Assembly (NCBI GenBank): GCA_030700025.1
Contig: JAUYKI010000010.1
Span: 16,648 to 80,647 of the forward strand
Direction: 5' to 3'
Source of the DNA: a bacterium
GTDB lineage: Bacteria; Patescibacteriota; Minisyncoccia; UBA6257; 02-FULL-45-10c
Length of the DNA: 64,000 nt
Shown: piece by piece, positions 1 to 64,000 of the stretch
Layout: every line of letters begins with the position of its first letter
How positions within the stretch are numbered: the first letter of the stretch is position 1
Translations under genes and position numbers: made by a program
The notes under the pieces: generated by a model
The model's input: the letters and a program-made list of their open reading frames with translations, nothing else
What the model was told of the DNA's origin: nothing
The model's database searches: none

Positions 1-107
1 AGCGGCGCTGGGCCTGGGGATCAGAAAATGTTCCTTATCTTTTAACTGGTTTTTGGAAAAATAAAAAAATTCCTTGGCGTTCCAAAATATATTGGTCATT
101 TAATTTA

Positions 108-473
108 GTGGAGGGCTATCACTCGTGGGCAACAAATGTGCTGATTATTTTCGCGCTGGGCTGGCTGCCGGTTTTAATCGGCGGGGGCGGATTTAACGCC
201 ACGATTCTTTCTTACCAACTGCCTAAAATTACCCGCGATATCATCGGCCTGTCCAGCATTGGCATTGTGAGCGCGGCAATTTTAAGCACTGTTTTGCTGC
301 CGCCCCGCCCGGGAATCCGGCTCCGGCAATACGCCTGGTATATTCTCCAATGGGCGTTAATGCCGGTTACTTTAATAATTTTTGGCGCCATTCCGGCGCT
401 GGAAGCCCAAACTCGCTTACTGCTCGGCGGAAAATGGCGATTAGGTTTTTGGGTTACGCCCAAAAGCCGATAA
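108..473 (+). CDS. hypothetical multi-pass membrane protein (GTG start; may be the tail of a longer gene)
   Basis: ORF with several hydrophobic helices; no recognisable motif. Confidence 0.3.
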   Translation: MEGYHSWATNVLIIFALGWLPVLIGGGGFNATILSYQLPKITRDIIGLSSIGIVSAAILSTVLLPPRPGIRLRQYAWYILQWALMPVTLIIFGAIPALEAQTRLLLGGKWRLGFWVTPKSR

Positions 474-782
474 AAAAAGTCCGCCTTTGGCGGACTAAAA
501 CCTATTACATTCCGGAAAGCGGATCAGTGTAGATAATTTCGGTCAGTTCGATTAAAACCTCGCCGACCTGAATTCCCAGCCAATAGCCGGCTTCTCTCAT
601 CAAAAGCCACAAACAAATCAGAGCCGCAATGCCGCCCAGAGCCAGCACTACATACACCCATGCTTTCATTGGCGCGCCTCCCTAGATCAATCCCAAAAGA
701 TTGATCGCAAACTGGCTTTATTTTAACTGAAAAATATTCAAAAGTCAATTATCGCGGTTGGAAGATATTGTTGAAAGAGGTT

Positions 783-2930
783 CTATTCTAAATGCACTCG
801 TTTTTGGAATTGCTGGAATCTGGCCGCCAAAAGCGGATAACTTTTCATTTCTAAGTCATTGGAGATAATTTTTTGCGCTGAAGCCCGCGCCGCTTTTACT
901 AATTCAATGTCCCGCAATGCTTCCATGGCAATATCCGGAAGCCCGCTCTGGCTTTCGCCCATAAATTGGCCCGGACCGCGGACTAATAAATCTTTTTCCG
1001 CGAGTTCAAAGCCATTCTTAGCGGTCATCAGAAAGTTCAGCCTCTGCTGAACATTAGCCGAATCCGATTCGGTAAACAACAAACAAAAAGACTGGTGCTC
1101 GCCTCGGCCAACCCGCCCGCGGAACTGGTAAAGCTGGGCTAATCCGAATCTATCCGCTCCCTCCACCATCATAATAGTGGCATTCGGAACATCCACGCCT
1201 ACTTCAATTACCGAAGTAGATACCAAAATATGATATTTCTTGCCGGAAAAATCTTTCATAATCTGGTCCTTTTCCCTTCCTTTCATTTTTCCGTGCAGCA
1301 TCGCCACTTTCAGATCCGGAAAAATCTTAGTGGATAATTTTTCAAATTCTTCGGTAACCGACTTTAATTCCAGGGCTTTCTTCTTGGCCTCCGATAAAAC
1401 CTCGCCTTCCTTTACCGCGCCCGGCGTAATGCGCGGGCAAATCACAAATGCCTGCCTGCCCTTTTTAATCTGTTCTCGGATAAAGTCATAAGCCTTGGGC
1501 CGGTTTTCCGGAGCCACGATTTTGGTGATGATTTCTTTCCGGCCGGCCGGCAATTCCGTAATCAAGGAAACATCCAAGTCTCCGAAAATTGTAAGCGATA
1601 ACGTCCGCGGAATCGGGGTGGCGGACATAGAAAGAAAATGCGGTAAAAATCCGCCTTGCGCCTGGGAAAGCGCTGCCCGCTGTTCCACGCCGAAACGGTG
1701 CTGTTCATCCACGATTGCCAAGCCTAATTTCGGAAAGCGAACTCCTTTTTGAATAATCGCGTGAGTGCCGATAACAATTTTTACCTTGCCGTCCAAAATT
1801 TCCTTCAATAATTTCTGGCGGGAAATTTTAATCTGCGAGCCGTCGCCATAAGAAAGCTCCGCGGCATTCGCGGTAAATAAAGCTACTCCGCCGGATAATC
1901 CGCCCATTGGCGAATTAAATAATTTGGTAATGGTGCGGTAATGCTGGCCAGCCAAAACTTCCGTCGGCGCCAAAAAAGCCGCCTGCAAATCATTTTGCGC
2001 CGCTAAGATGGCGGCAATAGCCGCGATCACGGTTTTTCCGGAACCCACATCTCCCTGCAACAGCCGATTCATCGGCCTAGGCCTTTGTAAATCTTTCAAA
2101 ATTTCCGAAAGCGATTCTTTTTGGGAACTAGTCAGAATAAACGGCAATTTTTCAATTAAGGCGCCGACTTTCGCTTCGTCCACTTTTAAAGCCACTGCCC
2201 TTTCTTCCGCCAGACGGGATTTAATTTTTAAATTATTCAGCTGAAGCAAGAATAAATCTTCAAAAGCAAAGCGCCGTTTCGCCAAATCCGCCTCTTCCAT
2301 TTTTAAAGGAAAATGGATTTTCTTTAATGCCACATTAATATCCGGAAATTTATTTTCTTTCAACGCTTCTTCCGGAAGCCAGTCTTCCACGCGTTCCAGG
2401 CTTTTTAAAATCGGCTTAATTAAAAACCGCAATCCCTTGGAGGTCAGCCCGCGGGTTTCCGGATAAATCGGAATTAATCCGGCGGTATGCTTCGGGCCAA
2501 AACTACTGCTTGCCAAACTCCGGCTATTGGTCACTTCATAGGCCGGGCTGGATAAATAAATTTCCCGCTGGGACTGCATTAATTTTCCGGCAAAATTAGC
2601 GCGCGTTCCCGGGCGCAAAATCTGGGCGATGTACGGCTGATTAAACCAAACCGCCTTTACGCCCCCGGTTTCATCCATAATCACCGCCTCAATAATCGTT
2701 AGGTGCTTTTTCCAGGTGCGGCGAAGATTAACTTTCTGGACTACGCCATGGACTGTGGCCGGCTGATCTAAAACCAGTTCGCTAATCGGAATAATCTTGG
2801 AAAAATCCTCGTAACGGAACGGGAAATGCGTCAAAAGATCACGGACAGTTTTAATTTTTAGCTGAATAAGCTTAGTAATAAACTTAGAGCCAATTTCCGA
2901 AATTTTTACTAGCTCGGTGTCTAAAGTCAT
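783..2930 (-). CDS. recG: ATP-dependent DNA helicase RecG
   Basis: 715 aa; GDVGSGKT Walker A, DEQHRFG helicase motif, RecG-like N-terminal wedge region. Confidence 0.9.
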   Translation of the reverse strand: MTLDTELVKISEIGSKFITKLIQLKIKTVRDLLTHFPFRYEDFSKIIPISELVLDQPATVHGVVQKVNLRRTWKKHLTIIEAVIMDETGGVKAVWFNQPYIAQILRPGTRANFAGKLMQSQREIYLSSPAYEVTNSRSLASSSFGPKHTAGLIPIYPETRGLTSKGLRFLIKPILKSLERVEDWLPEEALKENKFPDINVALKKIHFPLKMEEADLAKRRFAFEDLFLLQLNNLKIKSRLAEERAVALKVDEAKVGALIEKLPFILTSSQKESLSEILKDLQRPRPMNRLLQGDVGSGKTVIAAIAAILAAQNDLQAAFLAPTEVLAGQHYRTITKLFNSPMGGLSGGVALFTANAAELSYGDGSQIKISRQKLLKEILDGKVKIVIGTHAIIQKGVRFPKLGLAIVDEQHRFGVEQRAALSQAQGGFLPHFLSMSATPIPRTLSLTIFGDLDVSLITELPAGRKEIITKIVAPENRPKAYDFIREQIKKGRQAFVICPRITPGAVKEGEVLSEAKKKALELKSVTEEFEKLSTKIFPDLKVAMLHGKMKGREKDQIMKDFSGKKYHILVSTSVIEVGVDVPNATIMMVEGADRFGLAQLYQFRGRVGRGEHQSFCLLFTESDSANVQQRLNFLMTAKNGFELAEKDLLVRGPGQFMGESQSGLPDIAMEALRDIELVKAARASAQKIISNDLEMKSYPLLAARFQQFQKRVHLE

Positions 2931-2937
2931 TGGATGT

Positions 2938-3061
2938 ATCCCGTTAGAGACAACTTAAATTTTTATAAAAAGGCAAAGTGGAGTTAAAAAATATAAAACA
3001 TAGATTATTAATTAAATCGGTCTTTTACGACCATCTAAAGATGGTCTGCCTCTAACGGGAT
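2938..3061 (-). repeat. family A inverted-repeat (MITE-like) element E1
   Basis: terminal inverted repeats ATCCCGTTAGAG...CCTCTAACGGGAT, internal 7-bp hairpin next to one end, AT-rich interior; homologous to E2/E3/E4. Confidence 0.6.
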
Positions 3062-3233
3062 GGATATATTATACCAAATAATAGAAATTCGCAATAATCT
3101 ATAGTGTTAATAACCTCTTGGGAGACGTTGTGCTTTCCCTGCTTTTAATATTGACAAAAAACTAATTTGAATATAAAATATTTCCGAGCTTGGTTCTCTA
3201 AGAACCTGGCAAAAATAAGGAGGTGCTATAGCC

Positions 3234-3440
3234 ATGGCTGATTGCAATCACTGTTCCTTGCAACGCATTCGCAGCAGAGCCAAGCAAGAAAAAAAGAAGG
3301 TAACTCTGCGAGGCGATCGCGGCGGAACGAGCGTTTACGTCCATCCCCGCAATGTGAAAATTAACCGGCTGAGCGATGCCGAAAGGGAAAGATACCGCGC
3401 GTCCTGGATGATGGAACTTTCCGACCACTGTTGTTGCTGA
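3234..3440 (+). CDS. small Cys-rich hypothetical protein (68 aa)
   Basis: AAGGAGG RBS 9 nt upstream; promoter-like TTGACA/TATAAA upstream; CxxC at N-terminus and CCC at C-terminus. Confidence 0.45.
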   Translation: MADCNHCSLQRIRSRAKQEKKKVTLRGDRGGTSVYVHPRNVKINRLSDAERERYRASWMMELSDHCCC

Positions 3441-3447
3441 ATATCGC

Positions 3448-3478
3448 GCGGTCGCCTAAAGCGACCGCTTTTATTTTT
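3448..3478 (+). terminator. rho-independent terminator
   Basis: GCGGTCGC-CTAAA-GCGACCGC hairpin followed by a T-run. Confidence 0.7.
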
Positions 3479-3519
3479 AATTGACGAAGCGCCTCTAAAA
3501 ATTTATTATTCTAACAAAC

Positions 3520-3592
3520 GCACCCATAGCTCAGTTGGTAGAGCAACTCCCTCTTAAGGAGATGGTCGTAGGTTCGATCCCTACTGGGTGCA
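3520..3592 (+). tRNA. tRNA-Lys(CTT), no encoded CCA
   Basis: cloverleaf: acceptor gcaccca/tgggtgc, D arm gctc/gagc, anticodon loop ctCTTaa, T arm gtagg-ttcgatc-cctac. Confidence 0.85.
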
Positions 3593-3676
3593 CACTTCGG
3601 CAGGGCTCAGCGCAAGCACTTCAACAGTTCGGCATAAGCCCAATAAAAAATTCCCTTGCGTTACGCCGGGGAATTT

Positions 3677-4423
3677 TTATTCAGGCAATAAAGTTCCGAT
3701 TAACCAAATACTAAAAATACCTAAGATCATAATTAGAATATGCGCGAATTCCCGAACGCCAGTTTTGTGGCGCAACTCCGGAATTAAATCCGAAATAGAA
3801 ATATAAATAAAAGATCCGGCGGTAATGCTAAGCACTATCGGAATATACGGCTCAAGAGCGCTCCGAAAGATATAACCTAATATCGCTCCGGCCGGCGTCA
3901 TTAAGGCCGCCGCCAAATTATATTTCAAGATTTTCCATCGAGGATATCCATTATGAAGCAAGATGCCAAAATCGCTGATTTCTTGCGGAACCTCGTGGAA
4001 AAATACCGCTACCGTAGTCGCAATGCCCGTAGGAATAGAAATTAAAAAACTTAAAGCAATAGCAATGCCATCCAAAAAATTATGCAAAGCATCGCCGATA
4101 ATAACCGTTAAGCTAAAATCATGGATGTCGCATTTTTCCTGATCGTGGCAATGATAAAAATTTAAAAGCTTTTCTAAAATATAAAAAAGTATAATGCCGG
4201 TTACAAAAGCAATAAAAATGGCTGATTCGGAAACATTCCCGGCTAAACTTTCCGGCAAAAGTTCAAAAATCGCCGCGGCCATCAAAGAGCCGGCGGCAAA
4301 ACTCAAAAGATAAATAGAAAGCCTCTTGGCTAATGCCTCATTAATAAGGAGCAGTATCCCGCCCAGCATCGCTACCACGCTTCCCACCAAGCTCGCTATT
4401 AAAATAATCAGAAAAAGCGTCAT
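3677..4423 (-). CDS. zupT: ZIP-family zinc/iron permease (ZupT-like)
   Basis: 248 aa, 8 TM helices; HEVPQEISDFGILL ZIP signature. Confidence 0.8.
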   Translation of the reverse strand: MTLFLIILIASLVGSVVAMLGGILLLINEALAKRLSIYLLSFAAGSLMAAAIFELLPESLAGNVSESAIFIAFVTGIILFYILEKLLNFYHCHDQEKCDIHDFSLTVIIGDALHNFLDGIAIALSFLISIPTGIATTVAVFFHEVPQEISDFGILLHNGYPRWKILKYNLAAALMTPAGAILGYIFRSALEPYIPIVLSITAGSFIYISISDLIPELRHKTGVREFAHILIMILGIFSIWLIGTLLPE

Positions 4424-4466
4424 TAAACCTAATTATAACGGTAAAATTCCGATTAGCAATTTTTAA

Positions 4467-4495
4467 TTGACTTTTTGTCTATTTAGGAGTAATAT
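4467..4495 (+). promoter_or_regulatory. sigma70-like promoter for the acyl-CoA dehydrogenase gene
   Basis: TTGACT - 17 nt - TAATAT; ATTCGTT-GAAAA-CGAATAC hairpin in the leader. Confidence 0.45.
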
Positions 4496-4577
4496 ATAGG
4501 CGAAGTTCCTTGAAAAAGCCGAATCATTCGTTGAAAACGAATACTCGGCCGAACAAACGGATCAGGGGAGGATAGCC

Positions 4578-6488
4578 ATGGGCATGGACGTAGGAAAGCT
4601 CGGCAAAGGACTGGCAATCGCGGAAGAACAGCGGGACAAGCGCCGGCACAACAGTTTCGTCGGCGACTGCTTTCTCGGTATAGCAAATTTTTCGCGGTTC
4701 CTGGAATGCGCGGAAGAAATTCCCGTTGAAGAACAGCGGATCGCGGACGATCTTCTCTATAATTTGAAAGGGTATCTCTGCCGAAATGTGGATCCGGAAA
4801 AAGTGGACGCAACCAATGAATTGCCCGAAGGGGTGATTGAATGGCTTTGCGAAAACGGATATTTCGGACTGAAAATTCCGCGCGAATATGGAGGCATGGG
4901 CTTGCATCAGACTGCTTATTCCCGAGTTTTGGGAGTGGCGGCCAGCTGGTCCGGCGGTTTAGCGGCTCCGCTTTCCGCGGCCAACACTATCGGCCTTAGC
5001 TATCCGATTTTAAATTACGGCGCTGAAGAACAGAAGAAAAAGTGGCTGCCGATTGTTGCCAAAGTCGTAACGGGCTTTGCCTTTACGGAAGACGAAGCTG
5101 GTTCCGATCCGGCAAACATGAAAACTACTGCCACCCGCGTCAAGGGCGGTTATCTCTTAAACGGCACGAAGTGGTGGACCACCAACGGCCCGATGAGCGA
5201 TACCAAATTCTTGTCGCCTCTGTTGTGCGTTATTGCCAAGACCGTTGATTCGCCCGATGAACTGCAGGCCAGAGCCGATGACAAGACTTACAAACCCAGT
5301 TTCAGCGCGCTGATCGTTCCGACTGACGCTCCGGGAATCCGGATTGTCCAGCGGTGCGATTTCGCCGGACTGAAAGGGATTTACAACGGCATTACGGAAT
5401 TCAAGAATGTTTTCGTTCCAGCTGATCAGCTGATCGGCAAGGAAGGACTGGGATTTCGGATCGCCATTGAAGCGCTGAACACCGGCCGGCTTTCAATTGC
5501 CAGCCTGTGCATCGCGGCGGTCAAGCAAGTTTTACTCATCGGAAATTGGTACGGCCGGAAGCGGAAGCAGTGGGCAACCAAGTCCGCTCCTTCCATCGGC
5601 TATCACGAAATGGTCGGCAGCGGATTTCTGGCAAAGGGCGCGGCTAATACTTTAGCGGCGGAAGCGATGGTTTATTTTGCCTCGCTTCGTGTTGACAACG
5701 GATTAGACGCTCGGCTGGAAGCAGCGGTTTGCAAAGTATTCTCTTCCGAACGCGGATGGGAAACCATTGATGACATGATGCAAGTCCGTGGCGGACGCGG
5801 TTATGAAACTGCGGTCTCGCTGGCTAAGCGCGGAGAACCGGCTTTGCCGTTGGAAAGAATTTGGCGCGACTTCCGGATCAACCGGATCTTTGAAGGCGCC
5901 AGTGAAATTCTTATTCTCTGGCTGTTGCGCGAAGGCAGTGATGAGTATAAAAAGCGCGGTGATGTTTTCTTCGGTCCCGGCAATTGGTGGAAAAAGTTCA
6001 CTACTGCCATGGGATTCGCCTGGGATATCCTGAGGCTGCAAAGCCGACAGCAGATTCCCGACGAAGTTTTGGACAGGATTGATCCGCGGCTCCACTCTCA
6101 TCTGTACTTCGTGGAAAAGCACATCCGCAAACTGGCCCTGTCCATGATTTTGATTTCGGCGAAGTATCGCGACAAGCTGATTCATAAACAGCTGATCTTT
6201 AAGAGGCTATTCTGGATCGCCAGCGAACTTTACGCCATGAGCGCGATTTGTTTCTATACTTCCCCGAAACGGCCCGAAGGATATGTCGTTGCCGATGACC
6301 GCAATCTGGATTTGGCCGACCTCTACTGCAAAGAGGCCCGAGCCAGAATTAAGAGCGCTCTTCAGTCGTTGAATCACAATACAGATTCGGAAGCCCGCGC
6401 GGTAGCCAAGCGGCTGCTCGCCGGCGAAGATGACGAATGGCTCAAGAGAGACATTGTCCCGATCGTTGATCATCTTGGATTAAAGTAA
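4578..6488 (+). CDS. acyl-CoA dehydrogenase family protein (long, 636 aa)
   Basis: ACAD core motifs (FAFTEDEAGSDPANMKTTA, GTKWWTTNGPMSD); C-terminal extension; higher GC than neighbours. Confidence 0.8.
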   Translation: MGMDVGKLGKGLAIAEEQRDKRRHNSFVGDCFLGIANFSRFLECAEEIPVEEQRIADDLLYNLKGYLCRNVDPEKVDATNELPEGVIEWLCENGYFGLKIPREYGGMGLHQTAYSRVLGVAASWSGGLAAPLSAANTIGLSYPILNYGAEEQKKKWLPIVAKVVTGFAFTEDEAGSDPANMKTTATRVKGGYLLNGTKWWTTNGPMSDTKFLSPLLCVIAKTVDSPDELQARADDKTYKPSFSALIVPTDAPGIRIVQRCDFAGLKGIYNGITEFKNVFVPADQLIGKEGLGFRIAIEALNTGRLSIASLCIAAVKQVLLIGNWYGRKRKQWATKSAPSIGYHEMVGSGFLAKGAANTLAAEAMVYFASLRVDNGLDARLEAAVCKVFSSERGWETIDDMMQVRGGRGYETAVSLAKRGEPALPLERIWRDFRINRIFEGASEILILWLLREGSDEYKKRGDVFFGPGNWWKKFTTAMGFAWDILRLQSRQQIPDEVLDRIDPRLHSHLYFVEKHIRKLALSMILISAKYRDKLIHKQLIFKRLFWIASELYAMSAICFYTSPKRPEGYVVADDRNLDLADLYCKEARARIKSALQSLNHNTDSEARAVAKRLLAGEDDEWLKRDIVPIVDHLGLK

Positions 6489-6492
6489 AAAA

Positions 6493-6516
6493 ATACCCCG
6501 CTAGCGGGGTTTTTAA
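6493..6516. terminator. bidirectional terminator between the ACAD gene and aceA
   Basis: ACCCCG-CTAG-CGGGGT hairpin with A/T runs on both sides. Confidence 0.6.
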
Positions 6517-7779
6517 TTATTTAAATTGATCTTTTTCAGTTGAGCCGTCCATTGCGGAAGTGGAGGTCTCACCGCCAGAGGCCGTCTGCGCTACTTCATC
6601 AAAGTAACCGGTACCGACCAATTCCTGGTGCTTCACTCCGGGATAGCCGTCTTTCTCTTTGGCGAATTCTTCCGTCTGAAGGTCCACGTACGCCGGCATT
6701 CCGCGTTTCGCGAAATCCTGCGCCAGCTTAAAAGTCGCCAGCATCAGCGCGTGGACTCCCGCCAATGTTACAAACTGGAACTTATAGCCCAGCTTGCCCA
6801 GTTCATCCTGGAAATTCGCCACTGCTTCTTGAGGCAGTTTCGTCCAGTTAAACGACGGAGACAGGTTATAGGCCAAAAGTTTTCCAGGAAATTCCTTGTG
6901 AATCGCTTCTGCAAATTGCCTCGCTTCCGCCAAATCCGGATTAGAGGTTTCATACCAAAGCAAATCCGCGTAAGGCGCGTAAGCCAAAGAGCGCGCAATC
7001 GCGCAATCCATGCCGCCGCGCATCCGGTAAAAACCTTCGGGCGTTCTTTCGCCGGTCAAAAACGGCTTATCGCGGTCATCAATATCGTTGTTCACCAGAT
7101 AAGCGCCGTGCGCGTCAGTCCTGGCAATGATAACCGTGGGAACTCCCAGAACATCCGCCGCCTCCCGCGCCGAACTCAAGGTCCAGATAAACTGGCTAGT
7201 GGAAACTAGAACTTTTCCGCCCAAATGGCCGCACTTTTTTTCCGAACCCAGCTGGTCTTCAAAATGCACTGCCGACGCGCCGGCTCTAATCATCTTCTTC
7301 ATCAATTCAAAAGTATGATCTTTACCCCCGCCAGATTCACCATCAGCCACAATCGGCGCAAACCAATCCCGCTGTTCCCGATTCTTCAAACGCTGTTTCT
7401 CATCTTCCCGCTTAAAAGCGTTGTTAATCCGCTGAACAACATCCGGAACGCTGCGCACCGAATACAAACTCATATCCGGGTAAGTTTCCAAATCGCTGTT
7501 AGCATCAGCCGCGACTTGCCAACCGCTCATGTAAATCGCTTTTTGGCCGGCCGCCACCATGGCCACTGCCATTAATCCGGTATAAGCGCCCAGCGCCTTG
7601 ATGTAAGGTTCGGTATTCAGCATGTGCCAGAATTTTTCCGCGCCTAATCGCGCCAGAGTATGTTCCACCAAAACCGTTCCGCGCAAACGCAAAACCTGTT
7701 CCGGCGCATAATTCCTCTGAACGCCGTTCCATCTCCCGCCGAAAGCCCATTCGTCCCGCAAACGCCCCGCTTCGTTCAT
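6517..7779 (-). CDS. aceA: isocitrate lyase
   Basis: 420 aa; KKCGHLGGKVLV active-site signature; full-length colinearity with AceA. Confidence 0.9.
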   Translation of the reverse strand: MNEAGRLRDEWAFGGRWNGVQRNYAPEQVLRLRGTVLVEHTLARLGAEKFWHMLNTEPYIKALGAYTGLMAVAMVAAGQKAIYMSGWQVAADANSDLETYPDMSLYSVRSVPDVVQRINNAFKREDEKQRLKNREQRDWFAPIVADGESGGGKDHTFELMKKMIRAGASAVHFEDQLGSEKKCGHLGGKVLVSTSQFIWTLSSAREAADVLGVPTVIIARTDAHGAYLVNNDIDDRDKPFLTGERTPEGFYRMRGGMDCAIARSLAYAPYADLLWYETSNPDLAEARQFAEAIHKEFPGKLLAYNLSPSFNWTKLPQEAVANFQDELGKLGYKFQFVTLAGVHALMLATFKLAQDFAKRGMPAYVDLQTEEFAKEKDGYPGVKHQELVGTGYFDEVAQTASGGETSTSAMDGSTEKDQFK

Positions 7780-7896
7780 GTCTGTCCTCCTGCCTAGAGT
7801 TTCGAAGTGCTGGGGAGAATTATAACAATAAAAATTATTCTCGTCAATAGCTTTTAAAAAATAAAAATCCCCCGACCAAAGTCAGGGGTATTTTTT

Positions 7897-9516
7897 TTAA
7901 TTATGCTTCAAATGCTCGTAAGCGGGAAGAGTCAAAAATTCAGTGAAATCTTTGCTGAAAATAATGCGCGCGAACAATTCAGTCGCTAAATCCAGCTTGC
8001 TGGCGGCGTATTTTTCCGCGCCCATTTCTTCCTGAATCTTATCAAATTCTCCACGAATCATCATAGCAACAAATTCTCCGGTAACTGTCTGGCCGTCAGC
8101 CAAAACCGCTTTATGATTCAACCACTGCCAAACTTGCGACCGGGAAATTTCTGCCGTAGCGGCATCTTCCATCAAATTGTAAAGCGGAACACAGCCAATG
8201 CCTCGCAACCAAGCCTCCAAATACTGGATGCCAACGCTGATGTTGGTGCGCAAGCCCGCTTCGGTAATTTCGCCTGAATGCGGCCTCAATAAATCAAATT
8301 CCGTAACCACTACATCTTCCCGCATAACTTCCAGCTGGTTCGGCTTATCGCCTAGAACCTCGTCAAAGGGCTGGCGCGCAATCGCGACCGTGCCCGGATG
8401 AGGAACCCAAGTGCCGTCATGGCCCGCTTCCACTTCTCTCCGCTTATCCGCCAAGATTTTTTCCGTAACCTTTTTATTGGCTTCTGGATCCTTCAAGGGA
8501 ATCTGAGCCGCCATTCCGCCCATGGCATGAGCGCCGCGCTTGTGGCAAACCTGAATCAATTTAACGCAATACGCTTTCAGGAAATCTCTGTCCATCGTCA
8601 CTTGCGCCCGGTCCGGAAGAATAAACCCCGGATGTTTCCGGAATTTCTTGATGTAGCTGAAAATATAATCCCAACGCCCGCAATTCAAACCCGCGGAATG
8701 ATTCTTCAAAGCGTAAAGAATTTCTTCCATTTCAAACGCCGCTAAAATCGTTTCAATCAAAACCGTTGCCCGGATTGTTCCCTGCGGAACACCCAATCTT
8801 CTCTGGGCAAAAACAAAGACATCATTCCAAAGCCTGGCTTCTTCGTAATTTTCCAGCTTCGGCAAATAGAAATAGGGTCCGCTTCCGCGCTCCATTAATT
8901 CTTTGGCGTTATGGAAAAAATATATTCCAAAATCAAACAGCGATGCGGACATCGGCCGGCCGTTTACCAAAATATTTTTTTCCAATAAATGCCAACCCCG
9001 AGGCCGGAACATCAGCGTGGCGATTTTGTCATTCAACTTATATTCCTTGCCAGTTTTCTCGTCCTTGAAATCAATTTGCCGGCGGACTAAGTCGTACATA
9101 TTCAATTGCCCCTGCAAAACATTGGACAAGGTCGGGCAATCGGAATCTTCCGCGTCCGCCATATAGCAATCGGCGCCGCTATTTTCCGCGTTAACCACCA
9201 TGCTCCGTTTGCTAGCCGGACCGGTAATTTCCACTTTCCGGCAGACTAAATCAGCGGGAATAGGCGCTACCCGCCAGAACTCGTCATATCGAATACTCAC
9301 GGTATCTTCACGAAAATGAGGCATTTTGCCAGCGTCAAAGCGTACTTGCTTATGCGTCCGTTCCGTTAAAAATTGTTCGCGATACATACCAAAGATACCT
9401 TGCAACTCCGCCACGAAAGCCAACGCCTCCGGACTTAAAATATGTTCAAATCTTTTCGGTTTTCCGTTGACCACTTCCCAGGTTATCATTGATTCTCTTC
9501 TCCCTTGCCCGTCCAT
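7897..9516 (-). CDS. aceB: malate synthase A
   Basis: 539 aa; LIETILAAFEMEEILYAL...HSAGLNCGRWDYIFS region typical of malate synthase A; directly upstream of aceA. Confidence 0.85.
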   Translation of the reverse strand: MDGQGRRESMITWEVVNGKPKRFEHILSPEALAFVAELQGIFGMYREQFLTERTHKQVRFDAGKMPHFREDTVSIRYDEFWRVAPIPADLVCRKVEITGPASKRSMVVNAENSGADCYMADAEDSDCPTLSNVLQGQLNMYDLVRRQIDFKDEKTGKEYKLNDKIATLMFRPRGWHLLEKNILVNGRPMSASLFDFGIYFFHNAKELMERGSGPYFYLPKLENYEEARLWNDVFVFAQRRLGVPQGTIRATVLIETILAAFEMEEILYALKNHSAGLNCGRWDYIFSYIKKFRKHPGFILPDRAQVTMDRDFLKAYCVKLIQVCHKRGAHAMGGMAAQIPLKDPEANKKVTEKILADKRREVEAGHDGTWVPHPGTVAIARQPFDEVLGDKPNQLEVMREDVVVTEFDLLRPHSGEITEAGLRTNISVGIQYLEAWLRGIGCVPLYNLMEDAATAEISRSQVWQWLNHKAVLADGQTVTGEFVAMMIRGEFDKIQEEMGAEKYAASKLDLATELFARIIFSKDFTEFLTLPAYEHLKHN

Positions 9517-9593
9517 AGCTTTACGCGAAGGAGGGCTTGCCTGTTTTCAAACAGCGTATATTAATTTAAGAGATTTCGAGCCTTAAGTCAAAT

Positions 9594-9616
9594 AAAAAAT
9601 CCGCCATAGGCGGATT
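9594..9616 (-). terminator. rho-independent terminator of clpP1
   Basis: AATCCGCC-TATG-GCGGATT hairpin plus T-run on the minus strand. Confidence 0.65.
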
Positions 9617-9643
9617 CACTTTCACAAAAGTGAGAAGCGGGGC

Positions 9644-10276
9644 TTACAGAGATTTAGTCGTAGCAACAATTTCGTCAATCACTCCATATTCTTTGGCTTC
9701 TTCGGGACTCAAGAAAAAGTCGCGATCTGCGTCCTTCGTGATTTTTTCCAGCGACTGGCCAGTGTGCAAAGCTAAAATTTCCATCAGTTTCGTCTTACTT
9801 TTCCCGATTTCCGCGGCCTGAATTTGAATATCTGAAGCTTGGCCCTGAACGCCACCAAGCGGCTGATGAAGAAGTATCCGGGAATTCGGCAAAGATTTTC
9901 TCATTCCCTTAGTTCCCGCCGCTAACAGCACTGCTCCCATAGAAGCCGCCTGTCCAACGCAAATAGTGGAAATTGGAGCATTTACAAAACGCATAGTGTC
10001 ATAAATGGCCAAGCCCGCAGTAACTACTCCGCCCGGACTGTTAATAAAAATCTTGATCGGCTTTTCCTGATCCTCATTATTCAATTGCAGCAACTGAGCC
10101 ACAATCAAATTCGCCGCCATGTCATAAATTGGATAACCGATAACAATGATTCTGTCCTTAAAAAGACGGGAATAAATATCGTAAACCCGTTCCGTTCGGC
10201 CAATGCGCTCAATTACCATCGGCATCGGAATCGAAAACGGTTCCGGCCCCTGGTCAGCTCTCAGATCTCCTTTCAT
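9644..10276 (-). CDS. clpP: ATP-dependent Clp protease proteolytic subunit (copy 1)
   Basis: 210 aa; [14 protein letters not shown] active-site Ser region, His/Asp triad context. Confidence 0.9.
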
Positions 10277-10381
10277 GATTTCCTCCTTAGCTATTTCACA
10301 GAACTGCCTTGAGTTTATAAGATTTCCGGAAAATCGTCAACTCTCAATAAAAAGGCGCCCAATGCCCGGAGCGCCTTAATT

Positions 10382-10455
10382 TGGAGCGGGATACCGGAAT
10401 CGAACCGGCGCCATTACCTTGGCAAGGTAGCGTACTGCCACTATACTAATCCCGC
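10382..10455 (-). tRNA. tRNA-Gly(GCC) with encoded CCA
   Basis: reverse complement folds as a cloverleaf: acceptor gcgggat/atcccgc, anticodon loop ttGCCaa, T arm gccgg-ttcgatt-ccggt, 3' CCA. Confidence 0.8.
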
Positions 10456-10504
10456 AATACTCAAAGAGTATAATAATTCTAATTTTAAAAATCAAATAGC
10501 TTAT

Positions 10505-11008
10505 TTAAGCTAAGAAAACTATTTTTTTGATTTGTTCAATTACGTCTTGATCGCCGGCGTCCGAAAAACTAATAGTCTGATGCGCGTAGGTTTGGTAAAG
10601 GTAATGCCTTTCCGTAAATAATCCTTCTAATCCCCAGCGCGCTAAACCGATAATCCCCCGCTCCAAAGGCTTGGGTCCCAAACGCTTTTTAACTTCTTCC
10701 AGCGGCAAATCCAAATAAAAAATTTGAGTTTCGGATTTTAATTTATTCATTGCCCGCGTGGAATAAATAATACTGCCGCCCGGAGCAAAAACCGTTTCCG
10801 CCAAATTCAAATCCAAAGACAATTCTTCTTCCAGTTCTAAAAATGCGGTGTCGCCGTTTTTGCCGATAAATTCCGCCGGCGCCAGGCCGGTTTTTTCTTG
10901 GATTAAAATATCCAGGTCCAGAAACTTCCAGCCCAAGCTATCGGCTAATTTTTTGCCGATAGTAGATTTTCCGGCGCCGGGCATGCCGATTAGGGTTATT
11001 CCCTTCAT
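10505..11008 (-). CDS. aroK: shikimate kinase
   Basis: 167 aa; GMPGAGKSTIGKKLA P-loop; start codon preceded by the TAGTATATTAGCATTTC motif. Confidence 0.8.
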   Translation of the reverse strand: MKGITLIGMPGAGKSTIGKKLADSLGWKFLDLDILIQEKTGLAPAEFIGKNGDTAFLELEEELSLDLNLAETVFAPGGSIIYSTRAMNKLKSETQIFYLDLPLEEVKKRLGPKPLERGIIGLARWGLEGLFTERHYLYQTYAHQTISFSDAGDQDVIEQIKKIVFLA

Positions 11009-11116
11009 GAAATGCTAATATACTAATTCATACTAATTATACTAATATTCGTATGTGCCTATTCGTTAAGGCATTCGCATACTATTATTCGCATGTATTA
11101 GTATATTGGTATCGCA
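11009..11116. repeat. PR-family intergenic repeat R1
   Basis: tandem TACTAAT units plus 36-bp core ATTCGTATGTGCCTATTCGTTAAGGCATTCGCATAC, near-identical to 36504-36610. Confidence 0.7.
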
Positions 11117-12256
11117 TTACTTTAACTTCAAAAATCTCTTTTTACCAACTTGCAACAACGTTTCTTTTTCTATTTTTATATTTTTATTCAAATCCGATTG
11201 CGTTTCGCCGTTGATTTTAACTCCTCCCTGCTCAATTAACCGCCGCGCTTCGCTTTTACTTGATGCCAGTCCGACTTTCACAATTAAGTCTACTAGATTC
11301 CAGATTCTACTTTCTAGTTTCTTGACCGGTATATCCGTTGGCGCTTCGTGTTTGGAAAACACCCTGATAAATTCTTCCTTGGCTTCTTCCGCGGCTTTGG
11401 CGCTATGATACATGCCAACAATAATTTTTCCCAATTCTAATTTCGCTTCCCGCGGATCACCGATGGTTCTTTTTCCATCCGTGCAAAGTTCATAATATTG
11501 GCCGATCAGTTCATCGGGGACCGACATAATTTTACCGAACATCGCATTTGGCGCTTCGGTAATGCCGATATAATTTCCCAAAGACTTGGACATTTTTTTC
11601 ACGCCATCCAAGCCTACTAAAAGCGGGAGCATAACTACGTCTTGTTCGGCTTGATCGTATTTTCTTTGTAAACGCCGTCCCATCAAAAGATTAAATTTCT
11701 GATCCACGCCGCCAACTTCTATGTCGGCCTTAACCGCCACCGAATCATATCCCTGCAAAATCGGATAAAGCGCTTCAATCATGGTCACCTCCTGGCCGGC
11801 CTTAATTCTTTTTTGGAAGTCCTCCCGCTCCATAACTCTTTCCATAGATACATTTCCCATCAGCTCTAAAAGCAACTTCCATTTGCCTTCAAACCACTCG
11901 CTGTTATAGCGGATTTCTGTTTTTTTAATATCCAATACTTTTTTCGCCTGGTCTAAATAGGTTTTTAAATTTTGCTTAATTTCTTTATCAGAAAGCTGGG
12001 GGCGGGTTTTATCGCGGCCCGAAGGATCTCCGATTTTTGCGGTAAAATCGCCGATGATTAAAACGGCCTTGTGTCCGGCGTCCTGAAACTGGCGCAGTTT
12101 CCTTAACGGAACCGTATGGCCCAAATGCAAATCCGGCGCCGTTGGATCCACGCCCAATTTCACCCGCAGTTTCTTTCCGGACTTTAGCGCCTTTTCCAAA
12201 TGCTCCTTTTCTATGGCTTCTTCTACCCCTCGTTCCAAAAGATTCTTAATATCCAT
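11117..12256 (-). CDS. tyrS: tyrosyl-tRNA synthetase
   Basis: HLGH and KMSKS class I motifs; C-terminal S4 domain (SEARRLIEQGGVKING). Confidence 0.8.
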   Translation of the reverse strand: MDIKNLLERGVEEAIEKEHLEKALKSGKKLRVKLGVDPTAPDLHLGHTVPLRKLRQFQDAGHKAVLIIGDFTAKIGDPSGRDKTRPQLSDKEIKQNLKTYLDQAKKVLDIKKTEIRYNSEWFEGKWKLLLELMGNVSMERVMEREDFQKRIKAGQEVTMIEALYPILQGYDSVAVKADIEVGGVDQKFNLLMGRRLQRKYDQAEQDVVMLPLLVGLDGVKKMSKSLGNYIGITEAPNAMFGKIMSVPDELIGQYYELCTDGKRTIGDPREAKLELGKIIVGMYHSAKAAEEAKEEFIRVFSKHEAPTDIPVKKLESRIWNLVDLIVKVGLASSKSEARRLIEQGGVKINGETQSDLNKNIKIEKETLLQVGKKRFLKLK

Positions 12257-12342
12257 TGTTCTTATTTTAACTTAAAATATAAAAAACGAAAAACCCGCAT
12301 TGGCGGGCTTTCCTATTTTGATTATTAGTTATTGATTCTTGA

Positions 12343-12939
12343 TTATTTCTTCCCCGTCTTGATAATCTCGTCCACTACTCCATAATCTTTAGCTTCCGCG
12401 GCGGTTAAATGAAAATCTCGGTCGGTATCTCGTTCTATTTTAGCCAGCGGCTGACCGGTATGCTTAGCCAAAATTTGGCTTAACCGCTCCTTAATCCGCA
12501 AGATATGCTTGGCGGCAATTTCAATTTCCACCGCCTGGCCTTCCGCCCCGCCCATTACCTGGTGAAGCAAAATTTCCGCGTTCGGCAAAGCCACCCGCTT
12601 TCCTTTTTTTCCGGACGCCAAAAGCACCGCGCCCATAGAAGCCGCCATGCCCACGCAAATCGTGGAAACGTCCGGCTTGATATATTGCATAGTATCGTAA
12701 ATCGCCATGCCAGCGGTTACCGAACCGCCCGGAGAATTAATATAAAGCTTGATATCCCTTTTCGGATCTTCGTGTTCCAAAAATAAAAGCTGGGCAATTA
12801 CCGTATTGGCAACGCCATCGCTAATCGGGCCCGACAAAAAAACAATCCGTTCTTTTAAAAGACGCGAATAAATATCATAAGCCCGCTCGCCATTTTGGGT
12901 TTTTTCTATAACCGTAGGGATAAGGTATTCGTTTTCCAT
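12343..12939 (-). CDS. clpP: ATP-dependent Clp protease proteolytic subunit (copy 2)
   Basis: 198 aa; [14 protein letters not shown]; its ATG lies inside the inverted repeat of element E2. Confidence 0.9.
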
Positions 12940-13049
12940 CCCGTTAGAGGCAGGTTGCCAAAGGCAACCGTAACTTGGCCGTTTTAATTACAATCGACAT
13001 ATTTATATTTTGAATTTTGATTATCATAATTTATTTTGTTTAGTTGCCT
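12938..13049 (+). repeat. family A inverted-repeat (MITE-like) element E2
   Basis: CCATCCCGTTAGAGGCAGG...TTGCCTCTAACGGGAT; internal GGTTGCC-AAA-GGCAACC hairpin; interior homologous to E4. Confidence 0.65.
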
Positions 13050-13276
13050 CTAACGGGATTCCATTCCTTTACTTTTTGTGCTGTCTTTTGGCAAATTCCT
13101 CTAATTCTTCCTCGGTTACCGGCGCGTCCGCTTCCCGGAATTTTTCAACTTTTTCCGGAGTCATTGCCGGATCAATAGTCGGCTTAACTTCTTTTGGTGA
13201 AAATTTTTCTGGCATAGTTTTATTTTAATTAATTTTTATAATTTCGTAGATTCGTACTCTTTCGTATTTAGTAGCT

Positions 13277-14533
13277 TTATTTTAATGACCCTAGATATTC
13301 AAAAACTTTTCTATTCTGAATTATACCATAAATATAGTCATAAAGCCGCTGGAGGTCAATTTGTTTTTCGGCCGACTTCCGGTTTAACTGCGAGCGCGCT
13401 AAAAATTTATCGGATTCGGCTTTGACTTCTTCGGGGGTCGGGTCCAACCTCTCTTCTTTGGCAATTTGATAAAGGATTAAATTATCCTTTACGTTAATTT
13501 CCGCGGCCTCTTGGAGATGCTGGCGGATTTCTTCTTTGTTTTTCGTGGCTCCGGCCATGGCCTGGTATTCCGCCGCCATATTATCCATAGTTTTATCCAC
13601 CATAATCCGGGGCAAATCAAAAGCTGAGCTCTTCCGGATTTCTTCCAAAACTTTCAATTGGGATTTTTCTTTTTCTTTTGCCTCTTTTTCTTTTTGCAAT
13701 CCGGTCCGGATGCTTTTTTTCAAATCTTCCACATTTTCAAATTTCCCCAAACTTTTCGCGAACTCATCGGTTAACTCCGGTAATTCCCGGGCAAACACTC
13801 CTTTGATTGTCACTTTAAAATCCACTTTTTGATCCCGCAGGCTTTCTTCCCAATAATCTTTTGGAAAAGTAACGGAAAATTCCACGCTCTCGCCCTCTTT
13901 ATGTCCCGCGATATTTTCTTCAAATCCAGGAATAAATTTTCCTTCGCCTAAAATAAATTTGTCGTTTTCGTTACTCATTTGATCTACCACTTTCCCGTCC
14001 CGCAAGCCGATATATTCCATTTCCACCACATCTCCTTTTTGAGCCGGCCGGTCAGCCAGGACTTCCTTCGCCCGGGAATTCAAAATCCACTTCAAAGAAT
14101 CTTCCGCTTCCTGGTCACTGACTACCACCGGTTTTTGATTTTTTAAAACATTTTCAGCGATCTTTTTATAATTTCCCAAATTTATTTCCGGAAAAACCGT
14201 TAACGTCGCCTTAAATTTTAAGCCGGCAGGATTTTTCGGATCCTCAATAACTTCAATTTTCGGCTGGTCAATCAGCTTCCAGTCATTTTCTTTGGTAAGC
14301 TCCTGCAGTTTTTCCCGGACAATCTGATTTACGGCTTCTTCAAAAACTTTTTCCTGATTAACTGCCTGGCTCGCCATTTCTTTTGGCGCGGCGCCCGGCC
14401 GGAATCCTTTTAGATGGACAGAATTAAGCGCCTGATCATAAATCGGCTGATAATATTCCACAAACTCTTTTTGGTCTAAAACCACTTCCAGCTCAATTTG
14501 GGAATTGGGAAGTTTCTTAAATGAGTGCTTCAT
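13277..14533 (-). CDS. tig: trigger factor
   Basis: 418 aa; N-terminal ribosome-binding region with GFRPGAAP motif, PPIase-like middle domain. Confidence 0.85.
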   Translation of the reverse strand: MKHSFKKLPNSQIELEVVLDQKEFVEYYQPIYDQALNSVHLKGFRPGAAPKEMASQAVNQEKVFEEAVNQIVREKLQELTKENDWKLIDQPKIEVIEDPKNPAGLKFKATLTVFPEINLGNYKKIAENVLKNQKPVVVSDQEAEDSLKWILNSRAKEVLADRPAQKGDVVEMEYIGLRDGKVVDQMSNENDKFILGEGKFIPGFEENIAGHKEGESVEFSVTFPKDYWEESLRDQKVDFKVTIKGVFARELPELTDEFAKSLGKFENVEDLKKSIRTGLQKEKEAKEKEKSQLKVLEEIRKSSAFDLPRIMVDKTMDNMAAEYQAMAGATKNKEEIRQHLQEAAEINVKDNLILYQIAKEERLDPTPEEVKAESDKFLARSQLNRKSAEKQIDLQRLYDYIYGIIQNRKVFEYLGSLK

Positions 14534-14539
14534 GATAGA

Positions 14540-14785
14540 TTAGTTTTCTTTTTTCTCAAGAAGTTTTTGATCTTCTGGCAATTGTTTCCTTTTTTCTGCT
14601 TTTCTTTCAATCTTCTTTATAGGTAATTCTTCCAATGCTAAGGGTCGTACTCCCGCTTTTTCCATTTCTTTCATAATTTCTTCTACCGTCATCGGCTTTG
14701 TAGGACGCCATATTTCTATGTCCTCTGGATTAACCACCTTTTTCTTTTCAAATTCTTTTTTTCTTGGAACGGGTAAATTTTCCAT
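14540..14785 (-). CDS. hypothetical Lys/Glu-rich small protein (81 aa)
   Basis: ORF between hppA and tig on the same strand; no known motif. Confidence 0.35.
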
Positions 14786-14794
14786 AAGTAGTTT

Positions 14795-16768
14795 TTACAA
14801 AAACGGAACAATTAAAAGCGCAACGATGTTGATTACCTTAATCAGCGGATTAATTGCCGGACCGGCAGTGTCCTTATACGGATCGCCGACAGTGTCGCCG
14901 GTAACCGCGGCTTTATGGGCGTCTGATCCCTTTCCGCCGAAATTTCCGTCTTCAATATATTTTTTGGCATTATCCCAGGCAGCTCCGCCGGCAGTCATGG
15001 AGAGCGCGATAAATAATCCGCCGACAATGGTGCCGATCAAAAATCCTCCCAATGCCTTAGGTCCCAATAACAAACCCACCGCCAATACCGAAATAATCGG
15101 AATTAAAGCCGGCACAATCATTTCTTTTAAAGCTGCCTTAGTGACAATATCCACTGCCCGGCCGTAATCCGGCTTGGCTTTATATTCCATAATTCCAGGA
15201 ATTTCCCTGAATTGCCGACGAACTTCCTCCACTACCGCGCCCGCCGCCTTTCCTACCGCCTTAATAGATATAGAAGCGAACCAGTAAGGAACCGCTGCTC
15301 CCAAAATCAAACCAACCAAAACTAATGGATTTTGAAGCTCAAAGGCCACGTCCTTGCTTAACTTGGTCAATTCATCCACATAACTGGAAAATAAAACTAA
15401 AGCGGCTAAACCCGCGGAAGCAATCGCGTATCCTTTAGTAACCGCTTTCGTGGTATTGCCGACTGCGTCCAAAGAATCGGTAATTTTCCGGACTTCTTCC
15501 GGAGCATTAGTCATTTCCGCGATACCGCCGGCGTTATCCGTAATCGGGCCGAAAGAATCAATGGCCACCACCATTCCCGCGACTGAAAGCATTGCGGTTG
15601 CCGCCATGGCCACGCCATAAATCCCCGCTAAATAAAAACTGCCTAAAATTGCTCCAACAATTATCAAAGCCGGAACTAAAGTAGATTCCATGCCAACCGA
15701 AATTCCCATAATAATATTAGTGCCGTGTCCGGAGCGCGATGCTTCCGCGATGGATTTCACCGGCCGGAAAGATTTGGAAGTATAATAATCAGTTATCAAA
15801 ACCATCAGAACCGTGGTAACCAATCCAACTAACGCGCTCAAATAAATGCTCCAGGTATTATCCGGAAAATAATATTTAGTCGCCGGATAAAACAACACGG
15901 CCGAAAGTCCCAAAGAAACCGCCAATCCTTTATAAAGCGCGCCCATGATATTTTTACCGGAACCGATTTTTACAAACCAGCTTCCGATTAACGAAGAAAT
16001 AATCGCCAAACCGCCTAAAATTAAAGGAAAAATTACTTGCGGGCTCTGCAAACTGCCGGACTGTAAATATCCCAAAAGCATCGTGGCGGTTAAAGTTACC
16101 GCGTAAGTTTCAAAAAGGTCCGCGGCCATGCCCGCGCAATCTCCGACATTGTCTCCGACATTATCGGCAATCACTCCGGGATTTCTCGGATCGTCTTCCG
16201 GAATGCCGGCTTCCACCTTGCCGACTAAATCCGTTCCGACGTCGGCAGCTTTAGTAAAAATTCCGCCTCCCAGCCGGGCGAAAATAGAAATCAAACTGGC
16301 GCCAAATCCCAAACCAATTAAACCGCGCACGTCTTGCGTCAAAATATAAAATCCGGCCACCGATAAAAGTCCCAAAGAAACTACCAAAAAGCCGGTAACC
16401 GCGCCGGATTTAAACGCCAGCGATAAAGCGGCGTTCAAGCCGGACTTGGCTGCCTCCGCGGTTTTGGAATTAGCGCGCACCGCCACATTCATGCCGATAT
16501 AACCGGCAACCGCCGAAGCAATAGCGCCGACTAAAAATCCGACTGCCGATAAAACTCCCAGCCAATAATAAATCGCCAAAGCCAAAACAACGGCAACTAC
16601 GGCAACAGTTTTATACTGCCGATTCAAATATGCCTGTGATCCGGCTTGAATGGCTTTAGAAATTTCCACCATTTTTTCATTGCCGCTAGATTGGCCCTTG
16701 AGCCAAATCATGACGTAAAAACTATAAATAATTGATAAGAAAACTGGTCCGAAAATTAAATAATTCAT
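14795..16768 (-). CDS. hppA: membrane-bound proton-translocating pyrophosphatase
   Basis: 657 aa; [18 protein letters not shown] and [14 protein letters not shown]-PPase signatures. Confidence 0.9.
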
Positions 16769-16810
16769 ATTTTAGAAATTAGAGATTAGTAATTAATAAT
16801 TTTATGACTT

Positions 16811-18055
16811 TCATTCTTCGGATTTTTCTTTATCTTCCGAAGCTTCTTTGGCTTCCTTTTCTATTGCTGCCGCGACTCCGCCTTCCTGAACTTCTTCCGG
16901 ACGAGCCTGCGAACGGACATCAATTTTCCAACCGGTTAATTTAGCGGCTAAACGGACATTCTGCCCGCCCCGGCCGATTGCCAAACTCAATTGGTCTTCC
17001 GGAATAAAAACTTTAGCGTCCCGGCGCGGAGAAATTTCCACGGATTTTACTTTTGCCGGAGATAAAGAATTGGAAATAAATTTTTCCGCATCGTCCGACC
17101 ATTCAATAATATCAATTTTTTCCTGTCCCAGCTCATTACTGACGGACATTACCCGCGTGCCTCTTTGGCCGACGCAAGATCCAACCGGATCCACTCCGTC
17201 CGCGGTAGAAGCTACCGCGATTTTTGTCCGGCTTCCCGGCTCTCTGGCAATACCTTTAATTTCTACGATTCCTTCGGCAATTTCCGGAACTTCCAATTCA
17301 AAAAGCTTGCTGACGAATTTCGGATGCGACCGGGAAAGAATAATGCCCGGCACTTTGCTGTCTTCCTGAACCGCCACGATATAAAACCGCATCCGGTCTC
17401 CGGATTTATAATGTTCGCCGGGGATGGATTCGTTATAAAACATAACGCCGGTGGCTCTTCCTAAGTCAACAAAAACATTTCCGCGGTCAAACCGCTGGAT
17501 TACGCCGCTGATAATTTCTCCTTCCTTGCTTTGAAATTCATGGATTACCGAAATCCGTTCCGCTTCCCGCAATTTCTGTAAAACTACCTGTTTGGCAGTT
17601 TGCGCGGCAATCCGGCCGAAGTCATCGTGAGTTTCCAAAGGAAATTCCAATTCTTCTTCTAAAGCAACGCCTTTCTTAATTTTCTTAGCTTCTTCCAGAA
17701 AAAGATGGCGATCCGGATTATAACGGGGCAATTTGCCTTCTTCGTCTTCAAAAGATTCCGGCGCTTCCCGTTCTACACGCTTGGAAACTGCTCCAACTTC
17801 TTCCACCGGCACTTCTTCCGTCTCTTCTACTATTCTTACTGTAGATTCATCCACCACGGTCTTTACCTGCCAAAACTTAAGGCTGCCGGTTTTTAAATCA
17901 AACTTGCATTTAATAATTTCTCCTTTTTTGCCGTATTCCTTTTTATAAGCAGCGGCAATAGACGATTCAATCGCCTCTAAAATCTGATTGGGCTCAATGC
18001 CTTTTTCTTCGGCAATCTGCTCAATCGCTTTTTTTAATGTTTTTAAATCAAACAT
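16811..18055 (-). CDS. nusA: transcription termination/antitermination factor NusA
   Basis: 414 aa; N-terminal domain, S1 domain and two KH domains in NusA order. Confidence 0.9.
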   Translation of the reverse strand: MFDLKTLKKAIEQIAEEKGIEPNQILEAIESSIAAAYKKEYGKKGEIIKCKFDLKTGSLKFWQVKTVVDESTVRIVEETEEVPVEEVGAVSKRVEREAPESFEDEEGKLPRYNPDRHLFLEEAKKIKKGVALEEELEFPLETHDDFGRIAAQTAKQVVLQKLREAERISVIHEFQSKEGEIISGVIQRFDRGNVFVDLGRATGVMFYNESIPGEHYKSGDRMRFYIVAVQEDSKVPGIILSRSHPKFVSKLFELEVPEIAEGIVEIKGIAREPGSRTKIAVASTADGVDPVGSCVGQRGTRVMSVSNELGQEKIDIIEWSDDAEKFISNSLSPAKVKSVEISPRRDAKVFIPEDQLSLAIGRGGQNVRLAAKLTGWKIDVRSQARPEEVQEGGVAAAIEKEAKEASEDKEKSEE

Positions 18056-18107
18056 ACGCTATAAATTAATAAAATGTCCGCTCGACAGCGGACTTCAATC
18101 TGTTTCC

Positions 18108-18135
18108 AGTATATAGGATAAGTAAGGGCTTGTCA
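18108..18135 (-). promoter_or_regulatory. sigma70-like promoter of nusA directly abutting element A
   Basis: minus strand TTGACA - 16 nt - TATACT; element A ends 1 nt before the -35 box. Confidence 0.45.
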
Positions 18136-18136
18136 A

Positions 18137-18415
18137 TGGTCTCGGTTATATCTCTTTACGGAAACAGAATAACTGCTTCGCCGAATCTCTTTCCTCAACC
18201 TCTCATTCGGAAAACCTTATTCTCCCGCTACCGTTCGTCCTCCCAGCGTGAGGACTCACTGGCTCGTCGGCCTCGCTCTGTCCCGCTTCGCGGGACAACC
18301 ATGCCCGCTCGGCCTCCGGCCGCGCTACGGAGAATAAGGATTTCCTCATTTTTATTATTTTATTAACCGAGCTAATCGGTTCGCTTGGGTTTCGGTAAAG
18401 AGATATCGGCCTTCG
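18137..18415 (-). repeat. mosaic GC-rich structured element A (candidate ncRNA)
   Basis: 19-bp long-range helix joins the ends (18140-18165 with 18392-18415); internal CCTTATTCTCC/GGAGAATAAGG helix; UUCG-capped hairpin GTCCCGC-TTCG-GCGGGAC; related to 25398-25592 and 40655-40800. Confidence 0.5.
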
Positions 18416-18542
18416 CTTTAAAATAGTTTGTATATAATTGCGGGATGTTCCCTTAAAGGGGTATAACCTCGACTTTGGATTTTAAAACGTGGGGCTAATC
18501 CCCATAAAAAAATTCCCCTCGATTTTCATCGAGGGGGGTAGT

Positions 18543-18680
18543 TCACCCACAGGAACGGGGGCCGGTCATGGTCAGGACAAAGGGCAGGGCAATGAGCAGA
18601 AGGATCATCGCGCCCATCACGCCCACCATCACCCAGGCGACTTTCTGGCTCACCTTCTTCTTGTTCAGATACCTCAGCAT
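18543..18680 (-). CDS. small hydrophobic protein (45 aa, 1 TM)
   Basis: ATG preceded by AAGGAGG on the minus strand; immediately downstream of the 69-aa membrane ORF. Confidence 0.35.
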   Translation of the reverse strand: MLRYLNKKKVSQKVAWVMVGVMGAMILLLIALPFVLTMTGPRSCG

Positions 18681-18699
18681 GTGCAGCCTCCTTGTTAGC

Positions 18700-18909
18700 T
18701 TACTTTGGGCCCGAGACTGATGAGCTCGGACATTTCTTGAGGTCGTGTGACACAAGACCGACCAAAAGACCGATCAGATATCCGAGGAAAGAACAGATGC
18801 CCATTGCCGCAAACGATTCATTAGGAGTTATCGGAAATCTGAACACGTAGGGCAAAAACATGGCAACTATCAATCCGATACCGTACTTAAGCATGGTAAT
18901 CCTCCTCAC
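18700..18909 (-). CDS. small membrane protein (69 aa, 2 TM)
   Basis: GAGGAGG RBS upstream; two hydrophobic helices. Confidence 0.4.
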   Translation of the reverse strand: MRRITMLKYGIGLIVAMFLPYVFRFPITPNESFAAMGICSFLGYLIGLLVGLVSHDLKKCPSSSVSGPK

Positions 18910-19020
18910 ACTTTTAAGTTACTATATCTAGTATAGCATACTATATCAGTCTTGTCAATAGCACCTTAGGCCCGCCCCCTAAAACCCATCCCTTCTCCCC
19001 ACAAAATATAAAACCCCCGT

Positions 19021-19380
19021 TTAGTTGGGGGCTGGGGATTTCGTAACCAGGTTGGTAATATAAAACTTCAAAATCTCTTTTTGCTGGTCGCTCAATTTAG
19101 CCCAAAGCGTATCCTCCAGGAACAAAACTTCTTCTTCCGACAGGTCGTCAAACAGAAAATGCAGGGCCTCATGAAGCAGAACCTTAGCCAAGGCGTCTGG
19201 GCTTTGATTACGCGAGGTGCTTAAATAGATTTCGTCATCTTTTAATAATCCACAAAGATCCACTCCGTCGTCCTGGACCCTCTCTTGAAGATGAATCTCG
19301 TCTATATCCTCGTTTAGGGCTTCAATAACTTTTTTAAAGAACCAGTCGACTAACTTGTCCCCAGTCGCTATGTTTTTCAA
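19021..19380 (-). CDS. small HExxH-motif protein (119 aa), putative minimal metallopeptidase-like
   Basis: LLHEALHFLF (HExxH) motif; terminator hairpin CCCCCAACTAAACGGGGG overlaps the stop. Confidence 0.4.
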   Translation of the reverse strand: MKNIATGDKLVDWFFKKVIEALNEDIDEIHLQERVQDDGVDLCGLLKDDEIYLSTSRNQSPDALAKVLLHEALHFLFDDLSEEEVLFLEDTLWAKLSDQQKEILKFYITNLVTKSPAPN

Positions 19381-19463
19381 TTTATCCTCCCGAATCCCAA
19401 TCTTTAACTAAAGATTGCAACAAAACCCCCAAAAAGACAATATGCAGACTTCTATAATTAAAA

Positions 19464-19844
19464 CTAAAGATTTTCAAAATACTTAATTAACGGCTCTTTG
19501 CCGTTAATTAAAGTAATAGCGATTAAATCTATGCGCCATCCCCTTTCGTCGTTTACGAGATTGGGATTCTGGTTAGCATACAAAATGGCGGTTCTTTGTA
19601 ATTTTTGTAATTTGGCGGCAGTAAGATTGTCTTCCGGATTTAATTCGGCAATTGCCGGATTGCCGGATTCTTTCATGGTTTTTACTTCAACAATGACTAA
19701 TGTCTTGTCTGGCGCCATAGCAATGACGTCCAACTCGCCCCATGGCTTTCTAAAATTCCGTTCAATAACCGTGAAACAATGTTTCACAAGGTATTCACAA
19801 GCAAGATCTTCTCCAAATTTTCCAACTTCGGATTTATGCGTCAT
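19464..19844 (-). CDS. yraN: YraN-family (UPF0102) endonuclease
   Basis: GEDLACEYL...GELDVIAM..VIVEVKT motifs typical of YraN. Confidence 0.75.
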   Translation of the reverse strand: MTHKSEVGKFGEDLACEYLVKHCFTVIERNFRKPWGELDVIAMAPDKTLVIVEVKTMKESGNPAIAELNPEDNLTAAKLQKLQRTAILYANQNPNLVNDERGWRIDLIAITLINGKEPLIKYFENL

Positions 19845-19868
19845 TGACCAAATGTTAAACAAAAACAC

Positions 19869-20509
19869 AGTGTTTTACAAATAAAATTGTTTCACGTGTT
19901 ACAAAATTATCTAAATAGGCTCAAATCTTTACAGATGTTTCACATTTAGTGTGAAACATTGGTAATGAAATAAGCCTAAAGTATCAAAATTGTTTCGCGT
20001 GAAACTTTTTCACTCAGCCGAACCACCTCTCCTCAACCCGCTTCGCTCGTCCAGCGACTCGCTCGCTTGTACTCGCCGCCTTGCCGTTCAAGGAGTTTAC
20101 GCCCCATAACGAACGGACCCTGCCAAGGCGGCTGCGTGGGTATCGGATAAGTGGTGTCGGCATCGCCCTGTGATTAAAAATTAGGATCGCTTATCAAATC
20201 AAAAGTTTCACGTATTACAAAATTACCCAAATAGGCTCAAGTCTAGCACCAATGTTTCACGCTTTTAGTGTGAAACATTATTTTAGTACCCAAAATAAGG
20301 CAATTTGGCCTAATCCGGCAAGACGAATGTTTCACAAAAGTGTTTCACGCCGACACACCTCCTTCTATCTATATCAACCGATAACACCCTTTCCAACGAA
20401 GAAGAGAGGGTTTTTCTATATTGACATTTAATCCTAAATATGATATCATCATATTTAGTTCAGATTTAGTTCAGACTTGATAGTTAAATAACTGCTAGGA
20501 GGAACTGCA
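19869..20509. promoter_or_regulatory. dense regulatory intergenic region with TGTTTCAC palindromes
   Basis: about 12 TGTTTCAC/GTGAAACA sites; two ~110-bp direct repeats (19889-19960, 20205-20281) flank a GC-rich hairpin-rich core (20030-20170); promoter TTGACA-17-TATCAT overlapped by an 11-bp perfect palindrome (20434-20458); tandem ATTTAGTTCAG x2. Confidence 0.55.
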
Positions 20510-20950
20510 ATGGACAAGGCGATTCTGTACGCGTTGGTTGCGGCAATCTGCTACGGCCTGGGAAGTCCGCTTTTCAAAATGGCGTCCAACAACGGCGCTT
20601 CCGGATCTGGTGTTTCGCTGATGTACGGAATCGCGGCAACGCTTCTCTGCTACTTCGGCGGACAAACCACATTCTTCGGAACCGGCAAGGGTTTTGCTTT
20701 TGCCGGCATGACCGGACTGGCTTTCGGCGTCGCGCTCTTTGCAATCAGTAAGGCAGTGGCAATGCCAACGGGCTATGTTTCGCTCATCGGAGTAATCGTG
20801 GCTGCGTATCCGCTGATCAGTACGGCGATCGGATTGATCTTTCTCGGCGAAGCCGACAAGTTCAAGCTCACGCCCCTGCTGATCGGTTCCGCGTTAGTAG
20901 TGGCCGGCCTCGCGCTTATCACCATGAGCGCCAAAGAGGGAAGCCACTAG
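20510..20950 (+). CDS. small 5-TM membrane protein, single EamA/DMT-like domain
   Basis: AGGAGG RBS at 20497; five hydrophobic helices; terminator ACCGTCC..GGACGGTTTTTT downstream. Confidence 0.5.
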   Translation: MDKAILYALVAAICYGLGSPLFKMASNNGASGSGVSLMYGIAATLLCYFGGQTTFFGTGKGFAFAGMTGLAFGVALFAISKAVAMPTGYVSLIGVIVAAYPLISTAIGLIFLGEADKFKLTPLLIGSALVVAGLALITMSAKEGSH

Positions 20951-21005
20951 AATTCCGAACCGTCCGATTGGAGAGATCCGAAAGGACGGTTTTTTATTAT
21001 TCGTG

Positions 21006-21077
21006 TGCCCTTGCTAGGAATTGAACCTAGAGCTCGACGTTCGAAGCGTCGCGTGATATCCATTTCACTACAAGGGC
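21006..21077 (-). tRNA. tRNA-Arg(TCG), no encoded CCA
   Basis: reverse complement: acceptor gcccttg/caagggc, anticodon arm cgacg-ctTCGaa-cgtcg, T arm ctagg-ttcaatt-cctag. Confidence 0.8.
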
Positions 21078-21092
21078 AATTTTAATGTAACT

Positions 21093-21770
21093 TTATTTGA
21101 TTTGCAGAGTTTTTACAAATAATTTTTGCCAACCTAAAATCTTTCTTAAATGATTTATTCCACCGACATATAATCTTAAACACCCCTTATAATCAGGTAT
21201 TTTTTTAAAATTATATGGGGTAAATTTATACACCGTTGACTGAAATTGATTTAAACTAATTTTTAACCCTTGAGACCAATATTTTTCTAATTTTTCATCG
21301 GCGTATGGTTTGTGTATGTATAATCTGAATTTCATCTTTTCCCTGGGTATATCCAAAAACTTATTAAACCAATTAATCATTATTTTAATAATCATTGGGT
21401 CGGAATTTATTATTTCCGTGTTACCCCCTCTTTTACTTCCTTCGGCCCAGTACAAAGATAGCCCGATTATAAACAAAGGATTAGTAATAAATCCGGCCAA
21501 ACTCGAAGAAGCTTCTTTAAAAATTGCTTTTGTTCTTTGAATGCGTTTTTTTCTATTGGATATAGCGGCTTTAAATCTCGCTTTATCCATTTTTGAATTT
21601 ATTCGTTTTTCTAAATTATTTAATTGGCCCGGCGTAAGGCTAATATATTTTAACCACCCGGATAGCGTGCCCTTAGAAAGGTTTGGTATGCGACTCCTTA
21701 TTTCATTATATGACCGGCCGCTCTTTCTTAATTTTATAGCCAATTGTTTTTCAATAATTCTTTCTTTCAT
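21093..21770 (-). CDS. AT-rich HTH-domain protein with LAGLIDADG-like motif (possible homing-endonuclease-like gene)
   Basis: N-terminal HTH (RKSGRSYNEIRSRI); FIIGLSLYWAEGSK resembles LAGLIDADG/AEGS motif; about 30% GC versus about 46% background; adjacent to tRNA-Arg. Confidence 0.35.
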   Translation of the reverse strand: MKERIIEKQLAIKLRKSGRSYNEIRSRIPNLSKGTLSGWLKYISLTPGQLNNLEKRINSKMDKARFKAAISNRKKRIQRTKAIFKEASSSLAGFITNPLFIIGLSLYWAEGSKRGGNTEIINSDPMIIKIMINWFNKFLDIPREKMKFRLYIHKPYADEKLEKYWSQGLKISLNQFQSTVYKFTPYNFKKIPDYKGCLRLYVGGINHLRKILGWQKLFVKTLQIK

Positions 21771-21894
21771 ATCTTAATGGTATATTTACCATTATATCAT
21801 AGTACGGATGACTTTTCAACTAAGAAGTTTTAAGCTATCTTAAACGTGAATGGAACATTTCCCTAAATTTCGAGATAATGAGAAGGAACGAGCT

Positions 21895-23340
21895 ATGGAA
21901 ATACCAAAAGCAGTAATTGAAGTAGCCAAGGGTTTGAAAGAAGCGGGCTTTGAAGCTTATTTAGTCGGCGGTTGTGTCCGGGATTTTTTGCTAAACAAAG
22001 AACCGAACGATTGGGATTTAACTACTAATGCCCGGCCGGAACAAATCCAGGAAGTTTTTCCGGATAGCGTTTATGAAAATTCTTTCGGTACCGTCGGAGT
22101 AAAAACCCGATCCGGAGAATCGGATACCGCATTAGTAGAAGCCACCACTTACCGCCTGGAAGGAAAATATACGGATAAGCGGCATCCGGATGAAATTACT
22201 TTCGCGAAAACTATTGAGGAAGATTTAGCGCGCCGGGATTTTACCATCAACGCGCTGGCAATGGATTTGAACCATAAAATCGTGGATCCGTTCGGCGGGC
22301 AGGAAGATTTAAAAAATAAAATGATCCGCGCCGTCGGCGATCCGGAAGCCAGATTCCAAGAAGACGCCTTGCGCTTGATGCGGGCTGTGCGCTTTATGGC
22401 GAAGTTAAATTTCCAGATTGATCCGGAAACAGAATCGGCAATTAAAAAACACGCCGGACTTTTAGAATTCATCGCCAAAGAAAGAGTCCGCGATGAACTT
22501 TCTAAAATGCTGATGGCGACCGACGCCGCCAGTGGAATCCGAAAAATGCAGGAGTCCGGATTATTAAAATTTGTTATGCCGGAATTAGAAGAGGGGGTAG
22601 GCTGCGGCCAAAACAAACATCATATCTATGATGTCTTTGAACACATTGTCCGCGCCTTAGATTATTCCGCCAGAAAAAATCATCCCTTTGAAGTCCGCTT
22701 AGCCGCGCTGTTGCACGACGTGGGAAAACCGCGAAGCAAAGAAGGCGATGGTCCGGATAGCCATTTTTACGCCCATCAAACGATCGGAGAAAAAATGGCC
22801 CTGAAAATGCTGGATCGGCTTCATTTTTCCAGAGATGTAATTGAACGAGTGGCGTTATTAGTTAAAGAACACATGTTTGTTTATGATCCGGAATCCGTTA
22901 CTCCGGCGGGCGTCCGCCGGCTGGTAAGGCGAGTAGGGCCGGAAAATATGGATAATTTGCTTTTACTTAGAGAAGCGGACCGGATCGGCTCCGGCGTTCC
23001 CAAAGCCCAGCCTTATCGCTTACGGCATCTTAAATTCTTAATCGAAAAAGTCAGTAAAGATCCGATTAGCGTAAAAATGCTGAAAGTAGGCGGCCAAGAC
23101 ATCTTACAGGAAGCCGGAATGGAACCCGGTCCGAAAGTAGGCAGTATCCTTTCTATCTTATTGGAAGAAGTGTTAGACGACCCGTCTTTAAATGACCGGG
23201 GCCTTTTGCTTATCCGGATAAAAGATTTGGCGCAAATGGAAAGTAAGAAATTGGAGGAAATGGCAAAATTCGCCAAAAAATCCGCCAATGAAGCGCAAAA
23301 TAGAATTGACGAGGAAATTAAGAAAAAATACTTTGTTTAA
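21895..23340 (+). CDS. cca: CCA-adding tRNA nucleotidyltransferase with HD domain
   Basis: AYLVGGCVRDFLL..DWDLTT head motif; HD motif LLHDVGKP; alternative upstream start at 21850. Confidence 0.85.
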   Translation: MEIPKAVIEVAKGLKEAGFEAYLVGGCVRDFLLNKEPNDWDLTTNARPEQIQEVFPDSVYENSFGTVGVKTRSGESDTALVEATTYRLEGKYTDKRHPDEITFAKTIEEDLARRDFTINALAMDLNHKIVDPFGGQEDLKNKMIRAVGDPEARFQEDALRLMRAVRFMAKLNFQIDPETESAIKKHAGLLEFIAKERVRDELSKMLMATDAASGIRKMQESGLLKFVMPELEEGVGCGQNKHHIYDVFEHIVRALDYSARKNHPFEVRLAALLHDVGKPRSKEGDGPDSHFYAHQTIGEKMALKMLDRLHFSRDVIERVALLVKEHMFVYDPESVTPAGVRRLVRRVGPENMDNLLLLREADRIGSGVPKAQPYRLRHLKFLIEKVSKDPISVKMLKVGGQDILQEAGMEPGPKVGSILSILLEEVLDDPSLNDRGLLLIRIKDLAQMESKKLEEMAKFAKKSANEAQNRIDEEIKKKYFV

Positions 23341-23380
23341 AAAATAGGCCCCTGCTAACCAAGTTAACAAGGGCTTTGTA

Positions 23381-23647
23381 CTACCTATGAGTAGCTTTCT
23401 TAGCCGCTCCTGCTTCACTACTAGTTCCAGTAAGAGCTACTAGCCAAGCGATGACACAAAGAACGGGATTCGTGTGCCAGTAATACGTCGTTGCCAGAAT
23501 TGCCACTGTCAGGTGTGGGGCAAAAATAAACCCCAACCAACCAAGCAAACCAAACGAACTTACCGTTCCTACGACTAGCATCGTAATGCGGGGGAAAAAC
23601 GCAATCGCAACCAAAAACCAAACTGTGTGAATTTGCCAGAAATCCAT
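23381..23647 (-). CDS. small membrane protein (88 aa)
   Basis: AGGAGGG RBS upstream; three hydrophobic segments. Confidence 0.4.
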   Translation of the reverse strand: MDFWQIHTVWFLVAIAFFPRITMLVVGTVSSFGLLGWLGFIFAPHLTVAILATTYYWHTNPVLCVIAWLVALTGTSSEAGAAKKATHR

Positions 23648-23779
23648 TTCTCCCTCCTTTTTCGACTCAAAAAACTATATATAGTATATATTATTTAGTC
23701 CTCCTTGTCAAGGAGTCTATATTATTTAACAGAAATCCGGCCTTAGCCGGATTCTTATTTTCATTATTCGTTTTTAATC

Positions 23780-24493
23780 CTAAACCGTCCTCTGATACGC
23801 CTCCCAGATATTCAATCCACAAAAAATAATTTCTATGATTATCAGGCTTTGGCCGATGGTAATTAAAATCGGCAGCGGCCAGATTAAAAACGCCAACAAA
23901 AAAATATAACCCAGCACCCAGGAGAAGAATTGGGTGCGCCCGATAACCGAAGCCTGTAAATTATCCAAAGCGAGTTCATCCGTCAAAGCTTTTTCTTCTT
24001 CTTCAGAAAGTCCGCGCAAATAACGGATTAAATAATCTTTTAAAATAATCCAGATTAAAATTATTTCCAATCCCAAAGCCACCATCAGCCACTCAACCGC
24101 CAGAAGCCGGGATTGATAAATAAGAAGGGTGGCGAAGATAACTATGAACCCGTCCCGGATATGATCCAGCCAAGTTCCTAAAATAGTTACATTATCGTTA
24201 TTTCTGGCAGTCGGTCCGTCAATGCCATCCGAAAGAAAAGCTAAAACTAGAAATAATAATTGCCATTTAACCGGATATTCTAAAAGGTTAAGCGTGAATC
24301 CGATGGCAATTAAAATAAATCCCAAATAAGTAATATAATTGGCGATAATTCCAATTTTATCAAAAAGGCTGGTTAAGGGGCGTAAAGCCCAGTCCCGCCA
24401 ATTTTTTTCCAAAGCAGTCAGGAAATCATCCTTTCTTTTAATAACCATGCCCCGGATTTTACGGCGCGGACTTGGCTTCAATTCTGATGTCAT
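23780..24493 (-). CDS. CDP-alcohol phosphatidyltransferase family protein
   Basis: DGIDGPTARNNDNVTILGTWLDHIRD matches D-G-x2-A-R-x8-G-x3-D-x3-D signature; multi-TM. Confidence 0.75.
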   Translation of the reverse strand: MTSELKPSPRRKIRGMVIKRKDDFLTALEKNWRDWALRPLTSLFDKIGIIANYITYLGFILIAIGFTLNLLEYPVKWQLLFLVLAFLSDGIDGPTARNNDNVTILGTWLDHIRDGFIVIFATLLIYQSRLLAVEWLMVALGLEIILIWIILKDYLIRYLRGLSEEEEKALTDELALDNLQASVIGRTQFFSWVLGYIFLLAFLIWPLPILITIGQSLIIIEIIFCGLNIWEAYQRTV

Positions 24494-24539
24494 ATACTAT
24501 ATAGTAGCAATATAATCGGGCTGTAGTATACCGGTAGTA

Positions 24540-24647
24540 TCCCTCACCCTTTGTTATAACGGAGTGTCGTATAGTGGTAGTATACACGCTTCGGGTGTGT
24601 GTGGTCTGGGTTCGATTCCCAGCACTCCGACAAGAAAGGGTGAGGGA
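24540..24647 (+). repeat. family B paired inverted repeat F1 enclosing the inner tRNA
   Basis: TCCCTCACCCTTT (24540-24552) perfectly complementary to AAAGGGTGAGGGA (24635-24647). Confidence 0.65.
24560..24630 (+). tRNA. tRNA-Pro(CGG)-like (inner copy), no encoded CCA
   Basis: acceptor cggagtg/cactccg; anticodon arm cacgc-ttCGGgt-gtgtg; T arm ctggg-ttcgatt-cccag; D arm non-canonical (uaua/uaua), needs tRNAscan-SE. Confidence 0.55.
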
Positions 24648-24710
24648 CGCTTCGGGTGCGTGAGTACTGGGTTCGATTCCCAGCAGCCCGACCAAATTAA
24701 AATTAAATAT

Positions 24711-24782
24711 GCGCGCTTAGCTCAGTGGTAGAGCATCTCTTTTACACAGAGAGGGTCGGGGGTTCGATCCCCTCAGCGCGCA
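24711..24782 (+). tRNA. tRNA-Val(TAC), no encoded CCA
   Basis: acceptor gcgcgct/agcgcgc; D arm gctc-agtggta-gagc; anticodon arm tctct-ttTACac-agaga; T arm ggggg-ttcgatc-ccctc. Confidence 0.85.
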
Positions 24783-24910
24783 CAAAATATATAGCCGCAT
24801 TAGTGGCTATATTTATTATGAGGAGACGAACGGGAAGGGGGTTGACTAAATCACAAAAAAGAGTTACTATCTCTAAAGTTCCTGGCATTCAACTCGAGGA
24901 GGATCAAGCC

Positions 24911-25315
24911 ATGACCGACGAATATTTCGTGGGACAGCTTTGTCGGAAGATGGGTGAAACCGCGCCTTACGGAATTGAATGGGCCGAGCATCCGGAAGGC
25001 GGACTGATGGCAGAAATTAACGGGGTGTATTTAAGAATTGGGGGGGGCCAAGATTCGCCGATCTTTTTGGAAATTTCTTCGGGAATAAACACGCACATCA
25101 TTCGAGAGCCCAGATTGCCGCAAGCGCCAGCCAGAAAAGTTCTAAATTGGCTGGGCCGAAATTCCGAACAGGATGCGAATAAGCAAAAACTGCGGACTGA
25201 TTTAGAAACTCTGCTTAATCACGCTCTGAAACAATGCCTGAACCGCCGGCAAGATCCAGATCATCAAGAAAAAGTTAAGCAAATGCTCTTTGGACAAATT
25301 ATCGGAAAATTGTAA
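24911..25315 (+). CDS. hypothetical protein (134 aa)
   Basis: GAGGAGG RBS at 24895-24901, 9 nt before the ATG; the longer tracked ORF overlaps tRNA-Val and is rejected; terminator AATCCGCC-AACC-GGCGGATTTTTTTT follows. Confidence 0.5.
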   Translation: MTDEYFVGQLCRKMGETAPYGIEWAEHPEGGLMAEINGVYLRIGGGQDSPIFLEISSGINTHIIREPRLPQAPARKVLNWLGRNSEQDANKQKLRTDLETLLNHALKQCLNRRQDPDHQEKVKQMLFGQIIGKL

Positions 25316-25397
25316 AAAGAATTTAATCCGCCAACCGGCGGATTTTTTTTATATTTTAAAAACTGCCACAGACTTCCGCCCGTGATTTTAGTAAGAT

Positions 25398-25592
25398 ACT
25401 TTAGCATATAAAGCCGAGGTTATTTCTCTTGAAGGAACATCCCGCCACGCCCCGCCAAAGGCGAGGCTCCGCTTACAGCGGGGCCGGGGGCAGGCGTATT
25501 TTGCTTGGACCACAAAATACGCCGAGGGCGAAGAAAGTTTTATCGCTGGAATAAAACTATTCTGTTTCCGCAAAGAGATATAGCCGAGACCC
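25398..25592 (+). repeat. mosaic GC-rich structured element B
   Basis: 3' end TATTCTGTTTCCGCAAAGAGATATAGCCGAGACC is near-identical (2 mismatches) to the reverse complement of 18137-18170; the ends pair; abuts the rpsA promoter. Confidence 0.5.
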
Positions 25593-25621
25593 TTGACCCC
25601 TCTTTTTTTATTATCTATACT
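25593..25621 (+). promoter_or_regulatory. sigma70-like promoter of the S1 gene
   Basis: TTGACC - 17 nt - TATACT; ATG at 25629 only 8 nt after the -10 box, so the transcript is leaderless or nearly so. Confidence 0.45.
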
Positions 25622-25628
25622 ACTTCTC

Positions 25629-26717
25629 ATGACTATTGCTATCAAAAAGGAGTCAGCCATCGCCCAATTGCTTAAATCTTCGCCGGACTTGTTCGGCATT
25701 GTTAAAGAAGGGGATTTAGTGGATGCCAAATTGCTGAAAAGAATGCCGCGCGCGGTTTATTTTGATTTAGGAAAATTCGGCACCGGCGTAGTTTATGGCT
25801 TAGAACTTTTAAACGCCAAAGAAGTATTAAAAAATCTTAAAGAAGGCGATCCCATCTCCGCTAAAGTAGTGGAGGCGGAAAATGAAAACGGTTACGTGGA
25901 GCTTTCTTTGGTAGAAGCCGGAAAGCAAAAATCCTGGCAAACTGTCCGCGATTTGCGGGAAAGCGGAATGGAAACTTTGGTAAAAATAACCAATGTTAAT
26001 TCCGGAGGATTAATGGCCGAAATCGACGGCTTAAAAGCTTTCTTGCCGGTTTCCCAGCTTTCCAACGAACACTATCCCCGGGTAGATGACGGCAACCGGA
26101 CTAAAATTCTGGAAGAATTAAAAAAGTTTGTCGGCCAAGAACTAAACGTTAAAGTCATTGATGCTAATCCCCGCAATGACAAGCTGATTATTTCCGAAAA
26201 GGAAATTACCTCCCAAGACGTAAAAGAATATCTCGCCAAATATAAAGTCGGCGATGTTATTGACGGCATTATTTCCGGCGTAGCGGATTTCGGAGCTTTT
26301 ATGCGCTTTGCCGATAATCCGAAAATAGAGGGGTTAATCCACATATCCGAATTAAGCCACCGCTTAATTGAAAATCCGAAAGATATTATCAAAGTAGACG
26401 AATCCGTTAAGGCCAAAATCCTGGATATCAAAGACGGACGGGTAACCCTTTCCTTAAAAGCATTAAAAGAGGATCCGTGGCTGAAAGCCGAGGAAAGATA
26501 CCAAGCCAATCAGGAAGTTCCGGGAACTGTCCTCAAATTCAATCCCTTTGGCGCCTTTATCGGCTTGGACGCCGACATCCAGGGCCTGATCCACATCTCC
26601 GAATTCGGCAGCGCCGAAGAGATGTCCAAGCAATTAGCCATCGGAAAAACTTATACCTTTACCATTACCTCCGTTAAGCCTGCCGAAAAAAGAATTATCT
26701 TGAAATTGAAAAAATAG
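25629..26717 (+). CDS. rpsA: 30S ribosomal protein S1-like (four S1 domains)
   Basis: four repeats of the S1 OB-fold pattern (GDVIDGIISGVADFGAFMRF, GTVLKFNPFGAFIGL..); alternative TTG start at 25593. Confidence 0.75.
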   Translation: MTIAIKKESAIAQLLKSSPDLFGIVKEGDLVDAKLLKRMPRAVYFDLGKFGTGVVYGLELLNAKEVLKNLKEGDPISAKVVEAENENGYVELSLVEAGKQKSWQTVRDLRESGMETLVKITNVNSGGLMAEIDGLKAFLPVSQLSNEHYPRVDDGNRTKILEELKKFVGQELNVKVIDANPRNDKLIISEKEITSQDVKEYLAKYKVGDVIDGIISGVADFGAFMRFADNPKIEGLIHISELSHRLIENPKDIIKVDESVKAKILDIKDGRVTLSLKALKEDPWLKAEERYQANQEVPGTVLKFNPFGAFIGLDADIQGLIHISEFGSAEEMSKQLAIGKTYTFTITSVKPAEKRIILKLKK

Positions 26718-26748
26718 TTCTGATGCCTCATAATTAGGGGTAATAACT

Positions 26749-28584
26749 ATGCAGACTTTTTATAAAAGCATCCTTTGGGCTACTTTAGTTTTATTTTTGC
26801 TTTCGCTGGCTTTTTCTTTTCTTTTTGACACTCAAGCTAAGCCGGAAGTTCTTAGCCTTAACCAACTAACCGCCAGAATCAACTCCGGCGAGATAACTAA
26901 AATCACCGTTCAAGGCGATAATCTTAAAATTTCCCTGAAAGACGGAAAAGAAGCCGTTGCTCAAAAAGAAACAGAATCCGGTTTAAGCGAAACTCTGAAA
27001 AATTACGGCGTAAAAACTGACGCCCTGAATCAAGTGGCGATAGAAATCCAAGACGAATCCGGTTTTCAATTTTGGATGGGCATTCTTCTGCCGACGCTTC
27101 TGCCATTAATCGCCATGGTGGTTATTTTCTGGTTTATTTTCCGGCAGGCAAAAACCGGCGCTAACCAGGCTTTTACTTTCGGCCGTTCCAGTCTCCGGCT
27201 TTATGGTAATTTTAAAGACCGTCCAACCTTTAAAGACGTAGCCGGCCTGAAAGAAGCCAAACACGAATTGGAAGAGGTGGTGGATTTCCTGAAAAATCCA
27301 AAAAAGTTTTTGGACATGGGCGCCCGTATTCCGCGCGGAGTTTTATTGATGGGCTCGCCAGGCACCGGAAAAACTTTATTAGCAAGATCCGTAGCCGGTG
27401 AAAGCGGAGTTCCATTCTTTTTCATTTCCGCTTCAGAATTCGTAGAAATGTTCGTGGGTGTTGGCGCTTCCCGAACCCGCGATGCTTTTGCCACCGCCAA
27501 AAAAGCCGCTCCTTCTATCTTATTTATTGACGAGATTGACGCGATTGGCCGGGAACGCGGCGCCGGAGTGGGAGGCGGACACGACGAACGGGAACAAACC
27601 CTAAACCAAATCTTAGTGGAAATGGACGGCTTTGAACGGGACAATAATGTAATAGTTTTAGCCGCTACCAACCGGCCGGATATTTTGGACCGGGCTCTTT
27701 TGCGGCCAGGCCGTTTTGACCGCAGAGTTTGGCTGGACTTGCCGGACATCAACGACCGCGAGGCGATTTTAAAACTCCACGCGAAAGACAAACCATTAGC
27801 CAAAAATACCGATTTGCGGCAAATCGCGATCCGCACGCCTGGATTTTCCGGAGCGGATTTAGCCAACTTAATGAATGAATCGGCGATTTTAGCCGCCCAT
27901 CATAACCGAAAAGAAGTTATTCAAAATGATCTTTATGATTCCATTGAAAAAGTAATGCTCGGCCCCCAAAGAAAGGGGCGGGCTATCAGTCAAAAAGAAA
28001 AAGAAATTACCGCCTATCACGAAGCCGGCCACGCCTTGGTCGCTGCCAGCTTAAAAGACGCTGATCCGGTGCATAAAATTTCTATAATCAGCCGCGGCCG
28101 GGCCGGCGGTTACACTTTAAAATTGCCGTTGGAAGAACAACGGTTGCGGACTCGTTCCCAATTTTTAGCGGAAGTAGCAGTGGCCCTGGGCGGTTACGTG
28201 GCTGAGCAAGAAATTTTCGGGGAAATGAGCACCGGCGCATCCAGTGATTTACGCGAAGCTTCCAAAGTTACCCGGGCGCTAGTAACCCAATTCGGCATGA
28301 GCGAAGCTATCGGCCCGCAAACTTTCGGCGAATCGCACGATCTTATGTTTTTAGGAAAAGAAATTACCAGCGAACGGAATTATTCCGAAGCCACCGCGGA
28401 TAAAATTGACATAGAAGTAAAAAAATTCACTGAACGCTCTTATACGGCGGCAAAAAAAATAATTTCTTCCCGCCGGCAAATATTAAAAGCGGTTGCCCAA
28501 GCCCTGATAGAAAAAGAAGAATTGGAAAAAGAAGCTTTTGACAAAATTATCAGCAGTTTTAAACTAAAGCCGTTGTCGATTTAG
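26749..28584 (+). CDS. ftsH: ATP-dependent zinc metalloprotease FtsH
   Basis: 611 aa; N-terminal TM helices, AAA Walker A GSPGTGKT, HEAGHALVA zinc site. Confidence 0.9.
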   Translation: MQTFYKSILWATLVLFLLSLAFSFLFDTQAKPEVLSLNQLTARINSGEITKITVQGDNLKISLKDGKEAVAQKETESGLSETLKNYGVKTDALNQVAIEIQDESGFQFWMGILLPTLLPLIAMVVIFWFIFRQAKTGANQAFTFGRSSLRLYGNFKDRPTFKDVAGLKEAKHELEEVVDFLKNPKKFLDMGARIPRGVLLMGSPGTGKTLLARSVAGESGVPFFFISASEFVEMFVGVGASRTRDAFATAKKAAPSILFIDEIDAIGRERGAGVGGGHDEREQTLNQILVEMDGFERDNNVIVLAATNRPDILDRALLRPGRFDRRVWLDLPDINDREAILKLHAKDKPLAKNTDLRQIAIRTPGFSGADLANLMNESAILAAHHNRKEVIQNDLYDSIEKVMLGPQRKGRAISQKEKEITAYHEAGHALVAASLKDADPVHKISIISRGRAGGYTLKLPLEEQRLRTRSQFLAEVAVALGGYVAEQEIFGEMSTGASSDLREASKVTRALVTQFGMSEAIGPQTFGESHDLMFLGKEITSERNYSEATADKIDIEVKKFTERSYTAAKKIISSRRQILKAVAQALIEKEELEKEAFDKIISSFKLKPLSI

Positions 28585-28656
28585 GGCATATAGCTCAATG
28601 GTTAGAGTACCGAGCTTATACCTCGGCGGTTCTTGGTTCGAATCCAAGTATGCCCA
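28584..28656 (+). tRNA. tRNA-Ile(TAT) candidate, no encoded CCA
   Basis: acceptor gggcata/tatgccc; D arm gctc-aatggtta-gagt; anticodon arm ccgag-ctTATac-ctcgg (perfect); T arm cttgg-ttcgaat-ccaag; starts at the last base of the ftsH stop codon. Confidence 0.7.
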
Positions 28657-28682
28657 CCCTTAAAAAGAAAAAACACCAGCAG

Positions 28683-28712
28683 GGATTTTTATAAGAAAAA
28701 ACCCTGCTATAA
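28683..28712. terminator. bidirectional terminator
   Basis: AACCCTGCT-ATAA-AGCAGGGTT hairpin with A/T runs on both sides. Confidence 0.6.
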
Positions 28713-29438
28713 AGCAGGGTTGAAACGCTTGCAACTTTCAATAAAGGTCTGAATCTCATCCCGGTTGGGAAACTGGACGCCGCGCTCCAGCAGAACCTGG
28801 AAAGCCCTCGGCAAATAGAAGAACTTGTGCGAGTGGTACATGGTCGTCGCCCGCTCCACATCTTCCTTATTTTCCTCGGCTTCCTTGTCGCTCATCCGGA
28901 AATTTTCAGGGGAAACCCATTCGGTTTCCTTGATTTCCTGGCTTTCCCTTTTGAGCCGACCAGCCTCCACCTTCAGCGTACGGCAAACCACCAGTTTGTG
29001 CATCCGGTCGGGCGACGGAAACTCCGACACCACTTCCGGCCAAATCAGCAAACCAGTTTCTTCCAGCTCTTCCCGAATCGCGGTCAAAAGAATTTTTACG
29101 GTTTCGGAATTCGGATCCCAATCCTGAACCAGGCCAGGATTCAGCTTCCGCTCTCCCTCGTAATTTCCCGAAAACCACTTCCGGAAATCGAAGATTCTCT
29201 GAATCTTGGGGATGCCTTCGTCCAACACCTGGCCGACTTGCGCCCAGGTAATGTCCGAGCCCTTGCTCTGAAGCCGGGCGATCAAATTTTCCATATCCAT
29301 CAGCGCTTCTTCCAGAGTCTTCTCGCCGGAAACCGGCTTAGTCTCCATGTAACGCTCGTGAACCAGAAGCACCCGCCCCTCTTCGTCCATGGTCAAATTC
29401 TTGACCGTAATGCTCGGCTTGTTTGGAAATTCCATCCG
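28707..29438 (-). CDS. Nudix-family hydrolase
   Basis: Nudix box TAIREELEETGLLI (REx2EExG); likely start at MEFPNK (29438); the longer TTG-start ORF runs into element E3. Confidence 0.65.
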   Translation of the reverse strand, partial: RMEFPNKPSITVKNLTMDEEGRVLLVHERYMETKPVSGEKTLEEALMDMENLIARLQSKGSDITWAQVGQVLDEGIPKIQRIFDFRKWFSGNYEGERKLNPGLVQDWDPNSETVKILLTAIREELEETGLLIWPEVVSEFPSPDRMHKLVVCRTLKVEAGRLKRESQEIKETEWVSPENFRMSDKEAEENKEDVERATTMYHSHKFFYLPRAFQVLLERGVQFPNRDEIQTFIESCKRFNPAL

Positions 29439-29606
29439 GCCGCCGCTCAATCCCCAGCCCTCGCGCTTACTGGAAAGCTGTCTCACGGTTAAATCCTCCC
29501 TTGCCCGTCCGTAGTCTCGCGAAGCGAGACGTAGGCGGGTTTGAATTTTCAAGCTGGCTATTCCCAGCACTGGTGGCAGGATACCATAAAAATAAATCTT
29601 TGTCAA

Positions 29607-29678
29607 ACCCCGTTAGAAGCCGCCCTCGCTAAAGCGAGTGGCTACGGCCACCTAGGGGCGGTCTGCTTCTAACGGGGT
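29607..29678 (-). repeat. family A inverted-repeat element E3 (short, GC-rich interior)
   Basis: CCCCGTTAGAAGC...GCTTCTAACGGGG 13-bp terminal inverted repeats; nested hairpins inside. Confidence 0.55.
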
Positions 29679-29725
29679 CAAATTTACCCAATTCCCAAGG
29701 TGGAGTATCATGAGTATATAAACCC

Positions 29726-30745
29726 ATGCATAAAATCACATCTTTCATAATCGCTGAAACCGTCAAGGCCAAGCGAGGCAAGGAAGCGCCGGTCGCGGCG
29801 CCGGTTAAAAGCGCTCCGCATTATTTTGAGAAAACCGTTCCTTCCCAGTTTATTTTAAAACAAGAAACGGCGACTTTAGACAGCGCCTCCATTGAACTGG
29901 TAGCTAAAACTTATCCGCCGGATATTATTTTGGTGGAAGGCACCATTGAGGTGCCGGATGTTTTTGCCGAGGGAACTTTGGAATTGAAAGATAAACTGCT
30001 GGCGGCTTGCTATGAGTTCGCCAAAAAAAACGGCGCCAAAGAAGAACCGGCGGAAGAATATACCGTTTACCAAGTTTATGGCTACCCGGGCGACCCCGAA
30101 GCGATTCTGAAAGAAAGTGGAAAGAAAATGGCGGGTCTGCTGAAATCGGAAAAATTAGAGCTGGACGAAAATGAAGTAAAATATACGCTTTCTTTCCAGT
30201 TAAAATACGCTAAAGACGATTTGGCGATTGTGGATTGGGACGGCGCGTTTTTATTTGACCGGGAAGGGGAATTCGGAGAAACTATTGAATTATTGGAATT
30301 AGCGAACTTCCAGCTGCTCCGCTATCGGATTTTAGACCATGATTTAGACGACCGTTTGCAAAAAATTTCCAAGCTTACCCAGCAGGAAGGCAGCAGCCGG
30401 TGGTTCCGGACCAAAGAAGTGGCGCAAGCGTTCAAAGAAGTGATTAAAGTACGCTCCCAGTCTATTTCAGAATTTGAAGCGCTGGACCGGGACATTAAGC
30501 TAATCGGCGACTGGTATTCGGCCCGGCTTTATGAATTAATGTTTAAAAAATTCCGGATGGACGCCTGGTCTCTGACCATTAAAGAAAAACTGGAGTCTTT
30601 GGAAGACTCTTACGATATCGTGTCGGAGAACCTGGGAATGTCCCGGATGCAACTTTTGGAATTCATCCAAATCGGCGCTTTCTTTATTTTGCAAATCGGC
30701 TGGTTTGCCCTTATTATTCTTGAATTTTTCTATTTTACGCGATAA
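29726..30745 (+). CDS. hypothetical protein with C-terminal TM helix (339 aa)
   Basis: long ORF, consistent codon usage; no recognisable motif. Confidence 0.5.
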   Translation: MHKITSFIIAETVKAKRGKEAPVAAPVKSAPHYFEKTVPSQFILKQETATLDSASIELVAKTYPPDIILVEGTIEVPDVFAEGTLELKDKLLAACYEFAKKNGAKEEPAEEYTVYQVYGYPGDPEAILKESGKKMAGLLKSEKLELDENEVKYTLSFQLKYAKDDLAIVDWDGAFLFDREGEFGETIELLELANFQLLRYRILDHDLDDRLQKISKLTQQEGSSRWFRTKEVAQAFKEVIKVRSQSISEFEALDRDIKLIGDWYSARLYELMFKKFRMDAWSLTIKEKLESLEDSYDIVSENLGMSRMQLLEFIQIGAFFILQIGWFALIILEFFYFTR

Positions 30746-30823
30746 TCTGATTACGACTAAACCAATCGAAAATTAATTTTCGATTGGTCGCCCGATCAAA
30801 TTTATAATATAAATTTGATTTAG

Positions 30824-30857
30824 GGGCCTATGGTATAGTGGCAGAATGCGGCATTCG
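30824..30857 (+). pseudogene. diverged copy of the tRNA-Ala 5' half
   Basis: gggcctatggtatagtggcagaatgcggcattcg aligns with gggctcatagtaaagtggtattacgcagcattcg of the intact tRNA-Ala 300 bp downstream. Confidence 0.45.
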
Positions 30858-30858
30858 T

Positions 30859-31158
30859 CCCGATGTATAAATTTTGAAATGTTCTATACATATATTTTAA
30901 AATCATATAAAGAAGGTTCCTATTACATAGGTAGTTGTGAGAATGTAGACAAAAGATTACGATTACACAATCAAGGTTTTGTGACATCAACTAAACGATA
31001 TAAGCCATGGCAATTAGTATATAGTGAGAAGTTTGATAATTTAATTGGCGCGCGACGTCGAGAAGCTCAGATAAAATCGTTGAAGAAAAGAAGCGCGGTA
31101 GAAAAACTGATAAGAACATTTCAAAATTTATACATCGTGGATCCGCGATAACTTTGGT
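30859..31158 (+). mobile_element. AT-rich GIY-YIG cassette bounded by 24-bp perfect inverted repeats
   Basis: CGATGTATAAATTTTGAAATGTTC at 30861-30884 and its exact reverse complement at 31114-31137; sits between a tRNA-Ala 5'-half copy and the intact tRNA-Ala. Confidence 0.5.
30879..31151 (+). CDS. small GIY-YIG nuclease (YhbQ/UPF0213-like)
   Basis: YTYILKSYKEGSYYIGSCENVDKRLRLHNQG matches GIY-x10-YIG...R...H...N; about 30% GC; alternative start at 30846. Confidence 0.7.
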   Translation: MFYTYILKSYKEGSYYIGSCENVDKRLRLHNQGFVTSTKRYKPWQLVYSEKFDNLIGARRREAQIKSLKKRSAVEKLIRTFQNLYIVDPR

Positions 31159-31229
31159 GGGCTCATAGTAAAGTGGTATTACGCAGCATTCGCATTGCTG
31201 AGGCTCGGGTTCGATTCCCGATGGGTCCA
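31159..31229 (+). tRNA. tRNA-Ala(CGC), no encoded CCA
   Basis: acceptor gggctca/tgggtcc with G3:U70 identity pair; D arm gtaa-agtggta-ttac; anticodon arm cagca-ttCGCat-tgctg; T arm tcggg-ttcgatt-cccga. Confidence 0.8.
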
Positions 31230-31524
31230 CATGAGTCCACCAAAGTTATCGGGACATTGCCAAGGCGCGAGTTTCCCGACTTTCATTAAAGCTACCGAAA
31301 GAAGTCGAGGATCCTCGATGGCTTTGCCATCGGGACGATTCCGCCTAGGTCCACCACAAACGAATACGCCACCCGGGTGGCGTATTGAATTTGACAAATA
31401 ATTACTAAGGGTGTATTATATGAAATAATTCCTATCTGTATGGATAGGTCGCTCCGCAAGGGGTCAGGCGGTAAGAATCCTGCCGCAACTTAGGGTTCAC
31501 AGCACATTGAAAAGGAGGTGCCGT

Positions 31525-32019
31525 ATGGCACGCCCAAGCGAAGAGACAGAGTTTGTAATTCGACAAGGTCCCTCGAAGCTTGACCTGATACTTGCCCTGT
31601 TTGACACCGACATGGGTATAAGAACCGTGAGGTTCCAGGAGGCCAGTCCAGGGTCCGTAAAATACTATCAAGATTGGTTGGTTCAGATCGTTTCCGTAAG
31701 GAGACGGCATACTGCGACAACTTGGGAAATTGAAGGGATCGTGGAAACGAGCGGCGAAAGAGAGCGAGTTTCAATCTACTATTGTACTGCGACGCGCGAA
31801 GGTCGTATGAGGTTCGTGGAGAACCTCCAAATCAACGACAGCGTAGAAGCGTCAAATGACGCCAAGAGGGCATCAGCTCTCATGACCGTCATTGAAAGAA
31901 TGGTGTCCAGCCATAGCTCGGAGATTCACTGCCGGTTTTTCCAACTTTTCGAAAAAGCGAAGCTCATCTCTCGCGCCAAAGATTCCATTTCCCTTGCCGA
32001 AGCGATTAGGGACATCTGA
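31525..32019 (+). CDS. hypothetical protein (164 aa)
   Basis: AAAGGAGG RBS 8 nt upstream; GC-rich structured leader at 31430-31510. Confidence 0.5.
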   Translation: MARPSEETEFVIRQGPSKLDLILALFDTDMGIRTVRFQEASPGSVKYYQDWLVQIVSVRRRHTATTWEIEGIVETSGERERVSIYYCTATREGRMRFVENLQINDSVEASNDAKRASALMTVIERMVSSHSSEIHCRFFQLFEKAKLISRAKDSISLAEAIRDI

Positions 32020-32142
32020 AACAACAAACTTTAACTCAAGCCCCGCGTGGAAAAAATTCTGCGTGGGGCTCTCATTTTTATATTCACATAAACTGCCCTA
32101 AAGCAGTTTTTTATTTTACCGAAAATATTCTAAAATAAACTC

Positions 32143-32712
32143 ATGGATGAATTTCAGCTTTTCGCGCAACCGTGGTGGGTTAATCTTTTGGTTCTGGTTC
32201 CGTTTTTAGCTTATTATTTCTGGCGGAAAAACTCGCTGGAAATTCCTAAATTTATTTTGGTGGTTTCCGCCGTGTTCGGAATTGCTTTTGGATTTGTAGA
32301 AGCAGCCGTAGTAGTTTATCTGCGGGGCGCGGTCGGACTGCTCACCGATTACGCTGGCGCGGATATTTACCAGCAAGCCCAGATTCTCGGCGAACTGCCG
32401 AAAAACTTATGGGTAATAGAATTTTTCCGGGAAGTAGCGACCATAGTAATGCTGGTGAGCATTGCTTTATTGGCCGTAAAATCTTTACGGGAACGATGGG
32501 CAATATTCCTTTGGGTTTTCGCCTGGTGGGATATTTTTTACTATGCCGGCTTACGGGCGACCGTGCGCTGGCCGTCGTCATTATTAAGCCCTGATGTTTT
32601 ATTTCTAATTCCGGTTCCGTGGTTTTCCCAGGTCTGGTTTCCAATCCTCGTCAGCGCCCTTACCATTGGAGCGGTGATTCTAACCACAAAATCCGGCGAA
32701 AAAAATCCATAG
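32143..32712 (+). CDS. hypothetical integral membrane protein (189 aa)
   Basis: five or six hydrophobic helices, Trp-rich. Confidence 0.5.
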   Translation: MDEFQLFAQPWWVNLLVLVPFLAYYFWRKNSLEIPKFILVVSAVFGIAFGFVEAAVVVYLRGAVGLLTDYAGADIYQQAQILGELPKNLWVIEFFREVATIVMLVSIALLAVKSLRERWAIFLWVFAWWDIFYYAGLRATVRWPSSLLSPDVLFLIPVPWFSQVWFPILVSALTIGAVILTTKSGEKNP

Positions 32713-32732
32713 CTTAATTCCCGCCTATCTTA

Positions 32733-33296
32733 ATGGAAAACAGCCAAAAGTTAAGTAATCTATTAAATGATAATCTCTCAAAAAATGAGGTTTATCTTGA
32801 AGCGCTTCGCATTATTAGAAAAAATAGCAACGGCGCAATATGGCTCATCGGCAGCGGAGTTTATAAAACTCTTTTAAATCTGCTATATAACAATCATTAT
32901 GTCATCAAGGATTGGGATTTTATTGTAGAAAAAATAACCACGCCGCTTAAGCTGGAAAATGGCTGGGTAGCCGGAGAAACCAAACATGGCAATCCTAAAC
33001 TAAAAAAAGATGGCTTAGTTATGGATTTAATTGCGCTGAATAATATACACAGCATCACAAAAAGAGGCTTGGAGCCGGATATAAAACACTATCTCAGCGG
33101 CGTGCCCCTAACCATACAATCTATTGCTTTTAACGTAGATCAAAAAATACTTATAGGCGAAGCGGGAATAGAAAGTCTACTTAATAAAACAATAGGGATT
33201 AATAATCTTGATGAATATACCTACGCTGAAAGCATTTATGGCGATCGCTATACCACTCAACATTTCGCCAGCGTTTTGGGGTTTCAAAAAATATAA
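32733..33296 (+). CDS. putative nucleotidyltransferase-fold protein
   Basis: IWLIGSGVYKT...KDWDFIV resembles the hG[GS]x9-13 DxD minimal nucleotidyltransferase motif; AT-rich. Confidence 0.4.
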   Translation: MENSQKLSNLLNDNLSKNEVYLEALRIIRKNSNGAIWLIGSGVYKTLLNLLYNNHYVIKDWDFIVEKITTPLKLENGWVAGETKHGNPKLKKDGLVMDLIALNNIHSITKRGLEPDIKHYLSGVPLTIQSIAFNVDQKILIGEAGIESLLNKTIGINNLDEYTYAESIYGDRYTTQHFASVLGFQKI

Positions 33297-33332
33297 TTGT
33301 TATAACTAAAAACTGCCCCCAAGGGGCAGTTT

Positions 33333-34274
33333 TTACTTTTCAATCTTTTCGCTCAGTTGCCGGAAGGACCCTTTGCCATAAGTTTTTTCTACCAGCCGGG
33401 CTATTGGCAAAAGCCGGCCGGTTAAAACTGCTTTCGCGAATAAATCAAAAACTTCTTCCTCCGATTGAAAATCAGGCTGATTTTTTTCATACAATTCCGC
33501 GATTAATTTTTGTAAGTGCCGCCTCTCTTCCGGATAACTATAAAAATGCAGAACCGCTTTTGCTTGTCCGCCTTGTTCAGCAAAAGAAATAAAAGCCACA
33601 TCGCCAATCGAACGGATTAAGTCAATTTTTTCCACTTCATTTACTTCTCCCAAGTCTTTTTGGAGAACCGGCAAGTTTTTAAGCGTTTCTCGGCAAAACC
33701 GCCTGGTCAGCTCTTCCACAATCGCTTCATCCGCGTCTTTAAAATGCGCTTCTTTTTTATCACCGGTTTTATAAAGCTTAAATCCTTCCCGCCGCGGACG
33801 CACAAACTTCGGCCGGCCTTCTTTTGTGGTCGCTTCTACCGATTGGAAAGAATTCAAATGCAGTAATTCATGGACTAATCCTTTGGCAAAAGCCAAATTA
33901 GGCTTAGTCTTCGCGGCATTAAACCAAATGCTCTGCAAAGCGGCATAATAATGCCCGCCGACATTTTCTCCGAAATATTGTTCCGGCAAAATATGGACTT
34001 TGTCTTCGGAAATAACCAGCGGCTGTCCGCCATAGCGCTCCAAAAATTTCGGCAGTTCTTGATTAATAAAATCAATAACCATTCTCTGCTCCAGCGTTTT
34101 TTCCAGCTCTCCTTCTTTTTGTTCCTGTTCTTGATCAAAAAGAAATCCGCCCAATGCCAGAGCTTCCTGTTCCTTATCTTCTTCCAAGCCTACTATCCGG
34201 ACCAATCCGGATTTTCTGTCCCACTTAATTTCCGGGCTGGCTTCGGGCGGTTGTCTTTTAGGAAACTTTTCCAT
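33333..34274 (-). CDS. hypothetical HExxH-motif protein (313 aa)
   Basis: GLVHELLHL motif; ATG embedded in the family B inverted repeat (GGGTGAGGG-ATG). Confidence 0.5.
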   Translation of the reverse strand: MEKFPKRQPPEASPEIKWDRKSGLVRIVGLEEDKEQEALALGGFLFDQEQEQKEGELEKTLEQRMVIDFINQELPKFLERYGGQPLVISEDKVHILPEQYFGENVGGHYYAALQSIWFNAAKTKPNLAFAKGLVHELLHLNSFQSVEATTKEGRPKFVRPRREGFKLYKTGDKKEAHFKDADEAIVEELTRRFCRETLKNLPVLQKDLGEVNEVEKIDLIRSIGDVAFISFAEQGGQAKAVLHFYSYPEERRHLQKLIAELYEKNQPDFQSEEEVFDLFAKAVLTGRLLPIARLVEKTYGKGSFRQLSEKIEK

Positions 34275-34404
34275 CCCTCACCCTTGAAGGGCCTAACGCG
34301 TTTCCGCGTTTTTGTTTCAAGATTAATTTAAGATTAAGCTCAATCGACATTTTAAATAATAAACTAATTATGGGCAATCTCACAGCCCTTCCAAGGTGAG
34401 GGAT
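34273..34404. repeat. family B paired inverted repeat F2
   Basis: ATCCCTCACCCTTG...CAAGGTGAGGGAT flank 105 bp of AT-rich sequence; abuts the xerC stop. Confidence 0.6.
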
Positions 34405-35300
34405 TAATTTCGTCTACGGCCGTGAAATGCCCTATGGACTTCCCGCAATTCTTTATTAGTTAAATGAGTGTAAACCTGGGTGGTGGCAATATTGCTGTGG
34501 CCAAGCATTTCCTGCACCGCCCGCAAATCCGCGCCGTTTACCAGCAAATCCGTGGCAAACTGGTGGCGGAGCTGATGCGGAGTAATTTTTTTGGTAATGC
34601 CCGCTTTCCGCCGGTAAAACTCCACCAGGCGCTGAACCGAGCGCGGAGTAATTTTTCCGATAATTTTCGGATTTGGCCCCTTTGATAAACTAACGAACAT
34701 GACTCCTTCGGCATCACCGCGTTTCGCCAGATAATTTTTCAAAGCGGTTCGGGCGCGATCCGAAATAAACACTATCCGCAATTTTTCGCCCTTGCCCCGG
34801 ACCGTAATTTCTCCGCGGTCCAAATTAAGATAACGGTCTAATTTGCAAAGCTCCGAAAGCCGGAGTCCGGTAGAAAATAAAGTTTCTAAAATCGCTTTGT
34901 CCCGCAAGCCCCGCAAATTATCTGTTTTGGGAGAATTTAAAAATCTTTCCAAATCCGCGTATTCCACAATTTCAATCTGCCGGCGGGGAATTTTCGGAAG
35001 TTCAATTTTATCCGGCGACAAAACTTCGTAATCTTTTTTAATCAGATATTTTAAAAAGTTCCGGATAGCAATTACGTAAAAAGACTGGGTAATTCTTTTT
35101 AACGGCTTGCCGCGCGCCAACTGAAGGCGGAATTGAATGACTTTTTCCGCGGTAATTTCTTCCGGCTTTTTAACTTTTGCGAAAGCTAAAAACGCCTTTA
35201 AATAACGCTCATAATTTTCCCGGGTTTTAATAGAGCGGTTTTTTTCCACTTCTAAATAATCCAGATAGTTTTGCAAAGCATCTTGAACGCTAGCCATGCC
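34404..35300 (-). CDS. xerC: tyrosine recombinase XerC/XerD family
   Basis: C-terminal R..HxxR..Y catalytic region (RHQFATDLL...LGHSNIATTQVYTHL); ORF extends to 35393 but MASVQD is the likely start. Confidence 0.85.
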   Translation of the reverse strand, partial: GMASVQDALQNYLDYLEVEKNRSIKTRENYERYLKAFLAFAKVKKPEEITAEKVIQFRLQLARGKPLKRITQSFYVIAIRNFLKYLIKKDYEVLSPDKIELPKIPRRQIEIVEYADLERFLNSPKTDNLRGLRDKAILETLFSTGLRLSELCKLDRYLNLDRGEITVRGKGEKLRIVFISDRARTALKNYLAKRGDAEGVMFVSLSKGPNPKIIGKITPRSVQRLVEFYRRKAGITKKITPHQLRHQFATDLLVNGADLRAVQEMLGHSNIATTQVYTHLTNKELREVHRAFHGRRRN

Positions 35301-35341
35301 TTTATTATAACCTGTCGCACAATATTTTTTAACCACGCAAA

Positions 35342-35478
35342 ATCCCTCACTTTTGAAGCACCGAAACGTCCAGGCGATTTCCTTAGAGGACACTAATCAT
35401 TTACAAGTAGGGTCTGGAGTTAGAAAACAACGTAGTAAGACAAACGCTTAAAAATCGCAGCGCTTCAAGAGTGAGGGA
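35342..35478. repeat. family B paired inverted repeat F3
   Basis: ATCCCTCACTTTTGAAGC...GCTTCAAGAGTGAGGGA, 17-bp arms. Confidence 0.6.
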
Positions 35479-35493
35479 CAAATAAAAAACCAC

Positions 35494-35811
35494 CTAAAAG
35501 GTGGCTACTACTCTTACCTGGCTTTCAACCAAGTCATAAATTTCTTTCACTTCTGGACTTCCATCAAGGCCCCGATGGGTCATTGATCGATCCTTATCAA
35601 CATAGGAAAATCCGAAACAGCTGATACTTCCGACAAAAATACTAAGAGTGAAGTAGGTGCCGGCATCCGGTCCCACGAACCGAATCGCCCGATTCAAAAC
35701 AAAATGCTGAAGGCCGTTATCCGCGAAATACTGGTCCGGGCCTACTTTCTGCCATTTCAATTTCTTGGTCCGCGTTAACTGAATCGCCGAGTTCAGTAGC
35801 CGTGTGTGCAC
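35494..35811 (-). CDS. hypothetical protein (105 aa, GTG start)
   Basis: AAGGAGG 10 nt upstream of the GTG; terminator CCACCTTTTAGGTGG downstream. Confidence 0.4.
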   Translation of the reverse strand: MHTRLLNSAIQLTRTKKLKWQKVGPDQYFADNGLQHFVLNRAIRFVGPDAGTYFTLSIFVGSISCFGFSYVDKDRSMTHRGLDGSPEVKEIYDLVESQVRVVATF

Positions 35812-35873
35812 GTTGCTGGTTTCCTCCTTGGTTTTTAGATTCTAAATCCGATTTGGTTCGTATCCTGCCCTCC

Positions 35874-36119
35874 CTAGGAACTTAGATAATACGCCAAACT
35901 TGAACACTTGTCAACTGAATTAATTTTTCTAATCCCGTGATGTTTATAAGCATAGCTTCCGAAAAGCCATAAAAGCCTCAAACTGCACAAAGCGCTGGGG
36001 ATAAAAAACCACCAGGATTTAAAAAATACTCCGGTAATCGCGAAAAAAGTGGTCCATCCCAGCCAAAAAAGCATTAACCGGCCGATGCCAACCGATTCAT
36101 TCCGTTCTTCTTGAGTCAT
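35874..36119 (-). CDS. small membrane protein (81 aa)
   Basis: GGAGGA RBS; two Trp-rich hydrophobic helices. Confidence 0.4.
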   Translation of the reverse strand: MTQEERNESVGIGRLMLFWLGWTTFFAITGVFFKSWWFFIPSALCSLRLLWLFGSYAYKHHGIRKINSVDKCSSLAYYLSS

Positions 36120-36227
36120 TTCGCTCCTCCGCTACTGTCAAAAAGCTATAAATTATATATCACGGATAAAGCCCCAAAACAAGAACCCTGCTTGTAATTT
36201 TTTTTAAATTAGACTATAATAGATACC

Positions 36228-36494
36228 ATGTTAACTAAAAGGCAAAAACTCAATATCGTAAAAGAACACGGCCGGCACGAAACCGATACCGGCTCAACCG
36301 AATCCCAAGTCGGACTTTTGACCAAGCGAATTGAGGAATTAACTGCTCACCTGAAAAAACACCGCAAGGATAATCTGTCCCGGCGCGGGCTTTTACAAAT
36401 GGTCGGAAAAAGAAAAAAATTATTGGACTACCTTTCTAAAAAACAGCCGAAGGCTTACAGCGCGGTTATTAAAAAGTTAGGATTAAAAAAATAA
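36228..36494 (+). CDS. rpsO: 30S ribosomal protein S15
   Basis: 88 aa; HRKDNLSRRGLLQMVGKRKKLLDYL conserved S15 region. Confidence 0.9.
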   Translation: MLTKRQKLNIVKEHGRHETDTGSTESQVGLLTKRIEELTAHLKKHRKDNLSRRGLLQMVGKRKKLLDYLSKKQPKAYSAVIKKLGLKK

Positions 36495-36503
36495 CAAAGC
36501 TGA

Positions 36504-36610
36504 AATACTAATATACTAATTCATACTAATATTCGTATGTGCCTATTCGTTAAGGCATTCGCATACTATTATTCGCATGCATTCGTATATTGGCATTACA
36601 GAATAGCTAA
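36504..36610. repeat. PR-family intergenic repeat R2
   Basis: near-identical to 11009-11116 over about 100 bp, including the 36-bp core and TCGTATATTGGCATTAC. Confidence 0.7.
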
Positions 36611-36613
36611 TTA

Positions 36614-37117
36614 ATGAAACGAAAGGATCAGCGGGTGGGAATCTTTATTGATATCCAGAATCTTTACCACTCCGCCAAAAATTTATACCATTCCCGAGTT
36701 AACTACAAAGAACTTCTGAAAGAACTGGTAGACGGACGGCCGCTTATTAACGCCATGGCCTACGTTGTAAAGTCTGAAGCTACTGCGGAAGCGGCTTTTT
36801 TTGACGCCTTGAAAAAAAGCGGATTGGAATTACGCAGTAAAGAACTTCAAATTTTTCCAGGGGGGATGAAAAAAGCCGATTGGGACGTCGGCATGGCGGT
36901 AGACGCCATCCGAATGTCCGATCCGCTGGACGTCGTAATCTTAGTAACTGGCGACGGAGACTTTATTCCATTAGTAGAATTTTTAAAATGGGGCAAAGGA
37001 CGGACGGTAGAGGTGGCAGCTTTCAGTCGGAGCGCTTCGGCCAAGTTAAAAGAAGCGGCGGATGAATTTATTGATATAGACAAATTGCCGAGAGTTTTAT
37101 TAAGAATTAGAGAATAA
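36614..37117 (+). CDS. NYN-domain (LabA-like) protein
   Basis: VGIFIDIQN..DVVILVTGDGDF pattern of NYN/PIN-like ribonuclease domain; lies between rpsO and pnp. Confidence 0.75.
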   Translation: MKRKDQRVGIFIDIQNLYHSAKNLYHSRVNYKELLKELVDGRPLINAMAYVVKSEATAEAAFFDALKKSGLELRSKELQIFPGGMKKADWDVGMAVDAIRMSDPLDVVILVTGDGDFIPLVEFLKWGKGRTVEVAAFSRSASAKLKEAADEFIDIDKLPRVLLRIRE

Positions 37118-37185
37118 CCCTTCGGCAAGCTCAGGACAAGCTCCTTCAACAGACTCAAAATAATAATAAAAATATAAAAAATAAA

Positions 37186-39234
37186 ATGGACTTACAACGA
37201 AAACAATTTAAAACAGAATTTAACGGAAAACCATTAACTTTGGAGGTTTCCCAATTAGCCGGACAAGCCAATGCCGCGGTAATGGGAACTTACGGCGACA
37301 CCACAGTTTTAGTAACCGCGGTCATGAGCAAAAAGGACAAACCTGGGGATTATTTCCCATTAATGGTCAATTACGAAGAAAAGCACTATGCCGTTGGCAA
37401 AATTTTAGGCAGCCGCTTTATGAAACGCGAAAGCCGGCCTTCGGACGAAGCAGTTTTAACCGGCCGTTTAATCGACCGGACTATCCGTCCGCTTTTTGAT
37501 CAAAGAACCCGCCGGGAAGTCCAGGTGGTAATAACCGTGCTTTCTTACGACGGAGAAAATGATCCGGATTTTATCGGACTTTTAACTTCTTCGGTCGCGC
37601 TGGCCACTTCTTCTATTCCCTGGAACGGCCCGGTAGCCGGAGTACGAATTACCAACGGCGACCAATTAAATACTTTTGTAGCCGGCACCGCCGATAAAAT
37701 CAACATGGTGGAATTTGAAGGCAATGAAGTCGCGGAAAGCGAAGCCGTCCAAGCCTTTACCCAAGCCCAGGTCCAGATTAAAGAATTAGTTTCCTGGCAG
37801 AAAAAAATTATTTCGGAAATTGGAAAGCCGAAATCCGAAATTAAACTCAATGAGCCAAAAGCGGAACTGCTGGCAGCTGCTAAAGATTTCTTAAAAGGAA
37901 GATTGGAAAAAGCGGTTTATAATCCGAGCAAAGCAGCGATGTATGAAAACTTAGATTCGCTTAAAGAAGAATTGAAAACCGCGCTCACGGAAAAAGAATT
38001 TTCCGAAGGCGACATTTCCGCGGTAGACGCTATTTTAGAAGAAGAAGTAAACCAATTAGTACACGAAAAGATATTAAAAGAGGAAAAGCGGCCGGATGGG
38101 CGGAAATTAAACCAGTTGCGCGAATTACACGCCGAAGCCGGAATCTTAAAACGACTTCACGGCTCCGCTTTATTCGTCCGGGGCAACACCCAATCTTTGG
38201 CTGTAACTACTTTAGGCGCTCCCGGAGACCAACAGCTTCTGGAAACCATGGAATTTTCCGGAAAGAAAAGATTCATGCTTCATTATAATTTTCCGCCATT
38301 TTCCACCGGAGAAGTGGGCAGAATGGGCGCTCCGGGCCGGAGAGAAATCGGCCACGGCGCTCTAGCGGAAAAAGCTTTGCGCCCGCTTATTCCGACTCAA
38401 GAAGAATTCCCTTATACCATCCGGGTAGTTTCCGAAATTCTCTCCTCTAATGGATCTTCTTCTATGGCTTCAGTTTGCGCCGGCAGTTTATCTCTGATGG
38501 ATGCCGGAGTGCCGATCCGCCGGCCAGCCGCCGGAATCGCCATGGGATTAATTCTGGATGAATCGGGAAAACAATTTAAGGTTCTCACCGACATCCAAGG
38601 GCCGGAAGACCACCACGGCGATATGGATTTCAAAGCTGCCGGAACGGAAAACGGAGTTACCGCAATCCAAATGGACGTAAAAGTTAACGGCGTTACCGTG
38701 GAAATTTTGGAAAAAACTTTGATACAGGCCAAAGAAGCCCGGCTCCAGATTTTAAAAACTATTACCGGAGCGCTTCCGGCGCCGCGCGCGGAACTTTCTC
38801 CGTTCGCGCCCCGGATTATCACTTGGAAAATTAATCCGGAAAAAATCGGCGAACTCATCGGCCCCGGCGGAAAAAATATCAACGGCATTATTGATGAAAC
38901 CGGCGTAACCGCGATTGATATTGAAGATGACGGCTTGGTGCTGATTACTTCTGTTGATGCCGCGGCCGCGGAAAAAGCTTTAGCCCGCGTTAAAGCTAGC
39001 ACTAAAGAATTCCAAATCGGGGATATTGTTGAAGGCAACATTGTAAAAATTCTGGAATTCGGCGCTATCGTGGAATTTGACGGCCGCGACGGCATGATCC
39101 ACGTTTCCGAACTTAAGGAAGGATTTGTTAAAAAAGTTGAGGACGTGGTTAAGCTGGGAGATTTTGTCCGGGCAAAAATCGTGAAAATGGATAACGGAAA
39201 AATCGGGCTTTCAATAAAACAACTCAACAAATAA
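37186..39234 (+). CDS. pnp: polynucleotide phosphorylase
   Basis: 682 aa; two RNase PH domains, KH (GPGGKNINGI) and S1 (GDIVEGNIVKILEFGA) domains. Confidence 0.9.
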   Translation: MDLQRKQFKTEFNGKPLTLEVSQLAGQANAAVMGTYGDTTVLVTAVMSKKDKPGDYFPLMVNYEEKHYAVGKILGSRFMKRESRPSDEAVLTGRLIDRTIRPLFDQRTRREVQVVITVLSYDGENDPDFIGLLTSSVALATSSIPWNGPVAGVRITNGDQLNTFVAGTADKINMVEFEGNEVAESEAVQAFTQAQVQIKELVSWQKKIISEIGKPKSEIKLNEPKAELLAAAKDFLKGRLEKAVYNPSKAAMYENLDSLKEELKTALTEKEFSEGDISAVDAILEEEVNQLVHEKILKEEKRPDGRKLNQLRELHAEAGILKRLHGSALFVRGNTQSLAVTTLGAPGDQQLLETMEFSGKKRFMLHYNFPPFSTGEVGRMGAPGRREIGHGALAEKALRPLIPTQEEFPYTIRVVSEILSSNGSSSMASVCAGSLSLMDAGVPIRRPAAGIAMGLILDESGKQFKVLTDIQGPEDHHGDMDFKAAGTENGVTAIQMDVKVNGVTVEILEKTLIQAKEARLQILKTITGALPAPRAELSPFAPRIITWKINPEKIGELIGPGGKNINGIIDETGVTAIDIEDDGLVLITSVDAAAAEKALARVKASTKEFQIGDIVEGNIVKILEFGAIVEFDGRDGMIHVSELKEGFVKKVEDVVKLGDFVRAKIVKMDNGKIGLSIKQLNK

Positions 39235-39367
39235 TCCCTCACCCTTGCGAAAGCTAACCCCGCCTTAAGGCGGGGTTTTTGCTTCAACAAAAAATAATTG
39301 CGCTAAAAATTACGATTTCTAATTAAATTATGGATTATATAATAATACTTTCGCAAAGGTGAGGGAT
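39234..39367. repeat. family B paired inverted repeat F4 (contains the pnp terminator)
   Basis: ATCCCTCACCCTTGCGAAAG...CTTTCGCAAAGGTGAGGGAT; interior holds AACCCCGCC-TTAA-GGCGGGGTTTTT. Confidence 0.6.
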
Positions 39368-39412
39368 TTTGTTTTCCACCATTCCGTTGTTCCCATATGA
39401 TATACTAAAAAT

Positions 39413-40648
39413 ATGGACGATAAACTTCAGGGAAATCAATTGCCGGCTAATCTGCCGATGACGATAGAGCCGGAAACTCCTAAACCATTAACCAATCAAC
39501 CCCAATCCGGCGGATTTTCCCGGCCTACGCCTCCGTCTTTGCCCGCTGAACCGCGTCCGCGAGAAAGCATAGCGCTTCCGCCTTTGCCCGTCCGAAGTCC
39601 CGCAATACAAGACGAAGAAGGGCGCTTCCCAAGGCCAATGACCCCTCCAACTCCGCCTCGACCGGTTTCTTTCACTCCGCCAATGCCGACAATGCCTTCC
39701 CGGCCAATACCCACACCGCCATTGCCCGTCCATAACTTTAGTGAAAGAGGGCTTCCGCCTAAATCTAATTCATCCGACATTTCCGTCCGAACTTTGCAAT
39801 CCGATTTAGAAGCTCTGAAAAAATCTCCAGCCGCTGTGCCAACGCCAAGACCCATTGTTCCGGCATCCGGAACGAGCCCAATTAAAGTAGAAGCGCCAAA
39901 AGCAAAATCCAAATTATTATTCATAATCATAGGGGTTTTAGTTTTGGGTGTTATTGTAGCGCTCGCCGGTTATTTTATAATTTTCCCGTATTTCTTCCCG
40001 ACCCAAACTCCGCCGCCGCCAATCACTAATGTTCCGGCCGCCAATTTAACTCCCTCCGCTCCAACCACTCCGTCTGGAAGCCAAACCGCGCCGCATCAAT
40101 CGCTTTTGACAGCGCCGGCAAATTCCCAAGCTCCGATAACTTTGGCGGGCCTGGATTCTTTCAGCGTTCAGCAAAATTTATTTTCTGAAGCCAGCAACCG
40201 GCCGGCCGGAAATGATATTCTAAAAGAAGTAGTTATTTCTAATGCTAACGGCCAAGTGGCTTTTGCGGATTTCTTCCCGCTTTTCTTGCCTGAATTCACC
40301 AATGCCCAATTAAATACTCTTTTTGAAAATGATTTCACCGTTTTAATGTATTATGACGCCAATGGTTTTTGGCCGATCTATGTTTCTAAATTAAAATCCG
40401 GCGCGGATCTGGCTTCGGCCAAAAATTTAATCAAAGGATTGGAAACTTCTTCCAATTTAACCAATCTTTATCTGGAAACTCCGGGAACTCCAACGGGAAG
40501 TTTCAAATCCGGATCCATTAGCGGTATTGCCACCCGCTATCTGCCATATTCCAAAACCGGCGCTTCGCTGAACTATGCCTGGGTTGGGGATAAACTGGTA
40601 ATAACTACTTCTTTCAACGGGCTTAAAAGGGTTCTGCCTGCCCTATAA
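39413..40648 (+). CDS. proline-rich membrane-anchored hypothetical protein
   Basis: about 150 aa Pro-rich N-terminal region, single TM helix (LLFIIIGVLVLGVIVALAGYFII), 220-aa C-terminal domain. Confidence 0.55.
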   Translation: MDDKLQGNQLPANLPMTIEPETPKPLTNQPQSGGFSRPTPPSLPAEPRPRESIALPPLPVRSPAIQDEEGRFPRPMTPPTPPRPVSFTPPMPTMPSRPIPTPPLPVHNFSERGLPPKSNSSDISVRTLQSDLEALKKSPAAVPTPRPIVPASGTSPIKVEAPKAKSKLLFIIIGVLVLGVIVALAGYFIIFPYFFPTQTPPPPITNVPAANLTPSAPTTPSGSQTAPHQSLLTAPANSQAPITLAGLDSFSVQQNLFSEASNRPAGNDILKEVVISNANGQVAFADFFPLFLPEFTNAQLNTLFENDFTVLMYYDANGFWPIYVSKLKSGADLASAKNLIKGLETSSNLTNLYLETPGTPTGSFKSGSISGIATRYLPYSKTGASLNYAWVGDKLVITTSFNGLKRVLPAL

Positions 40649-40654
40649 ACTAAG

Positions 40655-40800
40655 CTCAGCCGTACCACATCTCCTCTACCGCTCAAACTCCCGGCGAGAA
40701 TTTTCACTGGGTCTCGGGCTTCGCTCTTTCTACCTATTGGCGGAAAGCCCTGCCCGCTCAGCCTTCAGCCCGTGCTACGGAGAATAAGGCTTTCTCGCTT
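40655..40800 (-). repeat. mosaic GC-rich element C (partial homolog of element A interior)
   Basis: TGCCCGCTCAGCCTTCAGCCCGTGCTACGGAGAATAAGGCTTTC parallels 18296-18345; lacks the terminal helix and promoter. Confidence 0.45.
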
Positions 40801-40984
40801 AAATATTACGCGGGTATCGGAAGCAAGAATATTTTGCCTCTAAAAAATAAAGGTCTATCTTTTTCGGCCTTGATTAGACGGATTTAATAGCCTAGTCTAA
40901 GCAGTTGGAAAAAATCATTAACGCTTCCATTTGTATTATTTTTTTCTTGCATATGCTATAATAGTTATATAAATCAGTATTTTA

Positions 40985-41146
40985 AAAAATAGAGGATTGG
41001 AAACCCTCTTATAAGTACCTCTGGCAGTAAACCTGCCCTTACTTCAGCGTAGGGATTCCCTAAAAAGTTTCCATACGCCAAAAGCGTATTCCCGTAAAAA
41101 GGAGGTACGCCCTACGTTGAAGCAAGTGCAGGTTTTTTGTTTGAAA
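40985..41146 (+). ncRNA. candidate structured small RNA with intrinsic terminator
   Basis: 24-bp interrupted closing helix (41031-41054 with 41110-41133) followed by TTTTTT; internal ATACGC-CAAAA-GCGTAT hairpin; exposed AAGGAGG; no adjacent ORF. Confidence 0.35.
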
Positions 41147-41660
41147 TAAAAAAACACCCCTTTTCAGGGGCGGTAGTAGGAAGATAGTGGAGCGGTTAAC
41201 TCTGGGGATTTATATAGTCCCCCAAAGGATTTTAGCTAAATCCTTAGACGTATTACGTAATACGCATTTATCTATCAATCTATTAGTGCTTCTGGGAAAG
41301 GGTGTTTTTTGATTAACTTATATTCTATTCTAAAAGAATTTTCAAGTCAATACCAACCGCTTGATATACTACTTTTATAGTATCACAATCCTTAACGGCA
41401 CTGTTAATAAGTTGTTAATACTTATTTAGTGTATTTTCCTAAATCTTTTTGAATTTTTTTCTCTTGAGCTTCTATTTCAAATTGAATTTCTTCTCCATTA
41501 ACTCATAATTCCCATAAACTCCAGTTCCCAACGGACCATCTCTTGAGATAACGTCTATAAACATTTCCGTCATCGCAAACCACATATTCAAAATCGCCAT
41601 TTTTACTTCTAAAGAAATTTATTATTTTCATAATTTTATTATGACAAATTATTCTTTTAA

Positions 41661-42149
41661 TTAAAAACTTAATCTATCTTTAATAAAGTTTAAAAATGGT
41701 TGCCAAATAGGGCTTGTAATAATTGTTCCGATTATAGTAAGTAAAACAATTTTTAAATCTCCAAATTCCTCTGGAAGATATTTAAAATAAAAATATGATT
41801 TTCTTAGAAGCTTCTTGCCCTTACTAGTTAAATATAAATACTGTCCAGTAACTATTTTAACCCCATCTTCGTCTGAAGAAGTGAGGGCGCCATTAGTTTC
41901 CGTAACTCTTTCTATTAAATATCCATCTTCTAAGCATTCGTCTACTAAATATCTTATCTTTTTCCATTCTTCTCTATTAGTTTCTAAAATTTTTCTTATA
42001 TCTAGTCCGTATTTCTTTTTACCAACATACGCAAAAAAATTTCCTCTTTCAACACCCTCTTTGATGGCATCAATTTTTGTTTGATGCCCCAATTCGGGAG
42101 AAGAATGATAATCTCGTAAATAACTGACTATTTCTCTTTCTTCCCACAT
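41661..42149 (-). CDS. AT-rich hypothetical protein with C-terminal TM helix (162 aa)
   Basis: about 30% GC; no known motif. Confidence 0.45.
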   Translation of the reverse strand: MWEEREIVSYLRDYHSSPELGHQTKIDAIKEGVERGNFFAYVGKKKYGLDIRKILETNREEWKKIRYLVDECLEDGYLIERVTETNGALTSSDEDGVKIVTGQYLYLTSKGKKLLRKSYFYFKYLPEEFGDLKIVLLTIIGTIITSPIWQPFLNFIKDRLSF

Positions 42150-42227
42150 ACGCCTTATTTTACTCCAAAATACGCTTTTTTCAATTTTTTAGTATTAGTA
42201 TTCGCTTGTTTTTTAAGAAATAGGTAC

Positions 42228-43805
42228 CTAACTATTCTCCCGCAAACGATACTGGAACGCCTCGGCTAAATGCCCGGCGGTTATATTTTTGGCTTCTTCC
42301 AGGTCCGCGATAGTCTGGGCGGTTTTTAAAACGCGGTAATAACTGCGCGCGGATAAAAGCGATTTTTCAAACATATCTTTTACAAAATTATCCGCTTCTT
42401 TATCCAATTTAATAATTTCATCACAGGCCTTAGAACTCATTTCCGAATTGGTGAAAAACGGCAGGCCTAGTTTTTTAAAACGTTCCCGCTGAGCTTCTCT
42501 GGCTTGAATAATTTTTTTCCGCATTACATCCGCTGATTTCACGTCCCGGTTTTTATTCTGCAATTCTTCCACTTTTACCCGCGGGACATTAATCTGTAAA
42601 TCAATCCGGTCCAACAACGGCCCGGAAATTTTCTTTTGATAGCGGAACACCTCAAACGCCGAACAACGGCATTCTTTTTCCGGATCGCCGTAATAACCGC
42701 ACGGGCAGGGGTTCATAGCCGCTACCAGCATAAATTGCGCTGGAAAAGTTAAGTGTCCCTTAGCGCGCGAAACTAAAACTTTTCCGCTTTCAATCGGCTG
42801 GCGAAGCGCTTCCAGCAAATCCCGCCGAAATTCCGGCAATTCGTCCAGAAATAAAACTCCACGATGCGCCAAGCTGATTTCTCCCGGACGGGGATTTTGC
42901 CCGCCGCCGATTATCGCCGGAAGCGACGCGGTTTGGTGCGGCGCCCGGAACGGACGCCAATTAATAAAATAATTTTTCTCCAGCATTCCGGCGGCGCTGT
43001 ACACCTTGGTAATTTCCAAAATTTCTTCTTCGCCGGGCGCCGGTAAAATGGAATTCAGCGCTTGCGCCAGCATGGATTTTCCCGCTCCCGGACTGCCCTG
43101 CATTAAAAGATTATGCCCGCCGGCCGCGGCAATCATTAAAGCCCGCTTGGCATTTTCCTGGCCTTTAATATCCGCGATATCCACCATAGAATGCTCGGAA
43201 GATAATGACGGCTGGATTGGAGTTCTTGGCTGGTGGGCGATTACATTCCGATTTTCCAAATGGTTGATAATTTCTAAAAGATTATTAACCGGAATAACTT
43301 TTACTTTATCCGCCATCGCCGCTTCCACCGCGTTTTCTTTGGGAACAAATAATTCGGCAAAGCCCTCCTCTTTTGCCATCTGGGAAATATTTAAAACTCC
43401 GCTTACCGGACGAAGCGCTCCGTCCAGCGCCAGTTCGCCGATAAAAAGTTTAGTGGCGCTTTCAAAATCTTTAATTTGCTTGGTCGCCAAAAGATAACCG
43501 ACGGCGATTGCTAAATCGTAATGCGATCCGGTTTTTTTCAAATCTGCCGGCGCGAGATTAACCACGATTTTCCGATTTTCTTTAGATGGCGGTTTTACAC
43601 CGCTATTTTTTAAAGCCGAGCTGACCCGCTCTTTGGCTTCCGAAAGCGATTTATCCGCCAATCCGACAATATTAAAACTATGGAGACCGACATTTATGTC
43701 GGTCTCCACTTCAATTAAATTCGCTTCAATTCCGTCAATTGAAGCCGAGAAGACCTTAGATAGGTTCATTCCTAATATATTAGAGGCAAAAGAATTAAAA
43801 ATCAA
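42228..43805 (-). CDS. comM: Mg-chelatase-like AAA ATPase ComM/YifB family
   Basis: N-terminal Lon-like domain, AAA core (GSPGAGKSMLA), C-terminal ChlI-like region. Confidence 0.85.
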   Translation of the reverse strand: MIFNSFASNILGMNLSKVFSASIDGIEANLIEVETDINVGLHSFNIVGLADKSLSEAKERVSSALKNSGVKPPSKENRKIVVNLAPADLKKTGSHYDLAIAVGYLLATKQIKDFESATKLFIGELALDGALRPVSGVLNISQMAKEEGFAELFVPKENAVEAAMADKVKVIPVNNLLEIINHLENRNVIAHQPRTPIQPSLSSEHSMVDIADIKGQENAKRALMIAAAGGHNLLMQGSPGAGKSMLAQALNSILPAPGEEEILEITKVYSAAGMLEKNYFINWRPFRAPHQTASLPAIIGGGQNPRPGEISLAHRGVLFLDELPEFRRDLLEALRQPIESGKVLVSRAKGHLTFPAQFMLVAAMNPCPCGYYGDPEKECRCSAFEVFRYQKKISGPLLDRIDLQINVPRVKVEELQNKNRDVKSADVMRKKIIQAREAQRERFKKLGLPFFTNSEMSSKACDEIIKLDKEADNFVKDMFEKSLLSARSYYRVLKTAQTIADLEEAKNITAGHLAEAFQYRLRENS

Positions 43806-43854
43806 TAATCAAAAAATAAAGCCCCGCAAGGCGGGGCAATATTTTAGTTCTTAG

Positions 43855-44190
43855 TTATTTATTTTTACAGTCCTTGCAAAAGCGGGACTCCGGATTTACC
43901 CGCAGAACCTCCATCGAAATTTCCATGCTGCACTTCTCACATTTACCATAATTTCCCCGGACAATTTTTTCTATCGCGTTTTCTACGTCGCCCAGCCGTT
44001 CCTTTAAAGCTTGCTGAACACCCAACTGCAATCCTTCTTCTTCAGCTTCGTCCGCTTCTTCTTCAAATACTCCGCCTTCCGTGTCACTGCCAAAATCCGG
44101 AGACTTTTTGGCGTCTTTTATTTCCACCTCCAGCTCACCAGCGGTTTTTTCTAATTGTTCTTTTAAATCTTGTAATATTTTTGAGTCCAT
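43855..44190 (-). CDS. DksA/TraR-family C4 zinc-finger protein
   Basis: CEKCSMEIS...CKDCKNK C4 finger after an acidic coiled-coil. Confidence 0.7.
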   Translation of the reverse strand: MDSKILQDLKEQLEKTAGELEVEIKDAKKSPDFGSDTEGGVFEEEADEAEEEGLQLGVQQALKERLGDVENAIEKIVRGNYGKCEKCSMEISMEVLRVNPESRFCKDCKNK

Positions 44191-44307
44191 AAATAAAATG
44201 TTACTACACCTGCTCGATTTAGCAAGCCACTTTACAAATAAATAGCTTCGTGGTACAATACGCGCAGTTCTCTAAAACTGAATTAAAACTGTCTGAAGGA
44301 GGCAACC

Positions 44308-44934
44308 ATGGCCCAGCGATTCTATCCGCTTTTGGAAGAAGCTCTGGAAGTTGGTTTGGAAACAACGGTTCTCGCCGAAGACGCAAATGGCATCAGCTTG
44401 CCGGAGGGATTTCTGGTTCGGAATCCCAATGACCGGGGAAATAAGCCAAACGCGAAAACTGTTTCTCTGACCCATCCAGGTACGGTGATCCATCACGTTC
44501 CGAACGTAATGGCCGAACTGCTAATTCCGACAACCGAAGCCCAAATTTTGCGGGTAATTCATTTCCATCACATTCCTCCGGGAATCAAAATCCAATTTCA
44601 AAGATTAAATTTCCGGCAGTCGCCGAATCGCGACTTCACGGGATTGATTTGCGGAAGATCCGGAGAAGCGCAAGCTTTTCCAATCCGCCAGCGGGATAAC
44701 AGTCCCTATGCGAATCTGGATTTCTTTTCCAAAACTAAAGAATGGAATCCGCTTTTCGTGAAATACCGGCGGCAAACGCCGCTTAAAGACGCGGAGTTCG
44801 GTTATTTGGAAATTCAGGCGGGAAGAATTCCGCCGAAAATGAAAAATACCGAGGATTCGTATGTCATTGTGGCGCGAGTCCCGGAATCTGCGGTTCCGGA
44901 ATTTCTGCGAACGGCTCAAACTTTTCCAAAATAA
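44308..44934 (+). CDS. hypothetical protein (208 aa)
   Basis: GGAGG RBS; terminator hairpin 44945-44984. Confidence 0.5.
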   Translation: MAQRFYPLLEEALEVGLETTVLAEDANGISLPEGFLVRNPNDRGNKPNAKTVSLTHPGTVIHHVPNVMAELLIPTTEAQILRVIHFHHIPPGIKIQFQRLNFRQSPNRDFTGLICGRSGEAQAFPIRQRDNSPYANLDFFSKTKEWNPLFVKYRRQTPLKDAEFGYLEIQAGRIPPKMKNTEDSYVIVARVPESAVPEFLRTAQTFPK

Positions 44935-44985
44935 TTCTGGATGGTGTCCCACGCCAAACTCATTCTTATTTGTTTGGCGTGGGGC

Positions 44986-45014
44986 TTGACAACGGCTTCG
45001 TTCTATGGTAGTAT
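44986..45014 (+). promoter_or_regulatory. sigma70-like promoter
   Basis: TTGACA - 17 nt - TAGTAT upstream of the 45101 gene. Confidence 0.4.
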
Positions 45015-45100
45015 TTACCATAGACCTTTGAAGCTGGGGAATCCGAAAGGAAACCCCAAAACCAAGCCCCTGTGGGCAATTCCCAAGGAGGACAACGACC

Positions 45101-45871
45101 ATGGAACGATTGACGCCGGAACAGAAGGATCAGAAGTACGGACCGGTCGCGCAGCTGTGCATCGCGGCGTGCCGGGCGCACGGAGAGATCCACAAGGCCA
45201 ACGGCAAGAACAAGGAGAAGCCGGGAACGGTTTCTCCCGAGACGATTCAGGAGCTGGTGACCGGGGCCCGGGCGGCTGACGAAGCCATTCGGAACGCCAC
45301 GGCCAGCTACACGCAGGACGACATTCGGCTGATGGCTGCCTACCTCGAGCAGGCGGTGGTGCGCGTTGCGCTCACCCCCGGCGAGAGCGGCGGACTGACG
45401 TTCGATGTCGGCGTGGCTCGCGGGGTGGTGAATGCCATCCAGAGCCTGCGCCACATGCCTGGGGTGGCGGAGAACTTCGTTCGCTACCACCTCCAGCGGA
45501 CTGGGACGTTCCTGGATCTGTGCGACGTGACCGGTTCCGTGCCGAAGTACGGCATGAACACCGCGAGCGTTCGCTACAGTCTGGAACGGCTCGCCAGCAA
45601 GATCGCCGAGGCTCGCAAGAGCTACGAGACGGCCAAGACTGAGGGTCGGCTTCTCGAGGCGGGAAACCTGGGTGTCGCGGTCGCGAATCTGAACGGGCTC
45701 AACAGCCGGGCCAGCTCGCTCTTCGAGCGGTGGCTCACTGAGCGGCAGCCGGCCACGGCCAACGCTTCCATCGGGGAGCAGGTCGGACCGGAAGTGCAGT
45801 CGGCGGTGGCGGTGGCGGAGACGACTCCGACGCCCGCTCCGGCACGGCGGCCCGCGCGTTCGCGTCGGTAA
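45101..45871 (+). CDS. hypothetical protein, GC-rich (about 62% GC), basic C-terminal tail
   Basis: AAGGAGG RBS 11 nt upstream; composition far from the window background. Confidence 0.5.
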   Translation: MERLTPEQKDQKYGPVAQLCIAACRAHGEIHKANGKNKEKPGTVSPETIQELVTGARAADEAIRNATASYTQDDIRLMAAYLEQAVVRVALTPGESGGLTFDVGVARGVVNAIQSLRHMPGVAENFVRYHLQRTGTFLDLCDVTGSVPKYGMNTASVRYSLERLASKIAEARKSYETAKTEGRLLEAGNLGVAVANLNGLNSRASSLFERWLTERQPATANASIGEQVGPEVQSAVAVAETTPTPAPARRPARSRR

Positions 45872-45962
45872 TCCTTCGGTCATCTCAGGCCGAGGGCAGT
45901 AACTGAGTTCCGGGAGCTCACACATTCGAAAGAATGTGTGAGCCCCGGGCTCACATTTTTTT

Positions 45963-45998
45963 GTATGCGAATGCCTTAACGAATAGGCACATACGAAT
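45963..45998 (-). repeat. PR-family core copy R3 (reverse orientation)
   Basis: exact reverse complement of the 36-bp core ATTCGTATGTGCCTATTCGTTAAGGCATTCGCATAC. Confidence 0.65.
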
Positions 45999-46200
45999 TT
46001 TTATAGAATTTATTTTTCACTCTTAGAATCTCTTTTTAATAATTGGATTCAGCCTCAAACTAAGAGTGAAAAATAAGTTCTTTAAGAAAAGCAATATCTG
46101 TACCAATATTTTTTACTAAAAATTATTTTGGGGAAATATTGGTGCAGAGATTGCACAAACTTGTGTCCGCAAGGCCACAAAATACAGGAAGGAGATACAG

Positions 46201-46992
46201 ATGATGAATCGACCGCCTCGACCGGATGATTTTCTCCGAGCGATTTCCATGCCTACGGCGCGCATTCCGGATCCGACCAAGGACTTCGGCATGTACGGCC
46301 GGATGGATGGAGCTTTTCAGGGAATTCACGAGTACCTGGATAGCCTCCGCAGCAGATACGGGCGGGTGGGCTATTCCGGCCAGAACCTGATGAGCGACCT
46401 GACCAAGGATTTCATCACCGCGGTTCAACACGGAGATGACGAAGAGGCAGCTCACATTCAGGTCGGCATTCGCCAGCTCAGCGCTGGTTTCGAGGAATCG
46501 GTCCAGGATGGCGCTCTGCCGGAAAGCCCGAATAACTTCAGCCGTACCATGTGGCAAGAGCACATGGAGGCCGAACTCTTTGGGAGGATCTGGCCCGTCA
46601 TCAACGGAAAGTCGGAAACCGTTCCCGAACTCACGAACTGGAAGGACTTCAAGGGAAACGTGCAGGCCTACCTGTATGGCTACCTGGATGTCGTCAGCGA
46701 GCTGGGCAAGTCGGTGACCGACGAACTGGCGAAGCCCGACATCACGACGGAGTACGAGTTCGCGGTTTTCGAGCGCTTTCTCGCCATCGCGGATTCGATC
46801 ACGCTTCGGCTTTCAGCCGAACGGCACATTCCGAATTACGTCATCAGCAACGGCTATGGCCGCTGGATGGCGTTCTCCAACAAGCTCCGGACTGCCTATG
46901 GCACCATCGCTCATGTTCGCCGCGAGTACAGCCTGCGGCGCAGCATGCAACGCATGATCCAGAACTCAGTCAAGTCCACCCAGACGGCCTAA
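46201..46992 (+). CDS. hypothetical protein, GC-rich (263 aa)
   Basis: GGAAGGAG RBS; GNRA-capped terminator CCCCGTTACG-GAAA-CGTAGCGGGG-TTTTTT at 47003-47034. Confidence 0.5.
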   Translation: MMNRPPRPDDFLRAISMPTARIPDPTKDFGMYGRMDGAFQGIHEYLDSLRSRYGRVGYSGQNLMSDLTKDFITAVQHGDDEEAAHIQVGIRQLSAGFEESVQDGALPESPNNFSRTMWQEHMEAELFGRIWPVINGKSETVPELTNWKDFKGNVQAYLYGYLDVVSELGKSVTDELAKPDITTEYEFAVFERFLAIADSITLRLSAERHIPNYVISNGYGRWMAFSNKLRTAYGTIAHVRREYSLRRSMQRMIQNSVKSTQTA

Positions 46993-47126
46993 GTAAGCCG
47001 GTCTGGAACCCCGTTACGGAAACGTAGCGGGGTTTTTTCTTTTATGTTTTCATATCGTGTATAAAATTGATTATCTACTAACGTGACGGTCGTCTAGTTA
47101 GTAGATAAAGTAAAATAAGAAATAAA

Positions 47127-48212
47127 CTACTTAGCGAATGGATTCTTCGCGTTCCTAACCTCAAAGTGAAGATGACACCCGGTTGGGCCGTGAACATTTC
47201 CGGTATTGCCGATATAACCAATGGAATCTCCCTTTAATACATAATCGCCCGGCGAAACAACATTTCTTTGATTGTGGGAATATTTCGTGAAAGTGCCATT
47301 GGAGTGCTCGATTAAAATATAATTTCCGTAACCATCGTTCCAGCCGTTATTGGAAACTGATTCTAAAATTAATCCTTCGGCCGCGGCATAAATCGGCGTT
47401 CCGCAAGCATTGGCAATGTCTACGGCATTATAATTGTGAAGACGGCCCCAATTCCAGCCGGTAGTCGGAATTGCGAAATAACCGGATAAGTCGGGCAAAC
47501 TCGCCAACGATGCCAGCCGGGAACTTTGAACCGGCTTAGCGTCCGGAATAATAATATTAGAACCAACCACCAATTCCTGCCGAGCGCTAAGATTCAGCTG
47601 TAAAATTCTTTGAACATCAATGGAATAAAGATTAGCGATGGATTCCAAAGTTTCACCGGCCTGCACTTGGTGCAACACTCCGGACACCGGTAAAATCATT
47701 ATTTCCTGCCCCGGCGATAATAAGCGCGCTTTTACGCTCGGATTCGCCCAAAAAATCGTATTTAAAGAAATGCCGAAATTCGCGGCAATTTTGGATAAAT
47801 TATCTCCTGATTGGACTTTATAAATCAACAATCCATCCCTCGTCGGCAAAACATTACTCAGCGGATTGCCCGAATTCAGCAAGGCGTCGCTATCCACGAT
47901 AATAAAATTAATTCCGCCCTCGCCGCTGAATGACCCGCTATCTATCGGGAAAAAACTTTCCACGCTGGCGGTATTGCCGACAACCAGAATATTTTCCGCG
48001 CCGAAAGCCAGCGAATAAAAGCGTTCGCTGTCTATGGGTTGCCGAGAGTAGAACAAAAGGAGTAGATTAGTAACAGACGCAACCAAAACTAAAACAACCG
48101 GCATAGCGGTTGTCAGATTCTCTCTAAACCAGGATAAAATTTTACCCAATTTATTTTTCAACCCTATCATTATAACAATGAGCCGTCCGAAACTCAATCC
48201 CACACATAACAA
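47127..48212 (-). CDS. LysM-domain M23-family peptidase
   Basis: two LysM repeats (YKVQSGDNLSKIA, HQVQAGETLESIA); C-terminal M23 motifs (HNQRNVVSPGDYV, GCHLHFEV). Confidence 0.8.
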   Translation of the reverse strand: MLCVGLSFGRLIVIMIGLKNKLGKILSWFRENLTTAMPVVLVLVASVTNLLLLFYSRQPIDSERFYSLAFGAENILVVGNTASVESFFPIDSGSFSGEGGINFIIVDSDALLNSGNPLSNVLPTRDGLLIYKVQSGDNLSKIAANFGISLNTIFWANPSVKARLLSPGQEIMILPVSGVLHQVQAGETLESIANLYSIDVQRILQLNLSARQELVVGSNIIIPDAKPVQSSRLASLASLPDLSGYFAIPTTGWNWGRLHNYNAVDIANACGTPIYAAAEGLILESVSNNGWNDGYGNYILIEHSNGTFTKYSHNQRNVVSPGDYVLKGDSIGYIGNTGNVHGPTGCHLHFEVRNAKNPFAK

Positions 48213-48310
48213 AGACCGTAAGATAATTGAACTATAACCATGATATTAAAATCAAAATGTCGCATTAAATTAAAAACTGAAGAATTGCGAAAAACTTCGC
48301 AGTCTTTGTT

Positions 48311-50110
48311 ATGGGTGGGATCAATCCATTAAATAATTTATCCGAACAGCAAAAAAAAGCTGTCCAGCATCCCGCCGGGCCGATTTTGATTGCCGCCGGC
48401 GCCGGATCCGGAAAAACCCACACCCTCACCAGCCGTTTGGCGCATTTATTAAAATCCGGGGTTCGGCCGGAAAATATTATTGCCATTACTTTTACCAATA
48501 AGGCGGCCAAAGAAATGCGGAGCCGGGTTAATGGTCAGGGGTCAATAGTTAATAGTCTGTTCATCGGGACCTTCCACTCGCTCGGCGTTCAAATTTTGAA
48601 AAATGAAGCTGGGCTGGTTAATCGAAGCCGGAATTTTACTATTTTTGACGAAGACGATTCCCAAAGCCTGCTCAAAAATATTTTGAAAGAGTTAAATCTT
48701 GCCAAAGAAAAATTCAATCCCATGAAAGTTTCCAACCGGATTTCCCAGATTAAAAATGAGGTTTTAGACGATGATGAATTAAAGCCAGAGAATAGTTATG
48801 AAAAAATTATTTTATCGGTTTACGCGAAATACGAAGAAGCGCTCAAACAATATAATGCTTTTGATTTTGACGATTTAATTGAAAAGGTGGTGCGGATTTT
48901 CCGGAATCATCCGGAGATTTTAGAAAAATACCAAAACCGCTGGCAGCAAATCTTGGTGGATGAGTATCAGGACGTTAACACCAGCCAATATCTTTTGATA
49001 AGAATGCTGGCGCAAAAACACCAAAATCTTTTTGTTATCGGCGACGACGCTCAAAGCATTTATTCTTTCCGCGGTTCCGATTTCCGCAATTTCCTGAATT
49101 TTGACACCGACTGGCCAACCGCCGCCGTAATTAAACTGGAAGAAAATTACCGCTCCACTAAAAATATCATAGCTTCGGCTTCGGCCCTGATTCAAAATAA
49201 TAAGCTGCAAAAGCCGAAAGGCCTTTGGACCCAGAATCAAGAAGGATCGCTAATCCGCGTCAGCGCTTACCAGAGTCCGGAGGAAGAAGCCTGGAGCATT
49301 GCCGAAAAAATTCGGGAATTGCTCAAGGCCGGAGAAAATATCAAAGATATCGCGATTCTTTACCGCACCAATGCCCAGTCCCGCGCCCTGGAACAGGCAA
49401 TGATCCAAAACCAAATTCCTTATGAAATTTTCGGGGGGTTAAAATTCTATGCCCGGAAAGAAATCAAGGACTTAATCGCCGGTTTGCGATACGCCACTAA
49501 CCCCAAAGACAGCCTAAGCGCGGAACGGATAGTGAAGAATTTCACCAAAACCCAAAGCAAAGCGCTACTGGAAGAACTCCCTCGATTAGCCGGAGAATTA
49601 TCCATAATTGAGCTATTAAATTATATTTTGACCAACACGAATTATTTTGAATACCTGGAGACCCACTTTAAAAATCCGGATGAACGGCGGGAAAACATTA
49701 AAGAATTGATTCATTTCGCTTCCGGATTTAAAAACGCCCAGGAATTTTTGGAACAAATCGCCTTGGTATCCAGCCTGGATGGCCGGCCCAAGCTGGAAGA
49801 AAATGCCGTTAAGTTTATGTCTATTCATTTAGCCAAGGGGCTGGAATTTAATAATATTTTTATTGCCGGCGCCAACGAAGGATTGTTGCCGCACGAAAGA
49901 TCGCTGGGCAACAATGACGACTTGGAAGAAGAACGGCGTTTAATGTATGTGGCCATGACCCGCGCCAAAAAAAATCTTTTTATCGGCTTTTATGATTTGC
50001 CGTCCCGTTTTTTAGGAGAATTGCCGCCGGAACTGATTGAATTCCAAAAGACCACCAGTTACGGAACCGAGAACCGAGATTGGGACGACGAGACAATTTA
50101 TCTGGAATAA
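48311..50110 (+). CDS. pcrA: UvrD/PcrA-family DNA helicase
   Basis: AGAGSGKTHTLTSR Walker A, DEYQDVN motif II, helicase motifs through VI; short 599-aa form. Confidence 0.85.
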   Translation: MGGINPLNNLSEQQKKAVQHPAGPILIAAGAGSGKTHTLTSRLAHLLKSGVRPENIIAITFTNKAAKEMRSRVNGQGSIVNSLFIGTFHSLGVQILKNEAGLVNRSRNFTIFDEDDSQSLLKNILKELNLAKEKFNPMKVSNRISQIKNEVLDDDELKPENSYEKIILSVYAKYEEALKQYNAFDFDDLIEKVVRIFRNHPEILEKYQNRWQQILVDEYQDVNTSQYLLIRMLAQKHQNLFVIGDDAQSIYSFRGSDFRNFLNFDTDWPTAAVIKLEENYRSTKNIIASASALIQNNKLQKPKGLWTQNQEGSLIRVSAYQSPEEEAWSIAEKIRELLKAGENIKDIAILYRTNAQSRALEQAMIQNQIPYEIFGGLKFYARKEIKDLIAGLRYATNPKDSLSAERIVKNFTKTQSKALLEELPRLAGELSIIELLNYILTNTNYFEYLETHFKNPDERRENIKELIHFASGFKNAQEFLEQIALVSSLDGRPKLEENAVKFMSIHLAKGLEFNNIFIAGANEGLLPHERSLGNNDDLEEERRLMYVAMTRAKKNLFIGFYDLPSRFLGELPPELIEFQKTTSYGTENRDWDDETIYLE

Positions 50111-50121
50111 AAGATATTCTT

Positions 50122-50940
50122 ATGCGGCAAAAACTTGGGCAACACTTTTTAATCAATAAATCCGCTATTCAAAAAATAGTGGCGGCTTTAAATTTACAGC
50201 CCAACGATACGGTTATTGAAATTGGCCCGGGCAAGGGCTCGCTGACTCTTCCTCTGATAAAAATCTGCCGAGAAATAAATTGCCAATTGATTGCGGTAGA
50301 AAAAGACCCCACGCTCGCCAAGGAACTTGGCGAGAATATCCAAATTACAAATCACAAATTACAAATTATTGAGGGCGATGCGCTTAAAGTTTTGTCCGGC
50401 ATCATTCCTAATTCCTTATTCAAAATTCAAAAATATAAAGTTGTCGGCAACATTCCTTATTACATCACGGGAAAATTACTGCGGGTTTTAAGCGAATTGG
50501 AAAACAAGCCGGAATTAACTATTCTCATGATCCAAAGAGAAGTGGCGGAGAGAGTTTGCGCCCAACAGCCGAAAATGAATTTACTTGCCGCCGCTGTCCA
50601 ATTTTGGGCCAATCCCGCTATGCTTTTTACTCTACAACCTAGCGACTTTAGCCCCCCGCCCCAAGTGGAGTCGGCGGTGATAAAGCTGGCCTTACGGACC
50701 GCCGCCAATAGCTCCCAGCCCGATAACTATTACCGGCTAATTCGGGCTGTTTATAAACAACCCCGCAAAACCCTGTTCAATAACCTCCGATCCGGACTGG
50801 AGATAAGGGAAAATGAGCTTAAAACCGCCCTCAAAACCCTCAAAATTGACCCCGAAAGCCGGCCCCAAAATCTCTCCCTTGCCCAACTAGAGTTACTAAC
50901 TAATCTTCTATTTGTTTCTCTCGGAAAAAAAGAGTTATAA
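50122..50940 (+). CDS. rsmA: 16S rRNA (adenine1518/1519-N6)-dimethyltransferase
   Basis: LGQHFL start motif, VIEIGPGKGSLT SAM-binding motif, NIPYYIT motif. Confidence 0.85.
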   Translation: MRQKLGQHFLINKSAIQKIVAALNLQPNDTVIEIGPGKGSLTLPLIKICREINCQLIAVEKDPTLAKELGENIQITNHKLQIIEGDALKVLSGIIPNSLFKIQKYKVVGNIPYYITGKLLRVLSELENKPELTILMIQREVAERVCAQQPKMNLLAAAVQFWANPAMLFTLQPSDFSPPPQVESAVIKLALRTAANSSQPDNYYRLIRAVYKQPRKTLFNNLRSGLEIRENELKTALKTLKIDPESRPQNLSLAQLELLTNLLFVSLGKKEL

Positions 50941-50973
50941 TAATAACAGATACTTATAATAAAGTATCTCAAA

Positions 50974-51888
50974 ATGTTCCGTATTTTTCTCTCAACTGCA
51001 ATTATCAGCCTGGGGCTTGCCGGCGGTTTTTACTTTGTTACCAGCTATCATTTGCCAACTGCTCCCCAAAGCCAACCAACTGCTTTAACGCTTAACAACA
51101 ATCCTGTTTCCAACCAGCCATTAGTGGAACAGTTAATGCCCCCATCTTTAGAAAATTATTTGGCTGGCGGCTTGCTGGCAGAATCTTCTTGGACCGAAGG
51201 CGGCTTAGCCAGCGAAATTTCAGGGGACCTGGCCCAATTCTTAATTGAAAATAATCCGGAAGAGCCCGACGTTTCCGGCGGTAAACAATTTATCCAAGTT
51301 CCAACGGAGCAAGATGTCTTAAACAGTATCTTAGCTAAAAGTTCTGACAAATTAAATGATTTGCGGCCAATCATCAGCGATGCCGATTTAAATATTTCCG
51401 CTTCCGTTGCCAATGAAGATCTGAAAAATTACAGCAGCCGCGTAAAAAATCTTTTGGCCGGGTACCGCTCTGGATTAACTACTGCTTTCAACCAGCAACA
51501 GGCCGATATCGCCAAGCTTTACCAAGCCGATAGCGGCCAATTTTTAAATAATCTGGCCAGTCCCGAGAGCTCGATAAACAACCCCGAGGTTCAAAAACAA
51601 TATCTCGGCCTGATGTTTTTAAACTATAAATATTTTTCCAATTTAATACTACTTTTGAGCGGTTTAGAGGGTAAATTATATGCCGTTTCTGTTCCTCGGC
51701 CGGCAATAGAACTTCATAAAAATCTGCTTTCTTTAGTAATTGCCAGAAAAAATATCCTAACCGAAATCCAAACTCCGAAAACCAGGGATCCATTAACCAC
51801 GCTTTTGAACCAGCAAATGCTGCAAACTATTGATTCGGAATTTGCCCATTGGATGGAAGTTTTGCCTAATCTAAGCGCAGAATCTTAA
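50974..51888 (+). CDS. hypothetical membrane-anchored protein
   Basis: N-terminal TM/signal anchor; no motif. Confidence 0.45.
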   Translation: MFRIFLSTAIISLGLAGGFYFVTSYHLPTAPQSQPTALTLNNNPVSNQPLVEQLMPPSLENYLAGGLLAESSWTEGGLASEISGDLAQFLIENNPEEPDVSGGKQFIQVPTEQDVLNSILAKSSDKLNDLRPIISDADLNISASVANEDLKNYSSRVKNLLAGYRSGLTTAFNQQQADIAKLYQADSGQFLNNLASPESSINNPEVQKQYLGLMFLNYKYFSNLILLLSGLEGKLYAVSVPRPAIELHKNLLSLVIARKNILTEIQTPKTRDPLTTLLNQQMLQTIDSEFAHWMEVLPNLSAES

Positions 51889-51891
51889 ACT

Positions 51892-53067
51892 ATGGCGACT
51901 AAACTTAGTTCAAAAATTATTATAACGGTGTTAATCTTAGCCATTATTTTGACGCCTTTTAATCGGGGTTTGCAACTGCAAAAAACTAATGCCAGCTGGC
52001 TCTCGGAAGCCATTGATGCGTTGGATCCCACCAATGTAGAAATAAATTTTGATGCCGAAAAGTTTAAACAAGATTGTTATGCCGCTGGGGTTCCCCACGA
52101 CCAATGCGATCAGGCAGCGGCAGACCAGCAAGCGGCAGTGGACGAAGCTAACGCAGAAGACGATGGAGGGTTTTTAGATTTTCTAGATGCGCTTAGCATT
52201 GGTGAAGTAACCGTCGCCGCCTTAGGCGTATTTTATCTAGCCGTTTGTCTGCCCACCACCCAAGTCCCAGTAGCTACCGGCGTCGGAGCTGCGGGTATTG
52301 CTACCGCAGCCGGCACTGGCCTTGGCCCCGGTCCCGCGGCAGCCGTTCCTTTTATCACCAGCGTTTGCGATTCCATTAAAAAAGCGCTAAATCAAGCCTT
52401 TAAACAGCAAATTCTCCAAGCCCTAGTCAACGATATTACCGCTTGGATTAAAAGAGGATACAAAGGAAAAGTTATTGTTACCGATTGGAGGGAATTGGTA
52501 TCCAATGCCGGCCAAGCCGCGGTCGGTGAATTCGCCCAATCCATCGGCGCGGGATTTTTATGTTCACCATTTAATTTCCAAATCCAATTTTTGTTAACCG
52601 AGCATCCAGATTTTGATACTAAAGCAAGGTGCACTTTAGACGATATTGTCGGCAACATTGATAATTTTTATACCGATTTCCGGCAGGGCGGCTGGATTGC
52701 TTACCAGACATCCTGGGCTCCGCAGAATAATTTTTACGGCGCCACCTTGCTGGCTATCCGCGAAGCCAACCGAGTGCATGATGAAGCCGCCGATGCCGCC
52801 AAAAATGAAGGCATCGCCAACCAAGGATTCCTTTCTCAAAAAAATTGCGTAACTGTCGCGCTTCCCGGCGGCGGAACCAAAGAGCAATGCACCACAACCA
52901 ACCCCGGCAGTCTCATTGGCAATGCCGCCGCCGAAGTTTTGGTGAAAACCCCGATTGGAGCGGTTATTGGCGCGGATGAATTGGGCGGATACTTAAAAGT
53001 TATTATTGATACCGCCCTTAATGAACTAATTAAAAAGCAGGTTGATGACGTGAAACAAGGATTTTAG
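51892..53067 (+). CDS. hypothetical membrane-anchored Cys-containing protein
   Basis: N-terminal TM; Gly/Ala-rich linker; 4-nt spacing to the previous gene suggests an operon. Confidence 0.45.
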   Translation: MATKLSSKIIITVLILAIILTPFNRGLQLQKTNASWLSEAIDALDPTNVEINFDAEKFKQDCYAAGVPHDQCDQAAADQQAAVDEANAEDDGGFLDFLDALSIGEVTVAALGVFYLAVCLPTTQVPVATGVGAAGIATAAGTGLGPGPAAAVPFITSVCDSIKKALNQAFKQQILQALVNDITAWIKRGYKGKVIVTDWRELVSNAGQAAVGEFAQSIGAGFLCSPFNFQIQFLLTEHPDFDTKARCTLDDIVGNIDNFYTDFRQGGWIAYQTSWAPQNNFYGATLLAIREANRVHDEAADAAKNEGIANQGFLSQKNCVTVALPGGGTKEQCTTTNPGSLIGNAAAEVLVKTPIGAVIGADELGGYLKVIIDTALNELIKKQVDDVKQGF

Positions 53068-53073
53068 AAAATT

Positions 53074-54954
53074 ATGTTTAAGAATACTTATTTTAAAGTT
53101 TTACTTTTCGCGGTTCTGATTTTAATTATTTATTTCGGACAAACTCACACCGCGGAAGCGGCGTGGTGGAATCCTCTTTCTTGGATCGCTCCAGACCTTA
53201 ACACCGCCCTCGCGGGTTTACTAGGATTAGCCGGACAGGTAGCTGGAGCTTTCCTGGGCATAGCCGGAGCTTTGGCCAATTGGTCTCTTCAGTTCAACCA
53301 AAGCCTGCTCAGCAGCCCGCTGGTACAAAACGGCTGGCTGATTACCCGCGATTTAGCCAACCTGGGCTTTGTCCTCGCCATCATTGTTATTGCTTTTGCC
53401 ACTATTCTTCGGCTGGAAAGTTATGAAATGAAAAAAACTATTGGCCGTTTGATTATCGCGGCCTTACTCGTGAATTTCAGCTTGGTTATTGCCGGAGTGT
53501 TTTTGGATTTTTCCGCCATTTTAACCAACTTTTTTATTACCCGGGCGGGCGGAAATGATTTTGGCGCCGCCATTGCTTCCAGCTTTAAAGTAAATGCCCT
53601 ATTGCAAACCGAAGCCAGCGCCGCTCAAGCGGTAGCCCAAGATTTTGGAATTTTTATTATGGCTCTGGTGTTTATTACGGTTCTCACCATTGTGGCCGCA
53701 GTCGCTCTCTTGGCCCTGGCCGGAATGCTGATTACCCGGGCCTTAGCGCTGATGTTGCTTTTAATCACCGCGCCTCTTGCTTGGTTAGCCTGGGTCATTC
53801 CGGATTTTCAAAGCCACTGGAATGAGTGGTGGAATAAATTCTTTAAATGGGTTTGGTTCGCGCCAATGGCCGCTTTTTTCATTTATCTCGCGGTGGTTAT
53901 CGGACCGACGGCCGTTATTACGATGGATATTAAAAATGCCGGGGCTTTAACCTCGCTGATTAAAAATTTGGGCGCTGTTCTCGCGCAAATGATTACGGTG
54001 ATCGGAATCCTGCTGGGCGGATTAAAAGTTTCCTCGGACATGGGAAGTAAATTAGCCGGAGCCACTATTACCAAAGTTAATAGCTGGAAAGATAGAGCCG
54101 TGGCCGCTCCGGGAAAAACATTCCAAAGAGTTTTGCGCACCGGAGGTTATCAATCCGAACAGCGGGATGAGCGGGGCAATATCCTGAGGCCCGGAGGCAG
54201 CTCGCTTCAAAGAATCACTGCTAAGTTTACTGGCGTTCCGGTTGTCGGAGGAGCAGTCAGAGCAGTTAACCAATGGGCAGCGGCCGGAACCGAAGAACGA
54301 AAAACTAATTTGGATAAAGAGCTGGCCAGCATGGCTAAATCTGATCCGGTGGCATTTGCCAATGCCGGAAAATTGGGGGCCGGAAGCCGGATGAATGACC
54401 CGGTCTTTGCTTCTACATTCATGAAAGCCGCCACCGAAAATAACCGCGTTAAAGACCTTCAGCAATTAAACCCGGCCGGTTTAATCGCGGGCATGCAAAA
54501 AGTTCGCGAACAAAAAGGCGAAAAAGACCTGTATAAGAAAAATCCGCTCCTGGCTAAGCTCGGCCGGACTGATGATAACGGAAAAGTCTTGAAAGAATTT
54601 GAAGATGTTGTCAGCGCGGAAATGACCACCGCCATCAGCAAGATGGCGCCGAAAGACCTGGAAAATATTTCGCCGGAAGCTTTTGAAACTCCGGAAATTA
54701 TCTTTAATTTCACCCAGCCGCAATTTAAATTTTTATCCAACAACGCCAGCGGCGACCAATTAACCAAAATGACCGAGGCGCTGAATAAGTGGCAAGAATC
54801 CTACACCAGCGGTTCCGAAGAGTGGAAAGCTTTAGCCCGGGGAAATAAAGTAAGAGAAGACCAATTAACGCGCGGATTGGATAATTTAGATAAATTCCTG
54901 ACGGAAAATCCTTCCGCCCAAGTATTACAAGCGCAATTCCAAGCTACCGCTTAA
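53074..54954 (+). CDS. polytopic membrane protein, VirB6/TrbL-like putative T4SS channel component
   Basis: signal peptide then at least 6 TM helices, large C-terminal soluble domain; operon context with the VirB4 gene. Confidence 0.4.
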   Translation: MFKNTYFKVLLFAVLILIIYFGQTHTAEAAWWNPLSWIAPDLNTALAGLLGLAGQVAGAFLGIAGALANWSLQFNQSLLSSPLVQNGWLITRDLANLGFVLAIIVIAFATILRLESYEMKKTIGRLIIAALLVNFSLVIAGVFLDFSAILTNFFITRAGGNDFGAAIASSFKVNALLQTEASAAQAVAQDFGIFIMALVFITVLTIVAAVALLALAGMLITRALALMLLLITAPLAWLAWVIPDFQSHWNEWWNKFFKWVWFAPMAAFFIYLAVVIGPTAVITMDIKNAGALTSLIKNLGAVLAQMITVIGILLGGLKVSSDMGSKLAGATITKVNSWKDRAVAAPGKTFQRVLRTGGYQSEQRDERGNILRPGGSSLQRITAKFTGVPVVGGAVRAVNQWAAAGTEERKTNLDKELASMAKSDPVAFANAGKLGAGSRMNDPVFASTFMKAATENNRVKDLQQLNPAGLIAGMQKVREQKGEKDLYKKNPLLAKLGRTDDNGKVLKEFEDVVSAEMTTAISKMAPKDLENISPEAFETPEIIFNFTQPQFKFLSNNASGDQLTKMTEALNKWQESYTSGSEEWKALARGNKVREDQLTRGLDNLDKFLTENPSAQVLQAQFQATA

Positions 54955-54969
54955 ATAAATTAATAAACT

Positions 54970-55875
54970 ATGGCCGACATCATACAATTAAAACCATCTA
55001 TCGCCGATTCTTTTAAGGCCTTGCCCGAAAGCATTAAGGACTGGCTGGGTTCGGATTTAATCACTAATTATATTTCCGATATTAATAAGAAACTGGGAAT
55101 TAAAGGAAAAAAGCGCTCTATTATTCCCCGGCTAATAGTTCGATTAGTAACTAAGGATTTATTGCCGGCCGATTTTATCGGCGAACTGGCTAAAACATTA
55201 AATGCTCCGCCAGCCGCCGCTAAAGCAATTGCCCAGGAAATTTTTGATAAAACTCTTCAGCCGATTGAAATCGGGTTGCGCCGAGATATCGGTATAGATG
55301 TCAAAACTATTTTCTTTGGAAAGCCCAGGGAGGTTAAAGAGGGGGGATTAAACCCATTAGAAGCGATGGAATTAGATGCCGCTCCCGCGCCGTTAGCCTT
55401 TGAAGAAAAACCAGCCGAATTAAAACCAACTGTGCCCGTTAAAACAATCGTTGAAACTCCGACCTTTTCGCGGAGCGTTGAGAAAGAAACCTCCGCCAAC
55501 GGAGAAACTCCTATACTTATATATAAGGAAGGCACGGTCGGCCGGATTCCCATAGCCAAGCCGGAAATTACTCTTAAACCGAGAATGGTCCCGCCTTTGC
55601 CCTCCGAAGCCTTGCGCGAAGGAGGGTCCTTGCCTGCTAGTAGCCCTGCCTACCGGCAGGCAGGTTCACGCGAAGGCACGGCGCCATTACCCGCCCGCAA
55701 TCCATTAACACAAGCTTCTTCCCAGCCATCAACGGCCAATGAACCAAAGATCGCCCGAGTGGTTCATTACAGCGACTTCTTTACTCCGCTCAACAACTTT
55801 GGCCTGGATAAAAATCCCAAACAAACTGATTCCGCCTTCGTGGACGGCAATGTCGTTGATTTAAGATTTATTTAA
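54970..55875 (+). CDS. hypothetical protein (301 aa)
   Basis: no motif; Pro/Ala-rich middle. Confidence 0.45.
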   Translation: MADIIQLKPSIADSFKALPESIKDWLGSDLITNYISDINKKLGIKGKKRSIIPRLIVRLVTKDLLPADFIGELAKTLNAPPAAAKAIAQEIFDKTLQPIEIGLRRDIGIDVKTIFFGKPREVKEGGLNPLEAMELDAAPAPLAFEEKPAELKPTVPVKTIVETPTFSRSVEKETSANGETPILIYKEGTVGRIPIAKPEITLKPRMVPPLPSEALREGGSLPASSPAYRQAGSREGTAPLPARNPLTQASSQPSTANEPKIARVVHYSDFFTPLNNFGLDKNPKQTDSAFVDGNVVDLRFI

Positions 55876-56002
55876 AATAATAATGAGATACTAATATACC
55901 AATGCATGCGAATAATACTAATAAAATACGAATATGTAAAAATTAGTATATTATTCGTATAATTAGTACCATTCGTATATTGGCATCATTTAGTGTAAAC
56001 AT
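55876..56002. repeat. PR-family repeat R5 (rearranged, inverted-arm duplication)
   Basis: contains CCAATGCATGCGAATAATA (reverse complement of the R2 arm) and ATTCGTATATTGGCAT ending 8 nt... before the 56003 ATG (24 nt from TATATT). Confidence 0.6.
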
Positions 56003-56491
56003 ATGCAATTTCAAGTTCCACAATTTATAGAAACCGAGGATAAAATTATTGGTCCGCTGACTCTGAAGCAGTTTTTATATTTTGTAGCGGTGGGCGGAAT
56101 CAGTTTTATTTTATTTTTCTTTTTAAAAACCGTTATTTGGCTGATCCTTACTATTTTCATGGCAGTGTTCGCGGCCGCTTTGGCGTTTATAAAAATCAAC
56201 GGCCGGCCGCTTCCGAAAGTATTAATAGCGGCGTTATTTTTCTACATGAAACCGCGGTTATTCTTATGGCAAAGAGAAACTAAGCCGGCCGCGGAGGCCC
56301 CGGCAGAAGAAGGAACGGCCTTGGGGAATCTTTGGCAAAAACTGAATACCAGCACCGCGCCGATTTCCAAAAGAGAAAAAACTTTGTCTAGGCCGTCTAT
56401 GGTAACGCGCGCCAAAGGCAAGGAGGGATTTGAAACTCTGCGAAAGATTACCGGCGAAAAAGAAGAGGCCAAACGAGTAGATTTTAGATAG
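56003..56491 (+). CDS. two-TM small protein, VirB3/PrgI-like candidate
   Basis: two adjacent TM helices at the N-terminus then a charged tail; lies upstream of the VirB4-like gene. Confidence 0.35.
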   Translation: MQFQVPQFIETEDKIIGPLTLKQFLYFVAVGGISFILFFFLKTVIWLILTIFMAVFAAALAFIKINGRPLPKVLIAALFFYMKPRLFLWQRETKPAAEAPAEEGTALGNLWQKLNTSTAPISKREKTLSRPSMVTRAKGKEGFETLRKITGEKEEAKRVDFR

Positions 56492-56509
56492 CGTAATACC
56501 AATATACAA

Positions 56510-56920
56510 ATGCGTGCGAATAATACAAATACTAAATTAATTTATCCCGAGCTTTCTTATACAATCACTGGCATTTGCTTTGATACTCACAATACTATTG
56601 GCAGATATGGTCGGGAAAAACAATATTCGGATGAAATCGAAAAACGGCTTAAAGGAATAGCAATGCCTTATAAGAGAGAGTTTCCGATTGCTAATACCGG
56701 CAATATACTGGATTTTTTAATAGATAATAAAATTATTTTAGAATTGAAAACCAAAATAACCGTTGATCGCCAAGACTATTACCAAGTACAAAGGTACTTG
56801 CAAGCTTCAAATATAAAATTGGGTTTGTTGATAAATTTTCAAGCTAAATATCTTAAGCCATTAAGGATTGTCAGAATTGATACGGCGGCCAGAAGCAATT
56901 TTAATGATTTATTAGTATAA
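56510..56920 (+). CDS. AT-rich PD-(D/E)xK-like nuclease-fold protein (136 aa)
   Basis: [17 protein letters not shown] fits D...ExK; flanked by PR-family repeats R6 and R7; its ATG lies inside R6. Confidence 0.35.
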
Positions 56921-56960
56921 TTAGTATTATTAGTATGAATTAGTATATTAGCATTACATT

Positions 56961-59324
56961 ATGGCTAAACCAGGAACAACATCCACGCAACAATTCGTTG
57001 AAATTGAGTCTATTGCCAATGATATAGTCAAGTTAAAAAGCGGCGGCCTCCGTAAAATTTTGCTCGTCTCCGGAGTCAATTTTGATCTTAAGTCCGAAGA
57101 AGAACAGGGCCTGATTATTTACGCCTTTCAAGGGTTTTTAAACTCTTTGAGCTTTTCGGTTCAAGTTTTTATCCATTCCCGCAAATTAAACATTGAAGGC
57201 TATCTCCAAAAAATTGCTGAACGGGAAAGCCAAGAATCCAACGACTTATTAAAAAACCAGATAGCCGAGTATCGGGAATTCATCAAGACTTTTGTCAGCC
57301 AGAATGCCATCATGGATAAAACTTTTTTCATAACCGTTCCTTATGATCCTGTCGCTCTGCCTCAGTCCGGCGCCGGCGTTGCCGGAGCGCTAAGCGGGCT
57401 CTTTAAGAAAAAAACTGCGGCTGCCGAACCCGCTCCGGAAGACACCGAACAATTAAAAGCTAATCTAGAACAATTAAACCTCCGGGTAGATGAAGTAACG
57501 AACGGCTTAAATCAAATCGGCTTGCGGACTGTGCCGTTAAATAATGAGGAGTTGTTAGAATTGTTCTATAACATTTATAATCCGGCGTCCGTAGAAAAAC
57601 GAGGCTTGCCCGCCACCGCCGAAGAAGAAATTTCCGCGATTATTTCCCCGCCCGCCCTGGAAATTGATTCCAACTTCTTAAAATTAGGCGATAAGTTCGT
57701 TAAAACTCTTTTTGTTTTTTCCTATCCCCGTTATCTTTCCACCGGCTGGTTCTCCGGAGTAATTAATATGCCGGAACTTTTAGATGTTTCAATTTTCATC
57801 CATCCGGTAGAAACCGCGGCGGCTTTAAAAAATCTCCGGCGCAAAGCCGCCCAGGTGGAGTCCCAGCTGGCAGAACGCCAGCAAAAAGGAATGGTGCGCG
57901 ACCCTATGCTGGATACCGCTTTTCAAGATATTGAGAATTTAAGGGATTCTCTTCAACAAGCCCGGGAACAGCTTTTTAATGTCGGGGTTTATTTGACGCT
58001 CTATGCCAATAGCGCCGAAGAGTTAAAAAAGCTGGAGAGCAAAATAACTAATCTTCTGGAAAGCAGATTGATTTACGTCAAACCGGCGATTTTCCAGCAA
58101 TTGGAAGGCTTTAATTCTAATATTCCGATTAATTCCGACCGCCTGCTAATCCATTCACCGCTTAATTCCGGACCGCTTTCGTCCATCTTCCCATTCACCT
58201 CGGCCAACCTCACTTCAGATAACGGCATTATGTATGGCATTAACCGCCAGAATAACACCCTGGTTATTTTTGACCGGTTTTCTTTAGAAAATGCCAATAT
58301 GGTAATTTTTGCCAAATCCGGAAGCGGAAAAAGCTATTCCACCAAACTGGAAATTCTCCGGCTTCTTATGATGGGAATTGACGTCCTGGTCATTGATCCG
58401 GAAAACGAATACGAAAATCTGGCATCGGCTGTTGGAGGCAGTTTCTTTAAAATTTCACTGGCCTCCGAACACCATGTTAATCCTTTTGACATTCCACAGG
58501 TTCCGGAAGGAGAAGATCCAGCGGATGTCTTGCGGTCCCATATCGTCAATCTTGCCGGCCTTTTTAAGCTAATGCTGGGCCAAATCACTTCCGAAGAAGA
58601 CGCGATTTTGGACCGCGCTATTTCCGAAACTTTCGCTTCCCACGATATCGTGCCTGGAAAAGATTTCTCTACGGCAGTTCCTCCTTTATTGGAAGAGCTT
58701 CAAAAAATTCTGGAAAATATGGACGGGGGCCGGGGATTAGCGGAACGGCTTTATAAATTTACCAGCGGCAGCTATGCCGGATTTACTAATCAACAAACTA
58801 ATATTGATATTAAAAACCGTTTGATTGTTTTTTCTATCCGCGACTTGGAAGATCAGCTCCGCCCGATTGCCATGTATATCGTTCTTAACTTTATCTGGAA
58901 TCTGGTCAGGACCCAATTAAAAAAACGGGTGCTGATTATTGATGAGGCGTGGGTAATTATGAAATACGAGGACGGCGCTAATTTCTTGTTCGGATTAGTA
59001 AAGCGCTGCCGAAAATATTTCCTGGGCGTAACCACCATTACCCAAGACGTGGAAGACTTCCTGAAGTCGCCTTTTGGCCGCCCGATTATCACTAACTCTT
59101 CCATTCAACTTCTGCTGAAACAAGCGCCGGCTATGATTGATACTGTTCAAAAAGCTTTTGCCTTGACCGAAGGCGAAAAAGGACTGCTCTTAGCAGCCAA
59201 TGTCGGCGAAGGATTATTCTTTGCCGGATTAAACCATGTTTCCATCCAAATCATCGCTTCTTATCTGGAAGATAAAATCGTTACTACTAAACCGGAACAA
59301 ATTTTAGCCGGAAAAATAAAATAG
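56961..59324 (+). CDS. virB4: VirB4/TraC/TrbE-family conjugation ATPase
   Basis: 787 aa; Walker A FAKSGSGKSYSTK, Walker B LIIDEAWVIM; VirB4-like N-terminal domain. Confidence 0.85.
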   Translation: MAKPGTTSTQQFVEIESIANDIVKLKSGGLRKILLVSGVNFDLKSEEEQGLIIYAFQGFLNSLSFSVQVFIHSRKLNIEGYLQKIAERESQESNDLLKNQIAEYREFIKTFVSQNAIMDKTFFITVPYDPVALPQSGAGVAGALSGLFKKKTAAAEPAPEDTEQLKANLEQLNLRVDEVTNGLNQIGLRTVPLNNEELLELFYNIYNPASVEKRGLPATAEEEISAIISPPALEIDSNFLKLGDKFVKTLFVFSYPRYLSTGWFSGVINMPELLDVSIFIHPVETAAALKNLRRKAAQVESQLAERQQKGMVRDPMLDTAFQDIENLRDSLQQAREQLFNVGVYLTLYANSAEELKKLESKITNLLESRLIYVKPAIFQQLEGFNSNIPINSDRLLIHSPLNSGPLSSIFPFTSANLTSDNGIMYGINRQNNTLVIFDRFSLENANMVIFAKSGSGKSYSTKLEILRLLMMGIDVLVIDPENEYENLASAVGGSFFKISLASEHHVNPFDIPQVPEGEDPADVLRSHIVNLAGLFKLMLGQITSEEDAILDRAISETFASHDIVPGKDFSTAVPPLLEELQKILENMDGGRGLAERLYKFTSGSYAGFTNQQTNIDIKNRLIVFSIRDLEDQLRPIAMYIVLNFIWNLVRTQLKKRVLIIDEAWVIMKYEDGANFLFGLVKRCRKYFLGVTTITQDVEDFLKSPFGRPIITNSSIQLLLKQAPAMIDTVQKAFALTEGEKGLLLAANVGEGLFFAGLNHVSIQIIASYLEDKIVTTKPEQILAGKIK

Positions 59325-59333
59325 CCAAATACG

Positions 59334-59732
59334 ATGGAAAATAACGAAAGAAAAATTAGCACCGTGGAAGCAATTTTAGCCGTAATTTTTGTCGCTAGCG
59401 CGGATTTAATGGAGTTTTTAGCCAGCCTACTTGCCATTCCGATTCAGGTTATTCCGGTAGTCGGCCAAGGATTGGGCGCCGCATTAATGCTTTTTGCCTG
59501 GCTCTATGGCTTTACCGTAACCGCCCTAACCCTTACTTGGATTTATTTTAAGGGATTGAGTATGCGCTGGTTTTTGGGCGGCAGCGGCTTGGAGCTGATT
59601 CCAGGCATTAACGCGCTTCCTTTGCGCACCGCGGCTATTTTGGCGGTAATTGCCGAAGACCGGTTGCCACTGCTCAAAAAAGCTTCTGGTTTAGTTAAGC
59701 CAACAGCCAAATCAGCCGTAGCCACAAAATAA
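59334..59732 (+). CDS. small membrane protein (132 aa, 3-4 TM)
   Basis: 10 nt after the virB4 stop; hydrophobic. Confidence 0.45.
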   Translation: MENNERKISTVEAILAVIFVASADLMEFLASLLAIPIQVIPVVGQGLGAALMLFAWLYGFTVTALTLTWIYFKGLSMRWFLGGSGLELIPGINALPLRTAAILAVIAEDRLPLLKKASGLVKPTAKSAVATK

Positions 59733-59740
59733 AATCGGGT

Positions 59741-60493
59741 ATGAAATTACAAATCACAAATTATCCCGATTCTGCGGGAATCGAGGACTCTCGATTGCAA
59801 AGCAATCGGAGCAAATCACAAATCATTTCTCGAGGTGTTTTGTTTTTAATTATTGTTTTGATTTTTGGAAATTGGAGTTTAAGCGAAGCCCAGACCGCTC
59901 CGGAATTTATAATTTCCTGGCGGGCAATGAATTACGTTCCTTCCGGTTATCAGGGAAAAGCCTTGCCTATTAATTCAACGCCGATTGAAATCGGCTTGGA
60001 TATCGTAGAATCCGGGAAAATCGTTAGTTTAACTGCTAATGAAATCCGCTGGTTTTTCAACGGCGATTTATTGCGATCCGGCAACGGGCTAAAAACTATC
60101 CGGCTTAACAGCAAAAGCGCCAGCCAGCAAATCCGAGTCGTAGTCGCGAACTATAAAGGGGTGAATTTGGAAAAAATATTTATTATTCCAGCGCAAACTC
60201 CTAAACTGGTTATTGATACCCGCTTGCCTAATTCCAACGCCGGTTTAGGCAAATACCGTTTAGAGGCTCTGCCATATTTTTTCAACATCTTTTCGCTTCA
60301 AGAATTAAAGTTTGACTGGTCCGCTAATAATCAGCCGGTTAGCGGTGAAACAGGAGATCCGCAAATTTTGGATGTGGATTTCTCTTCTGAAAGCGCGCCG
60401 GCCGAAACTAATATCCGCATTTCTGCCATTGTTTCCAATCGTTTTAATCCGGTAGAATTAAGCAGTGGCGCAGTAGAATTAAATGTCCGATAA
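59741..60493 (+). CDS. hypothetical secreted/membrane-anchored protein
   Basis: N-terminal anchor (VLFLIIVLIFGNW); 1-nt gap to the next gene. Confidence 0.45.
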   Translation: MKLQITNYPDSAGIEDSRLQSNRSKSQIISRGVLFLIIVLIFGNWSLSEAQTAPEFIISWRAMNYVPSGYQGKALPINSTPIEIGLDIVESGKIVSLTANEIRWFFNGDLLRSGNGLKTIRLNSKSASQQIRVVVANYKGVNLEKIFIIPAQTPKLVIDTRLPNSNAGLGKYRLEALPYFFNIFSLQELKFDWSANNQPVSGETGDPQILDVDFSSESAPAETNIRISAIVSNRFNPVELSSGAVELNVR

Positions 60494-61219
60494 ATGCCTA
60501 AAAAAACATTTTTAACAATTTTCTTTTTACTAATAGCCGGTTCGGCATTTGCCGTCCAATTGTCCGTTCCGATTCCCTGTCAGAGCACTTCCCTGACTGG
60601 GCAATGCGCCGGCGGATCCGGAACCGATATTTCTGATCCCGCCACCTATGTTGCCAGGATTTACCAATTCGGCCTGTTGGCCGCCGGCGTTACCGCTTTA
60701 GGCGCTTTGGTTTTCGGCGCCACGAAATATATTCTCTCAGCCGGCAATGTCTTTGACCAAGGCGAAGCCAAAAACCAGATACTTAGCGCTATTTATGGCG
60801 TTCTTCTATTATTAGGCGCTTACTTGATTTTAAATACCATTAATCCGGATCTGGTGAGGCTGAAAAATCCTTCTTTAGGAGGAACTTTTAGGGCCCAAGG
60901 CGAATGCGTTACTACCAGTGGCCTTCCGGGGACATTCCAAAATGGCTCTTGCGTCGCTAGCGGGGAACGGACTGCCACTTCTGTTTGCCCGGCCGGACAG
61001 CATTTGGAAGTAAATAATATCGTAGGTAATAGCTGCGTGCCGGATTGCCCGGCCGGACAGCACTTGGTTGGCACTACTTGCCAGCCAATTCAGCCCTCGC
61101 AAGATCAGACCGGCGCGGGCGTTCCCGGCTCTACTGGACAGCCTTTAGGACCGGGGGGAATTCCTTGCCCGGGCGGAACAAATCCAGTGCAAGGCCCAAC
61201 GGGTTTAGAGTGCCGTTAA
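60494..61219 (+). CDS. pilin-like protein with Cys-rich repeat C-terminus (possible VirB2/TrbC-like)
   Basis: signal peptide, two hydrophobic segments (LLAAGVTALGALVFG, ILSAIYGVLLLLGAYLIL), then a duplicated CPAGQHL..C module. Confidence 0.35.
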   Translation: MPKKTFLTIFFLLIAGSAFAVQLSVPIPCQSTSLTGQCAGGSGTDISDPATYVARIYQFGLLAAGVTALGALVFGATKYILSAGNVFDQGEAKNQILSAIYGVLLLLGAYLILNTINPDLVRLKNPSLGGTFRAQGECVTTSGLPGTFQNGSCVASGERTATSVCPAGQHLEVNNIVGNSCVPDCPAGQHLVGTTCQPIQPSQDQTGAGVPGSTGQPLGPGGIPCPGGTNPVQGPTGLECR

Positions 61220-61244
61220 AGATAATTAAATTAAATGGGGATGG

Positions 61245-61363
61245 ATCCCGTTAGAGGCAACTAAACCTAAAATATTATGCCAATCAAAATTAAAAATATA
61301 AAAAGTCGGAAATATTTAATCGGCCTGCTACGGTCGCCTATGGCGACCTGCCTCTAACGGGAT
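61245..61363 (-). repeat. family A inverted-repeat (MITE-like) element E4
   Basis: ATCCCGTTAGAGGCAAC...CCTGCCTCTAACGGGAT; hairpin GGTCGCC-TAT-GGCGACC; interior homologous to E2; right inverted repeat contains the ATG of the 61362 gene. Confidence 0.65.
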
Positions 61364-62447
61364 GGACTGGAAACGAATTTTAAAAATATTTTTTGGAATT
61401 TTAACGCCCATTGCCGTAATTTGGGGGGGTTATTATATTTGGCAGACCCTGAACGCTCCGCCGGCCATTCCGGAACCTAACAATATTCCGACCCAAACCT
61501 TAGTGGATATTCCGACCACGCCATCTTTTTCTACGGTCATGGAAACCCCGATTTTTGATTATTGGATTAACTCTAAAACCGGAGCGGTTTATTATTTGGA
61601 TTTGTCCGGCCAGGTTTTTAAAGCCGGGGAATCCGACAAACCGGTTAATTCCCAAACCCTGAATAATCTGAACGGCATTCAAATTTCCGCGGACGGCACC
61701 TTGGCGCTGGCAAAATTTAATTATCCCGCGCTGGCGACCTTCAGTATTTTTAATACCGTTACCAATGCCTGGCAGCCGCTTCCGGAAGGAACTTCCGCCG
61801 CCGCCTGGGCCGCCAGCACTTCCCAGCTGGTTTATTTAGACGGCAAAGCCGGCAGTTTAAAAATTCTTAATGTTACCTCGCAAAAAACCCAGGAAGTAAT
61901 TAAATTAAATCAAAAAGACATAAAACTATATTGGGTTAATCCGTCAACGATTCTGGTCCAAATCTCCGCGCCATCCATAGAAATGCCGTCCTCCCTCTGG
62001 AGCTTAGATTTAAAAACCAAGCTGTTAAAGCCCCTATTCAGGGATGAGATCGGACTGGCCCTAAACTGGTCCCTGCTGGGAAATTACGGGCTGAAACTGG
62101 TTAATGTCAGCCGGGTTCCGCGAGTCTCATTGATTAATCAGGCCGGCGGTATTTTAAAAGACTTGTCTTTTGTTACTCTGCCGGAAAAATGCGCCTTTAG
62201 CGAAAGTAAAATTTATTGCGGAGTGCCTAGATTTATCCGCGACGGCATCCAACTACCCGATGATTATTATAAAAAAGCCGTCTATTTCCAAGACGACATT
62301 TATTCCATTGATTTAATATCCGGAGAATCTGCCTTATTGTTAAACGGAGACGAAATTTTAATTGATGCCTATCGCCTTTCTTTAGGCAACGGAAAATTGT
62401 ATTTCCTCAATCGCTACGATAACAAACTCTATAATTTGTCCTTATAA
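61362..62447 (+). CDS. hypothetical membrane-anchored protein (361 aa)
   Basis: N-terminal TM (ILKIFFGILTPIAVIWGGYYIW); beta-rich composition. Confidence 0.5.
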   Translation: MDWKRILKIFFGILTPIAVIWGGYYIWQTLNAPPAIPEPNNIPTQTLVDIPTTPSFSTVMETPIFDYWINSKTGAVYYLDLSGQVFKAGESDKPVNSQTLNNLNGIQISADGTLALAKFNYPALATFSIFNTVTNAWQPLPEGTSAAAWAASTSQLVYLDGKAGSLKILNVTSQKTQEVIKLNQKDIKLYWVNPSTILVQISAPSIEMPSSLWSLDLKTKLLKPLFRDEIGLALNWSLLGNYGLKLVNVSRVPRVSLINQAGGILKDLSFVTLPEKCAFSESKIYCGVPRFIRDGIQLPDDYYKKAVYFQDDIYSIDLISGESALLLNGDEILIDAYRLSLGNGKLYFLNRYDNKLYNLSL

Positions 62448-62873
62448 ACCGCTGGGAGAAACTATTACGTGGCGGTCTTTTCCTTCGCCGATGCTTTCGG
62501 TTTTAATATCCGGCCGGGAAGAAAGCTCTACGTGAATCAATCGCCGTTCATAAGCATTCATTGCCGGAAGGTCAATGTTTTGTTTATTTAACATTGCCTT
62601 GCGCGCCGCCGCTTTTGCCAGCTCAACGATCAATCGCTCCCTTTCCCGACGATAATTATTCACGTCTACTATCAAGCTCTCCATTTTCTTCTGCTTGGCG
62701 ATTAAATTTATCAAATGCTCCAAATCCCATATCAATCTTGGAAAGAAATCTTTTAAATCCATTTCGTAAATAAAAATAGAGGCTCTTTTTCCGTCCGGCT
62801 CAATTTCCACGGAAAAATCCTTAAATCCCGCTAAAGTAAAAATTTGTTGGATTGTTTCTTTAAGTTGTTCCAT
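62442..62873 (-). CDS. jag: Jag/SpoIIIJ-associated KH-R3H RNA-binding protein
   Basis: C-terminal R3H motif (YERRLIHVELS); overlaps the yidC-side gene by convention; ATG preceded by ATTCGTATATTAGTATTTC. Confidence 0.8.
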   Translation of the reverse strand: MEQLKETIQQIFTLAGFKDFSVEIEPDGKRASIFIYEMDLKDFFPRLIWDLEHLINLIAKQKKMESLIVDVNNYRRERERLIVELAKAAARKAMLNKQNIDLPAMNAYERRLIHVELSSRPDIKTESIGEGKDRHVIVSPSGL

Positions 62874-62992
62874 ACTTATGAAATACTAATATACGAATTC
62901 ATACTAATTATACTTATGAGATACTAATATACGAATTCATGCTAATGATACGAATATTGGTATGTGCCTATTCGTTAAGGCATTCGCATACT
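62874..62992. repeat. PR-family repeat R4
   Basis: TACTAAT/TACGAAT tandem units plus 36-bp core; core overlaps the yidC stop. Confidence 0.65.
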
Positions 62993-63638
62993 ATATTTTA
63001 ACTGTTTTATTAATGTAAATCTGCTGAATAATGGAGAAAACCGACGTCGCCAGCCAGTAAAGGCCGACAGCCGACGGCAGAGTAGTGAGGATAAATAGGG
63101 TGAAAACCGGGCCAAAATAGACCATATACCGCCCCATTTTCTCCGGCTGGGACAATTCCCTGCCTTTTACGGCAGGCGGCAAAGTCAGCACCCCTTGATA
63201 GTATTGAGCCAAAGCGGCTAAACCAACAATAAATATACTCTTAGTTTTCAGATTTATCAAGCCTAAAAATAAAGTGTTGATTCCCGAAAAATCTCCCGAC
63301 AAAATAACTTGGTAAAGAGCGATTAGAATCGGCAGTTGGATTAAGATTATCAAAAAACTGGAGAGGGGATTAACTTTATATTTTTTATAAAGCCCCATCA
63401 TTTCCTGGGCTTGTTTTTCTTTATTGTCCTTATGGTCATGCTGGATCTTTTGGATTTCCGGCTGGAGTTTTTGCAGAATCAGCTGGTTCTTCGCTCCTTT
63501 ATAAAAAAGCGGGAATAAAACCAGCCTTAATAAAAGAGTGAGTAAAATAATAGCGATGCCTAAATCGTGGAAGGCCCAGTTGTTGTAAAGAAAAATTACG
63601 AAATCGTAAATAGGATTATATAGGTAAGTTTTAAACAT
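62991..63638 (-). CDS. yidC: membrane protein insertase YidC (short form)
   Basis: 215 aa; 5 TM with conserved LxLLxRLxxxPL first-helix region. Confidence 0.85.
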   Translation of the reverse strand: MFKTYLYNPIYDFVIFLYNNWAFHDLGIAIILLTLLLRLVLFPLFYKGAKNQLILQKLQPEIQKIQHDHKDNKEKQAQEMMGLYKKYKVNPLSSFLIILIQLPILIALYQVILSGDFSGINTLFLGLINLKTKSIFIVGLAALAQYYQGVLTLPPAVKGRELSQPEKMGRYMVYFGPVFTLFILTTLPSAVGLYWLATSVFSIIQQIYINKTVKI

Positions 63639-63695
63639 AATACTATATTAATTTCTAATTCCTAATAGAATATCCAATGATTTTACTCTTAGGAA

Positions 63696-63998
63696 TTAAT
63701 AATTTTTAAATATTGCTTGAATTTCTTTTTTTAACTCTTCCGGGTTCAATGACGCGGCTTGGGGCGAGACAATAATTAAAAAATCTCTTTTATCATTGCT
63801 GCCATTTTTCACAAATTCCTTTAAGGAATTAAAAAGGGTTCTTTTAATTTTATTCCGAACTACCGCTCCTTTGGCTACTTTTTTACTGATTATAACGCCA
63901 ATCCGGTTAAACTCTAATTGATTGGGAAAAAATTTTAATAAAAAATAGCGGCTTCTTGCTGTTTGGCCGCTTTTTTTAACAACCGATTGGATTGGCAA
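63696..63998 (-). CDS. rnpA: RNase P protein component
   Basis: basic 100-aa ORF; RNR-like region (KIKRTLFNSLKEF) and conserved central segment; canonical position upstream of yidC. Confidence 0.75.
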   Translation of the reverse strand: MPIQSVVKKSGQTARSRYFLLKFFPNQLEFNRIGVIISKKVAKGAVVRNKIKRTLFNSLKEFVKNGSNDKRDFLIIVSPQAASLNPEELKKEIQAIFKNY

Positions 63999-64000
63999 AC

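Follow-up and report, generated by a model that had tools for sequence, protein, structure and literature searches.

The window, by which is meant the whole 64,000-nt stretch of DNA that was analysed, belongs to an 830-kb Patescibacteria genome and carries on its forward strand a compact one-gene cassette consisting of a near-consensus promoter, a leader of about 100 nt, an ORF of 164 amino acids (P0001) and a terminator (Table 1). The promoter would place the start of transcription at about 31425-31427. At the equivalent place, a promoter matching at least 9 of 12 positions is found in 32 of the 37 related loci with enough upstream sequence, and the end of its -10 box mostly lies 6-10 nt ahead of the AUUC of the leader; given this spacing, the leader motif probably forms the very 5' end of the mRNA. 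From that end the leader runs through AAUUC, a first hairpin (P1), a second hairpin (P2), an H-type pseudoknot made of P3 and PK, a linker, the Shine-Dalgarno (SD) sequence and finally a hairpin, P5, that contains the AUG. Conservation of the CACAUUGA portion of the linker is limited to long-form genes, that is, those of about 165 amino acids. The segment that the original prediction had picked out as a leader is found at 31442-31505, followed by AAGGAGG and the ATG, and its contrast in composition with the AT-rich sequence before it is likewise real, with 52% G+C in the leader against 22.5% in the promoter stretch just upstream (44.7% in the whole window).

Table 1. Positions in the window of the cassette, the elements of its leader and a neighbouring hairpin.
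Feature	Position	Strand	Details
Hairpin, 10 bp, CCGG loop	31363..31386	.	Not part of the element; upstream of the promoter, not conserved
Sigma-70-type promoter, TTGACA, 17 nt, TATTAT (11/12)	31391..31419	+	-35 box 31391-31396
Structured 5' leader, about 100 nt	31427-31531	+
Unpaired (A)AUU of AAUUC	31427..31430	+	Conserved putative mRNA 5' end; nearly invariant columns in leader alignments A2, A3 and A5
P1 hairpin, CCUAUCU / GGAUAGG, 7 bp	31431..31448	+	Strands 31431-31437 / 31442-31448; GUAU tetraloop 31438-31441
P2 hairpin, GCUCC / GGGGU, 5 bp	31451..31464	+	Strands 31451-31455 / 31460-31464; GCAA (GNRA) loop
P3, pseudoknot stem 1, GCGG x CCGC	31468..31486	+	Strands 31468-31471 and 31483-31486; its loop houses the 5' strand of PK
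PK, pseudoknot stem 2, GAAUCCUG x UAGGGUUC	31475..31498	+	Strands 31475-31482 and 31491-31498
Pseudoknot loops	L1 31472-31474; L3 31487-31490	+	L1 UAA; L3 AACU
Linker ACAGCACAUUGAA	31499..31511	+
Shine-Dalgarno sequence AAGGAGG	31512..31518	+	Direct reading; conserved in all copies
P5 hairpin, GUGCC / GGCAC, GUAU loop	31518..31531	+	Strands 31518-31522 / 31527-31531; 3' strand forms codons 2 and 3
ORF P0001, 164 aa	31525..32019	+	ATG at 31525
Intrinsic terminator	32039..32070	+	14-bp stem, then T-run; closes the one-gene cassette

A further hairpin, ahead of the promoter, had been reported as an 11-bp stem at 31352-31378 preceding the leader. The hairpin exists, but with a 10-bp stem and at 31363-31386; lying upstream of the -35 box, it falls outside the transcript, and none of the related loci has it. 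A split tRNA-Ala unit probably ends there, with the hairpin as its terminator. The stretch 31318-31386 holds a 3' remnant of tRNA-Ala ending in GGTCCACCA at 31348-31356 and then the hairpin, and an intact tRNA-Ala lies farther upstream at 31159-31230.

The fold of the leader

Taken singly, the leader of the window is no more stable than chance would allow: its minimum free energy of -30 kcal/mol compares with -28.6 +/- 3.1 for shuffled sequences (z = -0.44). The case for structure beyond chance therefore comes from comparison alone. An alignment of all leaders by MAFFT misaligned two subtypes in the region of the pseudoknot, and a realignment to a covariance model was used in its place; this model, whose structure contained only P1, P2 and PK, was derived from 11 leaders of the same subtype as the window's. 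Covariation was then counted over 26 base pairs in five helices among 41 distinct leaders. Standard pairs fill 97.5% of the cells, against 75.1% in shuffled alignments (none of 500 shuffles reaches the observed value), and pairing drops to 35-48% when the partners are slid by 1-3 columns. Changes on both sides that preserve the pair occur in 23 of the 26 pairs. The proportion of paired cells, with the number of pairs showing compensatory change in brackets, is 99.3% for P1 (6/7), 97.1% for P2 (4/5), 98.1% for P3 (4/4) and 97.8% for PK (6/6), with 93.8% for P5. P3 and P5 stood outside the structure of the alignment model, yet 98% and 94% of their cells are paired. Given that G-U pairs are common and other non-pairs make up just 2.5% of cells, the folded strand is the plus strand, in the sense of the mRNA. 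The original prediction, that the 5' leader holds a cis-regulatory RNA with structure, is thus backed by five covarying helices in 41 distinct leaders.

The pseudoknot was recovered independently. A dedicated pseudoknot finder places an H-type pseudoknot in 41 of 41 copies, with a mean score of 28.6 against 14.8 for shuffled sequences (95th percentile 23.8), and the dimensions over these copies are narrow: 4-6 bp for stem 1, 2-4 nt for L1, 6-9 bp for stem 2, which is directly stacked on stem 1, and 3-5 nt for L3. Certain junction letters of this domain, GUC and AAGG, are conserved. P2 varies in length; lineages other than that of the window prolong it by an inner stem with a GNRA cap. Judged by comparative sequence evidence, this conserved, folded and pseudoknotted mRNA leader is a real and new family of structured RNA, and both its fold and its association with the gene are very well supported.

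The last helix encloses the start codon. The AUG (31525-31527) consists of the last two letters of the P5 loop and the closing G, and the 5' strand of P5 takes in the last G of the SD sequence. The hairpin recurs in 58 of 59 instances, its stem varying by numerous compensatory changes (GUGCC/GGCAC, GUGUC/GACAC, GUACC/GGUAC, AAUCU/GGAUU, GCUCC/GGAGC, UAGAU/GUCUA), and its predicted stability is -8.5 kcal/mol in the window and between -4 and -11 kcal/mol across instances. Since these variants extend into codons 2 and 3, the residues that follow the initiator methionine vary with them (for example MA, MT, MS or MV). A stem of at least 4 pairs closing such a loop occurs at 8 of 452 crudely called, SD-preceded ORF starts of the same genome, so P5 is no general habit of that genome.

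The loops of P1 and P5 resemble each other and, in part, change together. Of 65 instances of the P1 loop, 46 read GUAU and a further 10 GNAU; both loops are GUAU in 42 of 65. Rare variants have altered jointly at the two places, to GGAU/GGAU (L018, L052), UUAU/UUAU (L089) and UCAU/UCAU (L090); these four matching non-majority pairs compare with 0.19 expected, and 1 of 100000 shuffles reaches as many when the kinship of lineages is ignored. The signal is confined to a few lineages, and within the window's own subtype there are GAAU and GCAU loops in P1 that have no mirror change in P5. A direct kissing interaction between the two loops was considered and rejected. GUAU could feasibly pair with itself through two A-U and two G-U pairs; GGAU/GGAU, UCAU/UCAU and GAAU/GUAU cannot pair. 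Because GGAU and UCAU are unable to self-pair, loop-loop pairing does not explain the co-variation. Also rejected was a leader peptide or uORF opening at the AUG within the P1 loop, given that its frame is not kept and its G is often absent: A or C stands in place of G after the P1 loop in L012, L022, L039, L044, L048, L062 and L093, and the length of P2 varies by non-multiples of 3, which speaks against a uORF frame.

Natural variants also show which parts may be lost. Three leaders (L054, L065, L096) have no pseudoknot and consist of P1 and P2 followed by a small hairpin with an anti-SD and then P5; in L099 only P1 and P5 are left, and in L060 and L061 only the start-codon hairpin.

Other variants contain letters that could bear on access to the SD sequence. 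In many of them (A5 columns 86-93 / 105-110, for example L006:2930-2960), the 5' strand of P3 and its flank read UAAGGAGGU, a perfect look-alike of an SD sequence that pairs with CCUCC or CCUCU, look-alikes of an anti-SD. A decoy-SD switch is possible in these leaders; the window's own subtype, with GCGG/CCGC as its P3, has no such SD-like and anti-SD-like strands. Short-form leaders (L056:2885-2988, L063:1-34, L084:1834-1929) have a pyrimidine stretch, GUUCUUU or GUUCCU, 3-6 nt 5' of the SD sequence, with which it could pair as a small local hairpin; the stretch is missing from long-form leaders, including that of the window. Pairing of the 5' AAUUCCU with the SD sequence, which is invariant, is possible on paper.

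The protein family behind the leader

P0001 consists of an N-terminal domain of about 100 amino acids and a C-terminal helical extension. The domain carries the motif GPSK.DLML.LFD ... R.V.F ... EDGSGESW ... YYST.TR.G, and P0001 has no match by sequence search in Pfam, NCBIfam, PHROG, PADLOC or the PDB; a cluster look-up with ten representative proteins returned only 'hypothetical protein, Patescibacteria group bacterium'. AlphaFold2 predicts the N-domain confidently (pLDDT 82.5) as one helix packed on a six-stranded sheet, followed in the long forms by a three-helix tail. When two AlphaFold models were compared with the PDB, the best fold match was CBF-beta at a TM of 0.54 and an E of 0.1, which is not significant, and the search returned no recognisable RNA-binding fold and nothing that resembled ToxN, MazF or any other toxin. 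With a pI of about 6-8, the protein is not basic. The domain marks out a much larger superfamily, with 683 representatives of 50%-identity clusters at E<=1e-10, a number that rises to 1797 at E<=1e-3; most of its proteins have 85-125 amino acids.

Seven members of the family (P0070, P0071, P0074, P0080, P0115, P0211, P0212) are chains of 187-229 amino acids that hold two copies of the N-domain. Such chains would fit a protein that acts as a dimer on two hairpins.

Among bacteria of the group the cassette is thinly scattered. A search of the 60 nearest genomes did not find the gene, and the N-domain occurs in 13 of 400 other sampled Patescibacteria genomes, spread over many families, with no copies found in IMG/VR viral contigs; public metagenomes hold 66 relatives of the protein at roughly 50% identity. 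Loci encoding relatives were fetched from genomes (18) and metagenomes (52), 70 in all, of which 62 were usable in having both the N-domain and available upstream sequence. In 58 of the 70, the covariance model found a leader whose end coincides with the start codon. Six of the remaining 12 match the C-terminal extension only and two are cut at the 5' contig end, while L050 has a divergent copy of the leader that is seen by eye. The last three are L040, a deletion derivative, and L060 and L061, with the start-codon hairpin alone. Conservation at orthologous loci, which had been proposed as a check on the original prediction, was thereby obtained, since 58 of the 62 usable loci have the leader directly against the start codon. 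Further, the leader is better conserved than the protein, with obvious compensatory changes.

The association holds in both directions. When genomes were picked solely for their match to the protein profile, the RNA model located a leader immediately ahead of the gene in 11 of 13, and 8 of these hits have E<0.01. Conversely, where the RNA model matches and the long-form protein profile found nothing, the match precedes very divergent members of the same domain, among them two tandem paralogues with a leader each. Leader RNA and protein domain are thus a fixed pair. The leader is absent from the other genes of the same genome, where the next-best matches have E values of 0.38 and 0.65. The neighbours are unrelated from locus to locus (cysS/dnaB in L006/L076, amidohydrolase/mraY, hypotheticals, ftsH), and neither a transporter or enzyme behind the leader nor any conserved neighbour was seen among these loci.

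Possible modes of control

Most likely, the leader sets the amount of protein that is made, and from its position and sequence it would act in cis on translation initiation. How it might do so is a matter of competing explanations. The one tentatively favoured here, at somewhat less than an even chance, is that the leader is an autogenous translational operator bound by the protein that it encodes. In this scheme the small protein, perhaps as a dimer, would recognise the two look-alike GUAU hairpins. P1, held by the scaffold of P2 and the pseudoknot, would be the entry or high-affinity site, and binding at P5 would stabilise the hairpin over the AUG and shut off 30S initiation. The resulting feedback would buffer the level of a protein that is driven from a near-consensus promoter.

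Several lines of evidence point this way. An operator should overlap the SD sequence or start codon and accompany its gene whatever the context: P5, seen in 58 of 59 instances, takes in the AUG and the last G of the SD sequence, and the leader stands before the gene in 58 of 62 loci and in 11 of 13 genomes. Such a one-to-one tie, with one protein family and changing surroundings, is typical of autogenous leaders and not of riboswitches. Likewise, the retention of P1 and P5 in variants without a pseudoknot fits recognition of the hairpins themselves better than metabolite sensing, and loops that are alike and change together suggest recognition by a co-evolving factor, for which the encoded protein is the obvious candidate. 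Against an operator stand the lack of a recognisable RNA-binding fold, the near-neutral pI and the GAAU and GCAU loops of P1 that are unmirrored in P5. A pseudoknot with conserved junction letters, moreover, is also what a small-molecule aptamer looks like.

This last resemblance is the core of the explanation that ranks second, a riboswitch for a small molecule or ion in which P1, P2 and the pseudoknot would form the aptamer and the ligand would alter access to the SD sequence and AUG, for instance through P5 or through anti-SD pairing. Five covarying, aptamer-like helices do lie in the 5' leader, the compact H-type pseudoknot among them has conserved junctions (GUC, AAGG), it lies at the mRNA 5' end, immediately ahead of the SD sequence, and the architecture is that of translational pseudoknot riboswitches. 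An expression platform might be provided by P3, whose strands in many variants resemble an SD (UAAGGAGGU) and an anti-SD (CCUCC), or by the SD-pairing pyrimidine stretch of the short-form leaders. However, the SD/anti-SD alternative is absent in the window's subtype, a threshold as loose as E<=10 brings up no riboswitch family of Rfam, and the leader precedes a single protein family with no metabolic or transport theme and no conserved neighbours. The supposed aptamer core is not kept throughout, either. L054, L065, L096 and L099 dispense with the pseudoknot while retaining P1 and P5, and L060 and L061 keep the start hairpin alone; the loss of the pseudoknot counts against a riboswitch because the ligand pocket should be the most constant part. 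Taken together, a riboswitch appears rather unlikely. The label 'riboswitch-like', in the sense of metabolite sensing, that came with the original prediction is accordingly unproven and, given the one protein family, the co-varying look-alike loops and the pseudoknot-less variants, disfavoured.

Less probable still is a leader that works without self-feedback, either constitutively, by protecting the 5' end from decay and tuning translation through P5, or under the control of another factor such as a ribonuclease, the ribosome or a chaperone. A stable hairpin 4 nt from the presumed 5' end and a moderately stable one over the AUG are what such a leader would need, and a protein without an RNA-binding signature would be no obstacle to it. 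Yet plain stabilisers require no pseudoknot, no conserved loop letters and no co-varying loops, and the element is exclusive to one gene family and absent from the other genes of its own genome.

The idea that the leader is an RNA partner of the protein, perhaps processed at the GUAU hairpins in a selfish or defence module akin to type III toxin-antitoxin systems, is the least probable: ToxI-type RNAs are pseudoknots, the protein is about the size of a ToxN-type toxin, tandem paralogues bring their own leader each, and the cassette is rare and patchy (13/400 Patescibacteria genomes, 0/60 nearest relatives) and sits at unrelated sites, but 31230-31560 holds no tandem repeat array, no terminator separates RNA from ORF, and neither PADLOC, Pfam and PHROG, nor IMG/VR viral contigs, nor the fold comparison with ToxN, MazF and other toxins gave a match. 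Membership in the ToxIN-like class proper was rejected, the combination of repeat array, terminator and ToxN/AbiQ-family endoribonuclease being absent here.

Beyond these explanations, a broader picture may be drawn that is possible though doubtful. The leader and its gene could be a mobile RNA-protein pair of candidate-phyla bacteria, in which a new RNA-binding fold reads hairpins with GUAU tetraloops, with loop and protein specificities particular to each lineage; the real targets would then be other RNAs with the same hairpin, and the leader would be their molecular mimic. Alternatively, within the same doubtful picture, the pseudoknot domain could be an aptamer, and the leader a new orphan riboswitch class controlling a superfamily with 1797 representatives.

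The tandem paralogues mentioned above lie in one genome, where L087:1501-1940 and L090:1501-1957 are cassettes about 600 nt apart, encoding proteins of 117 and 122 amino acids, each behind a leader of its own. Their loop pairs differ, UUGU/GUUAU in L087 and UUCAU/GUCAU in L090, which suggests recognition specific to each paralogue.

Kinship with known systems, and rearranged cassettes

Searched over the whole window at gathering thresholds, the 4227 models of Rfam 15, among them riboswitches, ribosomal-protein leaders and LOOT, return only 7 tRNAs, and at E<=10 with permissive filters over 31100-31700 nothing is found in 31420-31535; the Rfam scan that had been proposed for the leader thus gave no match. 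Likewise, no publication on the RNA or the protein was found among open-access papers and bioRxiv.

Autogenous translational operators that take in the start region are known from several systems. The coat proteins of the phages MS2, Q-beta and PP7 bind an operator hairpin at the replicase gene, and E. coli thrS has two look-alike operator hairpins; operators with pseudoknots serve the ribosomal proteins S15 (rpsO) and S4 (alpha operon). In common with these RNA-phage, thrS and ribosomal-protein operators, the leader has a hairpin whose 4-nt loop contains the AUG, with the SD sequence just 5' of it. Features of this group are also a second, similar hairpin upstream, a pseudoknot within the leader and the strict tie of the RNA to its own gene in any genomic context. 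It differs from all of them in lacking any similarity of sequence or model, and its protein, which has no known fold, belongs neither to the coat proteins nor to the synthetases or ribosomal proteins. Unlike a single operator hairpin, moreover, the leader comprises several helices over about 100 nt.

In shape, the leader recalls the riboswitches with an H-type pseudoknot that act on translation (preQ1-I/II/III, SAM-II, SAM-V, fluoride, guanidine-III), for it has a compact pseudoknot of this type in a 5' leader, a few nt upstream of the SD sequence. Unlike them, it matches no Rfam model at E<=10 and shows no metabolic theme among its genes, and its constant parts are P1, P2 and the start-codon hairpin, whereas the pseudoknot is dispensable in natural variants. 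From the LOOT motif (RF03000) it is set apart by the lack of an Rfam 15 match in 31100-31700 at E<=10 and by a different architecture and associated gene. By analogy, then, its closest counterparts in mechanism would be the phage start-codon operators, thrS and the pseudoknotted operators of ribosomal proteins, and in shape the riboswitches of the H-type pseudoknot.

The implications reach beyond one locus. A large part of bacterial diversity consists of the ultra-small Patescibacteria, and very little is known of gene regulation in them. The leader is a clean new family for RNA databases, and it offers a direct experimental handle on a large, uncharacterised protein superfamily (1797 representatives of 50%-identity clusters). 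Should the specificities of loop and protein truly co-evolve, the pairs might be usable as orthogonal parts for translational control.

A few loci carry altered forms of the cassette. In L008:2884-3006 and L030:1735-1857 a 16-nt tandem duplication of the PK 3' strand and linker (GGATTCACAGCACATT GGATTCACAACACATT) interrupts an otherwise normal leader. The genes at L016:2995-3294 and L014:2983-3390 are truncated or frame-shifted, at 100 and 136 amino acids compared with 169 in L010, and stand behind intact leaders; they are likely recent pseudogenes. Finally, L040:1-260 (metagenome contig Ga0209211_10271970) is a deletion derivative in which the P1 hairpin (GAUUCUUAGUCGUAUGGCUAAG) joins the ORF at about codon 30 (MAKRMVKFHTPEW), and the loss of P2, the pseudoknot, the SD sequence and the first 30 or so codons suggests recombination between P1 and P5 at their look-alike GUAUGG sequences.

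Follow-up and report, generated by a model that had tools for sequence, protein, structure and literature searches.

Among described systems, the closest counterparts of the locus analysed here are intrinsic terminators, with a stem of 5-14 bp and a loop of 3-8 nt, and orphan trans-acting sRNA genes carrying unpaired C-rich (UCCC) motifs, such as those of the RsaE/RoxS type of Firmicutes. The small genomes of CPR bacteria (Patescibacteria) usually hold little non-coding DNA. To our knowledge, very few regulatory RNAs have been recognized in this group, and we know of no sRNA targets or chaperone in CPR bacteria. The present locus, a long interrupted hairpin (E1), lies within a 64-kb window (the whole stretch of DNA that was analysed) of a member of the Paceibacterota (CPR). 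Judged by its sequence, E1 combines promoter-like and terminator-like signals whose order and strand are correct, has no coding potential and belongs to no known family. Our preferred reading, held tentatively and with somewhat less than even confidence, is that E1 constitutes the body and terminator of an independent + strand non-coding RNA of ~170 nt, carried on a lineage-specific low-GC insert.

The gene order in this part of the window is S15, NYN, PNPase (37186-39234, + strand) and a gene for a 411-aa membrane protein (39413-40648, + strand), followed by ~1 kb of non-coding DNA, a 42-codon ORF (41503-41631, - strand) and a 162-aa gene (41661-42149, - strand), beyond which lie ComM (42228-43805, - strand) and a DksA/TraR-type gene. 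E1 is located between convergent genes, 380 nt past the stop codon of the 411-aa gene. The 1-kb non-coding stretch reported in the first-pass annotation was confirmed; it also carries a copy of a GC-rich repeat (40655-40800) and the 42-codon ORF. The features of the region are as follows.

40650-42227 (~1.6 kb), no strand assigned: lineage-specific insert between the 411-aa gene and ComM, carrying E1, a second hairpin (E2), the 42-codon ORF and the 162-aa gene
40954-40962, + strand: extended -10 box TGCTATAAT, with TATAAT at 40957-40962
40991-41009, either strand: short stem-loop AGAGGATTGGAAACCCTCT, with 5 bp and then an A.C mismatch on the + strand
41029-41054, + strand: 5' arm of the E1 closing helix, with a pairing probability of ~1 except at two mismatch positions (partition function)
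41055-41101, + strand: interior of the E1 helix, in which the direct repeats ATTCCCTAAAAAG (41055-41067) and ATTCCCGTAAAAAG (41088-41101) flank a 6-bp hairpin (41073-41089)
41098-41106, + strand: SD-like AAAGGAGGT, whose GGAGG core is predicted to pair with CCC at 41059-41061
41110-41135, + strand: 3' arm of E1, running into T6-G-TTT (41133-41142), a proposed intrinsic terminator
41117-41149, + strand: 10-codon mini-ORF (MKQVQVFCLK) with a TTG start, 11 nt past AGGAGG
41149-41311 (~165 nt), + strand: E2, a larger hairpin with arms of ~40 nt (41145-41187 and 41272-41314; 72% Watson-Crick)
41155-41172, - strand: canonical intrinsic terminator CGCCCCTGAAAAGGGGTG, with a 7-bp GC stem and then T7, overlapping the 5' foot of E2
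41322-41350, - strand: promoter-like TTGACT-17-TAGAAT (10/12 match), which would drive an RNA antisense to E2

The GC content drops to 19-33% over 41300-42200. The flanking gene order is conserved in relatives, and the stretch from the 411-aa gene to ComM is not: the gap measures 89 bp in L001 and 104 bp in L004, while L002 and L003 carry a different insert at that spot, with a 247-aa gene and conserved hairpins of its own. We therefore consider 40650-42227 to be a lineage-specific insert at a variable spot. The insert contains no transposase, relaxase or Rep gene, and neither a reverse transcriptase nor a known defence protein is encoded there.

The other insert has a structured segment in its own right. 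A conserved non-coding module of ~200 nt, unlike that of E1, follows the 411-aa homologue in L002 (7225-7450) and L003 (7297-7525). Its parts are a terminator, a perfect palindrome of 16 bp (ATCTACTATC...GATAGTAGAT) and a stem, GGCAAACCA...TGGTTG, in which one inner hairpin is swapped for another between L002 and L003; compensatory changes occur in nine pairs.

The E1 helix consists of 24 bp, interrupted and including one G.U pair (G41047-U41117), and encloses an interior of 55 nt. Its 5' arm is made up of AAACCUGC (41029-41036), CUU (41038-41040) and CUUCAGCGUAGGG (41042-41054), and its 3' arm of CCCUACGUUGAAG (41110-41122), AAG (41124-41126) and GCAGGUUU (41128-41135). The length of the helix and its single G.U pair had been given correctly in the first-pass annotation, but the single-nucleotide bulges described there are in fact two 1x1 mismatches (C41037.U41127 and A41041.C41123). 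The T6 at 41133-41138 was found, as described, at the 3' foot of the helix and is followed by G-TTT; its first three T residues pair with A41029-41031. The inner hairpin, ATACGC (41073-41078), CAAAA, GCGTAT (41084-41089), likewise proved to be as reported, and to this we add the direct repeat of the interior, which was absent from the earlier description. No direct repeats that would represent a target-site duplication flank the arms of E1, and no tandem repeats were found at E1.

E1 is a real structure, with a stability far above chance. Its 129-nt core folds at -52.0 kcal/mol, compared with -27.9 +/- 3.4 kcal/mol for dinucleotide shuffles (z -7.0; none of 200 shuffles was equally stable), and a GC-regressed scan of 130-nt MFE values places E1 within roughly the top seven most structured loci of the window. 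The 190 nt upstream are unstructured (z 0.07), so that structure begins at the predicted transcript start. Long interrupted hairpins enclosing 50-100 nt are common in the intergenic DNA of this genome, which lowers the surprise and makes structure alone weak evidence for a dedicated RNA gene.

The putative start of transcription is predicted from the extended -10 box TGCTATAAT at ~40969-40971; the box has no recognisable -35. The motif TGNTATAAT occurs six times in the window (2.45 expected), and each of the other five copies lies upstream of, and is co-oriented with, a same-strand ORF start, which makes the motif a fair promoter predictor in this genome. Four of these five lie between genes or ahead of the probable true start, at 21-140 nt from it, two of them with good -35 boxes; the fifth (13320) sits within the 3'-terminal part of an ORF and precedes the next one by ~380 nt. 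On the + strand, the short stem-loop at 40991-41009 would form the 5' stem-loop of the RNA. Read on the - strand, the same sequence has an 8-bp stem with a G.U pair, followed by ATTTTTT, and is terminator-like.

At the level of sequence, the foot of E1, GCAGGUUU, runs into U6-G-U3, i.e. an intrinsic terminator of its own. E1 escaped the terminator scan, whose rule is limited to loops of 3-8 nt: the U-tract is present, and the geometry of stem and loop falls outside the rule. The scan found no canonical + strand terminator between the stop codon of the 411-aa gene (40648) and E1, so that E1 may simply terminate this gene. The second hairpin of the first-pass annotation (41155-41172) is present, although it is terminator-like only on the - strand and doubles as the 5' foot of E2. 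No - strand promoter-like site was detected directly upstream of E1 (41136-41200, between E2 and E1); a - strand E1 RNA would therefore need read-through of the terminator at 41172-41155. Promoter-like sites of the kind seen at 41322-41350 number 14 in the region, against 6.3 expected, and this approximately twofold excess in AT-rich DNA makes them weak evidence.

The first-pass annotation had described an exposed AAGGAGG inside E1 and had proposed an SD-mimicking decoy. The partition function gives probabilities of being unpaired of 0.19, 0.17, 0.36, 0.02 and 0.03 for the five residues of GGAGG, which is mostly paired because of its predicted pairing with CCC at 41059-41061; the open part is the A-run only. 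The decoy found no support either, since pairing of the GGAGG core within the bubble is predicted and AAAGGAGGT shows no significant rarity (two copies in the window against 0.63 expected, a number reached in 16 of 100 shuffles). On the - strand, 41098-41106 reads ACCUCCUUU, which is anti-SD-like. The start codon of the 10-codon mini-ORF is predicted to be buried in the 13-bp upper part of the closing helix, and the mini-ORF is probably not translated. The surroundings of E1 contain no ORF of at least 60 aa, and the small ORFs nearby gave no Pfam or PADLOC signal.

E2 encloses three small hairpins and has T6 at 41306-41311; a 41-codon ORF (41187-41312) exactly spans it. On the + strand it folds at -67.7 kcal/mol (z -6.9), and the - strand is 17 kcal/mol less stable (-50.4 kcal/mol, z -5.0). 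By hand count there are ~8 G.U pairs on the + strand versus 2 on the - strand, a difference that is not significant (binomial p ~0.1). The strand asymmetry of E2 suggests a + strand RNA structure in the E1/E2 block. Folded jointly, E1 and E2 reach -127 kcal/mol (z -8.2), with no detectable homology between them. E2 would serve either as a domain reached by read-through or as template for a convergent antisense RNA.

Family searches placed E1 in no described RNA class. Comparison with Rfam, which the first-pass annotation had proposed as a check, gave no relevant match for E1, either at the gathering threshold or at E <=10; at gathering thresholds, Rfam 15 matched only 7 tRNAs in the window. 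The best local match below threshold, to the model of a plant miRNA precursor (25.7 bits, with a gathering score of 100; E 0.012), is that of a generic long hairpin. Among relatives, E1 is missing at the same site from every one that was found. Such lack of conservation had been named beforehand as an argument against an RNA gene, and here it carries little force: the relatives are distant (flanking proteins 40-67% identical), so that their lack of E1 indicates that it is not ancestral at the site and is not evidence of non-function. No E1-like sequence was present at the syntenic loci of L001-L004, fetched via the 411-aa homologues. The closest ComM relatives in a scan of GTDB genomes were Candidatus Paceibacterota MAGs (64-67% identity) with different downstream genes, and 80 ComM loci did not contain E1; the non-coding kb showed no pseudogene remnant.

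The flanks of the 162-aa homologues have nothing in common with E1 or E2. Searches of phage and plasmid sequences by blastn and of phages by tblastn gave no match, and scans of IMG/VR with three DNA patterns and one protein profile found nothing. A metagenome scan with the direct-repeat pattern of E1, a poor choice of pattern, returned 44 loci, all of them unrelated tandem repeats. A single-sequence covariance model run over the window and 19 CPR loci detected E1 itself only. Within the window, and likewise across all loci fetched, E1 and E2 each occur as a single copy. The only other copy of E1 comes from an independent assembly of the same organism, L005 (Logan SRR13727534), identical over 1701 nt (100%), which shows that the region is not an assembly artefact but adds no sequence variation. 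The organism is also represented by the NCBI MAG with locus tag Q8P76_02445. When targets of E1 were sought by duplex energy among the gene starts of the window, none stood out; the 162-aa gene ranked 13th.

The 162-aa gene neighbours E1 on the insert. Homologues of its product (52-64% identity) are found in settings unrelated to this one, among them a phage-like contig that carries an HNH gene (L008). Neither Pfam nor PADLOC gave a match for the protein; an AlphaFold model of low confidence (pLDDT 61) suggests a winged-helix-like core and a C-terminal membrane helix. A -10 box lies 7 nt before the ATG (TAAAAT-AAGGCGT-ATG), a leaderless-type arrangement. The insert holds 6 of the 27 window copies of GCGTAT, where 0.67 would be expected (P 7e-5, an excess recognised post hoc), with sites at 41073-41089, 41260, 42027, 42148 and 42170. 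The 10-mer AAAGCGTATT is common to the apex of E1 and the promoter spacer of the 162-aa gene, and the apex sequence CAUACGCC is complementary over 8 nt to GGCGUAUG at the leaderless-type start of this gene. The homologues keep the -10/AAGGCRYATG start but not GCGTAT, and the motif link between E1 and the 162-aa gene is therefore treated as a lead only.

Downstream of the 162-aa gene by 30 nt, the 42-codon ORF (region 41472-41631, - strand) ends at a TGA, past which its frame continues for ~30 more codons (...WEL*VNGEEIQFEIEAQEKK...), and a second 42-codon ORF overlaps it in another frame. This region may be a decayed or recoded small gene.

If E1 is the body and terminator of an independent RNA, RNA polymerase would start near 40970 from the extended -10 box TGCTATAAT, and a small 5' stem-loop would form in the transcript before the 24-bp interrupted helix closes the 55-nt junction. 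The foot of the helix, together with UUUUUUGUUU, would act as an intrinsic terminator, with some read-through possible into E2, which has a U6 of its own. Within the junction, GGAGG would pair with one of the two repeated AUUCCC(G)UAAAAAG motifs, so that the CAAAA loop at the apex and the A-rich single-stranded parts would stay accessible. As to function, we suggest with low confidence a regulatory RNA serving its insert, e.g. the neighbouring 162-aa gene. The more specific proposal that E1 and E2 are the structured RNA pair of a small mobile cassette, controlling the gene for the membrane-anchored, winged-helix-like 162-aa protein, is very doubtful; a possible route would be the common GCGTAT and AAAGCGTATT motifs or the 8-nt complementarity between CAUACGCC and GGCGUAUG. 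If this were true, CPR bacteria would possess an RNA-protein accessory module that has not been described so far.

Of the two readings offered by the first-pass annotation, a small RNA gene is the one best supported by sequence signals, namely the extended -10 box and the U-tract at the foot of the helix, both on the + strand, from which transcription and its strand are inferred. We favour it because it is the simplest reading that accounts for the largest number of signals. The other, an unusually elaborate terminator, is a live rival, and the E1 helix probably terminates transcription in either case. Taken strictly, it makes E1 (with E2) a passive terminator or insulator, in which stacked hairpins stop transcription from the 411-aa gene and from the 162-aa/ComM side and no free RNA has a function. 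The convergent setting, the U-tract, the lack of a canonical + strand terminator between 40648 and E1, the - strand terminators facing E1 at 41172-41155 and 41009-40991, and the presence of a terminator right after the homologous gene in L002 and L004 all fit this view. However, E1 lies 380 nt past the stop codon with a good extended -10 box in between, the clear terminators of this organism are short GC hairpins (e.g. 39261-39283, after PNPase), a gap of 89-104 bp suffices in relatives, and a 24-bp helix with a structured 55-nt interior and direct repeats exceeds what termination needs; we regard a purely passive role as unlikely. Transcription in the opposite direction would make E1 the 3' part of a - strand RNA, starting from the 41350-41322 promoter or from the 162-aa operon, passing through the 41172-41155 terminator and ending at the 41009-40991 hairpin and its U6, with a junction displaying ACCUCCUUU, a mimic of the 16S anti-SD tail. 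That hairpin has its 8 bp (with a G.U) and AUUUUUU on the - strand only, the 211-nt region around E1 is slightly more stable on this strand (-73.4 versus -67.4 kcal/mol), and the promoter match is 10/12; on the other hand, no promoter-like site lies between E2 and E1 while a textbook terminator (7-bp GC stem and U7) does, promoter-like sites are only ~2x enriched in this AT-rich stretch, the E1 core is slightly better on the + strand (-52.0 versus -49.4 kcal/mol, with one G.U on either strand) and E2 is much better there. We judge a - strand RNA quite improbable.

The near strand symmetry of the fold also fits a DNA-level relic with no role as RNA. E1 would then be an imperfect palindrome derived from the mobile DNA of the insert, such as one of its ends, a site of recombination or a single-strand origin, or else a palindrome bearing an operator; we consider this interpretation improbable. 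The insert is missing from relatives, the homologues of its gene occur in unrelated contexts such as the phage-like L008 with its HNH gene, and the apex, ATACGC-N5-GCGTAT, has the classic shape of a dimer operator, with GCGTAT enriched in the insert and AAAGCGTATT recurring in the promoter spacer of the 162-aa gene. Nevertheless, E1 occurs once in 64 kb with no target-site duplication, it has no phage, plasmid or IMG/VR match, and the insert lacks a transposase, relaxase or Rep gene; reading of the sequence reveals no attC-type core sites, the GCGTAT enrichment was seen post hoc, and GCGTAT is not kept in the 162-aa homologues. A coding role was considered as well, with E1 and E2 as parts of one small module, coding or similar to a type I TA locus, composed of the 10-codon leader ORF, the 41-codon ORF (41187-41312) folded within E2 with a sequestered SD, and an antisense RNA from the - strand promoter. 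Its appeal lies in the 9-nt SD AAAGGAGGT followed 11 nt on by TTG, the exact match of the 41-codon ORF to the span of E2, the long-range closing helices with a convergent antisense promoter and terminator, and the mobile-looking insert. Yet the 41-aa product has no transmembrane stretch and contains eight charged or polar breaks, the putative SD of its ORF is only 3-4 nt from the GTG start, the leader start codon is buried in the 13-bp helix and there are no Pfam or PADLOC matches, which leaves such a module extremely improbable.

Several other repeats and structures were observed in the window. The sequence CCCGTTAGAGGC(A) forms four inverted pairs (2940-3059, 12940-13057, 29609-29676 and 61247-61361) in which an invariant stem of 15 bp encloses 45-95 nt; the sequence was matched 10 times, where 3.9 matches were expected. 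In three of the four, the element stops exactly at the start codon of a gene, and one of them is preceded, at a distance of 8 nt, by a TGGTATAAT promoter. The 12940 and 61247 copies can be aligned over their full length, with compensatory changes in the inner hairpin (GGUUGCC/GGCAACC versus GGUCGCC/GGCGACC). There was no Rfam match to these elements, and from their sequence they look like an undescribed family of 5'-leader RNA elements.

A second family, CCCTCACCCTT / AAGGGTGAGGG, is represented by 7 copies (0.8 expected), including three inverted pairs (24541/24636, 34275/35467 and 39236/39355). One pair surrounds a tRNA-Pro, another a gene for a XerC/D-like tyrosine recombinase (34404-35393), and the third, with 28-nt arms (86%), the 94 nt between PNPase and the 411-aa gene, which hold a terminator and TATAAT-like boxes. 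These pairs could be invertible segments (invertons) or processing stems. The tRNA locus itself (24517-24697) contains a split or nested tRNA: ~24517-24540 and ~24647-24697 together make a valid second tRNA-Pro(CGG) according to ARAGORN, with an insert of ~105 nt separating its D arm from its anticodon arm; this insert has the CCCTCACCCTT inverted repeat on its flanks and the complete annotated tRNA-Pro(CGG) (24560-24631) inside.

The GC-rich repeat of ~120-150 nt is found at 40655-40800, 18190-18345 and 20013-20150; its fold is not better than chance (z -0.6). The copy after the stop codon of the 411-aa gene shares 74% identity with 18225-18344 (E 2e-13), terminal inverted repeats (CCTTATTCTCC...GGAGAATAAGG) delimit that at 18214-18340, and the one at 20013 lies between two GTTTCACA...TGTGAAAC hairpins that resemble each other (19916-19978 and 20225-20290). 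The most stable 130-nt windows of the 64 kb (45841-46090, 44911-45070 and 46981-47110) sit in the intergenic gaps of a high-GC block at 44.3-47.1 kb, with hairpin arms at 45901-45927/45932-45958 and 29-nt arms (90%) at 45998-46026/46060-46088. The hypothetical genes flanking these gaps are conserved in relatives, which indicates that the block is not foreign.

If expressed, a gene-free stretch of 1 kb bearing two hairpin RNAs of very high stability on a strain-specific insert would be a useful example; at present E1 is a single-genome orphan, one more sRNA or terminator candidate. The neighbouring repeat families are better suited to establishing function because they have several diverged copies, whereas E1 and E2 are sequence singletons, and the CCCGTTAGAGGC leader hairpins, the CCCTCACCCTT inverted pairs and the split tRNA-Pro are the more promising objects nearby.

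A number of known systems were rejected as counterparts of E1: integron attC sites (no R'/R'' core sites), Y RNA/Rsr (no Rfam match and no Ro gene seen), SRP RNA (no Rfam match), IS200/IS605 ends (no TnpA or TnpB), and type III TA or retron-type systems (no tandem repeats, no reverse transcriptase, and E1 placed downstream of, and on the opposite strand to, the 162-aa gene). E1 resembles type I TA loci of the hok/sok and txpA/ratA type in its heavy folding, long-range closing helices, convergent signals and accessory insert, but there is no hydrophobic toxin ORF (the + strand ORFs have 10 and 41 codons, with no hydrophobic stretch of ~18 residues) and no family match. With MITE-like and palindromic repeats it has in common a long imperfect inverted repeat in non-coding DNA, in a genome with several such repeat families; its single copy in 64 kb and the lack of a target-site duplication led us to reject this assignment. 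The likeness to 6S RNA consists in the long closing helix, the large internal bubble and the apical stem-loop, yet the core has ~125 nt instead of ~180 and the apical arm 6 bp only; 6S RNA was dismissed on account of this short arm and of the absence of an Rfam match at E <=10 (RF00013-type models).

The two closest systems remain those named at the outset. Like intrinsic terminators, E1 has a stable stem leading into a U-tract and an upstream A-run that pairs with the first U residues, and it stands at the end of convergent units. It departs from their usual format in its 24-bp stem with two mismatches and 55-nt interior, in its distance of 380 nt from the nearest stop codon, in the promoter-like box in front of it and in the absence of a call by the terminator scan. 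In contrast to the sRNAs of the RsaE/RoxS type, E1 has no Rfam match and its C-rich motif is predicted to be paired with the internal GGAGG; it resembles them in being intergenic and non-coding, in its putative promoter and terminator of its own, in its length (within ~100-200 nt) and in the UCCC motifs of its non-helical region.

Follow-up and report, generated by a model that had tools for sequence, protein, structure and literature searches.

The region examined is probably a chromosomal, origin-proximal type IV secretion system (T4SS) of Patescibacteria into which a small selfish cassette bearing a PD-(D/E)XK gene has recently been inserted. Three of its genes (g5, g7 and, as its orthologues suggest, the VirB6/TrbL-like g3) encode the membrane translocon core of a monoderm, MPF-FATA-related type, accompanied by a VirB2-type pilin (g10), and six others (g1, g2, g4, g8, g9 and g11) encode lineage-conserved envelope or accessory proteins. 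The PD-(D/E)XK gene, g6, is cargo of the cassette and not a component of the T4SS.

Results

A conserved gene block close to dnaA

We examined a 64-kb window (the whole stretch of DNA analysed) together with about 10 kb of additional sequence. The organism belongs to the Paceibacteria and resembles Candidatus Harrisonbacteria, and the best 80 genomic relatives are all CPR MAGs, as judged by title or synteny. The ten co-oriented genes that an earlier note on this DNA had placed at 50974-61219 are all present there as plus-strand ORFs (Table 1). However, the extent given for the cluster was too narrow, as the conserved block reaches 62447 with g11 and includes the upstream LysM-M23 gene. Nor do the gaps stay within 1-10 nt throughout, as had been claimed; they measure 3, 6, 15, 127, 18, 40, 9, 8 and 0 nt.

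Synteny comparison showed that the order M23-uvrD-ksgA-g1..g11-jag-yidC is kept in ~25 related loci. Directly past yidC follow rnpA, dnaA and dnaN, with dnaA ~3 kb from the block. The LysM-M23 gene upstream is syntenic in most related loci, and its product might act in the manner of VirB1, since M23 and LysM domains occur in VirB1-type homologues (PMC12102498); no VirB1-family protein was recognised.

Table 1 Features of the T4SS block and of the repeat elements in the window (TM, transmembrane; TIR, terminal inverted repeat).
Feature	Coordinates	Strand	Description
Gene-less palindromic copy	11013-11111		Outside the cluster
Tyrosine recombinase gene	34404-35393
Gene-less palindromic copy	36506-36595		Outside the cluster
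LysM-M23	47127-48212	-	LysM + peptidase M23 cell-wall hydrolase; Pfam Peptidase_M23 4e-26, LysM 5e-19
ksgA	50080-50940
g1	50974-51888	+	N-terminal hydrophobic segment and 280-aa domain; conserved block member
g2	51892-53067	+	Secreted or membrane protein, 8 Cys
g3	53074-54954	+	Extended VirB6/TrbL-like polytopic membrane protein; ~7 TM segments, then 300-aa hydrophilic C-terminal region
g4	54970-55875	+	No TM segments; conserved N-terminal domain, Pro-rich linker, conserved RVVHYS motif (orthologue alignment)
Gene-less palindromic copy of cassette ends	55889-55985		97 nt, g4-prgI spacer; TIR matches
g5 (prgI)	56003-56491	+	PrgI/VirB3-like membrane protein; Pfam PrgI 1.3e-11, 45.3 bits (cut-off 27)
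TIR-bounded cassette	56497-56953	+	457 nt, carries g6; TIRs ~40 nt
g6	56510-56920	+	GxxExxY / PF13366 PD-(D/E)XK protein, 136 aa
g7 (virB4)	56961-59324	+	Full-length, unsplit VirB4 ATPase; TrsD-like N-terminal domain and P-loop C-terminal domain
g8	59334-59732	+	Small 4-TM membrane protein; conserved ELIP..N.LP..T motif
g9	59741-60493	+	N-terminal TM helix and two Ig/FN3-like beta-sandwich domains
g10	60494-61219	+	VirB2-type T4SS pilin domain (Pfam T4SS_pilin); signal peptide, 2 TM, INPDL
g11	61362-62447	+	Membrane-anchored TolB/PD40-like beta-propeller; conserved last block gene
jag/yidC/rnpA	62442-63998
Repeat element	62884-62990		jag-yidC spacer; 1.5 left-end copies and central hairpin

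The translocon core and the pilin

Profile searches agreed with the T4SS-like reading of the cluster: the key proteins fell into T4SS families, and none moved to an unrelated family. g7 scores 400 bits against the NCBIfam conju_CD1110 VirB4 profile (cut-off 325), matches TrsD over residues 5-121 as well as Pfam P-loop_TraG (2e-29), AAA_10 and CagE_TrbE_VirB, and carries both Walker A (AKSGSGKS) and Walker B (VLIIDE) motifs. The earlier call of a clear VirB4 ATPase was thus borne out, and from these matches g7 is predicted to be a VirB4 of the Gram-positive/monoderm CD1110 (MPF-FATA) type. Here one ORF of 787 aa encodes it, in contrast to the two ORFs of most relatives. The VirB3/PrgI-like assignment of g5 was confirmed by a Pfam score above cut-off (Table 1), and prgI adjoins virB4 but for the inserted cassette.

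The 626-aa g3 protein contains seven hydrophobic segments and gave no direct Pfam match in the profile search, so its VirB6/TrbL assignment rests on orthologues. Four of 26 g3 orthologues match TrbL/VirB6 Pfam families (best 6e-6), and the closest one (L207) has a precomputed TrbL_3 match, which supports the earlier description of a VirB6/TrbL-like polytopic protein. Similarly, g10 reaches 24.5 bits against T4SS_pilin (PF18895), just below the cut-off of 26.6, and the pilin assignment therefore rests on orthologues that exceed it (L025, 34.6 bits; L010, 28.6 bits). Behind the pilin domain, g10 has a 125-aa cysteine-rich C-terminal region in which, as had been noticed, a CPAGQHL module is duplicated. 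The two copies, at residues 165 and 185, are 20/21 identical in DNA, and the duplication is missing in L208. The repeat thus arose recently, by duplication of 15 residues within a tail that is cysteine-rich and hypervariable.

The stated lack of a relaxase, coupling protein (T4CP) or VirB11 in the window also held: a Pfam scan of 30 ORFs outside the cluster, including all of at least ~200 aa, detected none of them.

Accessory and envelope proteins

The g1 orthologues are weakly conserved (22-36% identity) and occupy the same position in 10 loci; g1 itself gave no match in Pfam, NCBIfam, PADLOC or PHROG. Alignment of 22 g2 orthologues revealed a conserved core, GFLCSPF...CTL...GGWIAY...PQNNFYG. 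For g2 there was no notable Pfam or PDB sequence match, and its AF2 model was unusable (pLDDT 49). g4 had no match in PDB or Pfam, and family searches with g8 gave none. The fold of g9 is a generic beta-sandwich, and the block showed no recognisable VirB8/PrgL/TcpC component, in which an NTF2-like alpha+beta domain comes after an N-terminal TM helix. A profile of g11 matched TolB in PDB (7e-9), and g11 orthologues have PD40 and beta-propeller Pfam matches.

A cassette between prgI and virB4

g6 scores 66.7 bits against PDDEXK_3 (PF13366; cut-off 22) and 61.7 bits against TIGR04256 GxxExxY (cut-off 35), with motif residues E36, D68, E78 and K80 (E78-L-K80). Its GC content is 0.319, that of its neighbours 0.42-0.52, and 43-nt inverted repeats surround it (56488-56530 and 56920-56962), in keeping with the earlier description of an AT-rich gene flanked by repeats. 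The cassette ends are built of ATACTAAT-type octamers, the octamer occurring 20 times where 1.6 are expected. The left end is conserved with a sharp boundary in five genomes and in gene-less copies. The same ends bracket g6 homologues in L019, L081, L082 and L083, and an identical cassette architecture is found at jag-g11, parA-parB and dnaB-recR in other genomes.

There are five copies of the element in the window, the gene-less ones being palindromic derivatives of 60-140 nt that lie in spacers; that at 55889-55985 folds into a hairpin with a z-score of -3.6. A metagenome scan found element ends in at least 120 stretches, with gene-less palindromes and gene-bearing copies at ~10:1 (51 gene-less pairs vs 4). 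We also observed that a Logan contig of the present genome terminates at the repeat element in the jag-yidC spacer.

Comparison with the closest relative (L207/L208) uncovered three empty sites, namely the cassette site and two sites of gene-less copies. The prgI-virB4 spacer is 36 nt in L207 and has no cassette, the g4-prgI spacer is 2 nt in L207 vs 127 nt here, and the jag-yidC spacer is 36 nt in L208 vs about 130 nt here. The claim that the PD-(D/E)XK gene interrupts the VirB3-VirB4 junction thus holds, and the gene is a true insertion, since the closest relative has the short spacer there. No clear target-site duplication was seen between filled and empty sites; at prgI-virB4 the old 36-nt spacer was replaced, not split. 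The cassette entered the spacer after the split from the closest sampled relative.

Most orthologous clusters have a prgI-virB4 spacer without a PD-(D/E)XK gene. In three relatives (L002, L007 and L044) this spacer holds a PF05635 gene, a member of an unrelated four-helix-bundle family with the same flanking architecture as the GxxExxY cassettes, which weakens a model of one nuclease for one kind of end. The GxxExxY protein is possibly the nuclease of the cassette. The prgI-virB4 junction is a hot spot, as cassettes of a similar kind occupy this spacer in relatives too.

Discussion

A T4SS cluster type without relaxase has already been published for Patescibacteria (PMC12102498; PMC12857230), and the composition of the present cluster, together with the lack of a relaxase in the window, places it within this known kind. 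Like the Patescibacteria systems described by Quinonero-Coronel et al. 2025 (PMC12102498), it has a VirB4 related to the monoderm MPF-FATA class with an adjacent PrgI/VirB3 gene, VirB6-like and VirB2-like pilin (PF18895) genes nearby, and a chromosomal position near ksgA, rnpA and dnaA with an M23/LysM hydrolase in the vicinity. It differs from them in its unsplit VirB4, which is split in most relatives and in the many reported TrsD + VirB4 pairs, in having a single Cys-tailed pilin gene instead of a pilin gene array, and in the GxxExxY cassette. With the Gram-positive systems of pCF10 and CTn2 (PrgH-PrgI-PrgJ) it shares the VirB6-VirB3-VirB4 order, a VirB4 above the CD1110 cut-off and the absence of outer-membrane core components. 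Unlike them, it has neither a relaxase nor a T4CP in the window, lacks a PrgK-type hydrolase and a recognisable PrgL/VirB8-like protein, and lies in housekeeping chromosomal DNA rather than on a plasmid or ICE. In addition, it has a VirB2-type pilin, which the Gram-positive systems are without (PMC12857230).

Could the cluster instead be a DNA-uptake machine, akin to Helicobacter ComB or the archaeal Ced system, that imports host DNA or nucleotides and needs neither relaxase nor T4CP? VirB2, VirB3, VirB4 and VirB6 without a nearby relaxase or T4CP do resemble ComB-type systems, Patescibacteria are unable to synthesise nucleotides (PMC12857230), and VirB4 weakly matches CedB and CedD in NCBIfam. 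Yet both scores fall far short of their cut-offs (CedB, 38 bits, cut-off 700; CedD, 25 bits, cut-off 600), and the block has no recognised DNA-binding component. Moreover, competence in Southlakia needs comEC and type IV pili, and its comEC deletion is viable whereas its T4SS is essential (PMC12857230), so that we regard uptake as improbable. Still harder to sustain, and in our estimate next to negligible, is the proposal that an integrated conjugative element, intact or decayed, supplied the cluster as its transfer module. VirB4 does score high enough for CD1110, a family of conjugal-transfer ATPases, and the window contains a tyrosine recombinase gene, but this gene lies 16 kb off amid housekeeping genes, and relaxase and T4CP are missing from the window. 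Block composition, g6 excepted, equals that of the genome, and the position between ksgA and jag-yidC-rnpA-dnaA, with the same gene order across ~25 species, points to vertical inheritance and not to an island.

That the PD-(D/E)XK protein works together with the T4SS, for instance by cutting DNA substrates as a relaxase would otherwise do, might be suggested by the recurrence of GxxExxY genes near prgI-virB4 in the window, L019, L039 and L040 (two), and by the finding that 10 of 15 small genes (GxxExxY and PF05635) lie within this ~1.5-kb stretch. We consider it very unlikely: most orthologous clusters, that of the closest relative among them, have no GxxExxY gene at this place, its base composition is foreign, the same gene and ends occur at parA-parB, dnaB-recR and jag-g11 as well, and in other relatives the unrelated four-helix-bundle genes fill the same spacers. 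A somewhat better case, though one we still hold to be unlikely, can be made that the inverted repeats are not transposon-like ends but RNA-level or regulatory modules (RNase III-cut stems like those of 23S rRNA intervening sequences, terminators or promoters), which would spread or persist by tuning operon expression. Gene-less copies fold into long hairpins and are confined to spacers of transcribed operons, PF05635 '23S rRNA intervening sequence protein' genes share the flanking architecture, and selection could account for the clustering at a single operon junction. On the other hand, the elements are present or absent among close relatives at orthologous spacers, and the same 40-nt ends recur at unrelated loci of different genomes, which shows that they are mobile; any regulatory role would come second to mobility and be compatible with it.

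Among known elements, the cassette family resembles MITEs with autonomous partners (e.g. REP/RAYT) in its terminal inverted repeats, its excess of short gene-less palindromes (~10:1), its insertion into intergenic spacers and its same-site presence or absence among close relatives. It differs from them in that no target-site duplication was detected and that its sole ORF, a 136-aa PD-(D/E)XK protein, belongs to no recognised transposase family. 23S rRNA intervening sequences carry a PF05635 ORF between inverted repeats. The cassette is like them in having a small ORF between inverted repeats inserted in a transcribed region, and unlike them in that the ORF is a PD-(D/E)XK GxxExxY gene, the site an mRNA operon spacer and the ends octamer arrays. 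The repeats flanking g6 are the termini of a cassette family that looks mobile.

As to the T4SS that the cassette has entered, its function would be host interaction, not conjugation, by analogy with Southlakia epibionticum (Wang et al. 2023, as cited in PMC12857230), which cannot grow as an epibiont without its T4SS and pilin genes (PMC12102498; PMC12857230). Extrapolating from the Saccharibacteria literature, VirB4 would dock on VirB3 and VirB6 and provide the energy to assemble a surface structure or channel based on the pilin. The fast-evolving Cys-rich pilin tail, g9 with its Ig-like domains and the propeller protein g11 may be the exposed parts that contact the partner, and the pilin-based structure would be required for an epibiotic or host-dependent lifestyle.

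A mobile cassette between prgI and virB4

We conclude that g6, a predicted PD-(D/E)XK nuclease gene of the GxxExxY family lying between prgI (g5) and virB4 (g7), is carried by a mobile cassette bounded by terminal inverted repeats (TIRs) and accompanied by MITE-like derivatives. [quoted passage not shown] The gene had been singled out earlier as AT-rich, flanked by repeats and inserted at the VirB3-VirB4 junction, and all three points were borne out: its GC content is 0.319 against 0.42-0.52 in its neighbours, 43-nt inverted repeats lie on both sides of it, and the prgI-virB4 spacer, 469 nt in the window, measures 36 nt in the closest relative (contigs L207 and L208, 76-86% nucleotide identity to the window). 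The inverted repeats consist of ATACTAAT/ATTAGTAT octamers spaced 9-10 nt, and the ATG and first codons of g6 fall within the left end of the cassette. Throughout the window the octamer was found 20 times against 1.6 expected, clustered in intergenic spacers, and further copies of the cassette ends, three complete and one partial, stand without a gene. For two of these copies the closest relative again has empty sites with shorter spacers, 2 nt versus 127 nt between g4 and prgI and 36 nt versus about 130 nt between jag and yidC. An independently assembled contig of this genome (L085, from Logan, SRR13727534) stops 26 nt past yidC at the jag-yidC repeat element, which fits a multi-copy repeat breaking assembly.

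Both cassette ends also flank g6 homologues of 60-70% identity in four other genomes (L019, L081, L082 and L083), where the flanks turn unrelated sharply at the cassette boundary. Scanning metagenomes with a 23-nt end pattern yielded at least 120 stretches; among the matches listed for the 80 loci kept, 51 show short inverted pairs separated by 62-144 nt, and in 4 a GxxExxY gene lies between the ends or next to them. The GxxExxY genes of three compared loci (L009, L039 and L040) are bounded by other octamers in the same inverted-repeat architecture. One case, a distant GxxExxY gene (34% identity) at 1449-1909 of the Treponema saccharophilum plasmid pTS1 (L206) with a 16-nt inverted repeat, 88% complementary, is a hint that inverted repeats on both sides may be shared more widely in the family. 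No convincing target-site duplication was seen at the filled sites. Searched for the function or mobility of GxxExxY/PDDEXK_3 proteins, the literature gave incidental mentions only and no paper on mobility, and the family is annotated as one of unknown function; g6 itself has no match in PADLOC and, in PHROGs, matches one unknown-function family only.

Family assignments in the cluster, and cassette-related elements in the window and in compared loci (L handles)
Feature	Position	Strand	Evidence or setting
g5, PrgI/VirB3	56003-56491	+	Pfam, 45.3 bits vs cut-off 27
g6, PDDEXK_3 / TIGR04256 GxxExxY	56510-56920	+	both cut-offs exceeded
g7, VirB4 ATPase, CD1110 family	56961-59324	+	NCBIfam, 400 bits vs cut-off 325
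g10, T4SS_pilin PF18895	60494-61219	+	24.5 bits, slightly below cut-off 26.6
Gene-less copy, both cassette ends	11013-11111		folds as hairpin
Gene-less copy, both cassette ends	36506-36595		folds as hairpin
Gene-less copy, both cassette ends	55889-55985		g4-prgI spacer; folds as hairpin
Partial copy of cassette ends	62884-62990		jag-yidC spacer; folds as hairpin
g6 homologue between cassette ends	L019		prgI-virB4 spacer
g6 homologue between cassette ends	L081		jag-g11 spacer
g6 homologue between cassette ends	L082		parA-like-parB spacer
g6 homologue between cassette ends	L083		dnaB-recR spacer
PF05635 genes (four-helix-bundle)	L002:2479-2844, L007:6788-7168, L044:9612-9956, L037:3574-3945, L008:2560-2949		prgI-virB4 and uvrD-ksgA spacers

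The cluster is a Patescibacteria T4SS of known kind

The ten co-oriented ORFs reported earlier at 50974-61219 (g1 to g10) were all recovered on the + strand with exact coordinates; the gaps of 1-10 nt ascribed to them were not, the measured values being 3, 6, 15, 127, 18, 40, 9, 8 and 0 nt. Profile searches placed cluster proteins in PrgI/VirB3, VirB4, T4SS_pilin and, via orthologues, TrbL, in line with the roles first proposed for them. Beyond its family match, g7 carries Walker A (AKSGSGKS) and Walker B (VLIIDE) motifs and a TrsD-like match over residues 5-121, and the orthologues of the g10 pilin exceed the Pfam cut-off with 34.6 and 28.6 bits. The polytopic 626-aa g3 has 7 hydrophobic segments and no direct family match of its own, and its VirB6/TrbL-like character is suggested by orthologues, 4 of 26 of which match Pfam TrbL/VirB6 and the closest of which has a precomputed TrbL_3 match.

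For five genes, g1, g2, g4, g8 and g9, searches of Pfam, NCBIfam, PADLOC and PHROGs gave no family. Profiles of g3, g4 and g9 found nothing meaningful among PDB sequences, that of g2 only coiled-coil noise and one weak match, and Pfam scans of each single g2 and g8 orthologue nothing credible. The g2 protein has a conserved core (GFLCSPF...GGWIAY...PQNNFYG), and its predicted structure is unusable (pLDDT 49). Cysteine occurs only in the exported proteins of the cluster, with 8 residues in g2, 10 in g10 and 2 in the downstream g11 (61362-62447), a membrane-anchored TolB/PD40-type beta-propeller by its profile match to TolB in the PDB (7e-9) and by Pfam PD40 in its orthologues. Promoter and terminator scans of the cluster gave counts not above those in shuffled sequence.

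A VirB4 scan restricted to one genome per species returned 80 best loci. All appear to be Patescibacteria, the best being Candidatus Harrisonbacteria and Paceibacterota with identities reaching 83%; several are titled Gammaproteobacteria, Nanoarchaeia or Bathyarchaeia, which we take as mislabelled MAGs. About 25 of the 80 loci share an identical order of LysM-M23 peptidase, uvrD-like, ksgA, g1, g2, g3, g4, prgI, virB4, g8, g9, pilin, g11, jag and yidC, and the conserved block therefore runs from 50974 to 62447 with the hydrolase upstream. Since rnpA, dnaA and dnaN directly follow yidC in the Logan contig L085 of this genome, the distance between the cluster and the replication origin region is about 3 kb. 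The absence of a relaxase, coupling protein or VirB11 from the window, noted earlier, holds: none was found among the 30 Pfam-scanned ORFs outside the cluster, which include all of about 200 aa or more and are housekeeping or unassigned.

Quinonero-Coronel et al. (2025, PMC12102498) described a VirB4 clade of Patescibacteria that is related to MPF-FATA; PrgI, VirB6 and VirB2-like PF18895 pilins are encoded nearby, relaxases are almost always missing and, in Paceibacteria, ksgA, rnpA, rpmH, dnaA and dnaN are frequent neighbours. The window cluster is this system and thus belongs to an already known kind, ordinary for the phylum and already published. According to a 2025 review (PMC12857230), the T4SS and pilin array of Southlakia epibionticum are essential for epibiotic growth, and its competence needs comEC and not the T4SS. 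By analogy with both sources, VirB4 would be docked on VirB3 and VirB6 and would power the building of a surface structure that contains pilin and serves interaction with the host.

Other parts of the window hold features of their own. The stretch 4578-9516, with GC raised to 0.50-0.53, encodes acyl-CoA dehydrogenase, isocitrate lyase and malate synthase (glyoxylate shunt); these genes are unexpected in a metabolically reduced Patescibacterium and may have been acquired from outside. A 1-kb stretch at 45001-46000 has a GC content of 0.626 against 0.447 for the window; ORFs 45101-45871 and 46201-46992 have no Pfam match, and the long antisense ORF 44966-45925 looks spurious. ARAGORN identified a tRNA-Ile at 28584-28658 with anticodon TAT, read as UAU, an uncommon route to AUA decoding in bacteria.

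Insertions concentrate around prgI and virB4

We also counted cassette-type small genes, meaning GxxExxY genes or PF05635 "23S rRNA intervening sequence protein" genes, in the 80 VirB4-centred loci and the window. Fifteen were found, each with inverted periodic arrays at both sides where flanks were inspected; around the PF05635 genes of L002, L007 and L044 these are arrays of short periodic repeats. Ten of the 15 fall within a stretch of about 1.5 kb that begins shortly before prgI and ends where the VirB4 C-part starts; about 1.5 would be expected there by length alone (rough binomial p ~2e-7, under a null that ignores the number of permissive spacers). More distant Patescibacteria (L016, L029, L047 and L056) have unrelated palindromic or hairpin repeats in their prgI/virB4 spacers, up to 1.2 kb in L056.

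The window VirB4 is one 787-aa ORF, and it is likewise unsplit in the closest relative (L208) and in a small number of others, among them L001, L011 and L017, whereas about 60 of the 80 relatives have a TrsD-like N part (about 215 aa) and a C part (about 560 aa), mostly in different frames, with the break at query residues 216-228. In L039 and L040 a GxxExxY gene stands exactly between the two VirB4 ORFs, and in L019 a gene-less copy does. The best sigma-70-like match of the cluster, a consensus match only, lies within virB4 at 57552-57581 (TTGTTA-18-TATAAT, 10/12), about 50 nt upstream of where the relatives' separate C-part ORF starts.

The hot spot may reflect a preference for the site, tolerance or selection for a role at the RNA level. 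A broader reading, which we consider rather unlikely, is that the large GxxExxY (PF13366) family comprises the nucleases of very small TIR-bounded selfish cassettes whose gene-less palindromic derivatives fill Patescibacteria intergenic spacers; cassettes and PF05635 look-alikes would home preferentially to prgI-virB4 operon spacers, may supply stops, starts or RNA-processing stems there, and may have a connection with VirB4 being so widely divided into a TrsD-like and a core ORF. Only the cassette family and its preference for the prgI-virB4 operon look new.

The pilin carries a variable cysteine-rich tail

In the g10 protein a signal peptide and a Cys pair are followed by two TM helices, which end in INPDL, and then by a 125-aa tail that contains 8 Cys. 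The duplicated CPAGQHL module described before is present at residues 165 and 185, its DNA copies identical at 20 of 21 positions, and reflects a 15-residue internal duplication; the closest relative's pilin has a single module, a nearly identical pilin domain and a diverged tail. In the closest species-level relatives (L003, L004 and L007-L010) two tandem T4SS_pilin domains are joined in one protein to EGF-like Cys-rich tails, and more distant orthologues have coiled-coil or large Cys-rich tails. In L020-L026 the pilin domain is fused to Cys-rich regions of 300-400 aa with an H..D / HxH-like end motif; a LAS-type metallopeptidase reading of this C-terminal domain, based on a motif likeness, was dropped after Pfam and PDB sequence searches gave nothing. 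Given this variety among relatives, the g10 tail appears to be a hypervariable appendage, presumably surface-exposed.

Implications

As a T4SS, the cluster is one further example of a system for which about 2,500 Patescibacteria genomes have already been surveyed. Its worth is as a Paceibacteria reference, clean and fully syntenic, in which eleven genes are conserved and six of these have no family. The fast-evolving disulfide-rich tail of its pilin, together with the double pilin domains and other tails of relatives, marks the part that may contact the host. For the GxxExxY family, g6 provides a concrete context: the gene is carried by a mobile palindromic cassette for which both empty and filled sites are available.
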